From NCBI GenBank assembly GCA_018221105.1, contig JAAOYA010000008.1, forward strand, positions 64,648 to 128,647: DNA of 64,000 nucleotides. Reading direction: 5' to 3'. A model generated the notes under the pieces. It ran no database searches. It was given only the letters and a program-made list of their open reading frames with translations, and was not told the DNA's origin. The position numbers were made by a program, and so were the translations under genes. The stretch is from Candidatus Woesearchaeota archaeon. GTDB lineage: Archaea > Nanobdellota > Nanobdellia > Woesearchaeales > JAAOYA01. Below, piece after piece: positions 1 through 64,000 of the stretch (positions are counted from its first letter, which is position 1; each line of letters opens with the position of its first letter).

Positions 1-181
1 TTCGCAAAACAGCAAATAAAATCATAAGAACTACAAAAAATCCTACTGCAATAATGATTAATGTGTTGACCACTGTTATTCCCTTAAGCAAACGAGTATT
101 GGTTGATTATTTAAAGCTTATTATTTTAAGAAAACAAGCGAAAGGTTTATAAACAAACAAAGCTTTCTTTGTCACTAAAGA

Positions 182-904
182 GTGGTTAAAATGAGTTTTA
201 GAGAAAAGCAAGAAAGACAAGAGTACGCACTAAGAATGCTATCAGGACAGCTAAACTTTGAGCGAAGGAAAGAAGTAGAAAAAGATGAAAGAATAAACGA
301 ATTAGAAGCTTACGTCACAGAACTAGAACCAAAAGTAGGCATTAACCCTATATCAAAAATCGCAAACATAAGAGGTTATGAAGAAACTCTCGAAAAATTA
401 ATTGACACTTACAATGTTGTAGATACCGAAGAAAAAAGAAGATCAACAGACAAAACACAAGAATCAAAAACTTTCGCAGTTGTAGCAGCAGACATTGTAA
501 AACTAAAACACATAAATGACACTTACGGCAGAACTGCAGGAGGCGATACTGCAATAAGACAAGTTGCAGAAACAGCTAAAGAAAAATTAAGAGCTAATGA
601 TTCGGCATTTAGTCCTTCAGGAGACGAATTCTATTTTATTATTGACAATATACCAACAGGAGAACAAGGACGCGCGCAAGCTGACAAAATAGTAAGAGAC
701 AGGATTAAAAAATGGCTCGATAACAATCCTTTAAAACTTGAAAGAATAACAGAAGATCGAAAAGGAGAAATTGACGATGTCAAAGTACAAATCCATCATG
801 GGATAGCAATTTACGAGCCAACAATGACAGCAGAACAAATTACAGCCTTAGCTGACGCAGAATTAGACAAAGCACAAGACGAAGCACAAAACCCTTACTC
901 ATAA
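182..904 (+). CDS. GGDEF-domain protein (diguanylate-cyclase fold, SGDEF active-site variant) with N-terminal coiled-coil
   Basis: Full GGDEF-domain pattern in the translation: ISKIANIRGYEETLEKL (cf. LTGLxNRRxF), FAVVAADIVKLKHINDTYGRTAGGDTAIRQVAE (cf. DiDhFKxiNDtyGHxxGDxvL), SGDEFYFII (cf. GGDEF/GGEEF), and a C-terminal IHHGIAIY block. Confidence 0.6.
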   Translation: MVKMSFREKQERQEYALRMLSGQLNFERRKEVEKDERINELEAYVTELEPKVGINPISKIANIRGYEETLEKLIDTYNVVDTEEKRRSTDKTQESKTFAVVAADIVKLKHINDTYGRTAGGDTAIRQVAETAKEKLRANDSAFSPSGDEFYFIIDNIPTGEQGRAQADKIVRDRIKKWLDNNPLKLERITEDRKGEIDDVKVQIHHGIAIYEPTMTAEQITALADAELDKAQDEAQNPYS

Positions 905-1285
905 TTATTCTATTAGAACACCACTAACAACAGTTGTTTGACCAGGACGACTAGTTATCTTTGCTTTACCCTTATCAGTCTCAACAATAGTGCCCTTAGT
1001 TAAAATATTACGTCGAACAAAATGCCTGTTAGCAGGGTTCTCAACAACAGTTTTAATCAATGCTTTAACAATCTTTTTAGTTTTAGGATTGAAAATATTA
1101 ATACTGTTTTCAGAAAGTAACTTACTTTTTTTATTAGCTCCGCCAGTGCGAACACTTTTAGCTTTACGCTCTCCAACCTTAGTGTGAACAGGCGCTCGAC
1201 CAGCCTCATAAGCTCTCTTTAAACTACGAACTTTGTAGCGACCACCGCTAGCCTTACGCTTTGATTTTGATTGTATAATAACCAT
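905..1285 (-). CDS. rps8e: 30S ribosomal protein S8e
   Basis: 126 aa, basic. N-terminus SKRKASGGRYKVRSLKR matches the S8e pattern xxRKxSGGRxR; size fits. Confidence 0.85.
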   Translation of the reverse strand: MVIIQSKSKRKASGGRYKVRSLKRAYEAGRAPVHTKVGERKAKSVRTGGANKKSKLLSENSINIFNPKTKKIVKALIKTVVENPANRHFVRRNILTKGTIVETDKGKAKITSRPGQTTVVSGVLIE

Positions 1286-1348
1286 AGAAACGATGTGAAT
1301 AGCGGTTTATTTATAAAGTTTTTCATGAAAAAAGAGTAAAAGAGTCAA

Positions 1349-1897
1349 TCAAATTAAATCAATTTGTTCATACTTTGGCTCTTCTACAACATTAAATAAT
1401 TCAAGCTCATCAATAAAGTCAGGAATATAACTTTTAATTTCTTTAACAATACTATTTAGATGGTGAGTGTCTTCATAAATAAAAGAACAGTAAAAATCGT
1501 ATTTTCCAATTAGTTTTGATATATAAGTTACAAATTCATTAGCAACCATTTTTTGCTGAAACTTTTTCTTACTATCTTCTCCAGCTTTCACTCTAATCAA
1601 TAAAGAAGCAATATTAGGATACCCTAAAGATACAGGATCAATTATCGGTATTATATTCAAAATCACTTTTTCTTTTTTTAATTTTTTTAAACGTCTTGCA
1701 ATACTATCTCTTTGTAAGCCAGTAGTTTTTGCTAATTGAGAAATACTCATTCTTCCATCTTGAGTAAGAGCTTTCAGTATTTTTTTATCTTTAGAGTCTA
1801 TTAGCATTTTATTATATTTTTTTGAATCCATAATATTATTATTATTTAAGCCATTATTTATATATTTTTTGCTTATTATAAGCCTTTTTTTAAGCAA
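1349..1897 (-). CDS. Lrp/AsnC-family transcriptional regulator (HTH plus RAM domain)
   Basis: KILKALTQDGRMSISQLAKTTGLQRDSIARRLKKL is an HTH_AsnC-type motif, followed by an RAM-like C-domain. The true start is probably the internal Met (MDSKKYN, about 1831). Confidence 0.75.
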   Translation of the reverse strand: MLKKRLIISKKYINNGLNNNNIMDSKKYNKMLIDSKDKKILKALTQDGRMSISQLAKTTGLQRDSIARRLKKLKKEKVILNIIPIIDPVSLGYPNIASLLIRVKAGEDSKKKFQQKMVANEFVTYISKLIGKYDFYCSFIYEDTHHLNSIVKEIKSYIPDFIDELELFNVVEEPKYEQIDLI

Positions 1898-1958
1898 GTT
1901 GTTAAATAATACGTAACTATTACTCTTTAGTAGTTGCTAAAAACGCGGAGGTAAAAAA

Positions 1959-2162
1959 ATGAAACTAGAAAAACAACTAGCGGCTATTGAACAAGCAAAA
2001 CAGCTTGAAGAAGTCTACCAAAAAGACCCTGTAGCGGATTTAAGATATAAGCTCGATACAGCGTATTTTTCAGCAAGACGATGCGGTTTAACACACGAAG
2101 AAGCTGCAGCAGAAACAGTGCTTCATACAAGGAAACCTGGAGAAAGCAAAAGTAGAAGATAA
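1959..2162 (+). CDS. hypothetical small protein
   Basis: 67-aa ORF in an intergenic gap; no recognisable motif. Confidence 0.2.
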   Translation: MKLEKQLAAIEQAKQLEEVYQKDPVADLRYKLDTAYFSARRCGLTHEEAAAETVLHTRKPGESKSRR

Positions 2163-2172
2163 ATTATTTCTT

Positions 2173-3993
2173 TTATTTTATTAGTTTCTTAGCCTCTATA
2201 AATGTTGCAGCACTCCAAGCTTGCGCTGGACAACCAAAAGGCTCATAGTTTAGGGCGCTAGAAATTTCAGAAGCATGACCAATGCCAAAATTATAGAGTA
2301 AGTCTTCCTCGCTAGCAAAGAGCAATTGTTTGATTTCTTTTTTGAACTTGCGAGCGTTTACCGATTGCAATGCAATTGCAGCTATGTTGTTTACGAAAAA
2401 CCAGTTGTCGCCACGATGATAACTCTCATCATCGCCTCCAGTGTGCTCTGTGCGAAATAATAAGCTAGACTTGTCAATAGTCGCTAGTCCTCCTTTATTT
2501 TTATCCCACTGACACCACAATTTTGGCAAAGCATTAACAAATATTTTTTGCCATTCTTTTTTTGTTAAGAGTTCTGGAAGCGCATAACACGCTAAGAAAA
2601 TGTTAGGCCTGATAGTGTCGTCTCCTTCACCATCAAAAAGGTTTTTGCCATCAAAAAAAGTTTTCTTAAAAGTTGCCACGTGTTCAACTAGAACTTTTTG
2701 ATAACGCGTGCCTTGATTGTCATTGCCCATTAACAGGTTAAGCTTTGATAATAATTTAAATGCGTTAAACGCTAGTGCATTAATTTCTACGCGAGCGCCA
2801 AGTCGAGGGTCTAAATCACCTCTTGTGTCCATCCAACTTTCTTGCGGACTGCTAATAAAAAGTCCTCTAGTGTAATGATTGTGCATTAAACGTTTTATTG
2901 AATAACTGATTGTTCCTTCAATAAACACTAAGTCAGTCATAGGAAGATGTGTTTCCACTAATTTTTTTTCTTCTAGCATGCTAACATAATCGTAGAGTCT
3001 TTTGTATAACCATCCAATACCATCACTACTTGCTAAATCAGCATGCGGTAAACGATTAGGTATTCTACCATCAGGTTGCACTGCTCTCAAATACTTAAAC
3101 AGCACTTCTTTTGCAACAGAATATTTTTCTTGCAGCATTAAAGCTTTCAAACTTATTAATTCATCACGTGTCCAATAATGAAAAAACCATGGCAGGCCAG
3201 CAAAAATTCCGCGACCAACTCCTGGCATGTCTTGTACTAAATCATACAAGCTTTTTTTTGCTATTATTGTGCTAAAATCTTTTTCTGAAGTGGTCAATCT
3301 TTCTACTCTTCGCTCTTGTAAGTGCTTGTGAGTGTCAAGCATTCTAAAAATGTTTGTCGCCTGGTTTTCTGCAGTTTCCAAATCTGTTGAAGCTGCAAAA
3401 ACAATCAGTGAATCATTTTCTAAATTAAAACGCAAAGCACGATAAACCCACCACGCCATGTTCTCACCGCGGGTCTCATCAAATGAGTAGTCAGCAGGCT
3501 CCCACACGCCATTAAAAACATGTTTGAGGTTGGTCATAATGACTAAGAAGAACCCGCGACACTCAATTATAATTTTATTATCCTGATGAGACCTATTATA
3601 AACTCTTCCTGTTGTAGAAAAATCATAAATAGAACGCATATCCAATACTAAGTCTAGTGTTTGATTAACAGCATTTTTTGCTTGATAACTAAAAGCTCCA
3701 ATATCCTTTGGCATGAAAAAAGTTTCTTCAAAAGTGCCGTTCAGTGTCACTTGCGTTAATTCGTTGGTAACACTTTCTACTTTATTTGAAGAATCTAATC
3801 GATCAATAATTTTTGCCAAATCCCAACCATCAACAGTTGGCAGCGGTATGTGAAAACCTTGAAATTTTGATTGTTGCAATCCTAAAGATTGCATAAAATA
3901 AGCCCCTGTTTTATTTGAAAGAATACTAAAAAGCTTTTTCTCACCTACCTCTTTTTGAAGGGAGAACTTGCCAAATCTGTGACCAACCCTCAT
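2173..3993 (-). CDS. glycoside hydrolase of the (alpha/alpha)6-barrel glycogen-debranching-enzyme (GDE_C / amylo-alpha-1,6-glucosidase-like) family
   Basis: 606 aa with WFFHYWTRDELISL and HRGDNWFFVNNIAAIAL segments typical of the GDE C-terminal catalytic domain. Neighbouring sugar-metabolism genes downstream (ROK kinase, PGI/PMI). Confidence 0.55.
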   Translation of the reverse strand: MRVGHRFGKFSLQKEVGEKKLFSILSNKTGAYFMQSLGLQQSKFQGFHIPLPTVDGWDLAKIIDRLDSSNKVESVTNELTQVTLNGTFEETFFMPKDIGAFSYQAKNAVNQTLDLVLDMRSIYDFSTTGRVYNRSHQDNKIIIECRGFFLVIMTNLKHVFNGVWEPADYSFDETRGENMAWWVYRALRFNLENDSLIVFAASTDLETAENQATNIFRMLDTHKHLQERRVERLTTSEKDFSTIIAKKSLYDLVQDMPGVGRGIFAGLPWFFHYWTRDELISLKALMLQEKYSVAKEVLFKYLRAVQPDGRIPNRLPHADLASSDGIGWLYKRLYDYVSMLEEKKLVETHLPMTDLVFIEGTISYSIKRLMHNHYTRGLFISSPQESWMDTRGDLDPRLGARVEINALAFNAFKLLSKLNLLMGNDNQGTRYQKVLVEHVATFKKTFFDGKNLFDGEGDDTIRPNIFLACYALPELLTKKEWQKIFVNALPKLWCQWDKNKGGLATIDKSSLLFRTEHTGGDDESYHRGDNWFFVNNIAAIALQSVNARKFKKEIKQLLFASEEDLLYNFGIGHASEISSALNYEPFGCPAQAWSAATFIEAKKLIK

Positions 3994-4034
3994 AAGTTAA
4001 CAAAAATCACAGTCAGATTTTATAAAGCTTTTCG

Positions 4035-5465
4035 TTAGCTGACAAGTATTTTAGCGGTTCGCTCATCTTTAAGCTCTGCGTAATGCGTCTCAAGCACTTC
4101 TACTAGTATACCATTGATTTCTTCTGCTTGTCCTACAATGATAGGATCGCTAGTGACATCGCCAACAGTTACTACTACCTCGTCTTCGCCTACATTAACT
4201 AATGTTATTGTTCGCTCATTAAAAATTACTTCTTGGCCAATACCCAGTAAAAAGTCTTCTGTTACTGGTTCTTGATTTAAGCATTCGTCAGTCAGCGCTA
4301 ATAACAATTTTGCTTTACGCTCTGTAGACATGTCAGCATAATAAGTGTCAAGAACTGTCACTTTGACACACCCAATAATTTCAGATTCTCCTTCTCTAGG
4401 ATCTCCTTTGAATTCATCAACTGAAATCAGTGTCCACCCGTCACTGCCAACATTTTCGAGTTCTACCACGTGCTCTCCAACACTTGTTGTTTGATCAGTA
4501 TACAAGTAAATTGTTTCTTGAGAACTGTATTCTTTGCAAGCTCCCTCAACACAACCATAATCACAAGTGTACTCTTGTTTTGCTACTGTGCCATCGTCTG
4601 TGCAGTATTGTTCAAGTAACACATTGTACTCGCACTCATCATAATATTTTACTTCATCATAAATGACTTTTCCTGTAGTATAATAATTTTTTGAGCCATC
4701 ACTATCCCAACAAGTTGGTTCTTCTTTGCCCTCAAAGTGCTCTGCTATAACTTTTATTGGATTACTATAAACTTTTCCTTCGTACGTCAGGACAGTTATA
4801 GAATAATAGTTAAACTCCCCTCGTATTTGATCATTGAAAGCAGTTTTATCCCTATTAGTTATGTACGAAACATATTTTTGCTCTGGGTATTTTGGCCATT
4901 CAACCTCATTAGACCATACTACTTTGTAACCTTCAAAACCTGGACAAGTGTAAGGACTCCACTCTAAAAGCACTTGTTCTTCGTAAGCTTTACCAGCCAA
5001 TTCAACAGTATCTTCACAATCTAGAGCGTTTTCAAGCTCTTCTTTAAAATCTGGTTTATCAACATCATAATCTTTTTCAGGGTAATCTTTATCAGCATCA
5101 TATCCTTCATCTTCATAATCTTGTTTTGGCGCGCTTTGCCGACCAACTTTTTTTAAACAAACAATTTCCTGGCTTTGCGTGTCAATATACGAGTAAATTT
5201 CAAGACCAGATGTCACGTCAGTCATTGTAATCTTATAGTGAGACTTATTTTCTAAACTTATAGCGCACAACTCTTGAACAACACCATTCTCTAGCATACT
5301 TTGAGTGGCTGTTAGCCGTGCAACTGTTACGTCAGCATCAGGGTATTGGTCAAGAAAATCTTTGACTTGAGAGTTAGCCTTGAGTATTGTTAAAGGATCC
5401 ATAGGACCACAACTTACCAAAAACATTGCCGTCAAAATTGTTAGTAGCACAAAAAGTTTTTTCAT
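4035..5465 (-). CDS. secreted lipoprotein, hypothetical (acidic, Cys-containing)
   Basis: N-terminal signal peptide with lipobox-like LVSCG; long acidic region (DYEDEGYDADKDYPEKDYDVD); multiple Cys pairs. Confidence 0.5.
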   Translation of the reverse strand: MKKLFVLLTILTAMFLVSCGPMDPLTILKANSQVKDFLDQYPDADVTVARLTATQSMLENGVVQELCAISLENKSHYKITMTDVTSGLEIYSYIDTQSQEIVCLKKVGRQSAPKQDYEDEGYDADKDYPEKDYDVDKPDFKEELENALDCEDTVELAGKAYEEQVLLEWSPYTCPGFEGYKVVWSNEVEWPKYPEQKYVSYITNRDKTAFNDQIRGEFNYYSITVLTYEGKVYSNPIKVIAEHFEGKEEPTCWDSDGSKNYYTTGKVIYDEVKYYDECEYNVLLEQYCTDDGTVAKQEYTCDYGCVEGACKEYSSQETIYLYTDQTTSVGEHVVELENVGSDGWTLISVDEFKGDPREGESEIIGCVKVTVLDTYYADMSTERKAKLLLALTDECLNQEPVTEDFLLGIGQEVIFNERTITLVNVGEDEVVVTVGDVTSDPIIVGQAEEINGILVEVLETHYAELKDERTAKILVS

Positions 5466-5581
5466 AGTCTCACCTTGTTTTATACTATTAACAACTTTTT
5501 AGCATTAATCGTATATAAACTTAATCATTAACAATAAACTTTATATATCACGACAGGAACTTATACTAAAAAGAGGTCAAA

Positions 5582-5887
5582 ATGAAGTTTTATCGAAAGT
5601 ACAATCTTTTTGAAAAATTATTATTATTTATAGGATTCTTCGTGGCAATATTTGGTTATTGGATGATTAACACACAATTAAAAATCGAAGGTTACAGTTG
5701 GTTTGCAATGATAACAATCTTTTTATGGCTAAACCTATTAATAATGATAATACTAGCTGCAACTGGTGAAAACCAAAAAGAAGAATTATCAATAGTCATC
5801 AAAGAACAACGCGAAGAAGTACGAATTCTAAAAGAAATAGCTTACGAACAATTAGAAGAACTAAAACTACTAAGAACAAAAAAGTAA
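5582..5887 (+). CDS. small membrane protein, hypothetical
   Basis: Two predicted TM helices followed by a charged coiled tail. Confidence 0.35.
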   Translation: MKFYRKYNLFEKLLLFIGFFVAIFGYWMINTQLKIEGYSWFAMITIFLWLNLLIMIILAATGENQKEELSIVIKEQREEVRILKEIAYEQLEELKLLRTKK

Positions 5888-5888
5888 G

Positions 5889-5981
5889 TGGGACTGCGAA
5901 GATTTAGAACCCATCTTTTACAAAAAGCTGGACCAAAAGAATATTATGGGACGTTAGCAAGTAATGCTAAGCCCCATTCTA
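5889..5981 (-). other. tRNA-like remnant duplicating the 3' ~25 nt of the adjacent tRNA-Pro (pseudo-tRNA or att-site scar)
   Basis: gggactgcgaagatttagaaccc (5890-5912) is near-identical to gggactgcgaggatttgaacccc at the tRNA-Pro 3' end. An acceptor pairing UGGGGCU/AGUCCCA is possible, but the T-arm is degenerate and the D-arm aberrant. Confidence 0.3.
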
Positions 5982-6054
5982 TGGGACTGCGAGGATTTGA
6001 ACCCCGGTTGCACGGCCCCCAGCCGTGAATGATACCAAACTACACTACAGTCCC
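5982..6054 (-). tRNA. tRNA-Pro (anticodon GGG)
   Basis: Reverse complement folds as acceptor GGGACUG/CAGUCCC, anticodon stem CACGG/CCGUG with loop CUGGGGG, T-arm CGGGG-UUCAAAU-CCUCG, discriminator A. Length 73 nt, no intron. Confidence 0.8.
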
Positions 6055-6111
6055 AAGACTATGAAGAATTAGCAGTGTATTAAAAAAATTAACTAAAAAA
6101 AAGAAAAAAAA

Positions 6112-6309
6112 TTATTTTTTCGTTGGTAGTTTGCAACAGTCTTTGCAAAACTGTACGTGCAAACCAATTGTTAGCAGCATCACAGCAAAGAAGAACTCAA
6201 TGTTTAGCCAGCTTGCAAAAATGTCAAAAGACATTAACAAAAGCAATACTCCAGCTAAAATAAAAATACATCCTTTATGTTTTTTCATGTCCATATCACT
6301 CACCTCCAT
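6112..6309 (-). CDS. small membrane protein, hypothetical
   Basis: 65 aa, one hydrophobic helix, Cys-rich tail (CKDCCK). Confidence 0.3.
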   Translation of the reverse strand: MEVSDMDMKKHKGCIFILAGVLLLLMSFDIFASWLNIEFFFAVMLLTIGLHVQFCKDCCKLPTKK

Positions 6310-6326
6310 TTACTTTTTTAAGTGTT

Positions 6327-6524
6327 TTATTGTAGTATATTTAACATTTTATTTGCATTCATAATATGTTTTTGTTCGTCATTTACAATGCCTGAGATTA
6401 CGCTTTTTATTTTTTCATTTTTAATCTCTTCAATAATCTTTGTGTAAGTGTCAAGCACTGCTTTTTCAGCATTTAATAAATCAGTAAATAATTCCATTAT
6501 TGCATCAGAGTTCATACTTATCAC
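6327..6524 (-). CDS. small helical protein, hypothetical (paralogous to upstream neighbour)
   Basis: 65 aa. Shares the pattern ELxxxLxAEK...KH with ORF 6505-6735; overlaps it by 20 nt in a different frame. Confidence 0.35.
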   Translation of the reverse strand: MISMNSDAIMELFTDLLNAEKAVLDTYTKIIEEIKNEKIKSVISGIVNDEQKHIMNANKMLNILQ

Positions 6525-6735
6525 TTTTTATATCATTAATAAGATCTTCGAGAATTTTTTGGTGTTTTCTAGTGTCTGAAATGTTTTCAGCCAATAATTT
6601 TTTTATTTTTTCATATTTTTCTGCCGATAAACTTTTTAACAATTCCCATATGCTATCATCGTCATATTTCAATATGAAATCGTCTTCCCAATATTTTGTA
6701 TTCTCCAATTGTTCAATAAGTTCCTGTTTATTCAT
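6505..6735 (-). CDS. small helical protein, hypothetical
   Basis: 76 aa, acidic/helical; motif similarity to the downstream 65-aa ORF. Confidence 0.35.
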   Translation of the reverse strand: MNKQELIEQLENTKYWEDDFILKYDDDSIWELLKSLSAEKYEKIKKLLAENISDTRKHQKILEDLINDIKSDKYEL

Positions 6736-6794
6736 TTTGTTTTATTCTCAGCCCTTGCTAAAAACATCAAGTGTTTCGTGTTGGAAAAATATTT

Positions 6795-7853
6795 TTAAAC
6801 TTTTACTGTTAAACGCTTTGCTTTTGGGGTGATATCAAAAAGTTTTCTGCGATCCACAATGCCAGCGTCTTTAACACCGCCCTTTTTTTTGAGTTTTGGT
6901 ATCATAGTGCGCAATCTTGACATTGAAATTTTTGTCGCTCGTGAAATTCTTAAGTAATCACTAGCTCCAGTGTTTAACAAGTAACGTAATACTTTTTGCT
7001 CTATTGGATTGTATAATCTTTCAAATGCTCCAATTCCTTTAGCGGTTGCTGTTTTTGACTTAGCAACTTTTTGTTCTACTACAACAATATTATGATAATC
7101 TAATATTTCTTTAGCGCCGTGATATGATATTTTATAATCATCATTGAGTACTGGGTTATGCTCTTTGAATTTGCGGTGGTGAAAATCAAAAATCAAATCA
7201 GCATATTCTAATAATCGTCGTGGATTGCCGCCTGAAACTTCTATTAACAAATCAACAGTTTCGGGGGACAGTTTTTTGTAAAAATTAGTTTTTTCTTTTT
7301 TGTTGTCTAGGCGCGTTGAAAGCATTGTTTTTAATTCTTCATCATCAAGGCTTCGAAGTCGCACCATTCTATTGCCTAATCGTTCTTTAAAACTGTCTGT
7401 AACATTTAATAATCTTGGACTAATTTGTGCTATTACAATACTGCGAATTTTTCTGATGTTAGGATTCTCCCAACTTGAACGCGCTTGCAACACAATGTTT
7501 TTGTCAGTGTCTTGAAACTCATCGATTATTAGCACTGGTTGTTTTGTTGGAAACTTTTTTAGTGTAATTCGATCAAAAAAACCTCTTTTTTTGCTCAGTT
7601 CTTGCTCTAAACTGAAATCTTTTGGCAAGTCGTGAGCGTCTAAGTATATGAACTTATGATTTTTTAGTTCTTTTTGAAGTTTTTTTAGCATTGAAGTCTT
7701 GCCACTACCGGTTAAACCGTTTAGAAAACAAATTTCTTCTTTTAGAATATGATTTCTTACTTTATCAAATTCATTATTCAAACCGACAAGTGTTGGGTTT
7801 GGTCTAATATCTAAAGGATTGTCTTTAAAGCCTAATGTTGCAAACCAACTCAT
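6795..7853 (-). CDS. AAA+ ATPase with C-terminal winged-helix (archaeal-ATPase / Orc1-Cdc6-like)
   Basis: Walker A GLTGSGKTSML, Walker B LIIDEFQD, GGNPRRLLEYADL sensor-like motif, C-terminal wHTH (KVLRYLLNTGASDYLRISRATKISMSRLRTMI). Confidence 0.55.
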   Translation of the reverse strand: MSWFATLGFKDNPLDIRPNPTLVGLNNEFDKVRNHILKEEICFLNGLTGSGKTSMLKKLQKELKNHKFIYLDAHDLPKDFSLEQELSKKRGFFDRITLKKFPTKQPVLIIDEFQDTDKNIVLQARSSWENPNIRKIRSIVIAQISPRLLNVTDSFKERLGNRMVRLRSLDDEELKTMLSTRLDNKKEKTNFYKKLSPETVDLLIEVSGGNPRRLLEYADLIFDFHHRKFKEHNPVLNDDYKISYHGAKEILDYHNIVVVEQKVAKSKTATAKGIGAFERLYNPIEQKVLRYLLNTGASDYLRISRATKISMSRLRTMIPKLKKKGGVKDAGIVDRRKLFDITPKAKRLTVKV

Positions 7854-7898
7854 ACAATTTACTCTAGAATAATAGTATTTAAAAGTATCTAATAGTCT

Positions 7899-10067
7899 TT
7901 AAAAAGAGTTTTTTATGCTGCTTTGATGACCTTGCTTTGCAACATATAAAACGCTATTTACAAAACTTTCAATTTTTGGCTCGTGACTGACTATTATTGT
8001 TTGTTCAATGTTTAATTCTTCTAAGACTTCTCGAACTTTGTCTAATTGTTCACTGCTAAACCCGTCTGTTGGCTCATCAAGTATTATTATGTCACGTGTA
8101 TTGATTGTTGTTATAAAATCATTTATTACCTTGTTAAGCGCTAGACGGTAAGCCAAAGCTACTGCTGTTCGCTCACCACCTGATAAATTTATGATTTCTG
8201 TATCATAGCCATCTTGTTCTATTAATGGCGTGAAGTGTTCATCAAGTCTGGCATTTAACACTTCATCACTTACCAGCATCGAAAACCATGACTTGAACAA
8301 TTCTTCAAACTCACGGTGCACTTTTAATAGTATGTTTTTTTCTATTATACTGCTCAATTTGATAAATTGAGTGTTTAAAAAATCAATCATTTCAACATTT
8401 TTTGTTAATTCTGTTTGGATAATGTTTTTTTGTTCTATTTCAATGTTTAATCGCCCTAAATCTTTTTGAGTGTACTCAATTGCAGTACTTGACTCTGCAA
8501 TAGTTTTTTCTATACTTATTAGTTCATCACGTGCTTTTTGCCCGCCTTGCTCTAAAATTTTGATTTTTTCTTCTTGTACTTTAAACTGTTCTAATTCTTT
8601 TGCAAGCACCATTTTTGCCTTGTTGCAATCGCCAAGTATTATTTTTGAATCCTTAATTTTTTGCTCTAATCGTGCTACGCGTGTTTGACGCTCTAAAAAG
8701 TTTTTTTGCAAGTTTTCATATTGTAAAAAACGCTGTTGCTGCCTTCTAGCTATTAATAATTGCTCTTGCAAATGTTCTAATTGTTTTTTTTGCTTTGTGA
8801 GCAGTTCATTTTTTGTGTTTTGTTCAGCGTGCACTTTATTAATAATTTCTTTTTGTTTCTCGCTTAATTGTTCCAAGTTGTCTTTTAGTTTTGCAATAAT
8901 TTTTTTGTTTTCTGTTTGCACAATTGTTTTATGCTCGTGTGGGACTTTTTGCAAGCAGCTTGGGCACTCGTCAAGTTTTGTCACGCTTTCAATTATTTTG
9001 TTATTAGTTTCAACTTGAGTTTTTGTTGTTGTGATTTCTTGCTCTACAGTTTTTTGCTCGCTTTCTAATTTTTCTAAACTTTCGCGGTCACTTAACATTG
9101 ACTGATATTTTTTGTTTAACTCTTCAAACTCTAGAAAAAGCTTTTTTTCATCAAGCTTTTTTTCTGAGGGCTTATTTGTTATCAAGTCTTGTTTTGTAAT
9201 GTTTAATTGTTCTGTCTCGTGTGCCAAATCAGAATTATTTTGTGATATGTTGTTGGCAGTCTGCAATATATTATTTTCTAACACTAACAAACGCTCTTTT
9301 TTTTCTTGCAGGGTTTTTAGCAAAATGGATAATTTGTCAGCTTCAATTTTTATTTTATCAAAATCGTTTTTTTTGTTTTCTTTGAGTTCGACTAAGTTTT
9401 TTTGTTTTGTTTGTAATTCTTTTTTTTGTTGTTCTAACTCTTTTTGTTGTTCTTTTTTTTGTGGCAAATCAATTATTTGTCCTTGATAGTTTTTGTTAAT
9501 GTCTCGCAAGTATCGAACATATGTTATTGTGTTGTCACGTATTAACTTGTATTTTTCAACTCCGAAAACTCTTCGTAGTGTGTCAAGTCGATCTTCTGCT
9601 TGATCGAACAGTATTGCTTTCATTGCTTCTTGTGGCGTGTAGACTGTGTAGCGGTAAATCATATCTTTTGTTTTACTAACAAGCTCTGGCGGGTAGCCAA
9701 GAATTTCTAATATTTTAGAGCGTAACTCAACAGGTGTAGCCTCAAGTTTTTTATTATTTTGTATGATATAACCTGTGTCTTGTTGAATGCTGTTTTTTGA
9801 TCTTTTCAGTGTTCTGTTGATTATGTAATTGTTTTTTTCAATGTTAAAATCTAGTGTTACAGAGCCCGTGTTTTTGCCATGGCGCAGTAGCGTGCTACCT
9901 GTTAGTTCACCTCGCTTTAAGCCAAATAACGCGAATTCCACTGCTAACAATACTGTACTTTTGCCACTTCCAATATCGCCCGATAACATCACACTGCCTT
10001 TTGGAAAAACAATTTTCTGGTTTGTGTAAGAGCGAATGTTATCGACAATTATAGAATTGAGTATCAT
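7899..10067 (-). CDS. rad50: DNA double-strand break repair ATPase Rad50
   Basis: N-terminal Walker A GDIGSGKSTVLLAVEFALFG, long coiled-coil, zinc hook CPSC, C-terminal signature LSGGERTAVALAYRLAL and Walker B IIILDEPTDGFS. Confidence 0.85.
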   Translation of the reverse strand: MILNSIIVDNIRSYTNQKIVFPKGSVMLSGDIGSGKSTVLLAVEFALFGLKRGELTGSTLLRHGKNTGSVTLDFNIEKNNYIINRTLKRSKNSIQQDTGYIIQNNKKLEATPVELRSKILEILGYPPELVSKTKDMIYRYTVYTPQEAMKAILFDQAEDRLDTLRRVFGVEKYKLIRDNTITYVRYLRDINKNYQGQIIDLPQKKEQQKELEQQKKELQTKQKNLVELKENKKNDFDKIKIEADKLSILLKTLQEKKERLLVLENNILQTANNISQNNSDLAHETEQLNITKQDLITNKPSEKKLDEKKLFLEFEELNKKYQSMLSDRESLEKLESEQKTVEQEITTTKTQVETNNKIIESVTKLDECPSCLQKVPHEHKTIVQTENKKIIAKLKDNLEQLSEKQKEIINKVHAEQNTKNELLTKQKKQLEHLQEQLLIARRQQQRFLQYENLQKNFLERQTRVARLEQKIKDSKIILGDCNKAKMVLAKELEQFKVQEEKIKILEQGGQKARDELISIEKTIAESSTAIEYTQKDLGRLNIEIEQKNIIQTELTKNVEMIDFLNTQFIKLSSIIEKNILLKVHREFEELFKSWFSMLVSDEVLNARLDEHFTPLIEQDGYDTEIINLSGGERTAVALAYRLALNKVINDFITTINTRDIIILDEPTDGFSSEQLDKVREVLEELNIEQTIIVSHEPKIESFVNSVLYVAKQGHQSSIKNSF

Positions 10068-10102
10068 GAGTGCGCAAATGAGTACTTATTATTAAAAGTT
10101 GC

Positions 10103-10987
10103 TCACACGTTTTTAAAGACTAAAGCTGCAGCTCCAATGCTGCCAGAAGAATCACTAATTTTGTGCTTTACTATTTTTGTGTTTTGCATTGGTTTTAAAG
10201 CTCTTTTTTTGAATTCTTTACGCAATTTTGGATAAATTGGCAAGTTTGACAGTCCAGCACCTAAAACAATAACTTCTGGGTTTAATGCTACTACAATATT
10301 AGCCAGCCCTATTGCTAAATGTTCTATAAATTCATCAATGACCTTTTTTGCGGTTGGTTCTTTTGAATAATAGATTTTTTTCGGATCAGGATTTTTTATT
10401 TTGCCGCCGAACTTTTTGTAATAGTGTACTATTGCTGGCCCTGAACAAAAGTTTTCAAAACTTCCAGCAAATGAATAAGTTGTCCTGTCTTTTGAGTGAG
10501 GGTCTACTAGCATGAATCCTACTTCTCCTGCTACAAAATTGTTGCCATGATAAATTTGGTTGTTGATTATTATTCCACTACCAACTCCTGTTCCCAGTAT
10601 CACTCCTACTACGTGTTTTGCTCCTTTTGCGGCTCCAAAAGAATGCTCTGCAAGGATAAAACAGTTAGCGTCGTTTTCTATTATTATGTTTGTGTGGAGT
10701 GTTTTTTGAAAGTGTTTTTTTATGTTAAAATTGTGCAAAAATGGCATTTTTGATGGTGGTAGTACCACTCCTTGTTCGTTTATTACTGTTGGCATTCCTA
10801 TTCCTATTCCTTCTATTGGTTTGTCCCAAACTTTTTTTATTGCTAGTTCAATGTTTTGTAGAACTGTTTTTTTTCCTTTGCTAGTTTGTGTTGGCGTTCG
10901 ATATTTTTTTAGAATTTTACCATTATTTGTTATTAGAACGCTTTCTATTTTTGTTCCGCCAACGTCTACTCCTATTGCGTATTTCAT
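10103..10987 (-). CDS. ROK-family sugar kinase (glucokinase-like)
   Basis: N-terminal MKYAIGVDVGGTKIE; central glycine-rich VGVILGTGVGSGII typical of ROK/ASKHA kinases. Confidence 0.7.
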   Translation of the reverse strand: MKYAIGVDVGGTKIESVLITNNGKILKKYRTPTQTSKGKKTVLQNIELAIKKVWDKPIEGIGIGMPTVINEQGVVLPPSKMPFLHNFNIKKHFQKTLHTNIIIENDANCFILAEHSFGAAKGAKHVVGVILGTGVGSGIIINNQIYHGNNFVAGEVGFMLVDPHSKDRTTYSFAGSFENFCSGPAIVHYYKKFGGKIKNPDPKKIYYSKEPTAKKVIDEFIEHLAIGLANIVVALNPEVIVLGAGLSNLPIYPKLRKEFKKRALKPMQNTKIVKHKISDSSGSIGAAALVFKNV

Positions 10988-11117
10988 TGTGTTCTATAAT
11001 ATTTTTTAATAGTCCAATTGTGGCCACAATCTAAACACTTGCAGTTTATTGTCTGGTAAGGTCCTGGTCCTTTTGTAGAAGTGCATTTTATATTGTTGCT
11101 GTTGCAAGCTGGACAAT

Positions 11118-12131
11118 TCATTTTATTTGTTTTTTGAAGTTTTCAATAAAGTCTACTTGTGTTGGATCGCGCTTTAATAGTAGTGCTAAGTAGTAAGTGG
11201 TCCAATCTCCTAAATACATCAGGGTGAATATTCTTGATAGAAAGCATTCTCCTTTAATGTTTAATTCTGTTACTCGTGCTTTGTTTTTAATAACTTTTTT
11301 GAAAACACTCATGCGTTTTTTTATTCTGTGATAATCGTCTTCGTCTTGCATTATTATCACTTCATAGCCTTGTGGCAAGAACTCGTAGGCTTCTAGTTCG
11401 TTGTGGTTCATTTCACTAAATGTATTGTGAAATGCCATTTGTTTTGCGTTTTCATTGAATTGTTGTTTCCAGCGCAGTCCTACTGCTTTAAACCGTTGAC
11501 TAGTATAAATTATTGGTGTTTTTTGTACAAAGCGTTTTGCAAGGTCCAATCCTTTATCTCTAAAGCCTGGTTTTTTTAGTGCTTCTAATGTGTAAACTAT
11601 TTCATCACCTGTCTCTACTATACCATTGACTTCTAAGGCTTTTAGTATTGAAAAAAACATAAATCCTACTGCGTTGCGCGGTTGTACTCCTTTTGGCACT
11701 GTTATTTTGTGTATTCTTGAGCCTTCAGCTTTTTCCATGCTGCCACCACTTGCGACTATTAACACTTGTGCTCCTTGGCCTCTTGCTTGGCGGTAAGAAT
11801 TAATTGTTTCCTCTGTGTTGCCTGAGTATGATATTGCAATAACTAAAGTTTGCCGGTCAATGTGTCCTGGCAAGAAGTATCCTTTGTTGACATGTAATGG
11901 TATTTTTAAGTGATAATTGTAAGCTTTTAGTAAGTCTCCAATAATTCCGCTGCCGCCCATTCCTGTAATCACAATTTTTTTTATTTCAGTGTCACCAAAA
12001 TTAATGCTTTTTCCAAGTTTTAATCCGTCACGGCATTGTTTTGGAAATTCTTCTAAAACTTTAATCATTTGGCTCTTGTCAAGTTTGTAATCTATTTGCT
12101 CCCCTTCCATCTTAAATTGGTTGGTCATCAT
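11118..12131 (-). CDS. bifunctional phosphoglucose/phosphomannose isomerase (SIS-domain PGI/PMI)
   Basis: ITGMGGSGIIGDLL and a second SIS region (AISYSGNTEET); length 337 aa matches archaeal PGI/PMI. Confidence 0.7.
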   Translation of the reverse strand: MMTNQFKMEGEQIDYKLDKSQMIKVLEEFPKQCRDGLKLGKSINFGDTEIKKIVITGMGGSGIIGDLLKAYNYHLKIPLHVNKGYFLPGHIDRQTLVIAISYSGNTEETINSYRQARGQGAQVLIVASGGSMEKAEGSRIHKITVPKGVQPRNAVGFMFFSILKALEVNGIVETGDEIVYTLEALKKPGFRDKGLDLAKRFVQKTPIIYTSQRFKAVGLRWKQQFNENAKQMAFHNTFSEMNHNELEAYEFLPQGYEVIIMQDEDDYHRIKKRMSVFKKVIKNKARVTELNIKGECFLSRIFTLMYLGDWTTYYLALLLKRDPTQVDFIENFKKQIK

Positions 12132-12264
12132 ATTTATAAGTTTTATGCTAGTGTTGGCCGTCAGCTTTATAAATAGGGGCGGTTTCTCGTGACTTGTTCT
12201 TGCAATGTGGCAGGTTGCTTTGCTGAAGTAAGAATTAAAGATTATAATAATGGAGGCTAAATAT

Positions 12265-12834
12265 ATGGGATTTTATAAAAAGATTCGAGAGCTTTGGAAA
12301 AAGCCTAAGGCTAACATGCCAGAGCTAACAAGAGAGCGTCTTATACAATGGCGCAAAGAAGATAGTACTGTTAGAATACAAAGACCTACTCGTTTAGATC
12401 GTGCTCGCTCACTAGGTTATAGAGCAAAACCTGGTTTTGTAATAGTTAGACAAAAAGTTTCTAAGGGCGGTCACAAAAGACCAAAAATTAAAGCTGGTCG
12501 GCGTAGCGCTCACTCTGGTCAAACAATGACTTTAAAACTTAATTACAAGGCTATTTGCGAGCGGCGTGCTGCTAAAAAATACATTAATTGTGAAGTTTTA
12601 AACAGTTATTGGGTTGGCGAGGATGGAAAACAACAGTGGTATGAAGTAATTTTAGTCGATAGGACTAATCCATCAATCTTGGCTGACAAGAAGATTAATT
12701 GGATCAGCACTGAAAAAAACCGTGCTTTAAGAGGCTTGACTAGCGCTCAAAAAAAGAGCCGTGGCCTTAGAAAAAAGGGCAAGGGTGCTGAAAAAATGCG
12801 ACCTTCTCGTAGAGCACACCAAAGACAAGGTTAA
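12265..12834 (+). CDS. rpl15e: 50S ribosomal protein L15e
   Basis: MGFYKKIRELWKKP...RPTRLDRARSLGYRAKPGFVIVRQKV is classical L15e. GGAGG Shine-Dalgarno 8 nt upstream of the 12265 ATG; the ORF track's 12250 start includes that SD. Confidence 0.9.
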   Translation: MGFYKKIRELWKKPKANMPELTRERLIQWRKEDSTVRIQRPTRLDRARSLGYRAKPGFVIVRQKVSKGGHKRPKIKAGRRSAHSGQTMTLKLNYKAICERRAAKKYINCEVLNSYWVGEDGKQQWYEVILVDRTNPSILADKKINWISTEKNRALRGLTSAQKKSRGLRKKGKGAEKMRPSRRAHQRQG

Positions 12835-12848
12835 TCTTTTTTTCATAA

Positions 12849-12862
12849 CTTTTATATACCAG
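12849..12862 (+). promoter_or_regulatory. BRE/TATA-like promoter element (ttttatataccag)
   Basis: TATA-like box about 25-30 nt upstream of the 12883 ATG; the same tttatataccag string recurs at 32549-32560. Confidence 0.35.
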
Positions 12863-12882
12863 CATTGTGCTAGTTATTAGTA

Positions 12883-13035
12883 TGAAATACATTTGTCGAA
12901 AGTGTAATTATCGCTCTTCAACACGCGAGGGCAAAGATTTGCCTTTTAGATGTCCTTATTGTGGCACTGAAGGAACATTGCAGCACGAGCAGAGTTCTAG
13001 TGACTTGTTAGATGAGTTCACAGGCGAAGATTAAA
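12883..13035 (+). CDS. zinc-ribbon protein, 50 aa (possible RNA polymerase subunit P / Rpo12-like)
   Basis: Not in the ORF track (<60 aa). MKYICRKCNY...RCPYCGTEG carries two CxxC pairs spaced as in RpoP-type zinc ribbons; TATA-like box about 28 nt upstream. Confidence 0.4.
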
Positions 13036-13104
13036 AAGTTATTTTTTTCTAATTTTTTCTCAATACAAATATTAGTTTTCACTCTAGAGTGGTTAAAGAA
13101 CCGA

Positions 13105-13121
13105 AAGTTTTATATAGTAGT
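13105..13121 (+). promoter_or_regulatory. BRE/TATA promoter element (cgaaagttttatatagtagt)
   Basis: Purine-rich BRE plus TTTATATA about 35 nt upstream of the 13157 ATG; near-identical 20-mer at 27222-27241. Confidence 0.4.
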
Positions 13122-13156
13122 CACTCTTCTAGAATAGTAACAAAAGGTGAATTTTT

Positions 13157-13279
13157 ATGTTCGACATTGAAGACCAACAAGTACTAGAACACATCAGAAA
13201 AAGACCAAGAGCATCACTTAACAAAGCTCTATCAAACAAAAAACTGTCTAAACAAGAAATGGACGACTTATTTTTGTAA
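13157..13279 (+). CDS. small basic protein, 40 aa, hypothetical
   Basis: ATG preceded by an aaaggtga SD-like sequence and a strong TATA box; MFDIEDQQVLEHIRKRPRASLNKALSNKKLSKQEMDDLFL. Confidence 0.3.
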   Translation: MFDIEDQQVLEHIRKRPRASLNKALSNKKLSKQEMDDLFL

Positions 13280-13482
13280 ATTCACAAACACTGGGGGAAA
13301 ACAATATGGCATTAAGGCGCAGAAGCAAAACAGATACACGCATGTTCATGGACTTACCAAACGGCGAAGACGGTAAAAAATGGAAAAAAACAGCAAAGTG
13401 GAAAGAACCACTACTCTAAATTCTATTTTTTAATATTTTATTTTCAATACTTTTAAAAAAACCATCTCATTACTTCTATACT

Positions 13483-13731
13483 ATGACAAACACATATGAC
13501 TTAGAACTAGAAAAAGCCATTAGTGAAATAAAAAAGGCTAAAGCAAAAACAGTGCTAATACAATTACCAGACGGGCTAAAACCAAAAGCTAATTCGATTC
13601 AAGAAACATTAGAAAAAAATACTAGTGCAACGATACTAATCTGGGCTGGAAGCAATTATGGCGCATGCGATTTACCAAACTTTAAAGACGCAGACCTATT
13701 AATACATTGGGGGCACGCAAAATGGCAATAA
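13483..13731 (+). pseudogene. dph2: truncated dph2 (2-(3-amino-3-carboxypropyl)histidine synthase) N-terminal fragment
   Basis: 82 aa. KTVLIQLPDGL...AGSNYGACDLPNFKDADLLIHWGHAKW aligns to the Dph2 N-terminus (VLIQxPEGL...INYGACD...ALIHxGHS), then stops. The downstream frame is occupied by a bona fide DHH gene. Confidence 0.7.
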
Positions 13732-14897
13732 TAAAATCAAAAAACATAGAAAAACTACAACCTGCAATAATAAAAGCTGCAAGCGAGATAAAAAAAGCCA
13801 TCCAAGAAAAAAGAAAAATTTACCTACGACACCACGCAGACACTGACGGCTACAGTGCAGCAATAGTATTAGAGCGAGCAATACTACCACTAATAGAAAA
13901 CAAACAAACACGCGAGCGCGACGTATACAATTATTATCGACGATTACCATCAAAAGCACCATATTATGATTATTCTGACGCAACAAAAGATTTAACAAAT
14001 TATTTAGCAGACATCAAAAGATTTGATCATAAAACACCACTAATACTAATAGTTGATAATGGTTCAACAGACAGCGACCTATTAGGCCTGAAAAAAATCA
14101 CAACCTATGGCGCCAAAGTAATAGTTATTGACCACCATCCAGCACACCCAAAAGTAAACGATTATCTAATAGCGCATGTCAACCAACACTTAATAGGAGT
14201 AGAAAACGATTTTAGTGCCAGCATGCTAGCAAGCGAAGTAGCGTATGAATTAAACCCTAAAATTGAAAATCCAGCATTACTAGCTGCAATTGGGGGAATT
14301 GGTGACAGAATCAAAAGCAGCGAGTTAAACGATTACATCAAAAAAAGCAATAATTCAAAAGAATTCATAGAAATACTAGCAGACTGCGTGGATTTTGAAG
14401 CACACACACTAGGATTTAGTGATAGCAGAACACTAGTAAACGACTTATTCGGAGCTGATAAGAAAAAACAATCAGAACTAATAAGCGTGATGAGCGATGA
14501 AATGAAAAGACGCAAGCTAACAGCTTTCGAACTAGCAAAAACCATCACGAAAACACAAAACACCAAAAACGCAATTATAGCAACAGTAGACAACTCACAA
14601 GTTTCAGAAAGAGGAGCGTACCCAGGAGTTGGCAAAACAACAGGAATGCTTTTCGACTGGTTAAAACACGAAAAACAAAAACCAGTAATTGTTATAAGCC
14701 ACAATGAAAGCATGATAACACTGCGCTCATCACATGACAAATTCAAAGCCAACAAAATAATAAAAAAATTACAAGACACCTTACCAAAAGGATTAATTAG
14801 TGGTGGAGGCCATGACGTCGCAGCAAGCATACGTTTTAGCCCACTAATAAAAAAAGAAGTCTTAGAAAAAGTAATAGCGTACGCAAAAAAATGTTAA
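13722..14897 (+). CDS. DHH-family phosphoesterase (NrnA/RecJ-like, DHH plus DHHA1)
   Basis: Motifs HHADTDGYSAAIVL, IVIDHHPAH and GGGHDVAAS (DHHA1). GGGGG SD before the 13722 ATG; the ORF track start at 13707 is also possible. Confidence 0.7.
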   Translation: MAIIKSKNIEKLQPAIIKAASEIKKAIQEKRKIYLRHHADTDGYSAAIVLERAILPLIENKQTRERDVYNYYRRLPSKAPYYDYSDATKDLTNYLADIKRFDHKTPLILIVDNGSTDSDLLGLKKITTYGAKVIVIDHHPAHPKVNDYLIAHVNQHLIGVENDFSASMLASEVAYELNPKIENPALLAAIGGIGDRIKSSELNDYIKKSNNSKEFIEILADCVDFEAHTLGFSDSRTLVNDLFGADKKKQSELISVMSDEMKRRKLTAFELAKTITKTQNTKNAIIATVDNSQVSERGAYPGVGKTTGMLFDWLKHEKQKPVIVISHNESMITLRSSHDKFKANKIIKKLQDTLPKGLISGGGHDVAASIRFSPLIKKEVLEKVIAYAKKC

Positions 14898-15355
14898 GAA
14901 CAATCACGAGTTTACTAATTGCTTTTCTAGGTTTATTTGGCGGCAATCTATTAGCAATGATCGCGCCAGAAGAATTACAACCTGGAAAAAAACATTTTTT
15001 GTTACTACAAAAAATATTATTAGCACTAATTATTATTCTAGCCTTTGACGGTTATTGGATACTATTAGGAATCAGTCTAGGAATAATGTTTTCTTGGATT
15101 ATAAAATCCAACAAAGAACTATACTATTTTCTGCCAGTATTTATGATACCATACATTATAACAAACAAATTAATATTAGGCACCAGCCTACTATTCTTGT
15201 ATAGTCTACCAACAGGAACACTAATAGCAACACAGTTTGTAAAAAAAGACAAGCTAACAATAAAAAAAATTGCGTTGTTAAAGTACACATTAAAAAATCA
15301 TTATTGGTTCGCAGTAGTAAGCATAATAATAACAATTACCACTTTGTTTTTCTGA
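14891..15355 (+). CDS. integral membrane protein, hypothetical
   Basis: 154 aa with 4-5 predicted TM helices. Confidence 0.4.
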   Translation: MLRTITSLLIAFLGLFGGNLLAMIAPEELQPGKKHFLLLQKILLALIIILAFDGYWILLGISLGIMFSWIIKSNKELYYFLPVFMIPYIITNKLILGTSLLFLYSLPTGTLIATQFVKKDKLTIKKIALLKYTLKNHYWFAVVSIIITITTLFF

Positions 15356-15881
15356 TCTTCAAATAATATGCAGAATAATTAACCAACACTGTCAGTAATG
15401 GAGAAAATAATAGTATTGTGATAATAGCACTAAATGGTGGAGTGTAAACAATCAAAGATAATAATAATCCTCCAATAACATAATCTAATTGGTCAAAACA
15501 ATACCATGGTTTCCCAGCAGCAATACTGATTCTTCTTTTGACAAGACTCTCAACCAAATCACCAAACAACGCGCCAAAAGCTAACAATAAACCAAGAGTT
15601 ATTGGCGCAGTGCTATAATCAAACAAGCTAATATTGCGAAAAAGAGCGTAATCAGCATAAAATAATCTTTGAAGCCAGAACACAAACCATCCAAGCATTA
15701 TTCCAACAATTAAACCACGCCAAGTTTTATGACTTCCAAACAATGGTTTGCCCTTAAATTGTAAGTTGTTATCAATTGGTTTTTTTAAAAACAAAAATTT
15801 GTTCTTGAAAAGTACTGGCGCCATGTTAGCAAAGTATGCTGGCAAAAAAAAGTACAATGCTTTAATTATAACACTAACCAT
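15336..15881 (-). CDS. carS: CDP-archaeol synthase
   Basis: Multi-TM protein with HKTWRG and GDLVESLVKRR motifs characteristic of CarS (DUF46). Confidence 0.75.
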   Translation of the reverse strand: MVSVIIKALYFFLPAYFANMAPVLFKNKFLFLKKPIDNNLQFKGKPLFGSHKTWRGLIVGIMLGWFVFWLQRLFYADYALFRNISLFDYSTAPITLGLLLAFGALFGDLVESLVKRRISIAAGKPWYCFDQLDYVIGGLLLSLIVYTPPFSAIITILLFSPLLTVLVNYSAYYLKIRKTKW

Positions 15882-16267
15882 AATACCACCGGAACAATCA
15901 AACCTATTAAAACTCCATAAAACATTTGTTTTGGCCTGTGACCAAAACGCTCTTTTAGTTTAATCTTTTTTTGTAATTTATTCAAGATTTTTGCGTGCTC
16001 GCTAACAGCATAACGTGAACTAGTACTATCATGGAGCACAATCAACGCAAAAATTGTTGCTAGCGCAAAAGTTGTGCTAAAACCGTCAACTAAAAAAATG
16101 CTTGTTGCAATACCAACAACTAAAGCACTATGACTGCTGACAACACCGCCCTCGCTCAAAAAAGAATTGACAAATGGTAGTTTTCTATCAGCATAACACT
16201 TGATAAATTTAGTTGTTAACCATGATAGTAGAGCGCTTAAAATGATATAAAGTGTTGTGTTCACCAT
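15866..16267 (-). CDS. divergent PAP2 / DUF212 membrane protein
   Basis: 133 aa. FPSSHSA-like segment (VVSSHSALVVGIA) typical of the divergent PAP2 (acid phosphatase/vanadium haloperoxidase-related) family. Confidence 0.55.
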   Translation of the reverse strand: MVNTTLYIILSALLSWLTTKFIKCYADRKLPFVNSFLSEGGVVSSHSALVVGIATSIFLVDGFSTTFALATIFALIVLHDSTSSRYAVSEHAKILNKLQKKIKLKERFGHRPKQMFYGVLIGLIVPVVLWLVL

Positions 16268-16767
16268 TTTATTTTTTTCACCTTAATACTTGACACCATC
16301 AAAAATGCCATAACAATAAAATACGCTGGATAATAAGTTGTTGACAAGCCAATAAAATAAATTAGCGGTAATAATACTCCATTAGTTGTTATTGGAACAC
16401 CTTCAAAAGCTCCTGTGTTAGTTGTAGTGTTAAAACGTGCAAGTCTGATAAGCCCAGCAATTAAATATAGCGAGTAAGCAATAAGTCCTATCAGAGAATT
16501 GTTTAATGTGTACGCGAAAATTATTGGCGCGACACCAAAACTAATAATGTCAGCAAGAGAGTCTAATTCTTTTCCAAAGTCACCCTCTCGATTGATGGCT
16601 CTTGCAATCTTGCCATCTAGCACATCAGCAAGCACTGCTATTATTAACAATATTGCAGCAGTTGAATAATCACTACGCAAAACAAAAAAAATACTGAACA
16701 ATCCTAGAAGAGCGTTGAGCAATGTGAAATAATCAGGTAGTTTAACAGGAATGTTTAATTGCTTCAT
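16261..16767 (-). CDS. CDP-alcohol phosphatidyltransferase (archaetidylserine synthase-like)
   Basis: Signature DVLDGKIAR...GDFGKELDSLADIISFGVAP matches D(x)2DG(x)2AR...G(x)3D(x)3D. Confidence 0.7.
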   Translation of the reverse strand: MKQLNIPVKLPDYFTLLNALLGLFSIFFVLRSDYSTAAILLIIAVLADVLDGKIARAINREGDFGKELDSLADIISFGVAPIIFAYTLNNSLIGLIAYSLYLIAGLIRLARFNTTTNTGAFEGVPITTNGVLLPLIYFIGLSTTYYPAYFIVMAFLMVSSIKVKKIKW

Positions 16768-16768
16768 T

Positions 16769-17404
16769 TTAGTATTCTGCTATGATTGTTTGCCCTCCAA
16801 CAACTCTTTGACCCTTTTGTATTTTAAGCTTTACTGTTTTTGGAAGTATCAACACCACTTGACTTCCAAGACTAATGAGTCCAATGCGTTCTCCTTTGAG
16901 CATTTGATCGCTTTTTTTTACAAAGCAATGAATCCTGCGAGCTAAAAAACCAGCAATTTGAATCACTTTAACCTTCAAATCCTTGTTTTTAAATAATATC
17001 TCGTTTTTCTCATTTTCTAAAACTAAAAGTGAATCTCTATTGTTCACAACGTCAATAAACTTTCCCTTACTATAATGCGTTTTTAGTACTTGTCCTGTTA
17101 TAGGAGCTCTTTGAAAGTGAACATCAAAAACCGTCAGCATTATACTGATAAAATAACCAGTCGGTGCAACATCATCACTTAAAGTTATGATTTTGCCAAA
17201 CAACCCCTTTTTTAGTTTGACAGTTTTCTTATCATACTCGATAATCTTGATTATTTTACCGTCCGCAGGACTAACAATGTTATTGCCAGGAGGAATTGTT
17301 CTAATAGGATCGCGTAAAAAATAAAATTTGTAAAATGCGAGCCATCCAGCAACAAGCCAAGCAATAATCACCGAACCCCATAATAATATCATAATGTAGA
17401 ACAA
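16769..17404 (-). CDS. phosphatidylserine (archaetidylserine) decarboxylase proenzyme-like
   Basis: SPADGKI, VHFQRAPITG and a LGSQ (LGST-like) self-cleavage region near the C-terminus; N-terminal TM anchor. Confidence 0.65.
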   Translation of the reverse strand: MFYIMILLWGSVIIAWLVAGWLAFYKFYFLRDPIRTIPPGNNIVSPADGKIIKIIEYDKKTVKLKKGLFGKIITLSDDVAPTGYFISIMLTVFDVHFQRAPITGQVLKTHYSKGKFIDVVNNRDSLLVLENEKNEILFKNKDLKVKVIQIAGFLARRIHCFVKKSDQMLKGERIGLISLGSQVVLILPKTVKLKIQKGQRVVGGQTIIAEY

Positions 17405-17534
17405 TGAGTTCTTGTTTTTAAGTTTTTTGCCAAAAAAAACAAGGAAAACTATATAAATAAGCCTGCCTTTTCAGCTTACTAATAAGAATTCATTCCTAAA
17501 TTTAAAAACATTCTAAAGAAGTAACACGATTAAA

Positions 17535-18317
17535 ATGTATTATAAATTCGAAAAAGGAAAACAAAAAGCACTTATAGAGAAAGCTATTGAAAAAGCAGGT
17601 TCTGAAAGAAAATTAGCAGTTAAAATACAAATCCCTAAAGGTTCTTTATACGCTCTCAAGTTTGAAAAAACGAATTTATCAGAAAAGAACCTAAAAAAAC
17701 TCGTGCAATTTTTAGGCATAAAAAATAAAGAAGAACTGAACATTAGAGAAGTTCTCTCAACAAACTGGGGACAAATAAAAGGAGGGAAAAACTTAATCAA
17801 AAAGAAAAAAGATGAAGGCACCATGACTGAAACAATAGAAAAACTCAAAAAAGCCAGTTCGACAAGAATGACAAAATGGCATAAAAATATGAAAGAGAAT
17901 CATTTTGAAAAATATCATAAGTGGCAGTATGAACGTTTCAAAAAAATAGGAGGCGGTTACAAGTATAAATTAACTAACGGAACAAAAGTTAGAAACTTAT
18001 TAGAAAAAGAAGTCGGTGATTTTTTAATAAAACATTTTCCGAAAACAAATTATGAACCATACTTAAATATTGATGGAAAAGCTTATTTTCCAGACTTTTT
18101 ATACAGAAATGTGATAATAGAAGTTACAGAGTGGAAAAACCCATCAAAAGAAAAAATCAGTCAATTACAAAAAAAGCTTGTAGACTATCAAAAAAAAGGT
18201 TATACAGTTTGCTTTTTTATCCCCTATAAATACAGAAAGTTTTATAAAATAATTGAAAAATACCAAATATCTGCTCTACACAAACTAAAAGAATATATAA
18301 GTGCCTCTGTAGCTTAG
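17535..18317 (+). CDS. hypothetical Lys-rich protein with C-terminal PD-(D/E)xK-like nuclease core
   Basis: C-terminal FPDFLYRNVIIEVTEWK resembles the PD...(D/E)xK catalytic core (Hjc/Vsr-like); the N-terminal domain is unrecognised. Confidence 0.3.
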   Translation: MYYKFEKGKQKALIEKAIEKAGSERKLAVKIQIPKGSLYALKFEKTNLSEKNLKKLVQFLGIKNKEELNIREVLSTNWGQIKGGKNLIKKKKDEGTMTETIEKLKKASSTRMTKWHKNMKENHFEKYHKWQYERFKKIGGGYKYKLTNGTKVRNLLEKEVGDFLIKHFPKTNYEPYLNIDGKAYFPDFLYRNVIIEVTEWKNPSKEKISQLQKKLVDYQKKGYTVCFFIPYKYRKFYKIIEKYQISALHKLKEYISASVA

Positions 18318-18426
18318 ACATGTTTTGCAATTGTAAAACGTGGAGCAATAGGTAGAGCGTGCGGCTGTTAACCTCTTTTGAGGGATTGTAACCGCAAGGT
18401 CAGCAGTTCGAGTCTGCTCAGAGGCG
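18303..18426 (+). tRNA. tRNA-Asn (GUU) with two introns (about 28 nt in the D-loop, about 20 nt at canonical 37/38)
   Basis: Acceptor GCCUCUG/CAGAGGC, D-stem GCUU/GAGC interrupted by acauguuuugcaauuguaaaacgugg (self-complementary hairpin), anticodon arm UGCGG-CUGUUA[intron]A-CCGCA, T-arm AGCAG-UUCGAGU-CUGCU, discriminator G. 124 nt pre-tRNA gives 76 nt mature. Confidence 0.65.
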
Positions 18427-18436
18427 CCTTTATTTT

Positions 18437-18532
18437 GGGCCCGTAGCTTAGTCCGGTGGAGCGCACGACTGATAACACAGTCTAACTGTGACTGAAATCG
18501 TGAGGTCCGGAGTTCAAATCTCCGCGGGCCCA
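18437..18532 (+). tRNA. tRNA-Ile (GAU) with 22-nt canonical intron
   Basis: Acceptor GGGCCCG/CGGGCCC-A (conserved archaeal tRNA-Ile), D-arm GCUU-AGUCCGGUG-GAGC, anticodon stem CACGA/UCGUG with loop CUGAUA[intron]A, T-arm CGGAG-UUCAAAU-CUCCG. Confidence 0.75.
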
Positions 18533-18568
18533 TTCTAAAACCTTAAATAAAGTTATGATATCGTTTTT

Positions 18569-20125
18569 TTGATGAAGGTAGAGCAAGTCACTAAAACTGG
18601 TTCTGTTGATTTAGCGCTTGACACCATTAAAATTGGCAAGCAAGCGTTAGTTTTTGTCAATACCAGGCGTAGCGCTGAAAAAGCAAGTGAGGACATTGCA
18701 AAACAAATAAAAAGTGATCAAACGCCTGAACTAGCAGATAAAGCATTGAAAGCTTTGACTAGTCCAACACGCCAATGCCGACGCTTAGCACTAGCTTTGA
18801 GAAAAGGTGTGGCATTTCACCATGCTGGCCTAACGAGTTCTCAGCGTGATTTAATAGAAGAAAACTTTCGAAGTGGCAAAATAAAGATTATTGCTGCAAC
18901 ACCAACACTAGCCTTCGGGCTAGATTTGCCAGCTTTTCGTACTATTATTCGCGACGTTAAACGTTTCGGCCAAACAAGTTGGGGTCTTAGCGATATTCCA
19001 GTGCTTGAATACCATCAAATGGCAGGTCGCGCCGGGCGGCCAGGCAAAGAAAAGTTTGGTGAAGCAATAATCGTGACAACAACACCTGAGGAAGAAGAAC
19101 GCGTCACAGAAAAATTCATTTTGGGTGACGCTGAAGAAATTTATTCCAAGCTAGCAGTAGAGCCAGCACTGCGAATTAGCCTATTATCACTTATTGCAAC
19201 ACAAATTATTAGGACAGAGCCTCACATTAAAGACTTTTACGAGAGAACATTTTGGGCACATCAGTTCAAAGACACAAAAAAACTTGAAAGCATTTTAGGC
19301 AAAGTTTTAGGATTGCTTTCAAAATGGGAATTCGTAAAAACAGAAAGCACAAGTCGTGATTTTGTTGACGCTAATGAGTTAACAGGGAAAACTGTTAATG
19401 CAACACTACTGGGAAGGCGCGTTTCACAACTTTACCTTGATCCCTTAACAGCACAATACTTAATTAATGGCTTATCAAGAGCTGACAAAAAAACCAAGAA
19501 CGTGTTTTCACTATTACAACTAATAAGTTGGACACTAGAAATGAGACCATTACTTCGCGCACGCCAAAAAGACATGCAATTAGTAACAGAGACAATAGTT
19601 GAAGAAGAAGAAAACTTATATTGCAAGCCTCCAACAATGTACGATTTTGAATACCAAGAATACTTAGATTCTGTAAAAACTACAATGTTTTTTAATGATT
19701 GGATAAACGAACAAGACGAAGAATACCTATTAGAAAATTATGACATAAGACCAGGAGAAGTAAGAAGCAAGATAGACACTGCTGATTGGATACTATACTC
19801 ACTAGAAGAAATTGCAAAACTACAAAAACAACACAATCAAGTAAGTGAAATAATTAAGCTACGATTACGACTAAAGCACGGCGCAAAAGAAGAACTACTA
19901 GCACTATTACAACTACGCAACATTGGACGCGTGAGAGCGCGAAAAATGTATTCAAACAACATCAAAACATTAAAAGATGTCAAAAAAGTCGCGCTACCAA
20001 CACTACAACAACTCTTAGGAAAACTAATAGCACTCGACATTAAAGAACAAGTAGGCGACAAAACAATTCCAGTAAAAACAAACAAGCGCAAAGGACAAAA
20101 AAACATCCAAGACTACAAAAAATGA
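18569..20125 (+). CDS. Hel308/Ski2-like helicase, C-terminal portion only (RecA2, winged-helix, ratchet and HLH domains; no RecA1)
   Basis: Begins at helicase motif IV (ALVFVNTRRSAEKASE). Contains motif V (ATPTLAFGLDLPAF) and motif VI (HQMAGRAGRPGKEKFGEAII), then Hel308-type C-terminal domains. No Walker A or DEAH box anywhere in the ORF or upstream. Confidence 0.65.
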   Translation: MMKVEQVTKTGSVDLALDTIKIGKQALVFVNTRRSAEKASEDIAKQIKSDQTPELADKALKALTSPTRQCRRLALALRKGVAFHHAGLTSSQRDLIEENFRSGKIKIIAATPTLAFGLDLPAFRTIIRDVKRFGQTSWGLSDIPVLEYHQMAGRAGRPGKEKFGEAIIVTTTPEEEERVTEKFILGDAEEIYSKLAVEPALRISLLSLIATQIIRTEPHIKDFYERTFWAHQFKDTKKLESILGKVLGLLSKWEFVKTESTSRDFVDANELTGKTVNATLLGRRVSQLYLDPLTAQYLINGLSRADKKTKNVFSLLQLISWTLEMRPLLRARQKDMQLVTETIVEEEENLYCKPPTMYDFEYQEYLDSVKTTMFFNDWINEQDEEYLLENYDIRPGEVRSKIDTADWILYSLEEIAKLQKQHNQVSEIIKLRLRLKHGAKEELLALLQLRNIGRVRARKMYSNNIKTLKDVKKVALPTLQQLLGKLIALDIKEQVGDKTIPVKTNKRKGQKNIQDYKK

Positions 20126-20736
20126 AACAAGTAACTACAGATGATGGCTCAATAACACTTTATAGTGAAAAAATAGGCAGCACTTATCACTCTACAAGTG
20201 GAGCAGTAGAAGAAGCAATCAAAAAGTTTGTCGAGCCAGCAAAACTAGCAGAAGGAGTCAACATACTAGACTTTTGCTTCGGGCTAGGCTACAACAGTGC
20301 GGCAGCACTAGAGGTTGTCAAAAAATGTTCTATTATAGGATTAGAAAATGATTCTAAAATACTAAAAAAAATACAAGATTTAAACCCGCCATTCAAACAA
20401 TATAACATAATAAAAAAGGCAGCTCAAAAACTATTATACAAAGACGAAAATGTTTACATCAAAATAGTTGTTGGTGACGCACGCCAAACAATAAAATTAT
20501 TAGATGAACAATTTGACGCAGTATTCTTTGACCCTTTTGATCCAAAAAAACAACCAGAACTCTGGAGTGAAATAGTATTTAAAGATATTGCGCGCTTAAT
20601 GAAATCAGGCGGTGTGCTAACAACATACAGTTGTGCAAAATGGGTACGACAAAACATGCAAAAAGCAGGATTAAAAGTAGAAGACGGTCCAATAATAGGT
20701 CGCAGGGGACCATCAACTATAGCAGTAAAAGAATAA
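20122..20736 (+). CDS. MnmC-like SAM-dependent methyltransferase (DUF752 / Methyltransf_30)
   Basis: ILDFCFGLGYNSAAAL (cf. E.GFG.G.NFL) and FFDPFDPKKQPELWSEIVF...GGVLTTYSCAKWVRQNMQKAGLKV (cf. D.F.P.kNPeLW...TYs.a..Vrr.l..aGF) match the MnmC methyltransferase domain. ATGA overlap with the upstream helicase gene. Confidence 0.55.
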   Translation: MKQVTTDDGSITLYSEKIGSTYHSTSGAVEEAIKKFVEPAKLAEGVNILDFCFGLGYNSAAALEVVKKCSIIGLENDSKILKKIQDLNPPFKQYNIIKKAAQKLLYKDENVYIKIVVGDARQTIKLLDEQFDAVFFDPFDPKKQPELWSEIVFKDIARLMKSGGVLTTYSCAKWVRQNMQKAGLKVEDGPIIGRRGPSTIAVKE

Positions 20737-20768
20737 TTTAAAAATAGGCAAAAAAAACATTTTCTACA

Positions 20769-21623
20769 ATGGATTATAACAAAGTATACTTTCAAAAACC
20801 AGAAATTAAAAAATTAGTAAGTCAAGGTTACTCTTGCTATGACATGCACTTTCACACACAATACTCCGACACCAGAACAAAACTAAAATTAATTCTCAAA
20901 AAAGCAGCGCGCCAAAACACAGGACTAGCAATCACCGATCATAACGAAATTAAAGGAGCAGTACTAGCAGTTGGGAAAAAAACAGGTGTTCCAATAATAC
21001 CAGGAATGGAAGTGACTACGCGCGGCGGCTATCACATATTATTATACTTTTACGATGTCAACGAGCTCAAAGAATTCTACACAAAATACATACACCCAAA
21101 AAAAGGAAAAAATCCTAATTCAACAACCAATATTAGAACAGTAGAACTATTAGACTTAGCAAAAGCGTACAATTGCGTCACAGCAGCAGCACACCCACTA
21201 GGATTTGGACTCAACGGACTCTACAAAGCACTAAAAAAAGGAATGTTAGAACGAGAACTAACAACCAAAATAGACGCCCTAGAAGTCCTAAACAGTTCAC
21301 AACCAAAATTTTACAACAATCGCGCAATAGAACTAAACAAAAAATTACGCAAGCCAATGATTGGCGGCAGTGACGGCCACACAATAATGGAACTCAATAA
21401 CGCTTTAACTTGCACTGTAGCAAGCGATGTTGACCAATTCTTGCACAAAGTACTACGCAAGAAAGCTTTCATTGTTGGAAAAAGCGCTTCAGTATTCAAT
21501 CACGTGTTCCACCACTCAGAAAGCATAATGCAACACGCCAAATACCCAATAACAACTTTTAAGAATCAAAGCCGTATTTTCAAAAAGTTTATTAAAAAGC
21601 GCAAGATTCAACGCTCTAAATAA
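20769..21623 (+). CDS. PHP-domain metal-dependent phosphoesterase
   Basis: YDMHFHTQYSD (PHP motif I, cf. DLHVHTxxSD), ITDHNEIKG, and GSDGH near the C-terminus. Confidence 0.7.
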   Translation: MDYNKVYFQKPEIKKLVSQGYSCYDMHFHTQYSDTRTKLKLILKKAARQNTGLAITDHNEIKGAVLAVGKKTGVPIIPGMEVTTRGGYHILLYFYDVNELKEFYTKYIHPKKGKNPNSTTNIRTVELLDLAKAYNCVTAAAHPLGFGLNGLYKALKKGMLERELTTKIDALEVLNSSQPKFYNNRAIELNKKLRKPMIGGSDGHTIMELNNALTCTVASDVDQFLHKVLRKKAFIVGKSASVFNHVFHHSESIMQHAKYPITTFKNQSRIFKKFIKKRKIQRSK

Positions 21624-21629
21624 CACCAC

Positions 21630-21730
21630 GTCCCCGTCGTCTAGTCGGATAGGACGCAGGCTTGCGGAAACAAAAAACAAGTTTTTGTTGCAATAAGCCT
21701 GTAACCGGGGTTCAAATCCTCGCGGGGACG
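21630..21730 (+). tRNA. tRNA-Arg (GCG) with 28-nt canonical intron
   Basis: Acceptor GUCCCCG/CGGGGAC-G, D-arm GUCU-AGUCGGAUA-GGAC, anticodon stem CAGGC/GCCUG with loop UUGCGG[intron]A, T-arm CGGGG-UUCAAAU-CCUCG. Confidence 0.6.
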
Positions 21731-21779
21731 TCAGACTTTTTAGAAAAATATAAAAAGCAAGAAAAAAAGAATTAATTTA

Positions 21780-22244
21780 ATGAAAAAAATATTAATCATA
21801 ATTTCTATTCTGTTATTATCTTTGTTTATTGCTTGCAAACCTGAATTTTTACAAAATGACGTTGAAAAAGCAATGCGTAGCCCACTTCATAATCCTACAA
21901 GTTTAGAGCACTGTGAAGAAATAGATCTTAAAATGATACTAGATGATTATGTTAGTTACGCAGGTAGTGGATGTAAACATTTTAAAGAATTTGGTGATGA
22001 TGGACAACCACTTCAACTTCACCAAAACACTGCACCATTATACGCTTTTTACGAGAACAGAGAAGGATATCCTCCAATGCTTGTCGGAGACTTAGCAACG
22101 AGAAAACAAGAATATCAAGAAAGGTACGGATTCAGTGATGACGCACTATATTATGATGTTTGCAAGCGAGTTTTAAACGATAAAGTAATACAGCAAAAAG
22201 AACAGTGCATACAAAGAGTACAAAGTGGAACAACCAACTCTTAA
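21780..22244 (+). CDS. secreted lipoprotein, hypothetical
   Basis: Signal peptide with lipobox LFIAC; 154 aa. Confidence 0.4.
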   Translation: MKKILIIISILLLSLFIACKPEFLQNDVEKAMRSPLHNPTSLEHCEEIDLKMILDDYVSYAGSGCKHFKEFGDDGQPLQLHQNTAPLYAFYENREGYPPMLVGDLATRKQEYQERYGFSDDALYYDVCKRVLNDKVIQQKEQCIQRVQSGTTNS

Positions 22245-22806
22245 TAAAAATTCAATTAAAAAAATTCTTTTTAATCTAATTCATAGTTTTGCATTATACT
22301 TGTTGTTTTTAATAACAGGAATGATTTTCTATTACCTTGGTAAGAAATTCTCTGCTATAAGTTATTCAATATTACCAAAAACTATTATTGCACTTATAGT
22401 TATTCCTTTTTTATACTCTTTATTTGTAAAAAAGAATATAAAAGAATGGCTTTTAATTGTTTTCTTGCTAGTTTTAATGTCATCAACAATATCTTTAAAC
22501 CTAATGAATTCTTATCAAGAAAAAATAGTTGAAACTAGAGCAAGAAACGAATCATTCATTATAAAAGAAAATGTTTTTGCTACAAATTCAGCTTCATTAA
22601 TAGTGTCAACAGCTTGTTATTCGTATAACGTTCGGTCAATAAACGCTGGACCTGATCAACTTGAAAACAAATGCTTTTTCTATAAAATGCACAAGAACAT
22701 CTCAATAGTGTTAAGTTCGATAGTATCCTTCTCATTAATAATTCTTTCAGTAATTTTAGGAAATTTTTTAAGATTTAGAAAAAAAGAACCAGGAATTGTA
22801 ACCTAA
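22225..22806 (+). CDS. integral membrane protein, hypothetical
   Basis: 193 aa, about 5 TM helices. Confidence 0.4.
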   Translation: MEQPTLNKNSIKKILFNLIHSFALYLLFLITGMIFYYLGKKFSAISYSILPKTIIALIVIPFLYSLFVKKNIKEWLLIVFLLVLMSSTISLNLMNSYQEKIVETRARNESFIIKENVFATNSASLIVSTACYSYNVRSINAGPDQLENKCFFYKMHKNISIVLSSIVSFSLIILSVILGNFLRFRKKEPGIVT

Positions 22807-22832
22807 ACAGTTGTCGTTCTCACGGTGACGTT

Positions 22833-23186
22833 TTAGATTATTCCTTTTCTTAGAAGGTAGAATGTTAATAGTCCTAGAAATAGTACTACTCCTAATGTTG
22901 TTAGTATGATTATTTGTAGTTTTTTTTGTTTGCTGTTAATATCCTTCCAGGTTTTGCGCTCCTTCCACTTGTCACGATTAGCAAGGCCTAATCCCATTAA
23001 CCCTAATCCCATAATCCAAAAAGCTGGGTTATCAGTTGCAATGCCTAGTGGTATCCAAGTTATACCAATGATGAAGAATGTGTAATAGTCAGGCTCTTTT
23101 TTCTCGCCCTTGGTTGCAAAATATGCAATAACGCCCAGTATAACAATCAATGCTAGTATTAATATCATAATCCATGGAATTGCCAT
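22833..23186 (-). CDS. small integral membrane protein, hypothetical
   Basis: 117 aa, 3-4 TM helices, Trp-rich. Confidence 0.4.
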   Translation of the reverse strand: MAIPWIMILILALIVILGVIAYFATKGEKKEPDYYTFFIIGITWIPLGIATDNPAFWIMGLGLMGLGLANRDKWKERKTWKDINSKQKKLQIIILTTLGVVLFLGLLTFYLLRKGII

Positions 23187-23212
23187 AAAATTATTTTATG
23201 GAGAACTAGTAT

Positions 23213-24976
23213 TTATTTTTTTTGTCCGTAGTAAAGGTCTTCAACTGTTTCTAAGTTGCTGATGTCATCAAGGCCTCGGTCTTCACGAAGTCGCACGAGT
23301 CGTGGAAAACGCAAGGCGTAACTGCTTTTGTATGCTGGACTTTTTTGTATTTCTTCATATCGTACTTCAATAATGATTTTTGGTTTTACTGTTACAGTTT
23401 TGCCTTTTTCTTTAATTATCAAAGGCTTCAAAAGTTCTGTTAACTGCTCAAAAGTCACACCACCCTCTTGTTCTAGTTCTTTTATTCCTGTTCCGACTTT
23501 TCCAATGTTTAGTATGTTACCGTCTTCGTCTTGGCACGCGACGGCGAAACTTGTAAGCCAACCGCTGCGTTTTCCTTCGCCCCATTCTGCTCCAACTATT
23601 ACTAGGTCTAATTCGTCCATTGTTGGCTTTATTTTTACTCCATAACCCACTCTTGAGCCTGGCTTGTAAGGACTGCTCAAATTTTTGGCCATTATTCCTT
23701 CTTCACCTGATTTTAGTGCTTGCCCGTAGAATTCTTGTGCTGCTTTAACACTGTCGGTGATTAATTGTTTTGCACATATGATTTGTTTTGGTTGCTCGTC
23801 AATAATTTTTGCGATTATCGCACGTCGTTTTTTGAATTGTTCATCAAGCAGTGTTTTTCCATTATATTGTAATATATCAAAAACGTTTACTTCAACAGGC
23901 ATTTTATCGGCTAGTTCTTTAATGCCATACTTTCGTTTAATTCTTTGTGATACTTTTTGAAATGGTAAGTATTTTCCGCTTTTTTTGTCAAATCCTACTG
24001 CTTCAGCGTCAAGAACAAAACTGTCGCCACTGACATGTTTTTTTGTGTATTCTACTACTTCTGGAAATTGTTTTGTTACTTCTTCTAAACGGCGAGTGTA
24101 CAAACTAATTTTATTGTCAACTTTGTGTACTTGCAGTCTAAAACCGTCGTACTTGTACTCAAAAGCTGCTGGTTTGCCAACTCTCTCAAAAGCGTCTTTT
24201 ATGTCTTTGGCTTTTTGGTAAAGCATTACTTTAACAGGAATTTGTGGTTTTAACTCAATTTTTTGTAATCCTTCAAGTCCTTTAGTTGAAGCAATTTTTG
24301 CTACTGTTGCAAAATCATTAGTCAAGTCAATCGCTCGTTGTACAATATCAAGGTATTCATTATATTTTGTTCTGTCTTTGTCAGGTATTACTAATTCATT
24401 TTTTTCTTTGTCATAATGAATTTTTAGTTCTTTTGAGAAGTAAGCCCATAGTATTGCGTCGCGAATGCTTCCTTCACCTATGCCAGCGCGTAATTCTTCT
24501 AGTACTGTTCGCACGATGTAGCGTGCTTCTACTGGTTTTGCACTAGTTAAAAGCTGTGCTATTAATTTAATCTTCCTGTCAACTGTTCCAGCACCTTCTA
24601 AAGTTGATAGTTTTTGCAGGTTGTCAAAAACTTGTTTAATATCAAGCTCTTGTGAAAATAGTGTTGCTTGTGTTTTCTTGCCAGCTAAATTTTCTGCTAC
24701 TATTCCTAAATCGCCTGTTTTTTTCCACTCATCCTCGATTTTTTTCGCGTCAATGCCAGTGGCCACGTTTATTGCTTTCAAGACTAGTCGTGCTGCAACT
24801 CCGAGTTTTCTTTTGTCCCACGTGGCAAACACCCTGCCGCGTAATAATAGTAGAACTGTTGAGAGGTTTTGTGAAGGCGTGTTTTTTAGTAGAACTGACA
24901 AATATTTTGTTTTTTCTAATCGTTTTGTCGTGCTAGCTATTTCTTCGTAGACTTTAACAAGAGCTGAGTATTGCAT
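23213..24976 (-). CDS. lig: ATP-dependent DNA ligase
   Basis: Adenylation motif I EYKYDGFRLQVH (KxDG), OB-fold region, 587 aa typical of archaeal Lig. Confidence 0.85.
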   Translation of the reverse strand: MQYSALVKVYEEIASTTKRLEKTKYLSVLLKNTPSQNLSTVLLLLRGRVFATWDKRKLGVAARLVLKAINVATGIDAKKIEDEWKKTGDLGIVAENLAGKKTQATLFSQELDIKQVFDNLQKLSTLEGAGTVDRKIKLIAQLLTSAKPVEARYIVRTVLEELRAGIGEGSIRDAILWAYFSKELKIHYDKEKNELVIPDKDRTKYNEYLDIVQRAIDLTNDFATVAKIASTKGLEGLQKIELKPQIPVKVMLYQKAKDIKDAFERVGKPAAFEYKYDGFRLQVHKVDNKISLYTRRLEEVTKQFPEVVEYTKKHVSGDSFVLDAEAVGFDKKSGKYLPFQKVSQRIKRKYGIKELADKMPVEVNVFDILQYNGKTLLDEQFKKRRAIIAKIIDEQPKQIICAKQLITDSVKAAQEFYGQALKSGEEGIMAKNLSSPYKPGSRVGYGVKIKPTMDELDLVIVGAEWGEGKRSGWLTSFAVACQDEDGNILNIGKVGTGIKELEQEGGVTFEQLTELLKPLIIKEKGKTVTVKPKIIIEVRYEEIQKSPAYKSSYALRFPRLVRLREDRGLDDISNLETVEDLYYGQKK

Positions 24977-25273
24977 AAGTTAGAACAGATTGGTTATTAT
25001 AAAAATGTTACTTTATTTTTTATGAATTAAAGATTTAAAAAAATTTATAAATTAGCTAATTACAAAATCCTAAATGACGGATATGAAGTATCATCTTGTT
25101 AGAACTTTAGAAAGCGATCCTAAAAAAAAGATATTCTAATATTGGGTGTAAAGCCTCACCGAGTTGATGTTTTATATCATACTTTAGGTCGAGATCGTAG
25201 AGTACTTGTTGACGAAATACCAGAAGGTGATTTGGACAAAATCATAAATGCTTATGAGAGTTCTATAAAATAA

Positions 25274-25927
25274 TTATTTTTTAAGAAGTTTTTTCCCTTT
25301 TTCTACTAAACGATTAATTTTAGGACTAAAATGTCCTATTAGGTCTTCTGGGTTTTCTAAGCGGTTGCCCCAGTTTTGCAAGTAACAAATTTGCTCTAAG
25401 CTTTTTTGCGGTGGAACTGGAACTTTTTCATCAGCGTAGCCCACAGTTATTACTGCTTGTGGTCGTACTTCTCCAATAATGCCAACAGCATCGCAGAGCA
25501 TGTTTTCTTCAAAAGCTCCAACCCAAGCAGTACCCAAATCTAGTGCTGAGGCCATAACTAAAATATTTTGTATTGCAGCTGCACAGTTTTGAATGCCATA
25601 CAATCGCTCACCGCGCAAACCATAAAAACGTTTTACATTGGCCATTTCAGCAACCACAACAATGTGTACTGGAGCATTGCTCATCCAAAATTGTTCAAGG
25701 CACGCTTCTGAAATTTTTTCTTTAATATCGTGATCTGTCACAACTATAAACTTCCAATTTTGCAAGTTACCAGAACTTGGAGCTGCTTGTGCTGCCTCGA
25801 GTAGCAACGCGATTTTTTCTTTTTCTACAGGCACCTCTAAATACTTGCGCACTGTTCGACGTTTTTTTATGATATCCAAAACTTCCATAGAAAAATTATA
25901 GAAAAGCTTGTTTAAAAAAGTTTGCAA
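25274..25927 (-). CDS. nitroreductase-family protein
   Basis: RRTVRKY...APSSGNLQNWKFIVV N-terminal nitroreductase signature; 217 aa. Confidence 0.7.
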   Translation of the reverse strand: MQTFLNKLFYNFSMEVLDIIKKRRTVRKYLEVPVEKEKIALLLEAAQAAPSSGNLQNWKFIVVTDHDIKEKISEACLEQFWMSNAPVHIVVVAEMANVKRFYGLRGERLYGIQNCAAAIQNILVMASALDLGTAWVGAFEENMLCDAVGIIGEVRPQAVITVGYADEKVPVPPQKSLEQICYLQNWGNRLENPEDLIGHFSPKINRLVEKGKKLLKK

Positions 25928-25998
25928 AAGTCATGAAAATTAAAAATTTTCAGGATGCTCAAAAACAATTAAATGTTTTTGACAAAATGGGTGCCCTT

Positions 25999-26019
25999 GT
26001 CCGGGACATTGTCCCGGGC
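25999..26019. other. GC-rich hairpin (CCGGGAC-AUU-GUCCCGG) in AT-rich intergenic DNA
   Basis: Perfect 7-bp inverted repeat inside a local GC island, 3' of ftsZ and 5' of the nitroreductase gene. Confidence 0.3.
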
Positions 26020-26100
26020 GCGGGCAGAACTCAAGTCTTTATATGTTGGGGGGGTGAACATGAGTTATTAAATAAGTCAAAAAAAAATTATGCGCTGCAC

Positions 26101-27171
26101 CTATCGTACAACGTCTATTCCAAGTTCTTGGCTTACAACAGTTGATTGCGGGCTGCCGCTTCTATTGTCAACTTTTCCAAGTATCCAAGGGCTTTTAACA
26201 CCAGTCACTATTGTCATGACAGTTAGTTTTCCTTTCATGTCTTCTGTCACGCGTGCTCCCCAAATGACTGTTGCGTCTTCGTCCATTGTCTCGGTTACTT
26301 GTTCTCCAACTTGGTTGATCTCTTCAAGTGTCAAGTCTGGCCCGCCGTGAACGTGAATAATCGCTCCTGTTGCGCCTTCGTAGTTGATGTCGAGTAGCGG
26401 GTTTGATAGTGCTCCGCGTACAGCTTCTTCTACTCTGTTGTTAGTGTCACTTGCTCCAACGCCAATTGATGCTACTCCACCACTGGTCATTATTGTTTTG
26501 ACGTCAGCATAGTCCAAGTTTACTAGGCTTGGCACTGCGATTGTTTCTACAATTCCTTTAATCATTGTAGAGATTAGTTCGTTTGCTACTGCGAATGCTT
26601 GTTGCACTGGCAGGTTTCCAGCAATTTGTACTAATCGATTGTTGTCAATTACTACTACTGTGTCTGAGACTTGTCGTAATTGTTGAAGTCCAAATTCTGC
26701 TTTGTCAATTCTTGCGCGTTCAATGTTAAATGGCATTGTTACTGTTCCAATAACTATTGCGCCCATTTCTTTTGCAACTTGTGCAATTACTGGTGCGGCT
26801 CCTGTTCCAGTGCCACCGCCCATTCCAGCACAGACAAATACCATGTCAGATGCTTTTAGCACTTCTTTTATTTGTCCCATGCTCTCTTGTGCTGCTTCGG
26901 CTCCTTTGTTTGGAAAACCGCCACAGCCCAGTCCTCTTGTCACGTCTTTTCCCAGCAAGAATTTTCTGTCAGCTTCTGTGATGTTTAAGTGTTGGCTATC
27001 AGTGTTTGTAGCTAGTATTTCTGCTCCTTTGATGCCTTTTTTGTAAAGCCAGTGTATCATGTTGCCACCAGCTCCGCCAACTCCTATTACCCTAATGTTG
27101 GCTTGTCCTACTTCGTAGGTCTCTGTTTCTTGTCCTTGTGCGTCAACCGCTTGTTTTACGATGAAATCCAT
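26101..27171 (-). CDS. ftsZ: cell division protein FtsZ
   Basis: Tubulin signature GGGTGTGAAPVIAQVAKE, NTD and VVIDN motifs; 356 aa. Confidence 0.9.
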   Translation of the reverse strand: MDFIVKQAVDAQGQETETYEVGQANIRVIGVGGAGGNMIHWLYKKGIKGAEILATNTDSQHLNITEADRKFLLGKDVTRGLGCGGFPNKGAEAAQESMGQIKEVLKASDMVFVCAGMGGGTGTGAAPVIAQVAKEMGAIVIGTVTMPFNIERARIDKAEFGLQQLRQVSDTVVVIDNNRLVQIAGNLPVQQAFAVANELISTMIKGIVETIAVPSLVNLDYADVKTIMTSGGVASIGVGASDTNNRVEEAVRGALSNPLLDINYEGATGAIIHVHGGPDLTLEEINQVGEQVTETMDEDATVIWGARVTEDMKGKLTVMTIVTGVKSPWILGKVDNRSGSPQSTVVSQELGIDVVR

Positions 27172-27221
27172 TTTTGTTCGTTCCCCCTTGATAGGTTATT
27201 TTGCAATCTAAAGGCAAGTAT

Positions 27222-27241
27222 CGAAAACTTTATATAGTAGT
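27222..27241. promoter_or_regulatory. palindromic BRE/TATA element (cgaaaactttatatagtagt), probable ftsZ promoter on the minus strand
   Basis: On the minus strand reads actactatataaag about 55-60 nt upstream of the ftsZ ATG, with a GGGGG SD-like run before the ATG. 20-mer shared with 13102-13121. Confidence 0.35.
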
Positions 27242-27490
27242 TTGCGTACTACCTTCTATAGAAAAAACATTTTTCGCCAATATTAAATTCGTCAACTCGA
27301 GACAAGTTTTCGCCAAAAAACTTTTCTCAACAAATTCTTTTATTTTAAACACATTAGAGGTATTTAAACATTATCAAGTTCTAAAACATACTTTGCAGTA
27401 TACAAATTAGTATATCAATATCTGTCAACAATAAACAATTTAATAAACTTCTAACGACAAAGACATAATAATAATCCTCGAGGGGTATTT

Positions 27491-28879
27491 GTGGTAACAG
27501 TCAAAGGCAGCATTTACGAAGGTGTAGACGGTAGAATCTTAGGATTGGGAACTTATTTTAGAAGTGAACTGCCAGAAGAACTTAAAAAAATATTAACAAC
27601 TGTTGCACGATTAAAGTATAAAGTAACACGCCACGGCAAAACAGATTTATTATTAGTCAATCACGCAGAAGATCCTGAAGAGTTAATGCATGTTTTAGCA
27701 AACGGCAATGGCAATTACACAATTTTTAGACATGTTAGTGCAGGAGGCGATTTATTGCATGCAATGGCTAATAACATTAATTTTCTTCCAGAAGACCCAC
27801 AATACACTCCAGAATCAAAAATAATCGGGCAGCGAGAGTTAGATGACTTAATAGAAGCAGCGCTTCTTGATATAGGAAAGCACGCAATAAGAAAAAACAA
27901 ACCCAAAAACGCAAAACTTCCAACAAAACACCCAAAAAAAGTTCAGAGTACAAAAACTGCTAAGATTGGAGGACTTAACTATTTGACTGACGGCAAAGGA
28001 GCATTTCATGATGGCTGTCTTTTACGATTAAATCTTGATTTTTCAAACGTCTGCCTTGGAGGTTGCGATTATTGTTATGCGAAAAGACATAATCGTGGCA
28101 GACCATTTCAAGCAAAAAGCATTGACTCACAACTTCTTGATGAGGACCTAATAAATGGATTGCAAGTTGATTACAGTCAACAACCACCAGTTTATAATCC
28201 CGAACTAGACCCTCAAGACTTTGCAGCACTACGCCTTGGCAAGAGAACAGACCCAGGACATCAAAGAGTTCACAAACAATTAATGACCACTTTAGAAGTG
28301 TTGGCAGACCACTATAAAATTAGCACTATAATGCCGACAAAAATGCTGCCCTTTAACCCTGCAATTGCAAAGCTATTACAGCAAGCAAGAGTACACTTGG
28401 CTTATAGCATAAGCCCCTGGCAGCACTTAGAGCGTGGCGCGGTCAGCGAAGGCTTTGACACTAAAACAAGATTAGAGCTTGCAAGAGACTACCAACAAGC
28501 AGGAGTCAACACTTCACTAAAAGTAATCGCCGACATCACAACAGAGCCCGATAATCTAACAAAAAAAAGAATTAGTGAAGCAATAAAAGACGGCCTGCCA
28601 ATACAATTAATACCAATAAGACCACAAAACAAAGCAATGACACCAGAACTATTAGGAGGACATCACTGGGAAGACTTCAAAGGCGATCATTCAACAATAG
28701 AACTTTTCGAAAATTTAAACCATCAAAGCGGAGACTACGCATTCTTTAACAATAAACCACTACCAACAACAATACACCCCTACTGGCAAGAAAACAAAAT
28801 AACAATATGCGGAGAACTAGTAAGTGCTAACGGCACAAAAATAACAAAAAGTTATTGCGACGATTGCAACCTAAAATGA
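27491..28879 (+). CDS. radical-SAM protein of the spore-photoproduct-lyase / 'DNA repair photolyase' type with an about 180-aa N-terminal domain of unknown function
   Basis: GTG start with GAGGGG SD 7 nt upstream. VCLGGCDYCYAK is a CX3CX2C cluster in the CxxGCxYC(Y/F) form of SplB/COG1533 proteins, placed unusually far from the N-terminus. Extra C-terminal Cys (CGEL...CDDC). Confidence 0.5.
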   Translation: MVTVKGSIYEGVDGRILGLGTYFRSELPEELKKILTTVARLKYKVTRHGKTDLLLVNHAEDPEELMHVLANGNGNYTIFRHVSAGGDLLHAMANNINFLPEDPQYTPESKIIGQRELDDLIEAALLDIGKHAIRKNKPKNAKLPTKHPKKVQSTKTAKIGGLNYLTDGKGAFHDGCLLRLNLDFSNVCLGGCDYCYAKRHNRGRPFQAKSIDSQLLDEDLINGLQVDYSQQPPVYNPELDPQDFAALRLGKRTDPGHQRVHKQLMTTLEVLADHYKISTIMPTKMLPFNPAIAKLLQQARVHLAYSISPWQHLERGAVSEGFDTKTRLELARDYQQAGVNTSLKVIADITTEPDNLTKKRISEAIKDGLPIQLIPIRPQNKAMTPELLGGHHWEDFKGDHSTIELFENLNHQSGDYAFFNNKPLPTTIHPYWQENKITICGELVSANGTKITKSYCDDCNLK

Positions 28880-30783
28880 TGCAAGAAGTAGCTCAAGGAG
28901 GATTAGAAAAAACCATTGCCACTAGTTATTCTAACATTGTTAACAGAGAATACAACATTGAATGGGCATCTATAGATAAAATAAAGCCTGATCTTGAACA
29001 ACCAAGACAACACTTAAACGAGATATCGCTTGAAGAATTAGCTCAAAGCATTGAAGCTGAAGGCCTAATAGTCCCACCAGTTGCCCAAAAAATGCCTGAT
29101 GGCACATTTGAATTAATTGTTGGTCACAGAAGATATTTTGCTTGTTTGATGAATGGTTACAATGAAATACCAATAAGAGTGGTTGAAGACATTACTGATT
29201 TAGAACGTATAGAAATACAAATACATGAAGACTCGCAAAAGCCTTTCAAGTCCTGGAAAGTAGCAGAGAACATTGTTGATTTTTTAAGATTAGCACAACA
29301 AGAAGACCCTTCTATAACACAAGAAGACGTGGCACTACATTTTGGTTATGGAAGAACATCGGTTGAAAGAGCAGTAAGATACGTTGATAAAGTAACACAA
29401 GGAGTTAAAAATCTTGTAATAGATGGAAAAATTGGTTATAAAGTTGCAGCCGATAACATCTACAAAATTCCTAGCAATCAAGACCAGTACAGGGCAGCAT
29501 TAAAAATTGCTAAAAAAGAAATAAAGCCAGAGTTAGAAGTGCAAAAACATTTACCAGAAGAAAAAAGTAAGTCCGCAGGAGATTTAGAATTAACAATTCA
29601 AACAGAAGAAGGACTAAAAGCACAAGAAGAAACTCAAAGAGTTAAAAAAGTCACGCAAGCATTAGACACTACAGTGCAAAGACTTGCAACACTACTCGCT
29701 CTTAGCAATATTAAAGATGTAACATGGGATACCATAACATCGTGTAAAGATCATTATTCAGGAGAAAGTTTAGAAGATACTATCAATAAGTTTGAAGTTT
29801 ACGTACAAGAATTGAGCGATAAATTTGAAAGCGAACCAGAAAAACTGCTTGCTCGCCAAGAACTCATACGAAAAAGAGCTCGCGTTGGAGCTCCAATAAC
29901 AGAAGTGTACAATAATGCATTAGAAAAACATGCAAAAACAAAACAAAAAACAAAAAGACCAGATTGTTTGTATGATACACTAGTAGAAAACATTCAATTA
30001 AAATTAATCGATGAAGACCCACAAAACGCTAGGGGTAATGAAACAATAACAGAAGAAAACGTTAAAGAACTCGCAAAATCAATAAAGTCAATCGGGATAA
30101 TCAATCCTTTACTATTAGAAAAAGAAGGTAAGCGCTACAATGTTGTCTTTGGACATATTAGAAGACTGGGGGCAAAAGAAGCTAAAGAAAAAACAGTTCC
30201 CGCTATAGTTGTCAATAACCTAACACGTCAGCAAAAACTTGCACTTCAAATGACAGAAGCTTCACAAAAAGCTTTTTCAGCAGAAGACAGGGCCACAGCA
30301 CACTACAAATATTATAATAGACTAAAAGAAGCTGGAGTTATTAGCTCTATTGAAGACTTTGCTCAAAGGATAGGTGTTAACGAACAAATTGCAGTTGATG
30401 CAGTACGATACAACGAACAAGTCACACAGCAAGTAAAAAAACTAGTACATTATAATGTATTGAACTATACAACCGCTTTAACACTAGCACAATTATCAGA
30501 AGAAAGACAAAACGAATTATCAGTTGAAATAGCCATAAAAAATCAAGGCTTAACAGAAACAAGAAGACTAATAAAACAAAAAAAACAATCAGAACTTTTT
30601 CCTGATGAAGTAAAAGGAATAGGAGTAGTAGTAAGTAAGCAATTAATGCAAGCAATGGAAGAATTCAACATTGCTTACGAAGAATTAAGAATGCAAGAAA
30701 ATGATTTTCATAAAAAAGCATTAAAACAAATAGCAGGACTAACAAACCAATTTGAAGAATTAAAAAAACTAAAAGCAGCATGA
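28876..30783 (+). CDS. protein with two tandem ParB/Srx-like N-terminal (ParBc) domains
   Basis: Domain 1: QPRQHLNEISLEELAQSIEAEGLIVPPVA...FELIVGHRRYFA. Domain 2: QNARGNETITEENVKELAKSIKSIGIINPLLL...YNVVFGHIRRLGA (GERR replaced by GHRR/GHIRR). ATGATGA overlap with the upstream stop. Confidence 0.6.
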   Translation: MMQEVAQGGLEKTIATSYSNIVNREYNIEWASIDKIKPDLEQPRQHLNEISLEELAQSIEAEGLIVPPVAQKMPDGTFELIVGHRRYFACLMNGYNEIPIRVVEDITDLERIEIQIHEDSQKPFKSWKVAENIVDFLRLAQQEDPSITQEDVALHFGYGRTSVERAVRYVDKVTQGVKNLVIDGKIGYKVAADNIYKIPSNQDQYRAALKIAKKEIKPELEVQKHLPEEKSKSAGDLELTIQTEEGLKAQEETQRVKKVTQALDTTVQRLATLLALSNIKDVTWDTITSCKDHYSGESLEDTINKFEVYVQELSDKFESEPEKLLARQELIRKRARVGAPITEVYNNALEKHAKTKQKTKRPDCLYDTLVENIQLKLIDEDPQNARGNETITEENVKELAKSIKSIGIINPLLLEKEGKRYNVVFGHIRRLGAKEAKEKTVPAIVVNNLTRQQKLALQMTEASQKAFSAEDRATAHYKYYNRLKEAGVISSIEDFAQRIGVNEQIAVDAVRYNEQVTQQVKKLVHYNVLNYTTALTLAQLSEERQNELSVEIAIKNQGLTETRRLIKQKKQSELFPDEVKGIGVVVSKQLMQAMEEFNIAYEELRMQENDFHKKALKQIAGLTNQFEELKKLKAA

Positions 30784-30787
30784 TAAT

Positions 30788-31753
30788 ATGAGTTCACAAC
30801 CATCAATAACCATCGATTACGAGCGAGCCACTGAAGCACTAGGATTAATTTGGCAAGCCTATGATAAAAAACAAGGTTTGTTTTCAGAACCTAAATTATT
30901 TCCACAATTAATCAGACCAAAAGGTTTAGAAGATGATGACGAGCGTTTTGCAACATACCAATTCTTTGTCAACAGTCAAGACCGCCGCCACGAAGCCAAC
31001 ATGTTATGGGGCAAAGCCAGAAAACTAACAGAAAAACAATTAGAAGAAAATGGAAAATTCATTTTTGACCCTGGACTGATTAATGCATTAAGTCTTAATA
31101 CAGTGCGTGAAACAATTGCCGACCCAATGGCTTTAAGCATGAATGGACGAGTTCAAGAACTACAAGATATAGCAACAATACTAACAACAGAATATGATGG
31201 AAGTCCATTGAACATTTTTGACGGTGTTGAACATTTTGATGAGGCAGTTAAGCGTATCAAAAGATTTCCTGGCTACGGTGAACACTTAGCGCCACAAATT
31301 ATTTGTTATTTTTCACAGCAAGGCTTTATTGAAAAACTGGAAGGCGGATATCCAAAAATTGACATTCATAAAAGCCGCATACCAATATCACTAGATTTAT
31401 TTCAAACTGGCCCTTTAGTTAATCGATTAAATGTTGAAAGAGCAGCACTAGAATTATATCAATGGTTTGCACAAGAACAAAGCATTTCTGTTTTCGAACT
31501 AACAGAAGCAGTTTGGGCTTTAGGCGCTTACGTTTGCTCTCCAAACCTTAAAAGAAAAAAAACAGCCAGTATTGGCTGTCAAAATTTGTGCCCTGCAAAA
31601 GAGTATTGCACTAGTCTGCCACCACCACCAAAAAAACAAGATTATCCGCATAAAAAAGCTACAGGCAGATATTTTCACAGAATTGATAAAAGAGACAAAC
31701 AATTAGCACTACCTCTTGGAGGCTTAGAAGCAAAACTTAATAATAGCAAATAA
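30788..31753 (+). CDS. HhH-GPD superfamily DNA glycosylase-like protein (Nth/MutY-like, no catalytic Lys) with C-terminal Cys cluster
   Basis: HhH motif KRFPGYGEHLAPQIICYF (cf. LPGVGxkTA..il), catalytic-Asp block PKIDIHKSRI (cf. VDTHVxRV), C-terminal C-x13-C-x3-C-x5-C resembling a modified [4Fe-4S] loop. 4 nt after the ParB-like gene. Confidence 0.5.
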   Translation: MSSQPSITIDYERATEALGLIWQAYDKKQGLFSEPKLFPQLIRPKGLEDDDERFATYQFFVNSQDRRHEANMLWGKARKLTEKQLEENGKFIFDPGLINALSLNTVRETIADPMALSMNGRVQELQDIATILTTEYDGSPLNIFDGVEHFDEAVKRIKRFPGYGEHLAPQIICYFSQQGFIEKLEGGYPKIDIHKSRIPISLDLFQTGPLVNRLNVERAALELYQWFAQEQSISVFELTEAVWALGAYVCSPNLKRKKTASIGCQNLCPAKEYCTSLPPPPKKQDYPHKKATGRYFHRIDKRDKQLALPLGGLEAKLNNSK

Positions 31754-31765
31754 TTCTCTCAAACC

Positions 31766-32530
31766 ATGACATTGTACATGATAGGAATAGGGCTTGGTGA
31801 CGAAAAAGGCATCACATTGCGAGGATTAGAAGCAATCAAGAGTTGCAATACTGTTTTTTTAGAAGATTACACTAGCAAACTAACAACCAGCAAAGAAACA
31901 CTAGAACAACTCTACAAAAAAGAAATCGTTTTAGCAGATCGTGAACTAGTAGAAAAAAACGCACAAGAAATATTAGAAAACGCAAAAACATCTAACGTGG
32001 CATTTTTAGTTGTTGGAGACGTTTTCGGAGCAACAACACACACAGACTTATACCTAAGAGCAAAAAAAGAAAACATCAAAGTAGAAATCGTTCATAATAC
32101 TTCAATAATCAATGCAGTATCAAGCACTGGTTTAGAATTATACAAGTTTGGAAAAACTACAAGCCTACCATACTGGGCTGACTCCTACAAACCAACAAGC
32201 ACCTATGACGACATACAAAAAAATCAGTCAATTAACCTTCACACTTTAGTGCTTTTAGATATTAAAGCCGATGAGAACAAATACATGACAGTAAACCAAG
32301 CAATAGAATTATTGTTAAAAATTGAAGATAAAAAACAACAAAAAATATTCACAACTGAAACTTTAATCATTGGTTGCGCTCGACTAAGCGCAAATGATCA
32401 AAAAATAGTTTTTGGCAGTGTTAAACAATTGTTAAACATTGATTTTGGAGCGCCATTGCACTCTTTGATAATTCCTTCTAAACTGCATTTTATTGAAGAA
32501 GAAATGATTGAGCAACACAAAATTTCTTAA
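31766..32530 (+). CDS. dph5: diphthine synthase
   Basis: MTLYMIGIGLGDEKGITLRGLEAIKSC...VAFLVVGDVFGATTHTDL...LHTLVLLDIK...YMTVNQAIELLL aligns along the full length to archaeal Dph5. Confidence 0.9.
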   Translation: MTLYMIGIGLGDEKGITLRGLEAIKSCNTVFLEDYTSKLTTSKETLEQLYKKEIVLADRELVEKNAQEILENAKTSNVAFLVVGDVFGATTHTDLYLRAKKENIKVEIVHNTSIINAVSSTGLELYKFGKTTSLPYWADSYKPTSTYDDIQKNQSINLHTLVLLDIKADENKYMTVNQAIELLLKIEDKKQQKIFTTETLIIGCARLSANDQKIVFGSVKQLLNIDFGAPLHSLIIPSKLHFIEEEMIEQHKIS

Positions 32531-32534
32531 AAGT

Positions 32535-32560
32535 GGTATATACAAAAATTTATATACCAG
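32535..32560. promoter_or_regulatory. palindrome GGTATATA-n8-TATATACC overlapping a TATA-like box (tttatataccag)
   Basis: Perfect 8-bp inverted arms about 60-80 nt upstream of the glycosyltransferase ATG. Confidence 0.3.
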
Positions 32561-32616
32561 TACCTACCATAATAATATAGGGATTTTTAGTAAAAACAGT
32601 GGGTAGTTGATAGCGA

Positions 32617-33837
32617 GTGGACAAGAAAAAACTAAGCCCGGAAACCAGAACCGGGGGGTGTGACCTAATAGTAGGAATACCCAGCTATAACGAAGCAGAT
32701 TCTATATCATACGTTGTAAAACAAGTTGATGCTGGAATAACAAAATATTTTCCAACATTAAAAGCGTTAATTGTCAACGTTGACAATGACAGTCCGGACA
32801 ATACAAAAAAAGCATTCTTGGAAACTATTACAAAAACTCCAAAACATTATATTAGCACTCCGCCAAAAACTAAAGGCAAAGGAAGAAACTTTCACAATCT
32901 TTTTTTATTAGCACAACAATTAAACCCTCAAGCAACCGTGGTGGTTGACGCAGACCTAAAAAGCATCACGCCAGAATGGGTTTTACACCTTGCAGGACAA
33001 GTAATGAACGGTCATGATTTTATCAGCCCATTATACTTACGTCACAAGTATGATGGAACAATCACCAATCAATTAGTTTATCCTTTAGTGTTCAGTCTAA
33101 TAGGCAAAAACATCCGCCAACCAATAGGCGGGGACTTCGCCTTCTCAACTCGCTTGGCAAGCCATTGGCTAGAACAAGATTGGAAAGAAAGCACTCACCA
33201 ATTTGGAATTGACAATTTTATGACATTGCACGCTCTAATGGGAGATTTTAGTGTATGCCAGACAGGACTAGGAGTAAAAGATCATAAACCTTCAGCTCCA
33301 AAACTAGGTTATATGTTTGTAGAAGTTATTGACACACTTTTTGAAAACTTACTACAAAACAATCATTTATTCGAACAAAAAGATCAAACACTCGAAGTGC
33401 CAAAGAGCGGTTTGAAAGAAATGGGCACTCCAAAAAAACTAACATTAGAAGATATAGGCATAGACCTTAATGTAATGATTAAAAACACCATTGAATTATT
33501 CGAAGAGTACAAACCACTAATTTACAACATTTTAGACGAGAAAACCTATCAAAGCATCGAACAAATGCTTCAAAACAACAATATCAACATTGACAGCAAA
33601 CAATGGGCCAAAATCATTTATGATTTCATGATAGCATTCCATAATAACCCAAAACAAAAACTAGAAATCGTAGAATGCTTAAAACCGCTATATTTTGCCC
33701 GCAACATCTCGTTTATCAAACAAACAATAAACCACTCCTGTCAAGAAGCAGAACAATTAATACTAAAACAAGCACAAACTTTCAGAGAACTAAAACCATA
33801 CTTATTAAAAAAACTTGGAGTGAAAATACTACACTAA
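32617..33837 (+). CDS. GT-A fold glycosyltransferase (GT2/GT81-like)
   Basis: LIVGIPSYNEADSI (GT-A N-terminal PxYNE block), VVVDADL (DxD), 406 aa. Confidence 0.55.
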   Translation: MDKKKLSPETRTGGCDLIVGIPSYNEADSISYVVKQVDAGITKYFPTLKALIVNVDNDSPDNTKKAFLETITKTPKHYISTPPKTKGKGRNFHNLFLLAQQLNPQATVVVDADLKSITPEWVLHLAGQVMNGHDFISPLYLRHKYDGTITNQLVYPLVFSLIGKNIRQPIGGDFAFSTRLASHWLEQDWKESTHQFGIDNFMTLHALMGDFSVCQTGLGVKDHKPSAPKLGYMFVEVIDTLFENLLQNNHLFEQKDQTLEVPKSGLKEMGTPKKLTLEDIGIDLNVMIKNTIELFEEYKPLIYNILDEKTYQSIEQMLQNNNINIDSKQWAKIIYDFMIAFHNNPKQKLEIVECLKPLYFARNISFIKQTINHSCQEAEQLILKQAQTFRELKPYLLKKLGVKILH

Positions 33838-33912
33838 AACAAGTTCTAAATCCACTGGTCACTGGACATTTGTGCACGAGAAGTATATAAACAACTATAA
33901 CTTAACAAGTTT

Positions 33913-34590
33913 ATGAAGTATGATAAAAGACTTGCAGAGTTATTAGGAATTATTTTAGGCGATGGCAATTTACACAAGACTAATAATTGTGTCACTATCG
34001 TTGGCAGCTTAGAGGATAAGCAGTATTATGAAACATATGTTATTCCATTAATAAAATCAGTATTTAATGTTAAACCTGCACTAAGAAAGCGAAATGATAG
34101 AAATGCTTATTACATTGATTTTAACTGTAAAAAAACAATTATTTATTTGACGGAAAAAGCAGGTTTAATTAGAGGTAATAAAGTTAACGCAAAAATCCCA
34201 AAACTAATTACTAATAATAAAAAATTAATCTCTCCTTTTCTAAGAGGACTATTTGATACTGATGGTTGCTTAAAATTTTCAAAACAGTCAAAAAACAAAA
34301 ATTATTATCCTAGAATCCAATATTGTTTTAGAGATACAAATTTTTCTAACAGTATTAAAGACTTAATAGAAAAACTAGATTTTAAAGTAGGAATTTGGAA
34401 AGAAAAAAGGTTTAACGGACTCATATACTATCAAATAAGCGGAAAAGAAAATCTAGAAAAGTGGATAGAACTTGTTGGAATGAATAATCCTGTTCATAAA
34501 ACTAAATATTTATTCTGGAAAAAATATGGATATTACATACCAAAATCTTCTTTAAATTATCGACAGAAAGCATTAAATTTAAATATATAA
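33913..34590 (+). CDS. free-standing double-motif LAGLIDADG homing endonuclease
   Basis: Two LAGLIDADG motifs: LAELLGIILGDGNL and FLRGLFDTDGCL; 225 aa. Confidence 0.7.
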   Translation: MKYDKRLAELLGIILGDGNLHKTNNCVTIVGSLEDKQYYETYVIPLIKSVFNVKPALRKRNDRNAYYIDFNCKKTIIYLTEKAGLIRGNKVNAKIPKLITNNKKLISPFLRGLFDTDGCLKFSKQSKNKNYYPRIQYCFRDTNFSNSIKDLIEKLDFKVGIWKEKRFNGLIYYQISGKENLEKWIELVGMNNPVHKTKYLFWKKYGYYIPKSSLNYRQKALNLNI

Positions 34591-34632
34591 GCCAAATCTT
34601 GAACCTCAGTCTCTACGGATTCGAACTTTTAT

Positions 34633-34783
34633 AGCCCCGTGGAAGAATAAACAGGTAATGCTGTTATTCTGCGGAGTGTAGTGGCCAATCATCGTGCCCT
34701 TTGGAGGCAACGAAAATCAGAGATTTTCTGGTCTTTCTCGCCATAGAAAGGCATGGACCGCGGTTCGAATCCGCGCGGGGCTA
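34633..34783 (+). tRNA. tRNA-Gln (UUG) with two introns (about 33-34 nt near position 9/10, about 43 nt at canonical 37/38)
   Basis: Acceptor AGCCCCG/CGGGGCU-A (A1:U72 typical of archaeal tRNA-Gln), D-region GUGUAGUGGCCAAUCAUC, anticodon stem GUGCC/GGCAU with loop CUUUGG[intron]A, T-arm CGCGG-UUCGAAU-CCGCG. 151-nt precursor gives about 75 nt mature; first intron forms a 10-bp hairpin. Confidence 0.65.
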
Positions 34784-34952
34784 CTTTAACGTAAAAACAC
34801 TGTTTGTAGAGAACATAAATACAACAGAAACTACTTCACTATAAAACAAATATAAACTCTTCCTCGTCAATAATATTTTGAAGGAAAGTTTTTTAAAGCA
34901 TTACTTTCGGAATAGTATTCAAGGTGAAAAAAACACACAGGGTTGTGCGTAC

Positions 34953-35759
34953 ATGATTCTTTCAAAAGAGGAAGCAATATCGTTAGTACTATACTATTCT
35001 GAACGCAATAGAATTACATCAATAACTAAACTGAACAAAATCCTTGCTAGACTAAATCTTCACATGATTCCGATAGATGTAGATTTCAGACTTAATAAAT
35101 ATGGTTCGTTCAGTACTGACCTAGTATTAGAATCTACCGATTATTATAATATCTATGAGTATCCTGCAAGTTTCGGTGATGGAAAAGGACTACACATTGT
35201 ACAAAAAGGTCGGGAGCTTGCAAAAGAAGTTGTAACTACTAAACTTTCAGAAATAATGAAATCTCAAGAAATTAAAGAGTTAGAAGACGAAATAAATGAT
35301 ATGAGCAAGAAGCGTGCTGATGAATTATCTAATGACGAACACAAAATGTTATTTGTTGATATAGATGACAGAACTCATCTAATAAGCAGGATACGTACTG
35401 TTCATATCGATTTTTTAGATTTGTATGAAGAAGTAAAGAAGCAAGAAGCTAGTACTATAGCAGACATAACATTTAGCGCACTAGTAGAGTATTGTTTTTA
35501 TCTTTCAAGTTTTTTTATGAAGAAAAGATTTAAGAATATTGAAACCGCTGGAGATTATGATTTTGATGCTTACATGTTCGATTATTATTTTTTGTATAAC
35601 CTAGAACAAATAATCCCTATCCTTAAAAAACAACTTGGTGTTGATAAGAAAGATGAAACTTTGTTAAACAAATTTTATCAGTATTTTGTTCAGTCTATTA
35701 AGGAACAAAAATATCCTTTTTCAATTGATAATAAACATTTAAAAGATTTAATAGTTTAA
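34953..35759 (+). CDS. hypothetical protein, possibly Panacea/DUF4065-like (antitoxin-type) domain
   Basis: ITKLNKILARLNL...LNKYGSFSTDL is reminiscent of the KLxKLLY...GP motif of DUF4065. The ORF track starts earlier at a TTG (34878). Low confidence. Confidence 0.3.
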   Translation: MILSKEEAISLVLYYSERNRITSITKLNKILARLNLHMIPIDVDFRLNKYGSFSTDLVLESTDYYNIYEYPASFGDGKGLHIVQKGRELAKEVVTTKLSEIMKSQEIKELEDEINDMSKKRADELSNDEHKMLFVDIDDRTHLISRIRTVHIDFLDLYEEVKKQEASTIADITFSALVEYCFYLSSFFMKKRFKNIETAGDYDFDAYMFDYYFLYNLEQIIPILKKQLGVDKKDETLLNKFYQYFVQSIKEQKYPFSIDNKHLKDLIV

Positions 35760-35760
35760 A

Positions 35761-36348
35761 ATGACATTATATGATAATAACACTTATTCCTTTGATGATT
35801 GTTCAATATTTAATCTGTGCGAAATTAATATCCCTAACTCTTGGAGCGAGATGTTTGGCACTAATCGTTTAAGGTCTTATAATTATGGAAAATTAGTTCG
35901 TTTAATGGCTTCATTGAATCAACAAAATATTATACCTTATCGTTTTATTCCAGAAAGTGAAAAATTTAATAGTAATTTGATTAAACATGCTAATCAACTT
36001 TTGATTAAAACAAAGATAAACCCTGCTTTCATGGACTTAGTATTTAAAAAAGAAGTTATAGAAAGTTTGAAATTTTCTTTTAAAGGAGTTTTGAAGGTGT
36101 TTAACACAATACAAAAGAATGATAATTTTCAGAATATTAAACAGTTTTTTGAACAAAACTGTCAAGTACCAACTAATGTGCCAAATAATGATGATTGTAA
36201 AATCATTGGGGGATTAAACTCTTTTAATTGCTTGGGCAATAAATTTTTTATTAGTGCCGATAATCATTTTCGCAATAATTGTGACTTGATTAAACAAGAA
36301 TGGAATATTACTATAGTGCCTGAACACGAATGTCATTTACTATGTTAA
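35761..36348 (+). CDS. hypothetical protein (Cys/Asn-rich), co-transcribed with the upstream gene
   Basis: ATG 1 nt after the upstream stop; 195 aa, no recognisable domain; very AT-rich codon usage. Confidence 0.4.
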   Translation: MTLYDNNTYSFDDCSIFNLCEINIPNSWSEMFGTNRLRSYNYGKLVRLMASLNQQNIIPYRFIPESEKFNSNLIKHANQLLIKTKINPAFMDLVFKKEVIESLKFSFKGVLKVFNTIQKNDNFQNIKQFFEQNCQVPTNVPNNDDCKIIGGLNSFNCLGNKFFISADNHFRNNCDLIKQEWNITIVPEHECHLLC

Positions 36349-36401
36349 ATTTAACGCTTGTTTTACGCATATTTTAAATATTGTTATTTTTGTAGCATTC
36401 C

Positions 36402-37613
36402 ATGGCTAAAGATAAGTTTAGTGATGATTTGTTAGAGTCTAAAAGAAAGAAGTTTTTTGAAGCTGTTCACAGGATTTGTAAAAGAAGAAAGTTGCCTATT
36501 CCTGATTTGAATTTTAATGGTTGTTCTGAAGAAAGCGATGACGAACTCGCGCATTATCATCCTGGTTCTAACACTATTTGTGTTTCTAAACAAAAACTTG
36601 TAAAGCTTAATTTTAATGACATTGAAGAAGTAGCTGCTCATGAAGTTTCTCACATAGTAAAAGCAGATCATAGTCCGGAGTTTTATAGGCAAGAAGAAGT
36701 AAGTAAGGTTGCAGGCTTTCACGCCGGCCCAGGAGTTATTCACGTGGACGGAAATGCAAAAGATACTTTCAAGAAAAGCAGAAAATCAAAAGATGATAAA
36801 ACTCGATGCAATTATCATTTGTGTCGAAAACAACGAAAGCTTGAACAGTGTCCGCACTGCAAAAACTATTATTGTCACGAACACATTAAACCTTTTGAGC
36901 CTTCACTAATGAGCACCAGAGGACACGAAAAACATGAAGAGGGACATCCTTGCGCTGTATACGCAGAACATAAAATTCATGAGAAGAAAGCACAGGATAA
37001 TAAATGGGGAGATTGGCTTGCAAAGCACGCTACAAAGCCATCGTCTGGCAAGAAATATAAACCAAAGTATAAAGAAGATCATAGATTTGATTATGTAGGT
37101 CATAGGCCAGACCATATAAAAGATGCACGTCAAAAGGACAAAATCAGAATTAGCGATGTCTTTAGGCTTATCACACGTGGAATTGGAAAATTATTGAAAT
37201 TTCTTTTTATTATAGCAATCATAGCAGGATTGGCATATGGCGGATTTATCTTGTTTCAAAATTATAAACCATTAATTATGGAAAAACTATCAAAAGAATC
37301 CAGTAGAGTTGAAACTATTGAAGAACCGATCGTTCAAAACACTATAAAGTCACCCATTCAAGAATTATTAGAGGCCGGCTCTATAAATACGGAAGTAACA
37401 ATATCTGGAAAGTATCGCTTTGAAGAAAAAGAGTTCGATGATCTAACACTACGTGATAAACTTGCGGATAACCAAGGTTATAACATATACTTTTTACTAA
37501 AAACGCCCAGAGGATTTAATAAGCAAAAAACTTACAAAATTACAGGCCTATTAAAAGAAGTAGAAGGAACAAAATACATAGATGTAAACAAGCCAATAGA
37601 AACAGTAGACTAA
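36402..37613 (+). CDS. membrane-anchored zinc-metallopeptidase-like protein (SprT/DUF45-type HExxHx5H) with AN1-like zinc finger
   Basis: AAHEVSHIVKADHSPEF matches HExxH(x)5H. Cys/His cluster CNYHLCRKQRKLEQCPHCKNYYCHEHIKPF...HEKHEEGHPC. Single TM helix FLFIIAIIAGLAYGGFILF, then an about 120-aa C-terminal domain. Confidence 0.5.
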   Translation: MAKDKFSDDLLESKRKKFFEAVHRICKRRKLPIPDLNFNGCSEESDDELAHYHPGSNTICVSKQKLVKLNFNDIEEVAAHEVSHIVKADHSPEFYRQEEVSKVAGFHAGPGVIHVDGNAKDTFKKSRKSKDDKTRCNYHLCRKQRKLEQCPHCKNYYCHEHIKPFEPSLMSTRGHEKHEEGHPCAVYAEHKIHEKKAQDNKWGDWLAKHATKPSSGKKYKPKYKEDHRFDYVGHRPDHIKDARQKDKIRISDVFRLITRGIGKLLKFLFIIAIIAGLAYGGFILFQNYKPLIMEKLSKESSRVETIEEPIVQNTIKSPIQELLEAGSINTEVTISGKYRFEEKEFDDLTLRDKLADNQGYNIYFLLKTPRGFNKQKTYKITGLLKEVEGTKYIDVNKPIETVD

Positions 37614-37614
37614 A

Positions 37615-38298
37615 ATGAAAATGGTTCATTATCTTATAGAGTTTAGATTTCAAGGTATTGCAAAAAAAAGAATTAAAAGTCTAATATGGGATGTTGATAA
37701 AAAATGCAGAATAGGTAACGCAAAAAAGAAAAGACCAATACCTCATATCACTTTAGTCGCCCCTTTTACAACGAAAAAAGAGTCAAAACTGATTAGCGAT
37801 TTCAACAAGTTATGCACGGATTATCCTTTGATGAAATTTACTATAAAAGGATTTAGCACTTTCGAGAATAACAGAGTTGTTTATCTCGATATAAAACCAT
37901 GCAAAGAACTCAATAAGTTCAGATGGAAATTATCAAAAAAACTACGTTCATACTGTAAACTAAAACCCCTTGATTACAAAAGAAAATACTATTTTCATTC
38001 TACAATTGCTATGAAGCTTGAACCGAAAAAATTCAAGCAAGTAAAAAATTACATCAAAACAAAACCAAAGCCAGATTTTAAGCATGTAATGGTAAGAGCT
38101 ACACTACTAAAAGGACAATATATTCTTAGAGAGTATGATTTTCTATTAAGGCAATCGCTTACAAGAAAATTAGCAAAGAGTAGAAATATGAACAAAAAAA
38201 CAACTTCTTTGCTAACAAAATATTTTGAAGGAAAATTTAATCCCAACAAAAACATTAAAAAATCGTTATGGAGGAAAATAAAAACTATTTTTTCATAA
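37615..38298 (+). CDS. 2H-phosphoesterase superfamily protein (LigT / 2'-5' RNA ligase-like)
   Basis: Two H-x-T/S-x motifs, PHITLVAPF and FHSTIAM, at the expected spacing. Confidence 0.6.
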   Translation: MKMVHYLIEFRFQGIAKKRIKSLIWDVDKKCRIGNAKKKRPIPHITLVAPFTTKKESKLISDFNKLCTDYPLMKFTIKGFSTFENNRVVYLDIKPCKELNKFRWKLSKKLRSYCKLKPLDYKRKYYFHSTIAMKLEPKKFKQVKNYIKTKPKPDFKHVMVRATLLKGQYILREYDFLLRQSLTRKLAKSRNMNKKTTSLLTKYFEGKFNPNKNIKKSLWRKIKTIFS

Positions 38299-38453
38299 AA
38301 TCTTTAATTAACTAGTCAATTTCTCAATCAGAACAGTTTTTGCCCTCTTTTTACCGTTTAGTTTATAAATGATTAAATTTTTCGCTACTTGAAGAATAGT
38401 TTCTAATGACTGTTTTTTACATATTTACAAAAAATCAATTAGAAGTGAAAGCT

Positions 38454-39689
38454 ATGAAAGCATTTGAACAACTCGGTATTGAAAGCTCAATACTTAAGGC
38501 TTTAGAGAACAAAGGTTTTGATAGTCCTACCCATATCCAAGAAAAAGCCATCCCGCACATTTTAAAAGGTGAAGATGTTGTTGGACAGTCCGAAACTGGC
38601 AGTGGCAAAACTTTAGCTTTTGGCGCTGGAATAATACAAAATATCAGAAGAGGACAAGGTATTGGAGCTTTAATATTAACCCCGACTCGCGAGCTTGCAG
38701 AGCAAGTTAGCAGTGCACTACAAAGTTTTTCAACGCTCAAACCTTTAAAAATCACAGCGGTTTATGGTGGTGTTGGCATCAACCCACAAATTAATAGTTT
38801 ACAAAAAGCTGATGTTGTCGTTGCAACACCCGGCAGGTTATTAGATCATTTAGAGCGCAGAACAATTAACCTGTCAAAAGTACAAATACTTGTTTTAGAC
38901 GAAGCTGACAGGATGGTTGACATGGGATTTATTGACGATGTAAAAAAGATTATAACACAATGTCCTAGAAAACGTCAAACACTACTTTTTTCTGCAACAC
39001 TCTCACAAGATATCAAAAACATTGAACAACGATTCATGCACAATCCAATAAGAATCAGCGCACGACAACACGTTGATCCAACAAAACTAACACAAAGCTA
39101 TTATGATACCAACCAAAAAATGAAGTTTTCACTTTTAATACACTTGTTAAAAAATGATTTATACTCCTCAATACTAATATTTTGCAATACTAGACGCCAA
39201 GTAGACTTTCTAACGAAAAATTTAACACAACAACAAATTAGCGCAGTGCCAATTCATGGCGGTTTCACACAAGCTAAAAGAAGTGATTCAATGAAAAAAT
39301 TTCAAACAAACAAATCAAACATTCTGGTTTGCACTGACGTCGCTGCTAGGGGCTTGGACATTCCAAACGTTTCACACGTTTACAATTATGACTTGCCACA
39401 AGACAGCAAAGAATATATTCACCGCATTGGCCGAACAGCCAGGGCTGGAAAAAAAGGCAGTGTTGTAAATCTTGTAGCTGACCGTGACCACGACAATTTT
39501 TCTAGTATTATAACAAGTCATAGAGAATTAAAAATCACTCGTTTAGCACTACCACAATTTGAAAAGGTCACCATTAAAGATTTTAAAAAAACCAAGAAAA
39601 CATTTAAAGGCAAATCTTCTTTTACTTCTCAAAAACCTTCTTTTAAAAAAAGAAGTTTTCACAAGCCACGAAAACACTTTAACCGTTAA
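38454..39689 (+). CDS. DEAD-box ATP-dependent RNA helicase
   Basis: Q-motif FDSPTHIQ, motif I GQSETGSGKT, motif II VLDEADRM, motif III SAT, motif VI HRIGRTARAG; basic C-terminal tail. Confidence 0.85.
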   Translation: MKAFEQLGIESSILKALENKGFDSPTHIQEKAIPHILKGEDVVGQSETGSGKTLAFGAGIIQNIRRGQGIGALILTPTRELAEQVSSALQSFSTLKPLKITAVYGGVGINPQINSLQKADVVVATPGRLLDHLERRTINLSKVQILVLDEADRMVDMGFIDDVKKIITQCPRKRQTLLFSATLSQDIKNIEQRFMHNPIRISARQHVDPTKLTQSYYDTNQKMKFSLLIHLLKNDLYSSILIFCNTRRQVDFLTKNLTQQQISAVPIHGGFTQAKRSDSMKKFQTNKSNILVCTDVAARGLDIPNVSHVYNYDLPQDSKEYIHRIGRTARAGKKGSVVNLVADRDHDNFSSIITSHRELKITRLALPQFEKVTIKDFKKTKKTFKGKSSFTSQKPSFKKRSFHKPRKHFNR

Positions 39690-39843
39690 TTTAAAACATT
39701 ATTAGAGCACAATCTTTATAAATAAAACGCAAATACACTGTTTATTCGATGGACAAAACGGTCAAATTGGCTTTTTTGTGCTGGAGAAAAGAATCATTGT
39801 TCTTAACTCTTTTAATCGAAAAAATTACTTTGGAGTTGATATT

Positions 39844-40299
39844 ATGAGTCGAATGCACTCAAGAAAAAAAGGCAAGAGCGCTTCAACAAAGCCATCAGAG
39901 AAGAAAAAGCCAGGATGGCTTCGCTATACTGCAAAAGAAGTAGAGCTCTTGATTGGAAAAATTGCAAAAGAAGTAAAGAATCCTTCACAAATAGGATTAT
40001 ACCTTCGAGATAATTATGGTATTCCTGATGTTAAAACAATAACAGGCAAGAAAATAAACCAGATTTTAAAAGAAAAAAACTTGCTTGGCGAAATACCTGA
40101 AGATTTGCAAGCACTACTTAGAAAAAGTGTTGATATTAGAAAACACTTAGAAGAAAATCATAAGGACATGCCAGCAAAGCGTGGATTGCAATTAACAGAG
40201 AGCAAGATATTGCGACTTGTAAAATATTACAAGAAAACTAATAAGTTGCCAGCTGATTGGAAGTATGATCCATCAAAAGCACGCATGTTTATCGAATAA
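39844..40299 (+). CDS. rps15: 30S ribosomal protein S15 (S13e family)
   Basis: MSRMHSRKKGKSAS...PGWL N-terminus typical of archaeal S15/S13e; GGAG SD before the 39844 ATG (the ORF track start at 39778 is upstream of the SD). Confidence 0.85.
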   Translation: MSRMHSRKKGKSASTKPSEKKKPGWLRYTAKEVELLIGKIAKEVKNPSQIGLYLRDNYGIPDVKTITGKKINQILKEKNLLGEIPEDLQALLRKSVDIRKHLEENHKDMPAKRGLQLTESKILRLVKYYKKTNKLPADWKYDPSKARMFIE

Positions 40300-40376
40300 A
40301 ACTTTTTTTTATTATTTTTTTACTACTTTTGATTTTAACAAAAGTAATTTAAACAAGAACAAAATAGTGAACAACA

Positions 40377-41789
40377 ATGAACTATGAAAATTTTAGTGCA
40401 CAAATAAAAAAAGTAGTTAGTGCTTTTAAAAAAGTTGATAAGAGCAAACCATTAAGAATCATCAGTCACTTGGACGCTGACGGCATAAGCGCTTGCGCCA
40501 TTTTAAGCAAAGCTTTAAGTCGTGAAAACTACCATTATAACACTAGCATAGTGCACCAATTAACAAACGAATTACTTGCAGAGCTAAAAAAAGAAAATTA
40601 TCAAACATACATTTTTTGTGATCTTGGAAGCGGCCAATTAAAAGCCATTAGCGAACAATTAAACAATAAAACAGTTTTTGTCCTAGACCATCACATCATC
40701 GAAAAAACAAATTTAGCAGACAATATCAATCACTTAAACCCTCACGATTTTGACATTGACGGCTCACAACAAATCAGTGGTTCTGGAGTGACTTTTTTGT
40801 TCACACTAGAATTAAACAAAAAAAATGAGGAGTTGGCACGACTTGCAATCATAGGAGCTATTGGCGACGTGCAAGAAAATAATGGTTTTGAAAAACTCAA
40901 CAATAAAATTTTAAAAATAGCACAAGAAAACGGCAGTATTAGTGTAAAACAAGGACTTAATTTTTTTGGTCGTCAAACAAAACCATTGCACAAACTTTTA
41001 GAGTATTCAACTGACAATCCTATACCTGGTGTTAGCGGCAGTGAAAGTGCTGCAATACAATTTTTGAGTGAAATTGGAATAAACCCGAAAAACGGCACTA
41101 TTTTCAAAAAATATATTGATTTGACTGAAGTTGAATCAAAGCGTTTGACAAGCGCTATTTTAGCAAAGCGCTCACAACTTGACAATCCACAAAATATTAT
41201 TGGAAACATTTACAAACTACCACGCGAGAAAAGCGGCACACCATTTGGTGATGCTAGAGAATTTGCAACACTACTGAACGCTTGTGGCAGAATGGGCAAG
41301 GCAAGTGTTGGTATTGGAGCTTGTTTGGGTGATGAAAAACTAAAAAAGAAAGCTTTGCAAGGACAAAACGATTATAAGGCAGAGATTAGCAGTGCACTGT
41401 CATGGTATGAACAAAACAGCAACAATAATAAAAAAGTTTTTGTAGGTAGTGGTTTTATCATAATTAATTGTGAAGACGAAGTTAATCCTACAATTGTTGG
41501 AACACTCTCAAGCATTCTGTCAAAGGGTCGAAAGCTCGACGATGGAACTCTAGTATTAAGCTTAGCGCGCAATTTTGATGGCACAACAAAAGTTTCACTG
41601 CGCATTGCTGGCAGCACAGATTTAGATTTGAAAGAAATAATCACTGAAATAGTTAATGTTGTTGGTGGCGAGAGTGGAGGTCACCAAAACGCTAGCGGAG
41701 CATTAATTAAAACTAGTAGTGAAAAAGAATTCATAGAAACCGCCAAAAAAATTTTATCACAAGTTAGTATTGAAGAAAAAATAAAATAA
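40377..41789 (+). CDS. RecJ-like DHH-family ssDNA nuclease (GAN/Cdc45-RecJ type)
   Basis: DHH motifs SHLDADGISACAIL and FVLDHHII; DHHA1 GGESGGHQNASGA; 470 aa. Confidence 0.7.
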   Translation: MNYENFSAQIKKVVSAFKKVDKSKPLRIISHLDADGISACAILSKALSRENYHYNTSIVHQLTNELLAELKKENYQTYIFCDLGSGQLKAISEQLNNKTVFVLDHHIIEKTNLADNINHLNPHDFDIDGSQQISGSGVTFLFTLELNKKNEELARLAIIGAIGDVQENNGFEKLNNKILKIAQENGSISVKQGLNFFGRQTKPLHKLLEYSTDNPIPGVSGSESAAIQFLSEIGINPKNGTIFKKYIDLTEVESKRLTSAILAKRSQLDNPQNIIGNIYKLPREKSGTPFGDAREFATLLNACGRMGKASVGIGACLGDEKLKKKALQGQNDYKAEISSALSWYEQNSNNNKKVFVGSGFIIINCEDEVNPTIVGTLSSILSKGRKLDDGTLVLSLARNFDGTTKVSLRIAGSTDLDLKEIITEIVNVVGGESGGHQNASGALIKTSSEKEFIETAKKILSQVSIEEKIK

Positions 41790-41800
41790 TGATTTCAGAA

Positions 41801-42835
41801 TTATTTTTTTATGTTGTGAACTTTTACTACCGGCCAACTTATCTCAATTTTTTCTTTATCATAGCGTTTCTTTAATGCTTTTATGAACTCGTGTTTTGCC
41901 AGATACCTATCAACTGGTGTTTTGACGCGAAAAATTATGTTAAAGTCAATGTTTGAATCTCCAAAATTGTTAAATCGTACTAGTGGTTCATAATCTTTTA
42001 CTGTGCCTTCAAGTTTTTTGATGACTTTTTTTGTTTCATCAAGTGTTATTTTTTCTACTTTTTCTAAATCTTCACCATAATCAACACCGCACCCTATCAC
42101 AACACTCATTTGTTGTTCTGGCATTGACTTATTCATTATAGTACTTTCTGCAAGCTTGGCGTTTGGAATTATTACTCTAGTGTTTGGTAGTGTTCTTAGG
42201 CGTGTTGAGCGCCAACCGATTTCTTCTACAAAACCGCTAATGCCATCAACTTCTATGTAGTCTTCTGCTTCTATTGGCTTGTCAGTGATGATGTGAAGTC
42301 CTGCAAAAAAGTTTGCTAATGTGTTTTGTAAAGCTAGCCCTACTGCTAAACCGCCAATTCCAAGTGTTGCCACTAACGGTGTTAGTTCTACGTTAAAATG
42401 GCCAAGAATCATTAAAATAGCTACAATGTATATTACAACGCTTGCTATCTTGGTCAAAAGTTTTGGTGTTTTCTGGTATCTTTTAGTTACTTTAAACCAT
42501 TTGTTTACCAGTACTATTATGACTTTTGATGCGACGTGAGCCACTATCAGCACCATTATCACATAATACAAATTGTTAATCACTGAATTGTAAGGCTGCA
42601 TTATCGAAAGCTCAGTAATAGCTAAGTATATTCCTATAAGAATTATAATTAAATAAATAGGTTTTTCAACAATGCCAAAAACTACATCATCAATATCGGT
42701 TTTTGTGCGTTTGGCAATTCTTTTTATTGCCACTCGTGCTACAATGTCAAAGACTTGTGCTACAATAAAAAACACTGTCAGTACAAATAATGCTTTTATG
42801 TACTCATTAACTAATAAGAGTTGAAAATCAATCAT
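41801..42835 (-). CDS. small-conductance mechanosensitive channel (MscS family)
   Basis: Three N-terminal TM helices and the conserved pore region GIGGLAVGLALQNTLANFFAGLHII. Confidence 0.8.
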   Translation of the reverse strand: MIDFQLLLVNEYIKALFVLTVFFIVAQVFDIVARVAIKRIAKRTKTDIDDVVFGIVEKPIYLIIILIGIYLAITELSIMQPYNSVINNLYYVIMVLIVAHVASKVIIVLVNKWFKVTKRYQKTPKLLTKIASVVIYIVAILMILGHFNVELTPLVATLGIGGLAVGLALQNTLANFFAGLHIITDKPIEAEDYIEVDGISGFVEEIGWRSTRLRTLPNTRVIIPNAKLAESTIMNKSMPEQQMSVVIGCGVDYGEDLEKVEKITLDETKKVIKKLEGTVKDYEPLVRFNNFGDSNIDFNIIFRVKTPVDRYLAKHEFIKALKKRYDKEKIEISWPVVKVHNIKK

Positions 42836-43310
42836 TAAAAGTGCTTAGCTTGTTAGAATTTAAAAAGCTTATGATTCACTGGTCACTGGACAAGTGCGTG
42901 TGAGCTATAAAAAGGACCAAAACTATACTAGTTCTATAAAATTTGTTTTTTTAGTTTGGCAGGGCACCATCTTGACCCCTTCGCCTTGCCTACTTTTTAA
43001 ACAAAATAAACTTTGAGGTGATATTAATGACTAGTATTGATGTTAGTAACAAAACAATTCAAGATTTGTTTTACAAACAAATCAAGAGCTTGACAATGAA
43101 AACCTGCAGTCTTGAAAGCTTCGAGGTACAATTTAGTGATAGGTGGTTATGATGGATACAGAAATTGAAATTATACGAGGACCTGTTGAAGAGTTTTATT
43201 GTGAGCAAGCCCTGCAAGCCCTTAGAGATGCTGACTTGATTGATGACGAAGAAGAAGCCTTTATGATAGGTTATCTTAAAAGCTAATAATTTTTTATTAT
43301 TATTTTAAAA

Positions 43311-43580
43311 TTATAGAAGTGTTCTTATTCTTTCAATGTGATCAGCGACTTCTTGGCCTTTTTTTGTTAAGGTTAATAGTTTTAATCTTCCTTGCTTGTC
43401 AAAGTTTATCAGACCGCTTTTTTCCATTTCCTGTAATAATTTTACAACATGAGAATATGTGCAATCAATTACTTTTGCAACATTGGAGGCGTAAATGTCA
43501 TTTTTAGAATTCTTTAATGTTACCAGCATCATGGCAGGTTTTTCTCTAAAAAACACATTGAATATTTTTTCTTTGGACAA
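43311..43580 (-). CDS. winged-helix transcriptional regulator (MarR/TrmB-like)
   Basis: 89 aa; SNVAKVIDCTYSHVVKLLQEMEKSGLI forms an HTH. Confidence 0.5.
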   Translation of the reverse strand: MSKEKIFNVFFREKPAMMLVTLKNSKNDIYASNVAKVIDCTYSHVVKLLQEMEKSGLINFDKQGRLKLLTLTKKGQEVADHIERIRTLL

Positions 43581-43769
43581 GTCACATCCCCCACTTATTT
43601 TTGTACAATTTTACAATTATAAACCTTCGTATACTCAAAAAGTTATTTTACAATATAACTTTTTGGATATGTTGTTTCTTTTGATTGTGTATCATAATAA
43701 CTTATATATAAATGTTTTGCAATGTTCGTCAAACATAATTTTAAAAATAATCACAAAAACCCATTAAAA

Positions 43770-45623
43770 ATGAATTATTTTCCATTTGAAAAACTACGCT
43801 TACACCAAGATGAGCTCTTAGAACACGTAAATTTAGCAATTAAAGAAAAAAACAATCTTTTAGTGCACGCTCCAACAGGCCTTGGAAAGACTGCAGCAGC
43901 ACTGGCTCCAACATTAAAAGAAGCTATAAAAAACAATAAAAAAGTGTTTTTTTTGACAGGTCGCCACACACAACACAAAATAGCTATCGACACTCTTCGT
44001 CTAATAAACCAAAAATTGAAAAAACCATTAAAAGCTGTCGATATTATCGGAAAAAAATACTTGTGTGCTGTGCCTGGCATTGAAGCTCTTTACAGCAGTG
44101 AATTTGCAGAATATTGCAAAAAAGTACGCGAAGATGACAAATGCGAATACTATTCTAACACGAAAAAAGCCAACAAGCTTTCAATAAAAGCACAAAAAAT
44201 TCTTGGCGATATTAAAGGACAAATTCTTGACACTGAACAACTCTACGAGTTAGCACAGCAAGAAAAACTGTGCCCGTACGAGTTAACATTATCATTAGCA
44301 GTCAAAGCTAATGTTGTAATTGCAGATTATTTTTACTTGTTCAACCCTACTATTAGAAATAATTTTTTATCAAAAACCAATCACTCTCTAGAGGACAGCA
44401 TAATTATTGTTGATGAAGCACACAATCTACCTTCAAGAGTTAGAGACTTGCTCACTCACTCAATAACTACTAATTCTGTAGCACGAGCTATTAAAGAATG
44501 CAAAAAATATAATCATTTGACAGCTTTAGAAATATTAGAACAATTACAAACGGTTTTAGAAGAACTTGCAAAAAATGTTAGTGCAGAAAAGCTCGTCACA
44601 AAACAAGAATTTAGACAACAAATCAATGCTATTGGCGATTATGATGAAATAATCGGTGATTTGGATTTTGCAGGAGAGCAAATTCGCGAATTGCAAAAAA
44701 CTTCTTCAACAGGAGCTATAGCTAGTTTTTTAGAAGCATGGAATGGCAAAGATGAAGGTTTTGCACGAATTTTGGAAGTTCGCCAAACAAAAGAAAAACC
44801 TGTAAATTTTTTGTGGTACAAATGTTTAGATCCATCAAGTATCACAAAGCCTGTTTTTGACGAGGCTTCAAGCAGCATTTTAATGTCCGGCACTTTAACA
44901 CCGACTAGCATGTATAAAGATTTGCTTGGCATCACTAAAGCTAATGAGGTTAGCATGAAAAGTCCTTTTCCAAAAGACAACAGGTTAAACCTTATAATTC
45001 CAGAGACATCAACAAAGTACTCAACTCGCTCTGACGCACAGTACAAAAGAATTGCGCAAATAGTCTCGCAAATAACTAACAGTGTTCCAGGAAATAGTGC
45101 TGTGTACTTTCCTAGTTATTTAGTGCGTGATGATATTTACAAACATTTGCACTCGCTTTCTAAAAAGACTACTTTTTTAGAGGTTCCGAATCTTTCTAAA
45201 GGAGAAAAAATTGCAATGCTAGAAAATTTTAAAGAGTACAAAAAAACAGGTGCATTACTTTTAGGTGTTGCAAGCGGAAGTTTTGGTGAGGGAATTGACC
45301 TTCCTGGCGATTACTTAAAATGTGTTATTGTTGTTGGACTACCTCTTAGCAGGCCAAATTTGGAGACTCAAGAGTTAATAAAATTTTATGATGATAACTT
45401 TGGTCGAGGTTGGGATTATGGTTACTTATATCCTGCAGTCAGTAAGGTCTTGCAAGCAGCTGGTCGTTGCATTAGAAGCGAGACTGATAGGGGTGTTATC
45501 GTGCTTTTAGATGAGCGTTTTGCTTGGCCACAATACCAGCGTTGTTTTCCAAAAGAGGTTGATTTTAAGATTACAAAGCTTTTCGAGGACAGAATCGATA
45601 AATTCTTCAAAGAAAAAAAGTAA
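43770..45623 (+). CDS. xpd: XPD/Rad3-family 5'-3' DNA helicase (FeS domain)
   Basis: Walker A HAPTGLGKT, FeS Cys cluster (C..C..C..C between motifs I and II), DEAH box VDEAHNL, motif VI AAGRCIRSETDRG. Confidence 0.85.
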   Translation: MNYFPFEKLRLHQDELLEHVNLAIKEKNNLLVHAPTGLGKTAAALAPTLKEAIKNNKKVFFLTGRHTQHKIAIDTLRLINQKLKKPLKAVDIIGKKYLCAVPGIEALYSSEFAEYCKKVREDDKCEYYSNTKKANKLSIKAQKILGDIKGQILDTEQLYELAQQEKLCPYELTLSLAVKANVVIADYFYLFNPTIRNNFLSKTNHSLEDSIIIVDEAHNLPSRVRDLLTHSITTNSVARAIKECKKYNHLTALEILEQLQTVLEELAKNVSAEKLVTKQEFRQQINAIGDYDEIIGDLDFAGEQIRELQKTSSTGAIASFLEAWNGKDEGFARILEVRQTKEKPVNFLWYKCLDPSSITKPVFDEASSSILMSGTLTPTSMYKDLLGITKANEVSMKSPFPKDNRLNLIIPETSTKYSTRSDAQYKRIAQIVSQITNSVPGNSAVYFPSYLVRDDIYKHLHSLSKKTTFLEVPNLSKGEKIAMLENFKEYKKTGALLLGVASGSFGEGIDLPGDYLKCVIVVGLPLSRPNLETQELIKFYDDNFGRGWDYGYLYPAVSKVLQAAGRCIRSETDRGVIVLLDERFAWPQYQRCFPKEVDFKITKLFEDRIDKFFKEKK

Positions 45624-45724
45624 ATAATCTACTTTAGTATACAAAAACGTATACAAAACGTAACATTTATATACTAGTTTGTCTCTTTTAATATTGCGAT
45701 AGACACATTAGGAGATGTATTAAT

Positions 45725-46117
45725 ATGGTAATACTATACGATCAGTTCAACCTTCCAGACGACATATTCGAAATAATCTTTGCCACAGAACAACAAAAAG
45801 TCGTTGCTTCAATGCTAATAGAATACATGAAAAAACACGATGACGTCATTGGCAAAACAGAAATGAGCATGTTCGCCACAAAACTACACGACGGAACACT
45901 AGTAGAAGTTCAAGAAAGTGACATGCCAGGGCCAAAAAAGAAAGAAATGAAAATATCCTACAATAAAAGACAATTTTATGATCGCATCCTAACACCAATG
46001 AAAAGTATGGGACTAGTAGATTATGACCTGTACAAAAAAAATTATAGAATATCAGACAAGTTCAACAAAAACTTAATCCGCATCGGTCTGATGTGGGTTA
46101 GAGAAATAAACAAATAA
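45725..46117 (+). CDS. hypothetical protein
   Basis: 130 aa; no recognisable motif. Confidence 0.35.
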   Translation: MVILYDQFNLPDDIFEIIFATEQQKVVASMLIEYMKKHDDVIGKTEMSMFATKLHDGTLVEVQESDMPGPKKKEMKISYNKRQFYDRILTPMKSMGLVDYDLYKKNYRISDKFNKNLIRIGLMWVREINK

Positions 46118-46149
46118 ACGAGAGAAACAAACAAAAGTTCAAGCTCATC

Positions 46150-46232
46150 GGGCTGTCAGCAAGCGTTTACATGTTTCTTTCTGCAAACGACCACCCCTCC
46201 CTAAAAACCCTTCAATCAACTGTTGACAGCCC
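46150..46232. other. long inverted repeat (GGGCUGUCAGCA ... UGUUGACAGCCC) enclosing about 59 nt with a C-rich tract
   Basis: 11 of 12 complementary arms between convergent gene ends; possible bidirectional terminator or small structured RNA. Confidence 0.3.
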
Positions 46233-46253
46233 ACTCACCCCTCATTCTAAAAA

Positions 46254-47444
46254 TCAACTCAATTTTTTCTTCTTTCTAATTAGAATAAGCAATACTAAAA
46301 TAACAATCACTAAAACCAAAGTAATCAACAAAGTAGTATTTGTTGGCTTCTCGCCAAGATTAACATTAAGCACCGCGCCCTTTTCATATGTCAATTTATT
46401 ATTATAAACCACTCTACCACTAATAAAGTATTGTCCGACAGCCAAAGGCTCAAAAAAATCATCCAGTCTGACAGTTTCTTTAGGGCGCACAAGCAACTCA
46501 TCACTTTCTAAAATTTCAACAACACGAGTGTTATAAGTCACAGTACCCCTAAAACGAGCGCTAACACTAGTATCGCCCTTATTTTTAAAAACAGCGCTTA
46601 TAGGTACAACATCATAAGTTAATGCCCACGGAGGATTTTCAATGCGTATAAGCTCTCCAAAATCACTAAGTTGACCTCTATCAAGAACACTAAATGTTTG
46701 CAAGCCAGTATAACCACACTCGCCAACCACTATGTCAACCCAGTACTGTCCAATATCAAGTGAGTGATCAAGCAATCGCTCTGTTGTTTTAGTGGTTGTT
46801 GGCAGCGTCTGTTCAAGATTAAAACGCTGCGTGTGAACAATATTTTCTTGCAATTGATCCCAAACTTGCAAAGTGACCTCAGGGTTTAACCTAACATTGC
46901 CCTTATTGTTAAGCGTTGCAAAAAAAGATGTTAGTTGATCAATCTCACTATCTTTTAATTCTACCCCACCAATAGTACATGATACAATTTGCTCTCCAGT
47001 AATTTCAACAGTTATTTTTATCAAAAAAGCAGCTCTTATAGCACTACCCATGCCACTTTCAAATTGCGGTTTTTGTTGCGTTATAATTTTTAATTCTCCA
47101 GTGTAATTGCCAGTTTGAATATCTTGCGGTGGCTGTACTATAACTTGCAAAAAAAGAGGTTTATCTGCACTGATAACAACATTTTCAATGTCATCAAGTG
47201 ATGGTTCAAAACTAATCCAGTCAGTCACACTGCCTTTTAACTCATAAAGAATTGTCAAATTATCAGAAGTGTCTGTAGATATTGCTAATTGATCCTGAGC
47301 ATAACCACCTTTTAGCACATTACGATAATGCAGTGATGCAGGACTAACACCAAGACCAATACCATAAACTGTTGAAGTGAAAAAAATTAGTAGTAAAAAA
47401 CTGAGTAATGCTAAGCTTGTTTTTTTGTTCATTGTCATTTTCAA
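46254..47444 (-). CDS. cell-surface protein with N-terminal signal peptide and C-terminal TM anchor
   Basis: Signal MKMTMNKKTSLALLSFLLLIFFTST; C-terminal LLITLVLVIVILVLLILIRKKKK. Confidence 0.5.
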   Translation of the reverse strand: MKMTMNKKTSLALLSFLLLIFFTSTVYGIGLGVSPASLHYRNVLKGGYAQDQLAISTDTSDNLTILYELKGSVTDWISFEPSLDDIENVVISADKPLFLQVIVQPPQDIQTGNYTGELKIITQQKPQFESGMGSAIRAAFLIKITVEITGEQIVSCTIGGVELKDSEIDQLTSFFATLNNKGNVRLNPEVTLQVWDQLQENIVHTQRFNLEQTLPTTTKTTERLLDHSLDIGQYWVDIVVGECGYTGLQTFSVLDRGQLSDFGELIRIENPPWALTYDVVPISAVFKNKGDTSVSARFRGTVTYNTRVVEILESDELLVRPKETVRLDDFFEPLAVGQYFISGRVVYNNKLTYEKGAVLNVNLGEKPTNTTLLITLVLVIVILVLLILIRKKKKLS

Positions 47445-47465
47445 TTGTGTGCTAATATTAAAGTT

Positions 47466-50400
47466 TTATGATGCTGTAGCAGTAAAAACCACAATTCCTG
47501 TGCAATTACCTCTTGCTTGATTATTGGGTTGTAACTTCCAGTATACATTGCGCGTTGAAGGAGTCGCATTTGTTTGCTTTACAAGATCAAAAGTGGATAG
47601 CGTTACAGGGCTGTCACTGACCTGGGTCATTGAAATAAAAGGTTGGCCAGAGCTTAAACTGTAACGCTCTCCACTGTAAGAAATATTATTTTCTGTACAA
47701 TTCATAGCATAACCGTCATTGTCGTTTACGGCGTACGCGTCTAATTGTAAGTCTATTTGCGAGTTTCCAAAGTTGTTTACTGTTGCTATGACATCTGGCG
47801 ATGTTTGCATTAATTCTACATCGTCAAAATCAATAAGCGGCGTAATATTAATAGCATAAAAAGCATTAATTGTCACGTTATCTATTAGCGAGTCAGTATA
47901 GCCTCCAGTGTCAAGTGCTGTAACATTGCACCACCACGTACCATTATTTACATAATATGTAACATTAAAATCGCAAGTGAAGTTTTTATAATTACCAGCT
48001 GAACCGGCTTCTGCGCAACTCGTTTGAGTATAGTGAGTGTTATTATCATCAGCATCATTTGACTTGTTTAAATAATAGTAAATTGTAGCGTTAGCGCTGT
48101 CAATGTTTGCCGCTCCACTAAACTTGTAAACACTGGCATTGCAATATACAGGAGTTAAAATTCCTGCCAGCAAATCTATCTCGTTTGGCACTGGCGCAAA
48201 AAAGTCATCAAACAGGACTGACTCTACACTTGGCGATAAATCGCCCCATTCTGTACAAGTACCTCCCCCACCATAACTAATGTTAAATTGGAACCAGTCA
48301 ACATAAGCATCGTTGCCACCTGGTTCGCGATAATAAAATATTCTGATATCTAAACTGTTGACTTGTGACGCATTTAAAAAATCAAGGTCGCAATACTCTA
48401 AAGTGTTACTTACAGGACTTGTTATAGCACAACTGACAGTCTGCCAAGTGCTGTCATTGCGCCATTCGAAATGATCAAAGTTTATTTTTGTTCCAACATA
48501 GTGTTGCACCCAGACCCTGGCGGTTTTTACGTCAGTTGTTAATGGCAGGCTGTATGAAAAGTTTGCTTGTAAGTAATCAGTCTGCCCGTTAGTTAATGCT
48601 AGTGTTTCATAATTGCTATCCCCTGGCGTTAAAACATTGCTTAATGTTGTGCCTTGACCGTCACCTTCACTAATAGCATAAGCCAATGTGTTATCATAAG
48701 CTATAACTTCCGTAATATTAAAATAGCTTGTAGCGTTTAATTCTGTGTGGTTCTGATCTTCTGCCATTACACTAAAATTTCCAAAACAAGTATCTGTAGC
48801 ATTCCAATCAATTACAAATCCTCCGGTACTGTTGGCATAGACTGTTATTGGAAAGCCCGGTGCTAATTCTAAAGAGTCTTCATCACGAATAGTTAAGCTT
48901 AGGGTACCATTAACAGTATACCACTGTCCTGTTATCGTAACATTTTCATACGGTAAGTAGTCTGTTTGGTCAGTACTAAGCGTTGCAACTCGATTGTTTA
49001 CTGTAAAATTATCAGTTCCGTTAAGATTAGAATATAATATGTCAAAAACGCTAACATTGTAAAGTCCTAAGATAGCACTGTAGCCTATTGGAAAAACATA
49101 AACTATACCACCTGTGCTGTTGGCTGTTAGGTTAGTAATGTTTTGTCCAAGTGGATACACAATATCGATTGTTACATTGTTAAAAGGTGAGAATCCATAG
49201 CCTGTTATCAAAGCGAATTCTCCTTGAAAATAACTATTTTGTACGTTAACACCTGATGGCCTGGTATTGACATTAAAAGTTGTTGTAGCATTATCTGCTT
49301 CGTTGCCAAACTCATAAGCGTAAAGTTCATAACTTCCTGTAGGTTGATTAAAAGCAAGCGAGTAAGTACTGTTAAAATCTCCACTAGCACTAGTTGTTTC
49401 ATTCCATAATTCTATTGTGCCATTAGACCAGTTTAAGCGTAAAGTCACTGTGACTGTTGGATTCCAGTTAGCACCACTAATGTTAACTTGCCCTCCTTGT
49501 TCATAGTTTGGAAAATTTGTGCTCACTGCAGGACCAAAAAAATTCACAGTCAAATTATAAACTAGTGAACTGTTTTCAAAACCGTTACTATCAGTACAAT
49601 TAACACTCCAATTATGTTGACCATTAGCTAAGCTTACAGAAGTATTAAGTGCGATACCTTCTTGAGGGCTAGAAAAAGTATCTTTTTCTTGACCATCAAC
49701 AATCAACTCACAAGAACTTATAGTCGTCATCCTGTCTGTGACGTTAAATTCAAAAAAAACAGATGGGGAAACTGTCCAATCAGTGTTATTGCCTGGCAAC
49801 TCTAATTTTATTTGCGGTGGTTGCGTGTCAACTTTTACAATTTTTTTTGTAAAGTTAGTACCTTCATTATTGTTCTCATCAGTACAATTAACAGTCCAAC
49901 TCCAAACGCCATCAGTTATTGTAGTGCTAATGTTTGTTTCAGTGTTATTTAACACATTCAGTATTGTTTCATTGCGAGTATCATTTAGTATTAAAGTACA
50001 ATTAGCAATTAGTGAATTATCGATTGCCGTAAAATTAACATTCAATAAATTGTTAAGCCAAAAAGTATTATTGTCGGGCTTGCCAAGCGACACATTTGGA
50101 GCTACCAAATCTGGAGGACTATAATCGACTTGCAACCACATAGCATCAACCTGCCATTCAGTAATATCTTGTCGGCCACTAACAATGGTGTCAATGTTGC
50201 TAATAGTGCTGTTAATTTCGCTCCAAGTCCACGCAATACCTGTTGCTGGACTAAGAGTCCAAATGTATGTGAATTGTTGAAAGCTTGTGCTAGTAGCATA
50301 AGTTGCTGGAGCACCAGGGTAAGCAGACCCGCCTAAATAAATTTGTAGTGTTATACCTTCACTTGCTGCTGCGACATCTGAAGCAGCCCAAACAATCAAA

Positions 50401-50681
50401 GTAACATTATTTATTGTTCCGCTACCTGAATAGTTTGCAAAATTTGCGTGCAGCACGTCTCTTTTTGTCGTCTCGTAAGCTACACCCGTGCGCGTCGCGC
50501 TAAAAGTTGATTGGTCATGAACTCCAAGGTTTGCCTCACTAACCTGAGCCCACAAATTTAGTGGAGTCGTAGTAGCTGTTGTAGCGTTGAGTGTTAGAAC
50601 TATAGCTTGTATACTGGTAGAAAAAATTAGTGTAAACAATAATATTACAATAAGTAGTAATGATACCCTGTTTTTTCTCAA
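47466..50681 (-). CDS. large secreted surface glycoprotein (S-layer/adhesin-like), sequon-dense
   Basis: 1071 aa; signal peptide; dozens of N-x-S/T sequons; C-terminal about 250 aa homologous to the 296-aa neighbour, ending CTGIVVFTATAS. Confidence 0.55.
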   Translation of the reverse strand: MRKNRVSLLLIVILLFTLIFSTSIQAIVLTLNATTATTTPLNLWAQVSEANLGVHDQSTFSATRTGVAYETTKRDVLHANFANYSGSGTINNVTLIVWAASDVAAASEGITLQIYLGGSAYPGAPATYATSTSFQQFTYIWTLSPATGIAWTWSEINSTISNIDTIVSGRQDITEWQVDAMWLQVDYSPPDLVAPNVSLGKPDNNTFWLNNLLNVNFTAIDNSLIANCTLILNDTRNETILNVLNNTETNISTTITDGVWSWTVNCTDENNNEGTNFTKKIVKVDTQPPQIKLELPGNNTDWTVSPSVFFEFNVTDRMTTISSCELIVDGQEKDTFSSPQEGIALNTSVSLANGQHNWSVNCTDSNGFENSSLVYNLTVNFFGPAVSTNFPNYEQGGQVNISGANWNPTVTVTLRLNWSNGTIELWNETTSASGDFNSTYSLAFNQPTGSYELYAYEFGNEADNATTTFNVNTRPSGVNVQNSYFQGEFALITGYGFSPFNNVTIDIVYPLGQNITNLTANSTGGIVYVFPIGYSAILGLYNVSVFDILYSNLNGTDNFTVNNRVATLSTDQTDYLPYENVTITGQWYTVNGTLSLTIRDEDSLELAPGFPITVYANSTGGFVIDWNATDTCFGNFSVMAEDQNHTELNATSYFNITEVIAYDNTLAYAISEGDGQGTTLSNVLTPGDSNYETLALTNGQTDYLQANFSYSLPLTTDVKTARVWVQHYVGTKINFDHFEWRNDSTWQTVSCAITSPVSNTLEYCDLDFLNASQVNSLDIRIFYYREPGGNDAYVDWFQFNISYGGGGTCTEWGDLSPSVESVLFDDFFAPVPNEIDLLAGILTPVYCNASVYKFSGAANIDSANATIYYYLNKSNDADDNNTHYTQTSCAEAGSAGNYKNFTCDFNVTYYVNNGTWWCNVTALDTGGYTDSLIDNVTINAFYAINITPLIDFDDVELMQTSPDVIATVNNFGNSQIDLQLDAYAVNDNDGYAMNCTENNISYSGERYSLSSGQPFISMTQVSDSPVTLSTFDLVKQTNATPSTRNVYWKLQPNNQARGNCTGIVVFTATAS

Positions 50682-50747
50682 TTCAATGACCCCTAAAATC
50701 TCCTATTGTTCAACAATTAGAAAACTGCACTTAAAGGTTTAAAAAGT

Positions 50748-51638
50748 TTATGCTATCGAAGCAGTAAATTGTATAAATCCAGTGCACACGCCAAAAGGGT
50801 TCGGTGGAACATATAATTGCCAGTATGTAGAATTATAAGTTACAGTGCTATCAGAAAGTCGTGAAATGATTGTAAGGTTAGTAACATTAAGCGCTGAACC
50901 ACTTGTTAGGTTAGTACGCTGGTTTAGTGTATCTGATGCGTTTAATGAAAATTTTAGGTTTTCAATAGTAATATTTTCAACAGGACAATCCATTGCCAGT
51001 CCGTCACCTGGTGTTACTCCAAAGCCTTCTACTGTAACATTAATGTTGCGATTGCCCCAGTTTGTTACATTGGCAACTATGGTGGTGGAGTTATCCCCCA
51101 CCGATAAGTTGCCAAAATCCAACAAGCCAGGTGTAACATTGATAGCGTATAAAGAACTGATAGTGCTACTATTCCAAGCAATATCTGTAAAGTTCCAATC
51201 ATCGATTACTGTTGCATTGCACCACCAAGTGCCATTAAAAGCATAATATTCAACATCAAATATGCAAGTATAATTTGCATAATTTCCATCAGTATCTATT
51301 TCAGTACAAGTACTGTCATTATAGTGTTCGTTATTGTCATTAGCTTGATTTGAAGCGTTTAAACTGTAATAGAATGTTGCGTTAACACCTTGTATATCGC
51401 CAAAACCATTATAATCTAGTATGCTAACTGAACAATTAATTGCTATTGTTCTACCAGCATTTAGCACTATGTTTGAGCCTTGATTTACTATAACTTGTAG
51501 TATTGAAGGACCAGTGTTTGTCACGTTAACTTTTGTTGAGACATTGACGTATTCAAAATTATAAGCTAGTGCTGGTCCAAAAAGAATTACTGCCGTTAAT
51601 AAAATAAGTATTAACACCTTTGTTGCTTGTTGACTCAT
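50748..51638 (-). CDS. secreted surface protein, paralogous to the C-terminal domain of the upstream 1071-aa protein
   Basis: Shared blocks YYSLNASNQANDNNEHY.../...NGTWWCN... and the C-terminal motif CTGFIQFTASIA. Confidence 0.5.
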   Translation of the reverse strand: MSQQATKVLILILLTAVILFGPALAYNFEYVNVSTKVNVTNTGPSILQVIVNQGSNIVLNAGRTIAINCSVSILDYNGFGDIQGVNATFYYSLNASNQANDNNEHYNDSTCTEIDTDGNYANYTCIFDVEYYAFNGTWWCNATVIDDWNFTDIAWNSSTISSLYAINVTPGLLDFGNLSVGDNSTTIVANVTNWGNRNINVTVEGFGVTPGDGLAMDCPVENITIENLKFSLNASDTLNQRTNLTSGSALNVTNLTIISRLSDSTVTYNSTYWQLYVPPNPFGVCTGFIQFTASIA

Positions 51639-51721
51639 TTTTGCCTATTAAATGTTGTTGGATTATATATCAGTATAGCTTTATGTATATTAGGATGCGT
51701 ACTCCTATATAAATGTTTCGA

Positions 51722-54637
51722 TTAAACTTTATCAAGTACTCTAGCATATTTTTCATGAACATAATTTATGAGTTTTGAATCCTTTGCAGGCTGCAATCCA
51801 GCCCTATGATACAAGCTTTCAACCTTTCTTGTGTGTTCTCGCGCAATATCATGATTTTTATCTATTAGTGCTGCTTTTGCCCTGCCAAGATAAAATACCA
51901 TCATCAATTGATTATAAACTTCTTGTACTAGTTGTTGTTCAAAAATAGTGCTTGGCTCTAATGTTAGGCTTTGCTTGTACAAATCATATGCACTAACAAA
52001 GTCAAGACTTCGAAGTTTTTCTTTTGCAAGCTCTAAGTTTTGATAAATTAAACTTTTTGGTGCTGGCAACGCGCTTAAGCCTTCAAAAGATTTTTCATGG
52101 CTGATAATTGTCTTATCGCGCTTTGCAATAGTTTTTATTTTTTGCAGAACATTATTATTTGTGCTAATAGAGTCTGAAAGCACTACAGTGTAATAGACCA
52201 CTAATAAAATAATCGCAATCAAAGCTAAGACTAGTGGAACACTGCTAAAAATGCTTTTTACAAAACCATCACTTTGCGCTACAGCATTACCTGTTACTTT
52301 CGACTCGCCAGTTGCATCCACTGTTTCTTTTTGGACCAACACACTAGGGTTTTGTACGTAAACAGTTTGAATAGCTTTTAAATCATTAAAATCAATTATT
52401 TTTTCAATCACATAACTAAGTTTTTCACTCTTAAGTGTTGCAAAATCCCAAGATACCACAGGATCTTTTTTTAGCACAGTTGGCTCTTTGGAATAACTTA
52501 TTTGTGAAGCATCAAAAACAACAGCTTTTGGAATTTTTTCAACCAGTACAACATTTGATTGCTCGCTAGTAGCACTAATAGTTTTTTGTACAATTGTAAA
52601 ATCTTGCGAATCCTTAAACTCTCCATAATCTAATCTTGCGCTAATAAAAACGTTAGTGGTGCTTATCAAGTCATTAAATTCAATGCTTTGTTTTTCTAGT
52701 TGTGAGCGTTGTTTTTTTGGCAAGTCTAACCCTATAATAATCTCACTTAGAGCCTCACTAACAGCTTGCTTGCCAGACGTTAGTGGAGTATAATCAGCCT
52801 TTTTTAATACTTCAATGTGCGTTACAATGCCGCTTTTTGCATTTTGTGCTTTTTCTTTTAATTGTTGTATACGCTCTAACAATTGTTCTTCGTCAAGATC
52901 TAACTTTAGCAAATCTTGTGCCTGGCTTTGATAAGTAGTTATAGCGTTTCGAGCTTCTATAGCGTTTTGCATCAAACTCAATTCTTTGATAACAGTTACT
53001 TTTACAGGATCAGTCTCGCTTTCAAGATTTCCTATCAACCAATCAGCATCTATTAATTGTTTGTCAATAATTTTTTTTGTCGTATTGACAAGAGGATAAT
53101 ATTTCGGATTCAATCCTTTTGACTCAACAATGTTTTCTTGTTGTTTTTTATCATCATAGTATATCGCGCTAAACTGTTCGCTAGATAATGGTCCAACATT
53201 GCCAGCATCATCAACAACCGCAACCCTATAATAATAAATCAAACCTTCTTCAACATCATCGTCATAATAATGTTCATCATCAGTATCATCATAAAAGTCT
53301 ACAAATTCAACCCCAGGACTTTCACGTCTATAAATATTATACTTGTCAACTTGTTCACTATCATAGTACAAACTGATTTTTATTCTGTCATCATCATTTT
53401 CCACTCTGAAACTTGTTGGGGCTGTTGGTTTTGAAGTATCTACTAAAAATATTTCTCCGCCAGTAATTTGGTTGCCTGCTAGTCCTTCAGTATCAACTCC
53501 GCTGAAATAAAAAGTTCCTATTTTGTCAACATCATAGATTGGTATTATCATAAAACCGTTCCAATTTGTTGGTCCGCCAGTTAAAGAAATTGTTTTTTTT
53601 GCACTATCATCATTGTAATTATATTGTAGTGTTGGAGTGTTAACTAATGGTTTTGAACTAATTAGTGTTACCTTGACCGTTCCTTCTTGTAGCGGAGTAT
53701 TCTCACCTAAGTTGATGTTTGATGTTGGCGGCAGCGTGGCACTAAAAGATATGAGCGTGCTTGATAACATAATGTTTCCTGCTAAGTCAATGCATCTAAC
53801 ATGATAATTATTGATTCCTTGCACTAAATCACTGACTGTTATACTGTGCGTTATTGAATCACTGCTTTGCAGGTTGCTAGTCATGTCGGCGTAACCAATA
53901 TTTTGTTTTGAATTTTTACAACTACTTTTTTCATTAGTTGTCACTTGTAATGTTGTACTAGCACTTTTGATAAGACTTGTTGGGCTAACACTGGTTATTG
54001 CAGGAGGTGTAAAATCAACATAAAAAGTCAGCGTGTGCGATGAACTCATAGCATTGCCCGCATTGTCTGCGCACCTGATATAAATTGTGTTAGTGCCTTG
54101 TGATAAATCAGTAATTGTCCCGTCATGAGCAGTGTTAAAGCCTGCAAAAGAATAAATCATTATAGCATAAGTAGTATCAACATAATCGTATTTACACCAG
54201 CTTTGCTCGTCAGTGACTGCTGTTATTATTGTCGCAATGGTATTAAATGTTAATCCTTGCGGGTGGCTGTAAGTTATTATCGGAGCTGTCGTGTCAATGA
54301 CTGTAAAACTATCAGAGAGCATTGTGCTTTGAGAGTTCTCAACTGCATATATTTTGTAGTTATTGACTCCTATATTTGTTGGAGTCCAACTATAATCATA
54401 AAGACCAAAATTATAGTTCATTGAATAATTTTGATTTTCAAACTCCAAAAATACATTTGTTAGCGGGCTTTGTGAAGTAATGTTGGCTCGCAAAAATTGC
54501 AAGTTTGTATGAGCTAGCGGATCTGTCAAACTAACAACTTCAATTGTCGCTCCGCTAACAAAAGTTGACAGTACTGTTGTAAGTATTACTAACATTATTG
54601 TTAGAGTGATATGCTTTTTTTGTTGTTTTTTTGTCAT
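51722..54637 (-). CDS. large type-I membrane surface protein with internal repeats and helical cytoplasmic tail
   Basis: Signal peptide; repeated about 110-aa modules (...C.YD...Y..M...H...I..L..G.N.Y..RC.D.AGN...); TM SVPLVLALIAIILLVVYYTVVL; about 150-aa cytoplasmic C-terminus. Confidence 0.55.
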   Translation of the reverse strand: MTKKQQKKHITLTIMLVILTTVLSTFVSGATIEVVSLTDPLAHTNLQFLRANITSQSPLTNVFLEFENQNYSMNYNFGLYDYSWTPTNIGVNNYKIYAVENSQSTMLSDSFTVIDTTAPIITYSHPQGLTFNTIATIITAVTDEQSWCKYDYVDTTYAIMIYSFAGFNTAHDGTITDLSQGTNTIYIRCADNAGNAMSSSHTLTFYVDFTPPAITSVSPTSLIKSASTTLQVTTNEKSSCKNSKQNIGYADMTSNLQSSDSITHSITVSDLVQGINNYHVRCIDLAGNIMLSSTLISFSATLPPTSNINLGENTPLQEGTVKVTLISSKPLVNTPTLQYNYNDDSAKKTISLTGGPTNWNGFMIIPIYDVDKIGTFYFSGVDTEGLAGNQITGGEIFLVDTSKPTAPTSFRVENDDDRIKISLYYDSEQVDKYNIYRRESPGVEFVDFYDDTDDEHYYDDDVEEGLIYYYRVAVVDDAGNVGPLSSEQFSAIYYDDKKQQENIVESKGLNPKYYPLVNTTKKIIDKQLIDADWLIGNLESETDPVKVTVIKELSLMQNAIEARNAITTYQSQAQDLLKLDLDEEQLLERIQQLKEKAQNAKSGIVTHIEVLKKADYTPLTSGKQAVSEALSEIIIGLDLPKKQRSQLEKQSIEFNDLISTTNVFISARLDYGEFKDSQDFTIVQKTISATSEQSNVVLVEKIPKAVVFDASQISYSKEPTVLKKDPVVSWDFATLKSEKLSYVIEKIIDFNDLKAIQTVYVQNPSVLVQKETVDATGESKVTGNAVAQSDGFVKSIFSSVPLVLALIAIILLVVYYTVVLSDSISTNNNVLQKIKTIAKRDKTIISHEKSFEGLSALPAPKSLIYQNLELAKEKLRSLDFVSAYDLYKQSLTLEPSTIFEQQLVQEVYNQLMMVFYLGRAKAALIDKNHDIAREHTRKVESLYHRAGLQPAKDSKLINYVHEKYARVLDKV

Positions 54638-55049
54638 GGTTTTTTGATTTATTCGTTTAGTGATTTCTGCGCTTTCAACCCTCTTTTTTGTTTATTTTGA
54701 TAGGTTGTCGATTAGCTTTTGATCTTTTTTTATGTGCTCTTCGATAGCTTTTTCAAAGTAATCATTTAGTGTTATGCCTTTGAGCACAGAAATCACTTTT
54801 GCCTTTGTGTGCAGTTTCCCTGCTAGTTTTATGTTAACTCTTTTCATGTGTTTATAGTATAATCATCTAGTTTTTGTCTAGTCACGACTCTTGAAAAGTC
54901 ACTTTCATAATCATTCTAACTAAAATGATTTAAAAACTTTACTATTTTTTATGATATAACTAAAATATAGCATAAAAATATTTCTATCATTTTTATGATG
55001 AAAATCATTTCATTTATTGTCGAGAAATTCAAAAAATAAACATATTTAC

Positions 55050-56819
55050 TTATTTTAGTTCATCCAATTCTTTTTTAGAATTATTTTTTGCAGAACTAAC
55101 ACCAGAATCTTCAGCGTTCACAGTTGAATCATCAGATTTTTTCTTTTCATCTGATGATTCTTTTCCAGCCAACTGATCATAAAGCTTTTGCTTTTCTTCA
55201 TACTGATCGTAAACTTCCACAAGCATATTATAAATATTCTTTAGTGGAGGATAATCTTTAGCAGCTTGTTTAAAATCAATATCATTTGCCAACTCGTAAA
55301 TCTCATCACACACTAATTTTTCAGTTTTGTAAGGGTTTTTGTGCTCCAAGTACTTATCATGAAGCTCTAAGATTTTTTTATACAAATATTTTAGACCATC
55401 AAATTTTTCTAAATATTTTTTGAACTCTTCACTTTTTGAAATATCATAAAGCGCTTCAGACAATTGTTGCTCTAAGTGCAACAAGTAATCATTTTCTAAA
55501 TCAATAAGCATTTGTATGTGTTGATGGTGTGTAAAATGAAATTTGTTAAGGCTTTTGAGCTTTTTGTGTTCATCATACTCAAAATATTTTAAAAACCCGT
55601 AAAACCCTGCTGGAATAATTCCAAAAGTCAAAATCAAAAGCAGTAAAAAATTTGTTAAGTAATCATTGCACAAAAAGAAAAAGTAATAATACAAAAATAG
55701 TAAGCTGCCTGACAAACTTATTAAAAAAGCAAATAAATAATTTTTTCTTCTTTCTGCCAAATAATTCTTTGCTTTTGTTAAATCATCTAATTCTTCATTT
55801 TCTTTAATTTTTTTAATTTTTTGCCCGCCATAATAAAGTCTTGTGCTAATCGAAACTATAACTATCGCAAAAAATATTAATAGTGGAATACCAAAATCTT
55901 CAAAAGGTTTTGTGCAAACAATTATTGTTGGCATTTCAAAAATTGGTTTTTCTAATTCATGACAAGGTATACACGGGCCGCCACAATCAGCACTGTCTTC
56001 TCCCTGATTTTGAATACCGTCATTGCAAGTAGGAACTAGTAATTCTTGTGGGCAAGACGTGCACGGGCCGCCACAATCAATGCCTTGTTCTCCCTGATTT
56101 TGAATACCATCATCACAGCTTCCTTTGTACTCGCAAAACTGTATCATTTCAGGCTTGTTAAAATAAGTTCTGCAAAAGTTTTTATCATAACAACTACGTG
56201 TTTGAGTATCGTCTGGCTGGCAAGGCTCCCACTCAAAACACTGCCAGTCTTCAACACAGGTAAATAATGTTCTTCCAGTCTTGCTTTGTCTTCCAACATC
56301 TACTTCTTGATCATCAACATCTCCACCTCCTCCACCTCCAGGGCCGCCTCCTCCTCCGGGGGTGCAAACTCCACAATCAGCTTGACAAGTTATACAACTC
56401 TCGCCTTCTGCACCTGTACAAATAGCGTCGCCACAATAAAAGCGTGGCCAGATAAAATTAACATTGCTAAAAACTCCACTAGTCCAATTCACGTTTCCTG
56501 AAGGTCCTGCTTCTTGCAAATTATAAAAAAATCTTATTATATCTCCTGGTTCTGCTCCCTCATCAGCAAGCGTTTGAGGATCATCACCTTTGCACGATAA
56601 TAGACCATAATAGTTATTATTTACTATTGTAAATTGTCCGCAAAGAGTATTGTTAGGGTCAACAGCATAAAGCGTGTAGCCAAAAGTAGTATTAGAGTTC
56701 ACATCAGTAAAGGCCCCGTAGAACTCCATAGATTTTGGTGGCAACGCAAGAGTTAGCACACTGCTAAAAAGTATTAAAATCATTGTTGTAGTAATGAATG
56801 TTTTTTTTGTAAGCAACAT
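55050..56819 (-). CDS. membrane protein with extracellular Gly-run and tandem Cys-rich repeats (C-x-DGIQNQGE-x3-DCGGPC-x2-C), multi-TM region and cytoplasmic coiled-coil tail
   Basis: Signal/TM at the N-terminus, GGGGGPGGGGGG run, two copies of the Cys repeat, 3 TM helices, acidic/coiled C-terminus. Confidence 0.5.
   Translation of the reverse strand: MLLTKKTFITTTMILILFSSVLTLALPPKSMEFYGAFTDVNSNTTFGYTLYAVDPNNTLCGQFTIVNNNYYGLLSCKGDDPQTLADEGAEPGDIIRFFYNLQEAGPSGNVNWTSGVFSNVNFIWPRFYCGDAICTGAEGESCITCQADCGVCTPGGGGGPGGGGGGDVDDQEVDVGRQSKTGRTLFTCVEDWQCFEWEPCQPDDTQTRSCYDKNFCRTYFNKPEMIQFCEYKGSCDDGIQNQGEQGIDCGGPCTSCPQELLVPTCNDGIQNQGEDSADCGGPCIPCHELEKPIFEMPTIIVCTKPFEDFGIPLLIFFAIVIVSISTRLYYGGQKIKKIKENEELDDLTKAKNYLAERRKNYLFAFLISLSGSLLFLYYYFFFLCNDYLTNFLLLLILTFGIIPAGFYGFLKYFEYDEHKKLKSLNKFHFTHHQHIQMLIDLENDYLLHLEQQLSEALYDISKSEEFKKYLEKFDGLKYLYKKILELHDKYLEHKNPYKTEKLVCDEIYELANDIDFKQAAKDYPPLKNIYNMLVEVYDQYEEKQKLYDQLAGKESSDEKKKSDDSTVNAEDSGVSSAKNNSKKELDELK
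55971..56125. repeat. intragenic tandem repeat (about 90-nt unit, 2 copies) encoding the Cys-rich DCGGPC module
   Basis: gggccgccacaatca...tctccctgattttgaatacc repeated with a few substitutions. Confidence 0.5.
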
Positions 56820-56858
56820 TTTTTAATATTTTTTTACAATCTATTTATTTTATGCAGT

Positions 56859-57530
56859 CTAACTAAATGTTAGTTGATTGTTTGAAAGCATGTAAATCCA
56901 ATAAGCGCTAAAAGGTTCCATATAATTTAGTGTTGTGTTAGGACCAATAGGATAATAATAATACCAAGTGCTGTCTGATGCATTGTAGTAACGCACTTCA
57001 CTAAAAAGTCCCGCTATGGGCGCTAGTACAGTAGTAATATTCTGTACTGTATTATCAGGGTATCCTATAAGATTCCAGCCACTGTAGAGCCATATTGTAT
57101 TTGGTTTTGTAAAAACGTCATAATAAAAATATGGAGTGTCATTATATGCCTCTATTATATAACCATCAACACGATTGATATGTGTTAAATCAAAAATTAC
57201 GTTTGCTGGCAGTCCTTGCTTGTAAGCTTTCCAAGGGTCAAAATTATCAGTTTCAACATACGAGAACGCGCCATAATATTCTCCACTAATATTTTCTAAA
57301 ACTGTCTCAATGGGACGTGACAGGTAAACGCAATAAAATGATACGTGATTATCACCTTGATAAAAATCAAATTGACAATTATAACTGTTAGTTCCAGTAA
57401 TATTGACTATTGCTGCAACAAAACCTGTTACTCCAGCATCAAAAAAAAATAGTACTACTATAAAAAAAAGTGTTAGTGCTAGCATTGTAGCCAATAATCC
57501 CAGTCTAACCCTTTTATGATATGGAAGCAT
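56859..57530 (-). CDS. secreted/membrane-anchored hypothetical protein (Tyr-rich)
   Basis: N-terminal TM/signal, sequons, Tyr/aromatic-rich. Confidence 0.4.
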   Translation of the reverse strand: MLPYHKRVRLGLLATMLALTLFFIVVLFFFDAGVTGFVAAIVNITGTNSYNCQFDFYQGDNHVSFYCVYLSRPIETVLENISGEYYGAFSYVETDNFDPWKAYKQGLPANVIFDLTHINRVDGYIIEAYNDTPYFYYDVFTKPNTIWLYSGWNLIGYPDNTVQNITTVLAPIAGLFSEVRYYNASDSTWYYYYPIGPNTTLNYMEPFSAYWIYMLSNNQLTFS

Positions 57531-57614
57531 AATAATATTTTATTGTGCTCAACTGGTATAAATAATCATCGAAAAAAATTACTTTTGTTCATGTACAGAT
57601 TTATGATGTTGAAC

Positions 57615-59381
57615 TCAATGTTTTCTTATATGATGTCCGCATTTTTTGCAAGTTTTTCTTTTTGGATGATTTTTTGTCTCACAATTCGGACATTTTTTCT
57701 TTATTGATTTGTAAATCAAAAATAATAATATTGCAAGCAACACTAAAAGTATCCAGAACACGTAATCAATTCCTGCTAGTTTGAATAAGAAGTCTGCATA
57801 AGTGACTCTCACTAATGCATTTTCGCGCATTCCGTGATACGCGCGAACTGTTAGTTCTTGATTGTCATCAAAATCTTCCTCTTGTAATTCTGCCTCAATA
57901 CCTATCTTTTTTTGTTTACCAACTTTGATAAATGTTGTTCCGTCAGCTCCAACAATTAAATCTTGGCCATTAACTATCAAATTAATAATTTCTGGAAAAA
58001 CATAAGCGTCAACTTCTCCAGTGTTTTCAATAGTCACCAAGAACTCTCCGCTCTTATCATAAACTAAATCTTTGATTTCTATTTGTGAATCATCAAAAAC
58101 TCTTACTATGCTAACAGTTAGTGTTGCTTCTAAAATATTTTCTAAGCTTCCTGGAGCTTCACCATATATTGTAAAAACTTTTGCTATCAGTGTGTTAAAA
58201 TCGCCAATTGCTTCTTCTGACTGGTATTGAATTGTTTTTGACTCTAAACCATCAATAAATATTGGATTGTCTTCTTCATCAATTTGTCCTGTTCGCTCAT
58301 CAATTTTTCTAAGCACAAACTCTTGACCATCAGCGTCAACAGTTATCGTGCTCTTAAAATAAGCTGCTAGTTCTTCAAGATTTTGATAACTAACTTCCAA
58401 TAATCCTGTTGCTTGATTATATTCAACACTTGATATGTTTAATTGTAACACGTAACGTGGCAAGTAAAACCTGTCCAAGTCTTCAACTGATGAAATGGTT
58501 CCTGATGGTATTCTAGCTCCTTGTCCGAACTTTACAAAAACTGGAATGCCAATTTGCCGTCTGATAAAAGTTGCTGCTCCTACAAGTTCATTTCCTATAA
58601 GTACTGCTACTTGTAAGTCGCTTTGTTCTATGTAATCACGTATTTTATCTGGTACGTTAGTACGTCCCAAAAATAGTACTGGGTCATTGCCGCTCATAAT
58701 GCTTGCTTCTATAAATTCCCCGTTTGTAATGATTGTTTGTTTGGCATCTGTTAGTTTTATGTATTCTTTTACTATTGCAATATTGTTATCGAAACGGTCT
58801 CCTTCATGGATTATTGTTGGACTGTAAAATTCTAATGCTGTTTTGACTTCACGGTCTACTTGACCGTAGATTAGTAAATCATTTACGCTGGCATCCGCTA
58901 GAAAATCCACTACATCATCAATGTTGTCACGATCAGCAAATAATACATAAGCATTTGTTTTTGCTGCGTAAGGTGCTACCGATATAGCGTTATAACCATA
59001 TGAATCATCTATTATTATAAAATTACTAATAGTGCCTATTAATTCTCTTGCTAATTCAATATTTGCTTGACGTGTTACTATTTCTTGCGCATTATAACCT
59101 CTGGACTCGATTATTGTGTCATAGCCTACAACATAAGGCTCTGATCGTGAACTGACCGCAGTAATATTTTCAACATTTAATGGAACAGCATTTAATATTA
59201 TCGGACCATGACGTGTGCTTGTCAGAAAAGCATAACTTTTTTGTTGCAAGTTCGCGTATTCTATTGTTGAATAAACATCGCGCCAATCTTTAGAATTTGC
59301 AATAATATATTGTGGTTGTGCACTAACAATTGTTACTATTAAAAAAATTGCTAATATTAAAGCTAAAATGTGTTTTTTCAC
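57615..59381 (-). CDS. surface protein with signal peptide, C-terminal TM anchor and cytoplasmic CxxC-x9-CxxC zinc-ribbon tail
   Basis: Signal MKKHILALILAIFLIVTIVSA; C-terminal WILLVLLAILLFLIY, then KKKCPNCETKNHPKRKTCKKCGHHIRKH. Confidence 0.5.
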   Translation of the reverse strand: MKKHILALILAIFLIVTIVSAQPQYIIANSKDWRDVYSTIEYANLQQKSYAFLTSTRHGPIILNAVPLNVENITAVSSRSEPYVVGYDTIIESRGYNAQEIVTRQANIELARELIGTISNFIIIDDSYGYNAISVAPYAAKTNAYVLFADRDNIDDVVDFLADASVNDLLIYGQVDREVKTALEFYSPTIIHEGDRFDNNIAIVKEYIKLTDAKQTIITNGEFIEASIMSGNDPVLFLGRTNVPDKIRDYIEQSDLQVAVLIGNELVGAATFIRRQIGIPVFVKFGQGARIPSGTISSVEDLDRFYLPRYVLQLNISSVEYNQATGLLEVSYQNLEELAAYFKSTITVDADGQEFVLRKIDERTGQIDEEDNPIFIDGLESKTIQYQSEEAIGDFNTLIAKVFTIYGEAPGSLENILEATLTVSIVRVFDDSQIEIKDLVYDKSGEFLVTIENTGEVDAYVFPEIINLIVNGQDLIVGADGTTFIKVGKQKKIGIEAELQEEDFDDNQELTVRAYHGMRENALVRVTYADFLFKLAGIDYVFWILLVLLAILLFLIYKSIKKKCPNCETKNHPKRKTCKKCGHHIRKH

Positions 59382-59503
59382 TAGTATTCCACCCTTGACT
59401 TGTAAGTTACCAGGCCATATATAAACTTTGTGATGTAAGTTTTGTCTTGTTATAAAAACATTTTTAAAGACTATTGCTCAAACAATAAGCAAAGGGGTGT
59501 ATT

Positions 59504-60406
59504 ATGAGCATTAAAGATTTAAAAGAGCGGGTTAAAAAGACTTTTTCTGAAAAAGAACAGTTACTTGATACTCCCAGAGAAGTTCCAGAACTGGCTGAAG
59601 ACTTATTTGAAGATGATAAACAATTAGTGCAAGATGTTAGTATTGCTACAAATTCTCAAAAAGAAGAAGTTAAAGTTGAAAATGTCATTAAAGAACCTGT
59701 AAAGCCTATTGTTCCTGACGAGTTGCCTGGCGCAAAAAAACTAGTTGTCCAAGAATCTATTAGTGTTAACGAGCCAAAAAAAGCAATGCAAGAAATCAAA
59801 TCTTCTATTCCAGCCCCGCCCGTTAATGTTAAGCCACAAGCCGAATATTTTGCAAAGCTAGAAAACATAATGTCTGATGATAAAGCAGCAATTAATGATA
59901 TTTTGTCAAAAGACTTGTTAAATGATATGAAAGATTATTATTCGAAAAATCCTAATGCTAAAATTATTGATGATTCTAAAGGTGAGATTGAAGTTTTGCT
60001 AAAATTAAAGATTCGTGAGCTTGAAGATTTTGAACGTGAATGGCTTGAGAACAGGAAAATTTTTGATGATTTAAAATTGCTATTGTTAAAAAAAGAAAAT
60101 CAAATTCGCAATTTGGCAGAAGAAGTTAAATCATTGTTTAAGCGTTTGCGCGAAGCAAACATTGCTATTAGTCCTGACAAGTATTTTGGTATTGCTGATG
60201 GTCGATTATTAAAAGGTATTACTGAGTTGAAGACTGCACTTATGAATATGAAAGACGAAGTTTTTGAACATCACGTGACTAAAGAACGCAATGATTTTGC
60301 TAGTTGGGTCGAAGGCGTTTTTAACATGAAAAATCTTGCTAGCAAATTGAAAAGCACAAAAAAACCTCAAGAAATGGTAGCTTTTATTGAAGAAGAAGGA
60401 TTCTAA
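59504..60406 (+). CDS. hypothetical acidic coiled-coil protein
   Basis: 300 aa, no recognisable catalytic motif. Confidence 0.4.
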   Translation: MSIKDLKERVKKTFSEKEQLLDTPREVPELAEDLFEDDKQLVQDVSIATNSQKEEVKVENVIKEPVKPIVPDELPGAKKLVVQESISVNEPKKAMQEIKSSIPAPPVNVKPQAEYFAKLENIMSDDKAAINDILSKDLLNDMKDYYSKNPNAKIIDDSKGEIEVLLKLKIRELEDFEREWLENRKIFDDLKLLLLKKENQIRNLAEEVKSLFKRLREANIAISPDKYFGIADGRLLKGITELKTALMNMKDEVFEHHVTKERNDFASWVEGVFNMKNLASKLKSTKKPQEMVAFIEEEGF

Positions 60407-61590
60407 GTTTTTTCTAGCAGGCTTTGTGTTTTTTGTATTATTCTTTTTTCAAAGTCTGTGACTCGTTCGCCTTCAAGTTTTGGCTCTGAAAGAGCTTGAA
60501 GTAAGTCTTTTAATAATTGTAAGTTGTTGAATTTTTTTGGTAGTTGATCTAAGTGTTCTGCTAAAATGTTTTGTTCTATGTCTTGAATGCTTGAAAAGTC
60601 TGCTTTTAGTTCTGAAAACTCTTTGCTTTTTAGCGCACTGGTATTGCGCATTACAAAGTATGCGCCATTATTGTATAATTCTTTTGTGAAATCTTGCAGG
60701 TTTATATCTTTTAATTTTCCTTCAACTAATTGACCACTTAATCGTATTGTAATTATTGTGTTGTAATATTCTTTGTTTGCTAGTTGTTCTTTAAGTTTTT
60801 CAATCACTTGCTCTGCTATTAAACCTGTACAATCAAGTTCTACACTTTGAACGTTGTGTATTATTATTGGTTCAAAACTTATTTCTCCATCATCGTATAA
60901 TACGTAAGTGCCGTGTTTTAATTCTTCTAATTCTTTAAAATTGTTAGCAAAAAGTGGTCCTGGATAGACTATGTTGTCTTGTTGTATTCTTTCGTGAACG
61001 TGTCCGCCTGCATAATAATCAAAATTTTTTGGCAGCAAACTTAATGGCGTGCTATCGATTTGTTTTAGTGCTTCACTTTTTAGTTCATCGATTGCCGAGT
61101 GAAACATGAAAATCTTAAATCCTTCTTCTTTTTCTAGAGGTGTTCTGTTTAATTGCTGGTAAAAAGTTTTTTCTAAACTGCCTTTTTTTCCTGGCATTCC
61201 AACAATTTTAGCGCCTGTTTTTTTATTTGTTGTAAAATTTAATTCTAATTTGTCATCAATCATATTGCCACGCGCAACATTCACAAAAAGCTCTGCTTCT
61301 TCTAGAACATCAAGCATTGTTTTACCGCTAGGACTATAATCATGGCTGCCCGCAATAATATAAACTTGTATATCATTATTTTTTAGAGTTTTTAATTTTT
61401 TAACAACACGTTTTAGTTTGTCAATTGATGGTAGTGCAGTGTTGAACAAGTCTCCAGTAATTAGTAGAAAATCAACTTTTTTTAGTATTATGTCATCGAT
61501 TGCTTTTTCAAAAGCTTCAGTGCTAGCATCTTGGAGTAGTGGGTCGCGCCAACTGCCAATGTGACAATCAGCAAAATGAGCAAATTTCAT
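60403..61590 (-). CDS. mre11: DNA double-strand break repair nuclease Mre11
   Basis: Calcineurin-like phosphoesterase motifs FADCHIG, LITGDLFN, AGSHD, GGHVHE; 395 aa. Confidence 0.85.
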   Translation of the reverse strand: MKFAHFADCHIGSWRDPLLQDASTEAFEKAIDDIILKKVDFLLITGDLFNTALPSIDKLKRVVKKLKTLKNNDIQVYIIAGSHDYSPSGKTMLDVLEEAELFVNVARGNMIDDKLELNFTTNKKTGAKIVGMPGKKGSLEKTFYQQLNRTPLEKEEGFKIFMFHSAIDELKSEALKQIDSTPLSLLPKNFDYYAGGHVHERIQQDNIVYPGPLFANNFKELEELKHGTYVLYDDGEISFEPIIIHNVQSVELDCTGLIAEQVIEKLKEQLANKEYYNTIITIRLSGQLVEGKLKDINLQDFTKELYNNGAYFVMRNTSALKSKEFSELKADFSSIQDIEQNILAEHLDQLPKKFNNLQLLKDLLQALSEPKLEGERVTDFEKRIIQKTQSLLEKT

Positions 61591-61621
61591 GAAGATAAGA
61601 ATTAAATTGTTATATATAAGA

Positions 61622-62149
61622 TTATTTTACTACTCTTAACATTCCGTATCTGCTTATTTCTTCTGTAGTTGGTTGATGAATTAATTGTTTTACTTGTTCA
61701 AAATCATCATCTCCTGTAATATAGCTATCAGGAATGTCTATTTGATGTTTTACTTGTATAAAACCGCCTCTTAGTTTTAATAGTTCATAAGAAAGTGTTT
61801 TTTGCAATCCACTGCACAATACTATTGTTTGCTCAGTTTCTTCTAAAGTTTCTATTTTATTAAATGTTCTGCCGATAATCTCTAAAAGATTAGTGCTAAT
61901 ATAGCCTTTTAGTCCTTGTTGTCGAGCATATAGTCCAGTTTGTCTTGCTATTTCTTGATAATCTATAATTCCCATGTCCCACGCCCTAAGATTTTCTTCG
62001 TCTGTTGAATCATGTAAAAGAATATGTAATATATGCAATCCTAAGTCTTTTTGTTCTTCATCAATAACTCCTAAAACTTCAAGACTTAGTGTTTTTTGAA
62101 TGGGTGATTCTTGAATTGTCTTTTCTGTTGTCATATGAGAAGAAACCAA
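61622..62149 (-). CDS. hypothetical protein (in the herA-mre11 locus, at the position where nurA would be expected)
   Basis: 175 aa; no NurA motifs recognised. Confidence 0.35.
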   Translation of the reverse strand: MVSSHMTTEKTIQESPIQKTLSLEVLGVIDEEQKDLGLHILHILLHDSTDEENLRAWDMGIIDYQEIARQTGLYARQQGLKGYISTNLLEIIGRTFNKIETLEETEQTIVLCSGLQKTLSYELLKLRGGFIQVKHQIDIPDSYITGDDDFEQVKQLIHQPTTEEISRYGMLRVVK

Positions 62150-62195
62150 AAACCTATTTATAAATGTTACTATTACATAGTGATGAATTAGTACA

Positions 62196-62654
62196 TCATA
62201 CGGTTTTTCTGTCTTGCTCTTGTAATTGATGCACTTTTAATTCTTCCGAGCTCAAATCTCTTGTAATCAAACCAACAACACCTTCTAAAAAAGTATTTAG
62301 AGAACTCATTTTTAGTTTTAAATCATTTTCGTAAAGTCCTTGAGCAGTAGCTGCTTTAAACTCAGTAATGAAAGATATTGTTCTTTGAGCAATTTGATCA
62401 ATATCAGTTTTTAATTGTTGGTTAGCAGTATGTTTTAAGAGTCCTAAAATATCCTTTCTGAATTTTTCTAAGCGAGTATACAACACACTAGTAACTCTTG
62501 GATCAAGAACTTTTTGTATATCATGAATTTCAAAAAGGACTTCTTTTCTAATAGCTTTTATTAATTGCAATTCATCATCAAACAAATCTTCTATTCTGTT
62601 TTGATCATCTTCAAGTCTTTTTGCTAGTTTTACCAGTCGGCTCATTACTTTCAC
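62196..62654 (-). CDS. hypothetical coiled-coil protein
   Basis: 152 aa; 4-nt overlap with herA. Confidence 0.35.
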
Positions 62655-63946
62655 TCCTTGAATAGTTCTTGTGTATCTATTTTAGGTTGCTGCTTTTTAT
62701 TCTTTTCTGTTTGTGTTTTTAAATCATCAAAAAAAGGAATTTTGACAGGTATTGCAAACTTTGCAAAATTACTAGTTATAATTGCCTCTCCAATATCCAA
62801 ACTTGCAATAGCTCTCTCATCATCAGACAAGTCCTGGCTTGCCGATTCAATTATCGCAGTGCGCTCTGGTTTCATCTCAAGGCCTAAAATGATTTTTGTG
62901 TTCATGTTAGCCAATATTTGGCGCGGGATAAGTGAAGGCAATTGTGTTATTGCAACAAGGCCAACGTTGAACTTTCTTCCCTCTCGTGCAATTGTTGAAA
63001 AAATGTTTGGTCCACTCTCTAAAACTTCTTTTCCCAAGACACGAGGTGCTTCTTCTAAAACTATACTAATAACTGGTTTTTGTGAAAGTTTGCCACTAGT
63101 TTTGTAATAGCGATATTTATTGAGCACCTCTGTTGCAATAAATGATCCTACAAGTATTTCCTCAGCACCACTAAAACAACTAGTGTTAACAATAACTGTT
63201 TTCGCGTCTTCCAAATCACGAATTATCGCTGGCAGTGTGCTCTCGCCTGCTTTTAGTGAAAAAGCTCCAAGCTCTAATAACTTGTTTTCTTTAAAGTCCA
63301 AGCTTAACATGTTCATCAACCTTCTTTTAACAACTCCAAGTGTAGCTTCATTAAACATTAAGTCTAGTGGACGCTCTAAAATTATTGCTTCAACCCAATT
63401 ATTGTTGAATTTTTTATGATAAGCGCTCAAGAGTTCTCGTTGTGCGTCACTCCAATTAACAGCTCCATTAAAGTGTGCAGGTCTTAAATGTTTAATATTG
63501 AGTTTTAGTGTTCGCCCGCCAACAGGAACATCAAAAGGAGTATAGTAAACAATACTATTAGGATGATCTTTTAGTCCAAAACTATTGCGCCCGTAATACT
63601 CATCGTGAGGGTCCAATACTAGCATCCCACAATAATCATTGTCATTGACACTCCACAAAATGTTTTTTACCAGGTTGCTTTTGCCACGACCAGTAGTCGC
63701 AGGTATTAATACATGATGCGATAAAACTTTTCTGCCATCAAGACTTATTTTGACGTCGACTGTTTTTGAGCCGCTTCGCAAGCTTCCGACAAAAAGTGAG
63801 TGCTCTGGTGTTGTCAAAAATGACAAATCATTTTTTGTTATGCTTCTAAGCTGTGAAAAAAAAGATGGTAAAAACTTCGGACTTTTAACAATTTTGTCTT
63901 GCACTGTGAGCATCGGTTTTAATATTGCTAAAGTATAATTTCGCAA
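62651..63946 (-). CDS. herA: HerA-family DNA helicase/translocase (FtsK-HerA ATPase)
   Basis: Walker [10 protein letters not shown], hallmark [11 protein letters not shown], Walker B/arginine finger region. Start uncertain: TTG in the track, and the frame stays open to the window edge. Confidence 0.75.
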
Positions 63947-64000
63947 GTTTTCATCAAAAAATGATACGTCAGTGTTTTCCTCAATTTTAAAACCGCTAAT

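Follow-up and report, generated by a model that had tools for sequence, protein, structure and literature searches.

In much of Woesearchaeota (Nanoarchaeota/Nanobdellota, DPANN) the gene of the DNA-repair helicase Hel308 (Hjm) appears to have undergone an ancestral fission into two unlinked genes, the products of which would assemble into the helicase, and we put the probability of this reading at about 85%. Judged from the sequences, two proteins that come together in trans most likely make up the motor. The gene for the C-terminal half (C-half), found in the 64-kb stretch of DNA that was analysed (here called the window), adds a new member to the split genes already known from DPANN archaea. 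No description of a split Hel308 was found in the open-access literature on Hel308, DPANN, split genes and Woesearchaeota.

On the basis of its RecA2 motifs and domains 3 to 5, the ORF at 18572-20125 belongs to the Hel308/Hjm family (COG1204; NCBIfam NF040935, NF002654, NF001308). The NCBI gene call is the 517-aa form (MBR9677072.1/GOV04_02945) with the product name "hypothetical protein". The gene and the motifs and domains of its product are the following:

18572-20125, forward strand: coding sequence of the Hel308 C-terminal half, 517 aa from ATG (518 aa from the alternative TTG at 18569)
18647-18670, forward strand: motif IV, LVFVNTRR, residues 26-33 of the translation (F28, N30 and T31 invariant or near-invariant in 64 homologues)
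18812-18832, forward strand: Hel308-specific motif IVa, AFHHAGL, residues 81-87 (F82, H83, H84, G86 and L87 invariant in 64 homologues)
18896-18919, forward strand: motif V, ATPTLAFG, residues 109-116 (the insertion site of an intein in some homologues, e.g., P0122)
19016-19045, forward strand: motif VI, QMAGRAGRPG, residues 149-158 (Q149, G152, R153, A154, G155, R156 and P157 invariant in 64 homologues)
19061-19339, forward strand: winged-helix domain 3, residues 164-256 (Pfam HTH_61, PF20470, 26.1 bits against a cut-off of 24.3; structural match)
19511-19885, forward strand: ratchet domain 4, residues 314-438 (Pfam Helicase_dom4_arc, PF21280, 111.6 bits, E = 3e-32)
19904-20053, forward strand: helix-hairpin-helix domain 5, residues 445-494 (weak HHH matches in Pfam)
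within 19904-20053, forward strand: domain-5 motif GRVRARK, residues 452-458 (G452, R453, R455 and R457 invariant in 64 homologues)

According to Pfam, PDB alignment and structure match, the C-half thus consists of RecA2 without its first two beta-strands, followed by the winged-helix, ratchet and helix-hairpin-helix (HLH) domains. Helicase_C was recognized by Pfam at residues 21-159 (E = 1e-13), and no DEAD or ResIII domain, i.e., no RecA1, was found by Pfam in the 517-aa ORF. The initial annotation had described the gene as the RecA2-to-C-terminal part only, with no RecA1 at the locus, which is borne out by Pfam and by an HMM search of the window; its assignment of motifs V and VI and of the WH, ratchet and HLH domains agrees with the translation, Pfam and the structure match. 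It had also placed the start of the ORF exactly at motif IV, and this has to be corrected, the actual start being 25 residues before that motif. As had been noted, there is neither a Walker A nor a DEAH box. A sequence of the AxxxxGKT pattern, ANELTGKT at residues 272-279, was considered as a hidden Walker A and rejected as a chance match sitting in a variable, non-conserved linker. The arginine fingers of motif VI complete the ATP site of RecA1. Trp406 of the ratchet helix is invariant in the 64 homologues.

Residues 228-681 of Pyrococcus furiosus Hjm (2zj2; E = 7e-86) and 244-686 of Archaeoglobus fulgidus Hel308 (2p6r) align with the C-half through to the C-terminus, and its AlphaFold model (mean pLDDT 84) matches the Hjm and Hel308 structures in Foldseek with TM scores of 0.70-0.73. 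By Pfam, PDB and NCBIfam alike, only the C-terminal 70% of Hel308 is covered, and the best NCBIfam score is 450 bits, below the curated equivalog cut-off of 887 (NF002654).

The following elements lie directly upstream of the gene:

18303-18428, forward strand: tRNA-Asn(GUU) gene with two introns, one in the D-arm (18315-18345) and one of 20 nt at position 37/38
18437-18532, forward strand: tRNA-Ile(GAU) gene with a 23-nt intron (Rfam, 57.3 bits), ending 39 nt before the C-half start codon
18543-18550, forward strand: TATA-like box TTAAATAA, recognized by eye, approximately 25 nt before the C-half ATG
18548-18550, in frame with the C-half ORF: stop codon TAA

The two intron-containing tRNA genes that had been reported at this place are confirmed. 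Because of the TAA and the tRNA-Ile gene no in-frame N-terminal extension of the C-half is possible. It has been suggested in the initial annotation that such an extension could be hidden by an assembly error, and the sequence is indeed a metagenome assembly, but an artefact of assembly or gene calling is extremely improbable, given the stop codon, two well-formed tRNA genes directly upstream, a tRNA-Ile/C-half border that recurs in five independent assemblies (L094, L097, L100-L102), and the same RecA1-less length in thousands of contigs. In L097 and L100-L102 a similar CTTTTAAAGAA element is found at the same distance before the C-half. The TATA-like box, although recognized by eye, suggests a promoter of its own, from which the C-half would apparently be transcribed, just 3' of the tRNA-Asn/tRNA-Ile pair, as a leaderless mRNA.

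The absence of RecA1 is shared with the relatives of the gene. The 120 closest homologues, mostly from Woesearchaeota, are 52-57% identical to the C-half at a coverage of 95-100%, and RecA1 is absent from all 120 of these 90%-identity clusters (496-578 aa in length) as well as from each of the 25 best representatives of 50%-identity clusters. The closest full-length relatives are at 44-48% identity or below; among 80 metagenome loci the split form accounts for 71 and the full-length form for nine, all of the latter at no more than 48% identity. Conservation of the split in related genomes, to which the initial annotation had pointed, is thus observed, and beyond that annotation the split is seen to be clade-wide in Woesearchaeota rather than peculiar to one genome. 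More than 100 columns are invariant in 64 C-halves of approximately 54% pairwise identity, including FHHAGL, TPTLxxG and QxxGRAGRP, and the C-half of the window, intact from end to end, has every one of the family-invariant residues. The same architecture at approximately 55% identity across the clade requires long-term purifying selection. A single origin of the split is not proven by a neighbour-joining tree of 109 representatives at 50% identity, which has the shape of a star with long tips; a few full-length sequences are found near the split cluster and a few RecA1-less ones among the full-length sequences.

The initial annotation had offered two readings of the locus, a split gene or a truncated relic. 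The second, a pseudogene in the making that has lost its N-terminal part, is in keeping with the lack of RecA1 at the locus and with a product name that says only "hypothetical protein", but it is very unlikely in view of an intact ORF with 95-100% coverage against thousands of equally sized homologues, with all family-invariant residues kept and an architecture common to a clade at approximately 55% identity. Degraded motifs V and VI, which had been named as the mark of a pseudogene, are contradicted by their invariance in the 64 homologues. The split gene is favoured over the relic because of the conserved architecture, the invariant motifs V and VI, the existence of a partner family, the fixed junction and one metagenome-assembled genome (MAG) with both halves, the last three of which are described below.

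Searches with a profile of Hel308 N-termini revealed over 100 standalone proteins with lengths of 219-227 aa (N-halves), which are from Woesearchaeota where named. They comprise the Q motif, Walker A (GKT), motifs Ia and Ib, DEIH and SAT and, in addition, the two beta-strands with which RecA2 begins; GKT, DExH and SAT are kept in 104 of 106 of them. The N-half model has a pLDDT of 91 and a TM score of 0.91 to the N-terminus of Hjm over 221 residues; the NCBIfam score is 293 bits, again below the cut-off of 887. There are 568 relatives in species-representative genomes. Among the best 80 of these 568 loci the protein stops within 15 residues past the homologous end in 76 (0-2 residues in the 12 listed), and the remaining four are two loci with longer tails (23 and 65 residues) and two full-length genes. 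The N-half is also carried by the complete chromosomes CP010425.1 (GW2011_AR15, at approximately 904.7-905.4 kb) and OZ246410.1. Within the window no Hel308 N-half was detected when all six reading frames were searched, without filters, with the HMM of the N-terminal region; the sole matches were the DEAD-box helicase encoded at 38406-39689 (E = 4e-6) and, at 43722-45623, XPD. The separate N-terminal ORF expected in the initial annotation therefore exists as a family of approximately 220 aa in the same taxa, and not in the 64 kb at hand.

The two families meet at a single point. The last residues of the N-halves are '...WRPVKLxKGxYxDGxIEF', and directly after this point the C-halves begin, with no overlap or gap on alignment to full-length proteins; on the 739 positions of NF002654 the N-half corresponds to 1-218 and the C-half to 223-719. 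This break site, approximately at residue 217/218 of Hjm, is the same throughout the group, and the motifs of both halves are conserved. Domain 2 of Hjm starts at residue 198 (PMC2636818), and the cut thus lies approximately 20 residues into RecA2, leaving the C-half without the first two beta-strands of that domain. That the break is inside RecA2 and not at the RecA1/RecA2 boundary goes beyond the initial annotation.

DNA polymerase B (PolB) of Nanoarchaeum equitans is rejoined by a split intein. Large inteins are common in homologues of the C-half, at motif V or near motif VI (P0122, P0124, P0126, P0160), some of these homologues also being RecA1-less, and tRNA halves are trans-spliced in Nanoarchaeota (PMC3491384). 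Rejoining of the Hel308 halves into one polypeptide by a split intein or by mRNA trans-splicing is nevertheless highly improbable: with 15 extra residues at most after the N-half end (76 of the best 80 loci) and only short extensions without intein signature, approximately 2-35 residues, before the homologous sequence of the C-half, there is no room for an N-intein (approximately 100 aa) or a C-intein (approximately 35 aa), and the junction coincides with neither of the sites at which inteins are inserted in the homologues. As to trans-splicing, we know of no complementary RNA elements for it in protein-coding genes.

The halves are not linked. A partner half within 10 kb was found neither in the window nor at any of 78 N-half and 71 C-half loci. 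Neighbour genes, considered as a clue to the partner, differ between lineages for both halves (those of the N-half are iPGM, archease and RtcB in one lineage). Both halves are present in the MAG GCA_003695265.1, with the C-half P0087 on RFII01000066.1 and the N-half P0295 on RFII01000020.1, i.e., on two contigs, for which a binning error is possible. This was the only same-assembly match against the best 80 N-half loci, among which the assemblies of the C-halves P0032 (JAUSCS01), P0014 (JAQTRH01), P0114 (JAHJEP01, JAHJKC01) and P0028 (JABHCO01) are absent. The N-half P0368 (MBR9699175.1) was considered as the partner of MBR9677072.1 and set aside; it is of the same accession series but approximately 22,000 accessions apart, and apparently comes from a different genome.

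Given that the N-half was not found in the 64-kb window, and that the halves are never linked within 10 kb and co-regulation is not evident, one could propose that the C-half has acquired a new function, alone or with a partner other than the N-half, e.g., as an ATP-independent DNA-binding, strand-annealing or scaffold protein, the N-half family being functionally unrelated or absent here. Motif IVa has been described for Hel308, the annealing activity of which it is reported to modulate (PMC10484726). Against such a role, which we regard as quite unlikely, stand motif V and the motif VI arginines, which link movement to the hydrolysis of ATP in RecA1 and the invariance of which would be difficult to understand if there were no ATPase partner. 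In addition, the N-half family stops exactly where the C-half begins and keeps two RecA2 strands that are useless on their own, and both halves occur in one assembly, GCA_003695265.1.

In the favoured reading, that of a clade-wide fission, the N-half of approximately 220 aa would supply RecA1 and the first two beta-strands of RecA2, and the C-half the remaining RecA2 with motifs IV, IVa, V and VI together with the winged-helix, ratchet and HLH domains. A non-covalent heterodimer could rebuild the composite ATP site from the RecA1 P-loop and the motif VI arginines of RecA2 and restore the ring around single-stranded DNA, and the strands that RecA2 lacks are probably provided by the beta-hairpin at the C-terminal end of the N-half, docked into that domain. 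Such a complex would work as an ordinary Hel308 does, in 3'-to-5' DNA translocation and in processing of forks and recombination intermediates. No experimental precedent for a working SF2 helicase core cut inside RecA2 was found in the open-access literature. More speculatively, and in our view unlikely, the fission may be more than an erosion that the genome tolerates and may have made Hel308 a two-subunit enzyme with assembly as the control point, in which a detachable RecA1 ATPase of approximately 220 aa, tethered only by the beta-hairpin, gates activity through its supply or is shared with other RecA1-less partners, the tRNA-Asn/tRNA-Ile border in a subclade being a trace of the tRNA-associated rearrangement behind the break.

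If the products do assemble, these archaea provide a natural experiment in which a processive SF2 helicase motor is made of two polypeptides cut inside RecA2 and conserved over a large and old archaeal radiation, and thereby a ready-made system to ask what the covalent RecA1-RecA2 link gives to coupling. Neither half is named Hel308 by annotation pipelines because both score below the NCBIfam cut-off, and what the genomes of the group show instead is a "hypothetical protein" or a "helicase-related protein" and, seemingly unrelated to it, a "DEAD/DEAH box helicase". In surveys from which "partial" sequences are discarded, Hel308 will consequently be scored as absent from Woesearchaeota. As a discrete shared character, the split could help to delimit lineages within Nanoarchaeota/Nanobdellota.

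Compared to the Hel308/Hjm proteins of known structure (2ZJ2 of P. furiosus, 2P6R of A. fulgidus and 2VA8 of Sulfolobus solfataricus), the C-half keeps the domain and motif order from motif IV onwards to its C-terminal end at 31-36% identity, with the Hel308-specific motif IVa, the Trp of the ratchet helix and the RxRAR of domain 5 all present, and the N-half is 44-48% identical to their first approximately 220 residues. The known proteins are, however, single polypeptides of approximately 700 aa, whereas the Woesearchaeota form is encoded by two unlinked genes. The helicase intein of Methanocaldococcus jannaschii is an example of a Hel308 gene interrupted by an intein. Such genes are of the same family and likewise interrupted within RecA2, but their inteins are at motif V or near motif VI and are excised to give one polypeptide, while the split described here is upstream of motif IV with no intein sequence at either end.

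The closest parallels are the split genes of N. equitans and Nst1, which include reverse gyrase (NEQ318/434), the 'large helicase-related protein' (NEQ003/409), alanyl-tRNA synthetase and others (PMC3655853, PMC6349945). There, too, information-processing enzymes of a reduced DPANN genome are encoded by two unlinked ORFs, and for several genes the split site is conserved among relatives (PMC3655853, PMC6349945); the C-half locus, set beside them, has a tRNA pair at the border of the split gene. Hel308 is nevertheless a different gene, with the reservation that NEQ003/409 may be Hel308 or Lhr, and reverse gyrase is split between its helicase and topoisomerase modules, whereas Hel308 is cut inside the helicase motor. 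The scale also differs, the Hel308 split being found in hundreds of Woesearchaeota species as opposed to one or two Nanoarchaeales genomes, and split information-processing genes in DPANN are no longer confined to a few hyperthermophilic nanoarchaea but extend to mesophiles, in a group that is widespread.

The ORF at 18572-20125 on the forward strand, which lies in a window of low G+C content (~34%) from a woesearchaeal (DPANN) metagenome-assembled genome (MAG), is identical to NCBI protein MBR9677072.1 (contig of 326,968 bp). The following domains were assigned to its product by Pfam.

Residues 21-159, Helicase_C (E = 1e-13)
Residues 164-256, winged helix (HTH_61, 26.1 bits)
Residues 314-438, "Archaeal helicase, domain 4", the ratchet domain (E = 3e-32)
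Residues 445-494, helix-hairpin-helix (weak)

No DEAD or ResIII domain was found in it by Pfam. The protein aligns with residues 228-681 of Hjm, the single-chain Hel308 orthologue of P. furiosus (E = 7e-86), and with residues 244-686 of A. fulgidus Hel308, and its AlphaFold model (pLDDT 84) gives TM scores of 0.70-0.73 to Hjm and Hel308 structures. Motifs IV, IVa (AFHHAGL), V and VI and the domain-5 GRVRARK are present, motif IVa being a signature of Hel308. Domains, structural alignments and motifs thus agree with the initial annotation that only the part from RecA2 to the C-terminus is encoded here, although motif IV is preceded by 25 residues and is not the exact start of the ORF. A Walker A motif is indeed lacking, an AxxxxGKT match (residues 272-279) being a chance one in a variable linker. 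As to Hel308/Hjm membership, all C-terminal features are found, RecA1 is missing from the polypeptide and the score stays below the curated NCBIfam cut-off.

The intron-bearing tRNA genes noticed just upstream were identified as follows.

18303-18428, forward strand, tRNA-Asn(GUU) with two introns, just before tRNA-Ile
18437-18532, forward strand, tRNA-Ile(GAU) with an intron

Together with an in-frame TAA stop codon at 18548-18550, these genes exclude an upstream in-frame extension hidden by an assembly error, and an assembly artefact is a much less likely explanation of the short gene than a genuine split. The introns of tRNA-Asn occupy the D-arm (31 nt, 18315-18345, separating positions 12 and 13 of the tRNA) and the canonical 37/38 site (20 nt). 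In its genomic form this tRNA was missed by ARAGORN and matched partially by Rfam (20.9 bits); once both introns were removed in silico, ARAGORN recognised it as a clean tRNA-Asn of 75 nt. A 260-aa ORF (17535-18317, forward strand) overlaps exon 1 with its last codons, and the D-arm intron opens with the TAG stop codon of this ORF. Its product has an N-terminus weakly resembling HTH_3 (scoring below the Pfam cut-off), no NCBIfam match and a C-terminus (FPDF...IEVTEWK) resembling by eye a PD-(D/E)xK nuclease motif, and could be a candidate mobile or homing-type gene beside the tRNA genes. A third intron-bearing tRNA gene of 101 nt, also missed by ARAGORN, is located at 21630-21730 on the forward strand (Rfam, 46.8 bits).

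The gap from tRNA-Ile (ending at 18532) to the ATG (18572) contains TTAAATAA at 18543-18550, ~25 nt before the start codon. An archaeal TATA box driving a leaderless mRNA is expected at such a distance, and TTAAATAA, read by eye, is a candidate for one. The order tRNA-Asn, intron-bearing tRNA-Ile, helicase gene on the same strand (window 18303-18572) recurs on five independent contigs (L094 2794-3001, L097 1770-2001, L100, L101 and L102), the C-halves (RecA1-less homologues) of which are 54-55% identical to the window protein; four of these contigs (L097, L100-L102) also conserve a TATA-like element ~25-30 nt before the ATG, between tRNA-Ile and the gene. In L170 the pair is inverted, and in L115 and L151 ARAGORN places tRNA-Ile upstream on the opposite strand. 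A tRNA-Ile-like 3' half occurs within 500 nt upstream in 7 of 59 split loci vs ~0.4 expected from the density of the motif across all fetched loci. The unsplit Hel308 genes that were inspected have no tRNA upstream; in one of them (L167) an intron-containing tRNA call overlaps the 3' end. The tRNA pair is subclade synteny and not a universal feature. In two NCBI MAGs (L180 1-776, L181 1-224) the gene directly upstream of another C-half, P0114, encodes a tyrosine recombinase (Phage_integrase).

Whether the gene is split or a truncated relic had been left undecided. Among 5.8 billion proteins, the best 120 matches to the window protein (52-57% identity, 95-100% query coverage, 496-578 aa) all lack RecA1, and those with names come from Woesearchaeota or Nanoarchaeota. 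RecA1 is also absent from 25/25 best 50%-identity representatives (filter-free search of 1.84 billion representatives), several of which reach ~1,000 aa solely through an intein. The nearest full-length Hel308 proteins (P0149, P0146, P0151, P0155) are 44-48% identical to the window protein. On JGI metagenome contigs 71 of 80 loci are split and nine full-length, all nine at <=48% identity, so the split is conserved in related genomes. In 64 aligned C-halves (~54% pairwise identity) more than 100 columns are invariant, including F82-H83-H84-x-G86-L87, T110/L113/G116 and Q149/G152-R153-A154-G155-R156-P157. The absence of RecA1 from 120/120 best homologues and the invariant motifs speak for a split gene and against a decaying relic, which is much less likely. 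The motif VI arginines contact the ATP bound by RecA1, and their invariance argues that C-halves still work with a RecA1 domain; a new stand-alone function of the C-half is much less likely.

Inteins of ~500 aa interrupt many Hel308 relatives, either in motif V, following TPTL, or close to motif VI (query positions ~114/115 and ~150/151), both of the split type (P0122, P0124, P0126, P0135, P0138; P0122 with the hallmarks C...HN|S) and full-length (P0160, P0161, P0167, P0172 and others). The window gene contains none.

A separate RecA1 ORF of about 200 aa had been predicted. No Hel308 N-half was found in the 64-kb window, either by a regular-expression scan for P-loop plus DExH/D or by an HMM of the N-terminal ~230 residues of the closest full-length relatives (six frames, filters off). 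Both returned only two genes, with weak HMM scores, which are unrelated to the Hel308 N-half and were rejected.

38406-39689, forward strand, complete DEAD-box helicase (SGKT ... DEAD)
43722-45623, forward strand, complete XPD/Rad3 (DEAD_2, HBB, Helicase_C_2)

The predicted ORF does exist as a family in Woesearchaeota. More than 100 standalone proteins of 219-227 aa with DEAD and ResIII domains were retrieved with a profile built from the N-terminal parts of the four nearest full-length relatives; those with names are "DEAD/DEAH box helicase [Candidatus Woesearchaeota archaeon]". GKT, DExH and SAT are retained in 104/106 of these N-halves, and Q motif, PTxSGKT, DExH and SAT are invariant in their alignment. 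Over the first 221 Hjm residues, the AlphaFold model of one N-half (pLDDT 91) superposes with TM 0.91, an rmsd of 2.1 Å and an identity of 48%. GTDB species representatives (one genome per species) hold 568 N-half relatives; of the best 80, 76 terminate no more than 15 residues from a shared end point (0-2 in those listed), two have short tails (23 and 65 residues) and two are unsplit genes (726 and 729 aa). These 80 loci are labelled Woesearchaeota, Nanoarchaeota, Nanoarchaeia, Nanobdellota and in some cases "Methanosarcinales", and N-halves occur on the complete chromosomes CP010425.1 (GW2011_AR15) and OZ246410.1 (774 kb).

Many public records titled "uncultured Methanosarcinales archaeon", OZ246410.1 included, are MAGs with typical Woesearchaeota-type standalone N-halves (L024-L026, L037, L042, L046, L048, L050, L052-L054, L069-L071, L080, L081, L083, L084, L093), and these labels look wrong. 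In a Rifle groundwater lineage (P0343, L004-L013), the sole one with an annotated N-half neighbourhood, the gene is flanked by iPGM on one side and an archease-RtcB (tRNA ligase) pair on the other, a LAGLIDADG-type ORF following RtcB. Three genomes, including GW2011_AR15, encode a second complete helicase of ~640-666 aa within ~4 kb of the N-half (reverse strand; L079 14374-16293, L087 12668-14665, L089 7484-9448). It is related to both half-profiles (C-half HMM E = 1e-24 to 4e-31, RecA2 only), probably as a paralogue of Ski2-like or Lhr type.

When both families are aligned to full-length relatives and Hjm, the N-half ends with "...DDWRPVKLxKGxYxDGxIEF" and the C-half opens with the adjoining segment, "K[IV]E..T....LALDTIK.GKQALVFVNT[KR]R", with neither overlap nor loss. 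On NF002654 (NCBIfam Hel308-type equivalog, 739 positions) the N-half covers 1-218 and the window protein 223-719, and NF001308 and NF040935 show the same complementarity. Domain 1 of Hjm comprises residues 1-197 and domain 2 residues 198-399 (PMC2636818); the break falls at approximately residue 217/218 and the cut therefore lies inside RecA2. In the models the N-half retains the first two RecA2 beta-strands as a hairpin, and the C-half begins at the loop before the helix preceding motif IV. This strand layout suggests that the halves may be held together by strand complementation through the hairpin. Rejoining by protein trans-splicing would need split-intein fragments, for which neither junction end has room, and the junction differs from the intein sites of homologues (after TPTL in motif V; near motif VI); it is therefore unlikely, two separate subunits being much the likelier reading.

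No partner half was found within 10 kb in the window, at 78 standalone N-half loci or at 71 split C-half loci. One pair was found in the same assembly, the Woesearchaeota MAG GCA_003695265.1, with C-half P0087 (546 aa) on contig RFII01000066.1 and N-half P0295 (221 aa) on RFII01000020.1. For the window genome itself no N-half was found, none of those listed being on a contig of 326,968 bp. By homology and, as far as sequence can tell, by function, the two halves together are Hel308/Hjm. With a probability of about 0.85, the window gene, which is real, intact and conserved, encodes the C-terminal subunit of a Hel308 split early in woesearchaeal evolution.

No description of a split Hel308 was found in the open-access literature. 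Archaeal Ski2-like helicases were surveyed in 2024 with a minimum COG profile coverage of 60% and after removal of 53 "partial" sequences (PMC10946056), a procedure that would have missed the split. Split protein genes are known from N. equitans and Nst1, namely reverse gyrase, "large helicase-related protein" and AlaRS (PMC3655853, PMC6349945). The Hel308 split belongs to this same class of split genes in reduced DPANN genomes, as a new, clade-wide case of a known oddity in which the cut inside the motor is mechanistically interesting and the biochemical consequence putative.

What the first reader, a model, noticed from the sequence alone, without database searches (positions are those of the whole stretch)
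27491..31753. Candidate uncharacterised DNA-processing operon: SPL-type radical-SAM enzyme with a novel N-domain, a double-ParB/Srx protein and an Nth-like glycosylase
Three genes are packed with overlapping or 4-nt junctions (ATGATGA coupling at 28876), which implies co-translation.

(1) A radical-SAM protein whose CX3CX2C sits in the CxxGCxYCY context of spore-photoproduct-lyase / COG1533 'DNA repair photolyase' enzymes, but about 180 aa from the N-terminus, behind an unrecognised domain.

(2) A 635-aa protein made of two consecutive ParB/sulfiredoxin-type domains with the GERR arginine fingers changed to GHRR and GHIRR. ParBc domains are CTP switches or nucleases and recur in DNA-modification and defence systems (DndB, DpdB).

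(3) An HhH-GPD glycosylase lacking the Nth catalytic Lys but retaining the Asp block, with a modified 4-Cys loop.

Radical-SAM chemistry, a ParB-like DNA clamp or nuclease and base excision together suggest either a lesion-repair module or a DNA base-modification or restriction-like system. I cannot place this combination in any named system. dph5 follows 12 nt later and may simply share the transcript.
Basis: partly seen in the sequence, partly recalled or inferred. Interest (0 to 1): 0.8.

Follow-up and report, generated by a model that had tools for sequence, protein, structure and literature searches.

The report
Archaeal radical-SAM DNA-processing gene module
Three tightly packed genes in a tiny uncultured archaeon (a photoproduct-lyase-like radical enzyme, a doubled ParB DNA-binding protein and an iron-sulfur glycosylase-like protein) recur together in related archaea and look like an undescribed DNA repair or DNA modification system whose chemistry is still unknown.

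Summary
Genes g1 (27491-28879), g2 (28876-30783) and g3 (30788-31753) are real and translationally packed.

- **g2** is an internally duplicated ParB (2 x ParB_N + HTH), with GHRR and GHIRR in place of GERR.
- **g3** has no significant database hit. Its family aligns to E. coli Nth with the HhH hairpin, the catalytic Asp and the 4-Cys loop in register, and without the Nth lysine.

Linkage is conserved. Of 18 non-redundant DPANN loci with adequate flanks, 15 carry a partner next to the radical-SAM gene: 12 an HhH-like protein and 11 a double ParB or one of two nuclease-like families. The exact triple recurs in three deeply diverged lineages. It is chromosomal and was not found by a pattern scan of viral contigs. 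It matches no PADLOC defence model, apart from a ParB-domain hit for g2.

The function was not determined. I favour radical-based DNA lesion repair, with base modification or defence a close rival. dph5 is a bystander.

The parts
27480..27485 (+). Shine-Dalgarno-like GAGGGG, 5 nt upstream of the g1 GTG start
   Evidence: Read directly from the sequence. The 462-aa product equals the NCBI annotation P0001.
27491..28879 (+). g1: SPL-like radical-SAM enzyme, 462 aa, member of an unnamed DPANN family
27491..27895 (+). g1 N-terminal domain (aa 1 to ~135): a beta-rich unit (aa 1-95) plus a long helix (aa 114-134). No known family.
   Evidence: Secondary structure from the model. Conserved across the family (A2 and A7 consensus). 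No Pfam or PDB sequence match.
28052..28075 (+). g1 cluster motif C188-x3-C192-x2-C195, with Y194 and Y196 (CxYCY)
   Evidence: C188, C192, C195 and Y196 are invariant in 60 sequences. The window protein is the only one of 91 scored members with x3 spacing; the others have x5 to x49.
28808..28867 (+). g1 C-terminal conserved cysteines C440, C456 and C459. Together with C176 they form a possible second metal site.
   Evidence: At least 90% conserved in A2. The metal and its role were not determined.
28876..30783 (+). g2: single-chain double ParB (ParB_N-HTH, ParB_N-HTH), 635 aa
   Evidence: Pfam ParB_N x2 (2.9e-29) and HTH_ParB. TIGR00180 scores 125.9 bits, above its 58.45-bit cutoff. Internal repeat E 2e-13. 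Orthologues lie next to the radical-SAM gene in L006, L031/32, L037/42 and, split into two genes, in L036.
28957..29232 (+). g2 first ParB_N domain (GHRR at aa 83-86 of the 635-aa protein)
   Evidence: Pfam stretch 35-126 of the 642-aa ORF. G83 and R86 are invariant in 4 orthologues.
29971..30258 (+). g2 second ParB_N domain (GHIRR at aa 426-430)
   Evidence: The PADLOC MTase_II ParB part and the SerK model match residues 373-468 and 381-462. G426 and R429 are invariant.
30788..31753 (+). g3: iron-sulfur HhH-GPD glycosylase-like protein, 321 aa
   Evidence: TIGR03252 E 4.9e-5. hhalign of the family against E. coli Nth gives P 1e-3 with all three motifs in register. Family members give weak hits to mutY, AGOG and DR2438. 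The top PDB profile hit is AGOG 1xqo. Homologues are adjacent to the radical-SAM gene in 10 of 18 loci.
31256..31291 (+). g3 HhH hairpin IKRFPGYGEHLA (G164 invariant; His166 in place of Nth Lys120)
31355..31369 (+). g3 Asp block K190-I-D192-I-H194 (aligned to Nth VDTH, D138)
   Evidence: K190, D192 and H194 are invariant in 9 family members. Register with Nth.
31535..31609 (+). g3 four-cysteine loop C250, C264, C268, C274 (Nth-type [4Fe-4S] cluster loop with a longer first spacer)
   Evidence: All four Cys are invariant and align to Nth C187, C194, C197 and C203.
31766..32530 (+). dph5-type methyltransferase. A neighbour 12 nt downstream, not part of the module.
   Evidence: Pfam TP_methylase 8.9e-26. 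None of the neighbour proteins scanned against Pfam in the related loci was a TP_methylase; no dedicated dph5 search of the loci was run.

Best explanation
g1, g2 and g3 form a co-translated DNA-processing module that is conserved in DPANN archaea. I am about 85% confident of this. I am about 40% confident of my preferred function, which is repair of a DNA base lesion.

Proposed mechanism:
1. **g1** binds a [4Fe-4S] cluster through C188, C192 and C195. It cleaves SAM to a 5'-deoxyadenosyl radical and abstracts a hydrogen from a damaged or cross-linked base in DNA. This is the chemistry used by spore photoproduct lyase, its closest structural relative.
2. **g3** is a [4Fe-4S] HhH-GPD protein of the monofunctional type (Asp kept, no lyase Lys). 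It finds and flips the target base, and may excise it.
3. **g2** is a pseudo-dimeric single-chain ParB. It loads the complex on duplex DNA as a clamp or as a nicking enzyme. In other lineages an HTH + Vsr-like protein or a PD-(D/E)xK protein appears to take this role.

Shown by the tests: the gene packing, the folds and motifs, and the conserved linkage.

Inferred only: the substrate, the division of labour among the three proteins, any CTP dependence, and repair rather than modification.
For: **Packing.** ATGA overlap and a 4-nt spacer.

**g1**
- Invariant cluster cysteines, plus Y194 (>=90% conserved) and Y196 (invariant), giving CxYCY.
- Confident model with a radical-SAM fold.
- Family members give weak hits to SPL, PA0069 and Rv2578c models.

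**g3.** The HhH hairpin, Asp and 4-Cys loop are colinear with E. coli Nth. Scattered hits to glycosylase models support this.

**g2.** Two ParB_N+HTH units.

**Linkage**
- The same triple, with overlapping genes, occurs in L037/L042, and in permuted order in L006. The radical-SAM proteins there are only 26-30% identical to g1.
- 15 of 18 non-redundant loci have a partner family within 3.5 kb.
- Every partner family looks like a DNA enzyme or DNA binder: HhH-like g3 and Z, ParB, HTH + Vsr-like X, and PD-(D/E)xK Y.

**Context favouring repair**
- The window neighbourhood is chromosomal and housekeeping: ATP-dependent DNA ligase, FtsZ, a Hel308-like helicase. Related loci carry aaRS and proteasome genes.
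- The gene is retained in complete genomes of 0.7-0.8 Mb.
- No relative was found by the pattern scan of viral contigs.
- No PADLOC defence model matched, apart from the ParB-domain hit.
Against: - No substrate or activity is known for any member of the family.
- g1 fails every curated threshold: Radical_SAM scores 14.2 bits against a 29.5 cutoff.
- The g3 fold rests on weak profile evidence. Its single-sequence model failed (pLDDT 34).
- The radical-SAM gene is much more diverged than its syntenic neighbours: 31% against 58-73%, and 41-43% against 72-86%. Its partner type switches within one conserved locus. That pattern is more typical of conflict systems than of classical repair genes.
- Only 4 of the 18 loci carry the double ParB.
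- Spore photoproduct itself is an unlikely lesion for non-sporulating archaea. I did not examine the habitats of these samples.
Confidence: 0.4

Rival explanations
1. This is a DNA base-modification or self/non-self (defence or epigenetic) system. g1 installs or remodels a modified base by radical chemistry. g3 acts as a reader, transglycosylase or excision enzyme for the modified or unmodified base. ParB2, X or Y is the DNA-scanning or nuclease effector.
For: - The nuclease-like partners are interchangeable (ParB2, HTH + Vsr-like X, PD-(D/E)xK Y), as effectors are in defence systems.
- The radical-SAM gene is far more diverged than flanking genes in conserved synteny, and the partner switches at a fixed locus.
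- From general knowledge, ParB/Srx-fold domains recur in Dnd, Dpd and GmrSD-type systems.
- For the bacterial SplB-like radical SAM + UDG + DUF4130 neighbourhood, Aravind et al. proposed that DUF4130 'might modify thymines' (PMC3765255).
Against: - No PADLOC match apart from the ParB domain.
- None of the neighbouring genes examined is a methyltransferase, ATPase, integrase or recognisable defence gene.
- The context is housekeeping, and the gene is kept in 0.7-0.8 Mb genomes.
- No relative was found by the pattern scan of viral contigs.
Confidence: 0.3
2. This is an RNA or tRNA modification or repair module that merely resembles DNA enzymes. g1 would modify a tRNA or rRNA base, and the partners would bind RNA.
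For: - Translation-related neighbours occur in some loci: dph5 in the window, TYW1 and TatD in L012, a class-I aaRS in L006.
Against: - These neighbours are not conserved between loci.
- From general knowledge, all the conserved partner types are typical of duplex-DNA enzymes (FeS HhH-GPD, ParB_N+HTH, Vsr-like, PD-(D/E)xK).
- The best structural match is the DNA enzyme SPL.
Confidence: 0.08
3. These are unrelated genes that happen to be adjacent: g2 is an ordinary chromosome-partition ParB, g3 an ordinary Nth paralogue, and g1 an unrelated radical-SAM enzyme.
For: - NCBI names g2 a 'ParB/RepB/Spo0J family partition protein', and it passes TIGR00180.
- The surrounding region is housekeeping.
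Against: - The adjacency recurs across lineages whose radical-SAM proteins share only 26-30% identity with g1, in three different gene orders and often with overlapping genes.
- No ORF in the window carries a ParA-type Walker A motif.
- g2 is a tandem duplication, unlike partition ParBs.
- Word-based searches for g2 and g3 find almost nothing outside these loci.
Confidence: 0.04

Closest known systems
Spore photoproduct lyase (SplB; PDB 4fhc; TIGR04070 / PF20903) and the wider COG1533 group (PA0069 and Rv2578c families)
   Same: - Cluster motif in the CxxxCxYCY context, with both tyrosines conserved.
- Family members give weak hits to SPL, PA0069 and Rv2578c models.
- The partners are DNA enzymes.
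   Different: - No curated model reaches threshold for g1.
- About 13% identity to 4fhc.
- An extra N-terminal domain of ~135 aa and a C-terminal Cys-rich region.
- Most family members carry a 5-49 residue insert between the first and second cluster Cys.
- An equivalent of the SPL hydrogen-donor Cys could not be checked.
- The hosts are not known to sporulate.
[quoted passage not shown] 2013, PMC3765255; bioRxiv 10.64898/2026.08.19.745780)
   Same: - An SplB-like radical-SAM enzyme genetically coupled to a glycosylase-fold or nucleic-acid-binding partner.
- Function still uncharacterised. The papers suggest DNA repair or thymine modification.
   Different: - The partner there is a family-4 UDG / DUF4130, not an FeS HhH-GPD protein.
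- The bacterial radical-SAM protein carries a C-terminal HHH_3 domain. g1 instead has a novel N-domain.
- g1 gave no NCBIfam match at E<=1, and the four models matched at E<=0.01 by the 60 aligned members do not include TIGR03916.
- The DPANN modules examined contain no LexA/SOS-type gene among the neighbours scanned.
- Extra ParB, X or Y partners are present.
Endonuclease III / MutY / MIG-type [4Fe-4S] HhH-GPD glycosylases and archaeal AGOG
   Same: g3 has the HhH hairpin, the catalytic Asp (D192 aligned to Nth D138) and a four-Cys loop in the same order. Like MutY and MIG, it lacks the lyase Lys.
   Different: - No Pfam HhH-GPD hit.
- About 110 extra N-terminal residues.
- First Cys spacer x7 to x13 instead of x6.
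- An invariant Lys two residues before the Asp.
- Some members add ~150 aa ending in D-I-P-F.
ParB/Spo0J CTP-dependent DNA clamps and ParB-like nucleases (PF02195)
   Same: Two bona fide ParB_N domains, each followed by a ParB-type HTH.
   Different: - Tandem duplication in one chain. In L036 it is split into two genes.
- GERRxR is altered to GHRR and GHIRR, and only the Gly and one Arg of each box are invariant.
- No ParA-type ORF in the window.
- No recognised C-terminal dimerisation domain.
- Encoded inside an enzyme operon.

Membership tests
Radical SAM superfamily | Three-cysteine [4Fe-4S] motif (canonically CX3CX2C) | tested here: met
   C188-x3-C192-x2-C195 in g1. All three are invariant in 60 homologues. 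In most relatives the first spacer is x5 to x49.
Radical SAM superfamily | Partial or full TIM-barrel core fold | tested here: met
   [not shown]
Radical SAM superfamily | Pfam PF04055 gathering score | tested here: not met
   g1 scores 14.2 bits against a 29.5 cutoff. 6 of 60 relatives hit the model at E<=0.01; the best is 3.2e-7.
Radical SAM superfamily | SAM cleavage to a 5'-deoxyadenosyl radical | not testable with these tools
   Needs anaerobic reconstitution and an activity assay.
Spore photoproduct lyase (TIGR04070 / PF20903) | Curated model thresholds | tested here: not met
   No hit for g1. One relative hits PF20903 at 2.6e-5 and one hits TIGR04070 at 2.1e-5.
Spore photoproduct lyase (TIGR04070 / PF20903) | Closest structural relative among solved radical-SAM enzymes | tested here: met
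   [not shown]
Spore photoproduct lyase (TIGR04070 / PF20903) | Radical-relay tyrosines in CxYCY and the hydrogen-donor cysteine (B. subtilis C141) | tested here: inconclusive
   Y194 is >=90% conserved and Y196 is invariant. The Cys141 equivalent could not be mapped, because no residue-level structural alignment was available.
Spore photoproduct lyase (TIGR04070 / PF20903) | Repair of 5-thyminyl-5,6-dihydrothymine | not testable with these tools
   Biochemical assay needed.
ParB/Srx (PF02195, TIGR00180) | ParB_N domain above curated thresholds | tested here: met
   Pfam 101.4 bits (cutoff 26.3), two stretches. TIGR00180 125.9 bits (cutoff 58.45).
ParB/Srx (PF02195, TIGR00180) | GERRxR arginine patch for CTP binding and hydrolysis | tested here: inconclusive
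   GHRR and GHIRR in g2. Only G83/R86 and G426/R429 are invariant in 4 orthologues. CTP binding was not tested.
Chromosome-partition ParABS | Cognate ParA ATPase encoded nearby | tested here: not met
   No ORF in the 64-kb window has a KGGxGK[ST] motif. The operon partners are enzymes.
HhH-GPD glycosylases (Nth / MutY type) | Pfam HhH-GPD (PF00730) or curated Nth/MutY model thresholds | tested here: not met
   No Pfam hit for g3 or its relatives. TIGR03252 scores 23 bits against a 136.5 cutoff.
HhH-GPD glycosylases (Nth / MutY type) | HhH hairpin followed by the catalytic Asp, in register | tested here: met
   hhalign of 9 family members against E. coli Nth, P 1e-3. FPGYGEHLA aligns to LPGVGRKTA, and KIDIH to VDTH. 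G164 and D192 are invariant.
HhH-GPD glycosylases (Nth / MutY type) | Four-Cys [4Fe-4S] cluster loop | tested here: met
   C250, C264, C268 and C274 are invariant and aligned to the Nth cysteines. The first spacer is longer.
HhH-GPD glycosylases (Nth / MutY type) | Nth-type lyase lysine (K120) | tested here: not met
   His166 in g3. Gly, Glu or Pro in relatives.
HhH-GPD glycosylases (Nth / MutY type) | HhH-GPD three-dimensional fold | tested here: inconclusive
Known anti-phage defence systems (PADLOC-DB 2.0) | Match of any component to a defence-system model | tested here: not met
   No hit for g1 or g3. g2 matches only the ParB part of an MTase_II model.
Bacterial radical SAM + UDG/DUF4130 pair (TIGR03916/03915) | Match to TIGR03916 and a UDG/DUF4130 partner | tested here: not met
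   g1 has no NCBIfam match at E<=1, and the four models matched at E<=0.01 by the 60 aligned members do not include TIGR03916. The partners are HhH-like, not UDG or DUF4130.

The most novel reading that the evidence does not exclude
The g1 family is a hub enzyme of a new DPANN-wide DNA chemistry system. It would be an SPL-like radical-SAM enzyme with a split cluster motif that performs a DNA transformation not yet described, either reversal of an unknown lesion or synthesis of a new base. It would work with an FeS HhH-GPD partner and modular nuclease or clamp partners. Many of those partners carry an SSB-tail-like C-terminal D-I-P-F peptide, which may recruit them to a common receptor. The single-chain double ParB would be a pseudo-dimeric, possibly CTP-gated, clamp that delivers the enzyme to DNA.
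Probability: 0.3. Interest if true: 0.85.

Novelty: new variant of a known kind. Interest (0 to 1): 0.68.

Why it matters
- **Only one precedent enzyme.** Spore photoproduct lyase is the only radical-SAM enzyme I know of with a proven DNA repair role (general knowledge; I did not check this systematically). A second SPL-like family hard-wired to a glycosylase-like protein and to DNA clamp or nuclease partners would widen radical DNA chemistry. It would do so in the large, uncultured DPANN radiation, whose small genomes are often described as having reduced repair capacity.
- **A defined set of genes to test.** The module gives a tractable three-gene starting point for finding a new lesion-repair reaction or a new DNA base.
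- **A natural single-chain ParB.** This is relevant to how ParB N-domain engagement and CTP gating work.
- **Sequence rules for annotation.** The family's split cluster motif (CX5-49CX2C) and the partner-specific D-I-P-F tail could be used to annotate hundreds of 'hypothetical proteins'.

Tried and rejected
**Searches that found nothing**
- Word-indexed homologue searches found almost nothing for g1, g2 or g3. The full HMMER scan was needed to find the g1 family.
- PDB sequence searches with g1, g3 and the g1 family profile gave no hits.
- The g1 N-domain profile matched nothing meaningful in PDB or Pfam.
- PADLOC gave no system.
- The viral contig scan found no relative. The BFVD fold search gave only generic phage radical-SAM proteins.
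- Literature searches found no description of this module.

**Computations that failed or were unavailable**
- The single-sequence AF2 model of g3 was useless (pLDDT 33.8). This used one of the two structure jobs, so g3 has no usable model.
- The afdb50 fold library was unavailable.
- The search for related loci with the broad alignments A2 and A3 failed because no conserved stretch was found. The tighter A4 alignment worked.

**Relationships tested and not found**
- hhalign of other unexplained neighbours (L021 307 aa, L011 266 aa, L014 and L007 220 aa, L031 187 and 318 aa, L008 168 aa) against the g3 and Z profiles showed no relationship.
- The g1 N-domain profile against family Y showed no relationship. 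So Y is not a detached N-domain.

**Ideas rejected**
- dph5 as part of the module: no TP_methylase turned up among the neighbours scanned against Pfam in the related loci.
- g1 as the diphthamide radical-SAM enzyme Dph2: g1 is a classical CX3CX2C barrel whose closest structural relative is SPL.

Full report
**1. The observation**

The three ORFs are present as described.
- g1 (27491-28879, GTG start) is preceded by GAGGGG 5 nt upstream.
- Its TGA stop overlaps the ATG of g2 at 28876 (ATGA).
- g2 ends at 30783, and g3 starts 4 nt later at 30788.
- A dph5-type methyltransferase follows 12 nt after g3.
- The sequence comes from a Candidatus Woesearchaeota MAG; the contig is 326,968 bp. NCBI annotates the same three products: two as hypothetical proteins and one as 'ParB/RepB/Spo0J family partition protein'.

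**2. g1**

On its own, g1 gives only a sub-threshold Radical_SAM hit (E 0.05, 14.2 bits against a 29.5 cutoff). It has no NCBIfam, PADLOC or PDB sequence match. The word-indexed search found one relative.

The exhaustive HMMER scan found 228 cluster representatives at E<=1e-3, and 140 at E<=1e-10. Most are about 500 aa long.

In an alignment of 60 members:
- G168, K169, C176, C188, C192, C195, Y196 and R248 are invariant.
- Y194, C440, C456 and C459 are at least 90% conserved.
- Six members hit Pfam Radical_SAM (best 3.2e-7) and one hits Pfam SPL.
- Single members hit TIGR04070 (SPL), the PA0069 family and the Rv2578c family.

The N-terminal region is a beta-rich unit (aa 1-95) followed by a long helix (aa 114-134). 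It is conserved in most of the family but matches nothing in Pfam or PDB by sequence.

One unexpected family trait concerns the cluster motif. Of 91 members with a recognisable motif, only the window protein has the canonical CX3CX2C. The others have 5-49 residues between the first and second Cys, with modes at 15, 27 and 36.

**3. g2**

- It has two ParB_N stretches (2.9e-29) and a ParB HTH. TIGR00180 scores well above its cutoff.
- The two halves align to each other across the ParB_N and HTH regions (28% identity, E 2e-13).
- The arginine boxes read GHRR and GHIRR. Among four orthologues only the Gly and one Arg of each box are invariant.
- No ORF in the window has a ParA-type Walker A motif.
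- In L036 the protein is split into two genes.
- I infer that g2 is a pseudo-dimer which could close an N-gate within one chain. Neither that nor CTP binding was tested.

**4. g3**

g3 has no Pfam or PDB hit and no relative in the word-based search. Its only hit is a weak one to TIGR03252, an HhH-GPD-type repair protein (E 4.9e-5).

Homologues recovered from related loci show these invariant residues: G164, K190, D192, H194 and four cysteines.

hhalign of nine members against E. coli Nth gives P 1e-3, with three things in register:
- the HhH hairpin,
- the catalytic Asp (D192 aligned to D138),
- all four cluster cysteines.

Nth Lys120 corresponds to His166, a position that is not conserved in the family.

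Other family members give weak hits to mutY, the AGOG-type N-glycosylase and DR2438 models. The best PDB profile hits are endonuclease III (with A5) and AGOG (with A10).

Each of these hits is weak, but they agree. The single-sequence structure model failed, so the fold itself is unconfirmed.

**5. Conserved linkage**

I collected 44 related loci: 6 by exact look-up, 10 from species-representative genomes and 29 from metagenomes; L044 is the same contig as L001. The named genomes are Woesearchaeota, Pacearchaeota and archaeon AR20. Two MAGs are labelled Methanosarcinales.

Local profile searches show these arrangements:
- radical SAM - ParB2 - g3, in the same order and with overlapping genes, in L037/L042;
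- ParB2 - radical SAM - g3 in L006;
- radical SAM - ParB2 in L031/32 and L036;
- radical SAM - g3 (long form) in L008, L009 and L019;
- g3 - radical SAM - X in L010;
- Y + radical SAM + g3 in L016, L040, L043 and L045;
- radical SAM with X and/or Z in about eight further loci.

The partner families are:
- **X**: HTH repeats plus a Vsr/DUF559-looking domain, with invariant E, D, E and H.
- **Y**: an invariant PD...TE(I/V)K signature, as in PD-(D/E)xK nucleases.
- **Z**: aligns to the HhH and Asp region of Nth, and one member hits Pfam Ogg-HhH weakly.

The fold assignments for X and Y rest on motif inspection only.

After collapsing radical-SAM proteins that are at least 90% identical, 18 loci have at least 1.5 kb of sequence on both sides:
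- 15 carry at least one partner family within 3.5 kb,
- 12 carry an HhH-like partner,
- 11 carry ParB2, X or Y,
- 3 carry none.

The radical-SAM proteins in the three triple-gene loci are only 26-30% identical. The linkage is therefore old, or has been repeatedly selected.

**6. Context**

The window around the module encodes an ATP-dependent DNA ligase, a nitroreductase, FtsZ, dph5, a glycosyltransferase, a LAGLIDADG protein, a LigT-like protein, a DEAD-box helicase and a Hel308-like helicase. Related loci carry aaRS, proteasome, SBDS, TatD and TYW1 genes. The pattern scan of viral contigs found no relative, and no PADLOC system matched. The module is therefore chromosomal, and I saw nothing pointing to a mobile element.

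**7. Features that cut the other way**

The radical-SAM gene is much more diverged than its syntenic neighbours:
- Window against L002: ligase 58%, FtsZ 73%, radical SAM 31%.
- L031 against L039/L029: upstream genes 72-86%, radical SAM 41-43%.

At this second locus the downstream partner also switches between ParB2 and X/Z. Either the whole cassette is replaced in place, or the enzyme co-evolves quickly with its partner. This pattern is more familiar from conflict systems than from repair genes.

A second oddity: of 480 ORFs in all the loci, only nine end in a D-[ILV]-P-F-like tail. All nine are partners next to the radical-SAM gene (long g3 forms, X and Y). The tail resembles the bacterial SSB C-terminal peptide (general knowledge) and suggests docking on a shared receptor. 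Window g2 and g3 lack it.

**8. Interpretation**

Well supported (about 0.85): a conserved, functionally coupled module that acts on DNA, built around a new SPL-like radical-SAM family.

The function was not determined. My estimates are:

| Reading | Confidence | Main reasons |
|---|---|---|
| Radical-based repair of a base lesion, with a BER-type partner and a loading or incision partner | 0.40 | SPL-like fold, monofunctional glycosylase-type partner, housekeeping context, retention in 0.7-0.8 Mb genomes |
| DNA base modification, or defence or epigenetic system | 0.30 | Partner swapping, fast divergence of the radical-SAM gene |
| RNA or tRNA modification | 0.08 | Some translation-related neighbours, none conserved |
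| Chance adjacency | 0.04 | Largely excluded by the conserved linkage |

**9. Comparison with known systems**

The nearest enzyme is SPL and the wider COG1533 group. The nearest system-level analogue is the bacterial SOS-linked pair of an SplB-like radical SAM with UDG/DUF4130. That pair is itself still uncharacterised (PMC3765255; bioRxiv 10.64898/2026.08.19.745780), and its partner folds and domain architecture are different.

I found no description of the DPANN module in the searchable literature.

I rate it a new variant of a known kind, namely an SPL-like radical-SAM DNA enzyme coupled to a glycosylase-fold partner. Several of its features are novel, and its chemistry is unknown.

Noticed in passing
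L009 9470-10828, L019 6681-8063, L011 10251-11108, L035 1164-2309, L016 6978-7904, L040 11581-12504(-), L043 1052-2095(-), L045 8887-9963: Of 480 ORFs in all loci, only nine end in an SSB-tail-like [DEN]x0-1[ILVMC][PL]F (for example DDIPF). All nine are partners next to the radical-SAM gene: long g3 forms, X and Y. Window g2 and g3 lack the tail. This suggests a shared docking receptor.
   Followed up: partly
window 28052-28075, and family members P0016-P0164: The g1 family usually has 5-49 residues (modes 15, 27 and 36) between the first and second cluster cysteines. The window protein is the only one of 91 scored members with the canonical CX3CX2C spacing.
   Followed up: partly
L031 8120-13842 compared with L029, L039, L027, L022; window 23213-28879 compared with L002: The radical-SAM gene is far more diverged than flanking syntenic genes (31% against 58-73%; 41-43% against 72-86%). 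The downstream partner switches between ParB2 and X/Z at the same locus. This is either cassette replacement or fast co-evolution.
   Followed up: partly
window 18437-18532 (+) and 21630-21730 (+): Rfam calls tRNAs of 96 and 101 nt, probably intron-containing archaeal tRNAs. ARAGORN gives the first an odd anticodon call and misses the second.
   Followed up: no
window 33913-34590 (+): A free-standing LAGLIDADG-type homing-endonuclease-like gene (Pfam LAGLIDADG_3, 1.2e-8) lies about 2 kb downstream of the module.
   Followed up: no
window 23213-24976 (-), 18569-20125 (+), 20769-21623 (+): An ATP-dependent DNA ligase, a Hel308-like archaeal helicase and a PHP-domain protein lie within 10 kb upstream. 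The module sits in a neighbourhood rich in DNA-metabolism genes. Ligase and FtsZ synteny is shared with L002.
   Followed up: partly
L045 11206-12366 (-): Here the g3 homologue is broken into three consecutive ORFs (117, 104 and 180 aa). It is either a pseudogene or a set of assembly frameshifts.
   Followed up: no
L036 1128-3179: The double ParB is encoded as two separate genes (325 and 350 aa), one per ParB_N-HTH unit. This is consistent with a heterodimer ancestor of the fused g2.
   Followed up: no
L008 and L009 (CAYMFI010000029.1, CAZXME010000011.1): Two MAGs labelled 'uncultured Methanosarcinales archaeon' carry the radical SAM + long g3 pair that is otherwise found only in DPANN genomes. 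This may be mis-binning or lateral transfer.
   Followed up: no
window 28016-28018 (C176) and 28808-28867 (C440, C456, C459): g1 has four further conserved cysteines outside the SAM cluster motif. They could form a zinc site or an auxiliary Fe-S site. SPL has no such site.
   Followed up: no

Follow-up and report, generated by a model that had tools for sequence, protein, structure and literature searches.

A conserved Woesearchaeota gene cluster encoding candidate cell-surface proteins and an uncatalogued C-terminal module

Results

Gene content of the locus

The DNA analyzed here, a stretch of 64 kb referred to as the window, comes from a MAG assigned to Candidatus Woesearchaeota, which belong to the DPANN archaea. 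This agrees with the initial annotation, which had proposed a candidate cell-surface gene cluster in a small-genome archaeon; the cell-surface proposal was also supported. The seven co-oriented genes on which it was based were found again as minus-strand ORFs of the same lengths at positions 46254-59381. Their gaps had been described as short, which holds for most of them (21-84 bp) but not for one of 413 bp, in which we found an overlooked ORF, g51. The gene order on the minus strand is g588, g223, g589, g51, g971, g296, g1071, g396. The features are as follows, with positions counted in the window:

45725..46117, plus strand: fam8, 130-aa cytoplasmic protein, conserved neighbor convergent with g396
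46254..47444, minus strand: g396, 396 aa, with signal peptide, beta-rich ectodomain, and C-terminal transmembrane helix followed by RKKKK (hydropathy)
47466..50681, minus strand: g1071, 1071 aa, with signal peptide, passenger of ~800 aa, and C-terminal module
47469..48293, minus strand: g296-like module of g1071, residues about 797-1071 (BLASTP, profile match)
50748..51638, minus strand: g296, 296 aa, stand-alone form of the module (AlphaFold2 model, alignment of 36 homologs)
51722..54637, minus strand: g971, 971 aa, with signal peptide, repeats, and transmembrane segment 791-826 (hydropathy)
54692..54847, minus strand: g51, ribbon-helix-helix (HicB-type) DNA-binding protein of 51 aa
55050..56819, minus strand: g589, 589 aa, with signal peptide, three transmembrane segments, and helical cytoplasmic tail of ~180 aa
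56859..57530, minus strand: g223, 223 aa, with N-terminal membrane anchor and extracellular domain of ~180 aa (hydropathy)
57615..59381, minus strand: g588, 588 aa, membrane protein described below (AlphaFold2 model, pLDDT 85; hydropathy)
59504..60406, plus strand: fam13, 300-aa cytoplasmic protein, conserved neighbor divergent from g588

All seven proteins had been said to carry a signal peptide or a membrane anchor. Indeed, hydropathy analysis revealed an N-terminal hydrophobic segment in 7/7 of them, compared with 8/47 of the other ORFs of the window. Further transmembrane segments were detected in four proteins by the same method, near the C-terminus of g396, at residues 791-826 of g971, at 529-563 of g588, and at three places in g589. 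The cytoplasmic tails that had been reported, helical or zinc ribbon, are present in g971, g589, and g588 according to hydropathy and the positive-inside rule. Inspection of the intergenic DNA by eye showed T-runs after g588, g589, g296, and g396, as well as TATA-like boxes. Together with the inversion of the g51-g971 block in related loci, these elements suggest several transcription units in the cluster.

The conserved block reaches one gene beyond the initially annotated interval on both sides. On one side, fam13 matches a profile of 13 homologs from g588 loci (E 3e-45), and its family is found in 14/80 related loci. On the other, fam8 is 61% identical to its homolog in locus L079 (profile match E 1e-67), occurs in 21/80 g588 loci, and lies directly downstream of g396 in 10/46 g396 loci. 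Pfam searches with fam13 and fam8 gave no match.

A C-terminal module shared by g296 and g1071

The C-terminal domain of ~250 aa that g1071 and g296 were proposed to share was recovered by BLASTP as a 276-aa region with 34% identity (E 3e-48). It pairs residues 797-1069 of g1071 with residues 24-294 of g296 and aligns all six cysteines; the shared-domain paralogy within the cluster is real, as had been claimed. A profile of the module covers residues 817-1070 of g1071, ending 1 residue short of its C-terminus. The g296 protein consists of a Sec-type signal peptide, a conserved N-terminal stretch (residues 26-44), and two Ig-like beta-sandwich domains with six conserved cysteines and 22 sequons, and a conserved strand closes the protein. 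Structure prediction of the shared domain, using the AlphaFold2 model of g296 (pLDDT 91), gave a two-Ig-like module; across the family it retains the six cysteines, which probably form disulfides, and ~10 conserved sequons. Neither Pfam nor NCBIfam contained a match to the module when g296 and g1071 were searched, and Foldseek searches with the g296 and g588 models returned generic tandem-Ig matches only, with TM-scores of 0.38 or less.

In g1071, the module is preceded by a passenger with Ig-like repeats at residues 190-395 and MG2-like segments, for which the Pfam MG2 score (32.2 bits) is just below the cut-off of 32.8. The whole protein carries 60 sequons and no membrane anchor. Full-length homologs numbered only four among the 5.8 billion proteins searched, and the N-terminal passenger of ~800 aa is lineage-specific.

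The module family comprises 2432 representative clusters, defined at 50% identity, at E<=1e-3, and 487 at E<=1e-30. The best 150 of the 2432 clusters include 79 long proteins (414-4139 aa), and in 78/79 of these long representatives the module is followed by just 0-7 residues; it is likewise C-terminal in 13/13 long proteins of related loci. Most of the long proteins in the best 150 clusters (68/79) have no internal transmembrane segment, and the 79 representatives have a median of 5.9 sequons per 100 aa. Their passengers are diverse and adhesin-like, with Big_13 arrays, beta-helix, and Big_7. The module was not present in the viral contigs searched. It is an uncatalogued domain found obligately at the C-terminus of hundreds of different proteins, and it probably fixes many of them to the cell surface.

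All members of the cluster had been described as sequon-dense. This is the case for g1071 (60 sequons observed vs 23 expected from shuffles, z 9.0) and g296 (22 vs 7, z 6.5), but g396, g588, and g589 are at background, g971 is depleted (3 vs 9.6, z -2.4), and g223 is marginal (6 vs 2.3, z 2.6). The reversed motif is 3-5 times rarer than the sequon in g1071 and g296, and at ten sequon columns of g296, at least 70% of 36 homologs retain the motif. Together, the z-scores of 9.0 and 6.5, the rarer reversed motif, and the ten conserved positions indicate that glycosylation of the module proteins is under selection.

Membrane proteins of the cluster

The most conserved member of the cluster is g588, whose homologs are 45-53% identical. 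Its N-terminal half comprises a signal peptide, an alpha/beta region (residues 24-285) in which the AlphaFold2 model contains three successive beta-alpha units, and a disordered linker (286-307). Its C-terminal half comprises two Ig-like domains (314-426 and 434-532) that are homologous to each other (hhalign E 7e-11), a transmembrane helix (540-559), and a cytoplasmic C4 zinc ribbon. Pfam zinc-ribbon models matched this last element in 20/36 homologs, and the ribbon alone weakly resembles eL40 in a PDB profile search (E 0.17). The alpha/beta triad appears weakly CWB2-like. The score of g588 against CWB2 (PF04122) is 21.8 bits, under the cut-off of 24.9; PF04122 was detected at E<0.01 in 6/36 homologs. 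The sub-threshold match of g588 falls on the motif A(I/L)S.AP.AAK. No CWB2 protein was found by PDB-sequence profile searches with the full-length g588 alignment or the N-terminal region alone. By sequence, only repeats 2 and 3 of the triad are similar, and weakly so (hhalign E 0.008). It should be noted that some g588 homologs are labelled 'FlaF' by JGI, a label that was not reproduced with Pfam or NCBIfam.

By hhalign, the N-terminal part of g223 is similar to the beginning of the g296 module (probability 93%, E 4e-7, 56 columns). The extracellular part of g589 contains 25 cysteines, including two copies of the motif C.DGIQNQGE..DCGGPC..C, and the protein has no match in Pfam or NCBIfam. In g971, the initial annotation had noticed repeats of ~110 aa ending in RC.D.AGN; the repeats and their ending stand, while their length is ~95 aa. 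There are two such tandem Ig-like repeats, at residues 114-212 and 206-305 (nucleotides 53723-54298), which are 34% identical to each other (pairwise E 2e-16) and each end in RC.D.AGN, and a third D.AGN motif sits in an Fn3-like stretch. This Fn3-like region follows the repeats and leads into a long helical stretch, a beta region, the transmembrane segment, and a helical cytoplasmic tail of ~150 aa. The Big_13 match of g971 is at threshold (E 6.5e-6), and its homologs match Big_13 and fn3. PDB sequence searches with g971 and g1071 gave nothing relevant.

Homologs of g51 are 46-65% identical across 34 loci. A 54-aa homolog, 55% identical, carries a precomputed PF05534 HicB match, and a Pfam search with the copy in the window gave no match.

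The g396 homologs are 32-45% identical, and a PDB sequence search gave nothing relevant for this protein. A module gene lies within two genes of g396 in 28/32 independently sampled metagenome loci. It is the immediate upstream gene in 18 of these, sits one position further away in 5, and belongs to the adjacent divergent block in 5; the other 4/32 have no module gene near g396. Several module genes are present per locus, against one g396. On the basis of this adjacency, g396 is a candidate for the membrane protein that serves the module as receptor or stalk.

Conservation across Woesearchaeota

Dozens of related species have the order g588–g223–g589–g51–g971–g296–g396, and the gene order of the window was seen again in, for example, loci L004, L014, L058, and L060. 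Relatives of g588 are carried by 157 species genomes. Among the 80 g588-type loci examined, 49 contain a g296-type gene, 46 g589, 42 g223, 35 g971, 34 g51, and 20 g396, the last count being lowered partly by incomplete locus flanks. Where both genes are present, g589 follows g223 directly on the same strand (42/42 loci), and g51 and g971 are adjacent and co-oriented in 31/31. This is a conserved neighborhood of many Woesearchaeota species, and not a one-off island.

A family of ~247-aa secreted glycoproteins, fam1, was found in 56/80 related loci and is absent from the 64-kb window in a profile search. The cluster in the window may accordingly be incomplete, and the explanation that we favor below leaves out a major component. 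A signal peptidase S26 gene occurs in the neighborhood of 12 related loci; the signal peptidase and HTH families of related loci were sought in the window, and none were found there. A literature search for a described Woesearchaeota surface system also returned none.

Discussion

Woesearchaeota are among the most widespread DPANN groups and are tiny and probably host-dependent. Their presumed dependence on other cells must act through the cell surface, about which, to our knowledge, nothing is known experimentally. About ten genes for "hypothetical proteins" are thereby brought together as one defined and conserved set, and the module family marks surface-displayed proteins of Woesearchaeota, the largest of them giants of about 4100 aa. 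Should the module serve in anchoring or assembly, with g396 acting as the receptor, the DPANN surface proteome could be predicted from metagenomes by a simple rule, and there would be candidate labelling targets on uncultured cells and concrete protein pairs that can be tested.

The explanation that we tentatively favor, giving it a little less than an even chance, is that the cluster encodes a system for surface display or a coat, with the module docking secreted glycoproteins onto membrane-anchored partners. Proteins ending in a g296-type module, from the minimal 296-aa form through the 1071-aa form found here to those of up to about 4100 aa elsewhere, would be exported by Sec, trimmed by signal peptidase I, and heavily N-glycosylated. 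These anchorless proteins would then be held at the surface by non-covalent docking onto membrane partners encoded by neighboring genes, the prime candidate being g396. The rest of the membrane platform would be formed by g588, g223, g589, and g971, three of which are predicted to reach the cytoplasm. With its CWB2-like alpha/beta triad carried on two Ig domains, g588 might bind glycans, and g51 likely regulates the g971 unit. The constant part of such a system would be the platform and the module, and its variable, possibly adhesive part would be the N-terminal passengers, that of g1071 included.

An S-layer, a fiber, and host attachment are not separable from sequence, and each was weighed as an alternative. 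A dedicated host-contact organelle, in which the whole cluster would serve the attachment of symbiont to host and not the general envelope, seems unlikely to us. The DPANN lifestyle and small genome, the adhesin-like and fast-evolving passengers, and the three membrane proteins with cytoplasmic tails that could transmit a signal are consistent with it, as is the proposal that the predicted Ig-like/beta-helix surface proteins of Nanobdella are host-interaction factors. However, the conservation of the platform proteins would be unusual for host-specific adhesins, with g588 proteins sharing 45-53% identity among 157 species of widely differing habitats, most platform proteins have few or no sequons, and the lineage has no known host. 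This alternative also overlaps with the favored display system, where only the passengers would be adhesive. We regard it as quite unlikely that the 300-aa module proteins polymerize into a fiber or lattice by strand donation via their conserved N-terminal stretch, with long forms such as g1071 at the tip in a FimH-like manner and g396 or g588 anchoring the base. Just as doubtful is the idea that this fiber, made of an uncatalogued domain and with the long forms as tip or decorating subunits, is a DPANN-specific equivalent in archaea of the chaperone-usher pili with their adhesin tips. What speaks for a fiber is the mature N-terminus of g296 (residues 26-44, YNFEYVNVSTKVNVTNTGP), in which hydrophobic and polar residues alternate. 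This stretch shows high conservation (N38, T40, and P44 are invariant in 36 homologs), has no secondary structure and a lower pLDDT (56-76) in the monomer model, and is missing from g1071. The several module paralogs per locus could correspond to major and minor subunits. Further likenesses to archaeal threads (Saci_0406) and chaperone-usher pili (FimA/FimH) are the Sec/signal peptidase I export, the conserved stretch at the N-terminus, subunits of Ig-like fold, dense glycosylation, and a long form resembling a tip adhesin with a pilin-like C-terminal domain. Threads are described as heavily glycosylated, exported by Sec with signal peptidase I, and equipped with a conserved tail at the N-terminus (PMC9715654). 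A clean split, with the motif in short forms and none in long ones, proved only partly true, as N-[IV]-T-N is kept in about 40% of the long forms (P50 in 82%), and we therefore downgraded the donor-strand model. Moreover, the Ig folds here look complete, with eight strands per predicted domain and none evidently missing in the AlphaFold2 secondary-structure string. FimH, although the best Foldseek PDB match of g296, is a weak one (TM-score 0.34), the archaeal thread subunit is not among its top 50 PDB matches, and no chaperone or usher equivalent was identified. Type IV pilins and archaellins were rejected, as the N-termini are Sec-type with A-x-A-like sites on inspection and no archaellin or pilin Pfam match was found.

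A classical two-component S-layer, with g1071 or g296 as the canopy (SlaA), g396 as the stalk (SlaB), and the other genes unrelated, is in our view very unlikely. The arrangement itself is of the SlaA/SlaB type: g1071 and g296 are secreted, anchorless, and sequon-rich, and g1071 lies directly upstream of g396, a beta-sandwich protein whose C-terminus carries a transmembrane helix. DPANN candidates elsewhere are anchorless, Ig-rich glycoproteins of about 1000 aa, and both SlaA/SlaB of Sulfolobales and the proposed MJ1_0160/MJ1_0707 pair of Nanobdella likewise place an Ig-rich, N-glycosylated, anchorless protein beside a membrane-anchored beta-sandwich. Against this, Woesearchaeota conserve the remaining cluster, whereas only four homologs of g1071 were found. 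A coiled-coil stalk is not evident in g396, homology to either pair was not detected, and the module is common to many paralogs here. That it is carried by hundreds of different proteins, with lengths reaching 4139 aa, is easier to reconcile with an anchoring domain than with a single lattice protein. The proteins are not ordinary homologs of a characterized S-layer set according to Pfam, NCBIfam, and PDB sequence searches, and for all seven there was no relevant Pfam or NCBIfam match to known archaeal S-layer families (SlaA/SlaB, Methanococcales S_layer_N/C, DUF1608). The initial annotation had also suggested that the conserved tail of the module might be a new C-terminal sorting or assembly signal. 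The tail is indeed conserved (36 homologs share C285 and G287 without exception, and F291 and A293 reach a conservation of at least 90% among them) and always at the extreme C-terminus, but we find it extremely improbable that it is recognized as a short signal by a sortase- or archaeosortase-like enzyme that attaches the protein covalently to lipid or wall. It forms, with high confidence (pLDDT about 90), the last beta-strand (residues 288-295) of the second Ig-like domain in the AlphaFold2 model and is integral to that domain. In g296 and g1071, the conserved cysteine is followed by 10-11 residues before the protein ends, and neither a hydrophobic helix nor a basic cluster comes after the motif. 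No archaeosortase-type gene was seen among the recurrent neighbors. A tripartite sorting signal (PGF-CTERM/archaeosortase or LPXTG/sortase) was rejected because the motif has no such helix or cluster and the tail is a beta-strand; the C-terminus of g396 has a transmembrane helix and basic tail only, with a TIGR01167 match (E 0.096) below cut-off. It is at the level of the whole domain that the anchoring or assembly idea gains real substance, since an obligately C-terminal module is found on hundreds of proteins.

Two bacterial systems resemble the favored display system in its general layout. The Type IX CTD of Bacteroidota (Por_Secre_tail) is also an Ig-like beta-sandwich placed obligatorily at the C-terminus of unrelated large, adhesin-like proteins. 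Unlike this domain of about 80 aa, the module here is about 250 aa long and shows no sign of being cleaved off, and neither g296 nor g1071 matched PF18962 at E<=1. Archaea have a single membrane and no T9SS. The SLH and CWB2 domains of bacterial S-layer and S-layer-associated proteins, the latter in SlpA and the Cwp family of Clostridioides difficile, are comparable in that one module occurs on a minimal protein and on many larger ones whose functional parts differ, and which it presumably also holds non-covalently at the surface here. In this organism, no cell wall polymer is known that could serve as ligand. The module differs from SLH and CWB2 in being a two-Ig beta-sandwich with probably disulfide-bonded cysteines and about 20 sequons, in its strictly C-terminal position, and in having a membrane protein as its proposed receptor. 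A further possible likeness to CWB2 lies in g588 itself, with its weakly CWB2-like triple alpha/beta repeat.

Organization of the cluster

The segment at 46254-59381 encodes seven ORFs of 588, 223, 589, 971, 296, 1071, and 396 aa, named here g588 to g396 by protein length, and an ORF check bore out the initial annotation in placing all seven co-oriented on the minus strand. The signal peptides or membrane anchors that it had ascribed to every member were likewise supported, as an N-terminal hydrophobic segment was found in 7/7, compared with 8/47 of the other ORFs in the window. Further transmembrane segments occur in g396, g971, and g588 (one each, near the C-terminus) and in g589 (three). 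The gaps, described as short, include a long one of 413 bp, which holds a 51-aa ORF (g51); a 54-aa homolog of g51 in a relative matches the HicB-type ribbon-helix-helix in Pfam. The GC content of the cluster is that of the rest of the window, and the genes around it have ordinary housekeeping roles in archaea (XPD helicase, DHH/GAN nuclease, MscS, Mre11-like phosphoesterase, and HerA). In the deposited annotation (GOV04 locus tags), the products are hypothetical throughout, except for g588 ("zinc ribbon domain-containing"). The longest-ORF translations of g396 (46254-47444, minus strand, TTG start) and g589 (55050-56819, minus strand) are absent from the public protein collection, and those of the other five are present; the start codons of these two genes in the deposited annotation probably differ from those of the longest ORFs.

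The whole cluster had also been described as dense in Asn-x-Ser/Thr sequons. When observed counts were compared with 2000 shuffles, this held for g1071 (60 sequons vs 23 expected, z = 9.0) and g296 (22 vs 7, z = 6.5) and was marginal for g223 (z = 2.6); g396, g588, and g589 do not depart from background, and g971 has fewer sequons than expected (z = -2.4).

A C-terminal module common to g296 and g1071

The C-terminal region noted earlier in g1071 and g296 is indeed shared: residues 797-1069 of g1071 align with residues 24-294 of g296 (34% identity, E = 3e-48), with six cysteines all in register. More than 200 close homologs of g296 were found, of ~300 aa and none with a Pfam domain. In an alignment of 36 homologs, six cysteines are conserved, as is YWQLYVPPNPFG.CTGT..FTA at the C-terminus. 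The AlphaFold2 model of g296 (pLDDT 91) consists of two beta-sandwich domains, here called the module; residues 20-44 are without regular structure, and the conserved tail forms the last strand (288-295). As the tail is the final strand of a domain in the model, the idea that it is a short sorting signal fails; in a changed form, the idea survives for the domain as a whole. Foldseek comparison of the model with the PDB returned only generic tandem-Ig proteins.

A search with the module profile of 1.84 billion representative proteins gave 2432 clusters at E ≤ 1e-3, 487 of them at E ≤ 1e-30. Among the best 150 of the 2432 clusters, 79 were long proteins (414-4139 aa), in 78 of which the module ends 0-7 residues from the C-terminus; 68/79 have no internal transmembrane segment, and the median sequon density of the 79 is 5.9 per 100 aa. 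The C-terminal rule also holds for 13/13 long module proteins in related loci, where the N-terminal parts, or passengers, include Big_13 arrays, beta-helix, and Big_7 domains. Within the module, ten sequon positions are kept in at least 70% of homologs. From the profile matches, the position, and these predicted glycosylation sites, we infer that the module represents a large domain family absent from the catalogues, glycosylated, confined to the C-terminus, and borne by surface proteins of many kinds. Only four full-length homologs of g1071 were found among 5.8 billion proteins, so its passenger is lineage-specific.

In its proposed role, the module is like the SLH or CWB2 anchoring domains of bacterial S-layer-associated proteins, and in its strict C-terminal position, it is like the T9SS C-terminal domain, but it is a member of none of these families. 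The finding belongs among archaeal systems in which surface glycoproteins use anchoring domains. Literature searches found no published description of this surface system; Ig-rich glycoproteins put forward as S-layer candidates in a Nanobdella study are unrelated to this cluster. The most useful outcome is the definition of the module together with its candidate receptor.

Conservation of the neighborhood

The most conserved member is g588 (45-53% identical across sampled species). With one genome taken per species, its relatives were found in 157 genomes, all Woesearchaeota or Nanoarchaeia-type MAGs, with a few records under other taxonomic labels. Cluster-bearing records labeled "uncultured Methanosarcinales", "Alphaproteobacteria bacterium", or "Bacteroidota bacterium" (L006, L007, L012, L016, and others; L027; protein P0231) probably owe these names to wrong taxonomic labeling or to errors in binning. 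The first relative (GCA_041660865.1) has three sub-blocks: g588-(53 aa)-g223-g589, g51-g971, and g296-g396.

When the proteins of the window were compared by tblastn with 80 loci fetched through g588 relatives, g296-type genes were found in 49, g589 in 46, g223 in 42, g971 in 35, g51 in 34, and g396 in 20. The gene g589 directly follows g223 in 42/42 cases, as does g971 with g51 in 31/31. The gene order of the window recurs in L004, L014, L026, L058, and L060, and the g51-g971(-g296) block is inverted in L008, L010, L034, and L073. Intergenic sequences, read by eye, contain T-runs after g588, g589, g296, and g396 and TATA-like boxes upstream of g588, g223, g51, and g296. Together with the g51-g971 inversion, these signals suggest at least two transcription units, and probably more.

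Clustering of all ORFs at the related loci placed two neighbors of the cluster in recurrent families:

45725-46117, 130-aa ORF, family match E = 1e-67, 21 loci
59504-60406, plus strand, 300-aa ORF, family match E = 3e-45, 14 loci

By this clustering, the neighborhood also takes in these genes, which flank the interval first delimited. The C-terminal ~70 aa of the 300-aa protein, with the motif HHV..E.NDFA.W, recur at the end of a 780-aa protein of related loci (L049:3450-5792), in which an extracellular part is combined with a transmembrane helix and, by eye, an apparent P-loop (GSTGGGKT) ATPase; this common end may be a cytoplasmic domain linking several neighborhood proteins.

The same clustering revealed a Sec-secreted, sequon-rich family of ~247 aa, with 163 copies in 56/80 related loci, usually as two copies just upstream of the g296-type gene (e.g., L029:7344-8087). 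It has no member in the 64-kb window and no Pfam match, and its likeness to the g296 module is weak (hhalign E = 6e-5 over 34 columns). Twelve related loci (e.g., L026:7559-8062) carry a signal peptidase I gene (Peptidase_S26, E = 2.5e-5) ~3 kb upstream of g588, and several small HTH- and AbrB-like proteins are frequent at related loci; all are absent from the window.

Candidate partners of the module

Metagenome contigs were scanned independently with g396 as the anchor, which yielded 65 loci; in 32 of these, the sequence extends at least 1.5 kb upstream of g396. A module gene lies directly upstream on the same strand in 18/32, and in 5/32 only a Cys-rich membrane protein intervenes; the divergent order g296<g971<|g396> is seen in another 5, and 4 are arranged otherwise. 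Each locus has two to four module genes vs one g396.

The model of g588 (pLDDT 85) shows, in succession, a signal peptide, an alpha/beta region at 24-285 built of three beta-alpha units, a linker without order, a pair of mutually homologous Ig-like domains (E = 7e-11), a transmembrane helix, and a C4 zinc ribbon. A CWB2 match on the motif A(I/L)S.AP.AAK, at 21.8 bits, is below the Pfam threshold of 24.9; it was seen in 6/36 homologs, and PDB profile searches gave no confirmation. We treat this likeness as a lead only.

The internal repeats reported in g971 are present as two tandem copies with 34% identity (pairwise E = 2e-16). Both end in RC.D.AGN as described, with a length of ~95 aa rather than about 110; a third D.AGN sits in an Fn3-like stretch. 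The score of the repeat region against Big_13 is right at the threshold. In g589, a Cys-rich unit without a Pfam match was found:

55989-56144, minus strand, two tandem copies of C.DGIQNQGE..DCGGPC..C (residues ~226-277)

In L049, a copy with 80% identity is found ~9 kb upstream of g588, away from the usual g589 position, and this unit of DPANN surface proteins may therefore be a mobile mini-domain.

Proposed system and alternatives

The best-supported reading, which we give a little less than an even chance, is that the cluster encodes a conserved envelope system made up of two classes of component. Anchorless proteins, exported by Sec and N-glycosylated, would be held at the surface through the C-terminal two-Ig module, docking on membrane-anchored partners encoded alongside, of which g396 would be the likeliest receptor; g588, g223, g589, and g971 would form the remainder of the platform. 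In this scheme, the module and platform would stay constant and the passengers would vary.

A dedicated host-contact organelle seems unlikely, since the conservation of the platform is too high for host-specific adhesins and the lineage has no known host. We consider it rather improbable that the module proteins form a donor-strand fibre: the N-terminal stretch, which is both conserved and unstructured and is missing from g1071, is suggestive of one, but ~40% of long forms also keep the N-terminal motif. Less probable again is a classical S-layer built from a single lattice protein, as g1071 is poorly conserved and the module is present on hundreds of different proteins.

Other features of the window

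Three features lie outside the cluster:

18436-18533, plus strand, tRNA gene, full length to the Rfam tRNA model, reported by ARAGORN as "tRNA-???" with an odd anticodon loop
21630-21730, plus strand, tRNA gene, full length to the Rfam tRNA model, missed by ARAGORN
4035-5465, minus strand, 476-aa ORF with an N-terminal hydrophobic segment, 13 cysteines, and no convincing Pfam match

Both tRNA genes (96-101 nt) resemble archaeal tRNAs that carry an intron, and the 476-aa ORF may encode another secreted Cys-rich protein.
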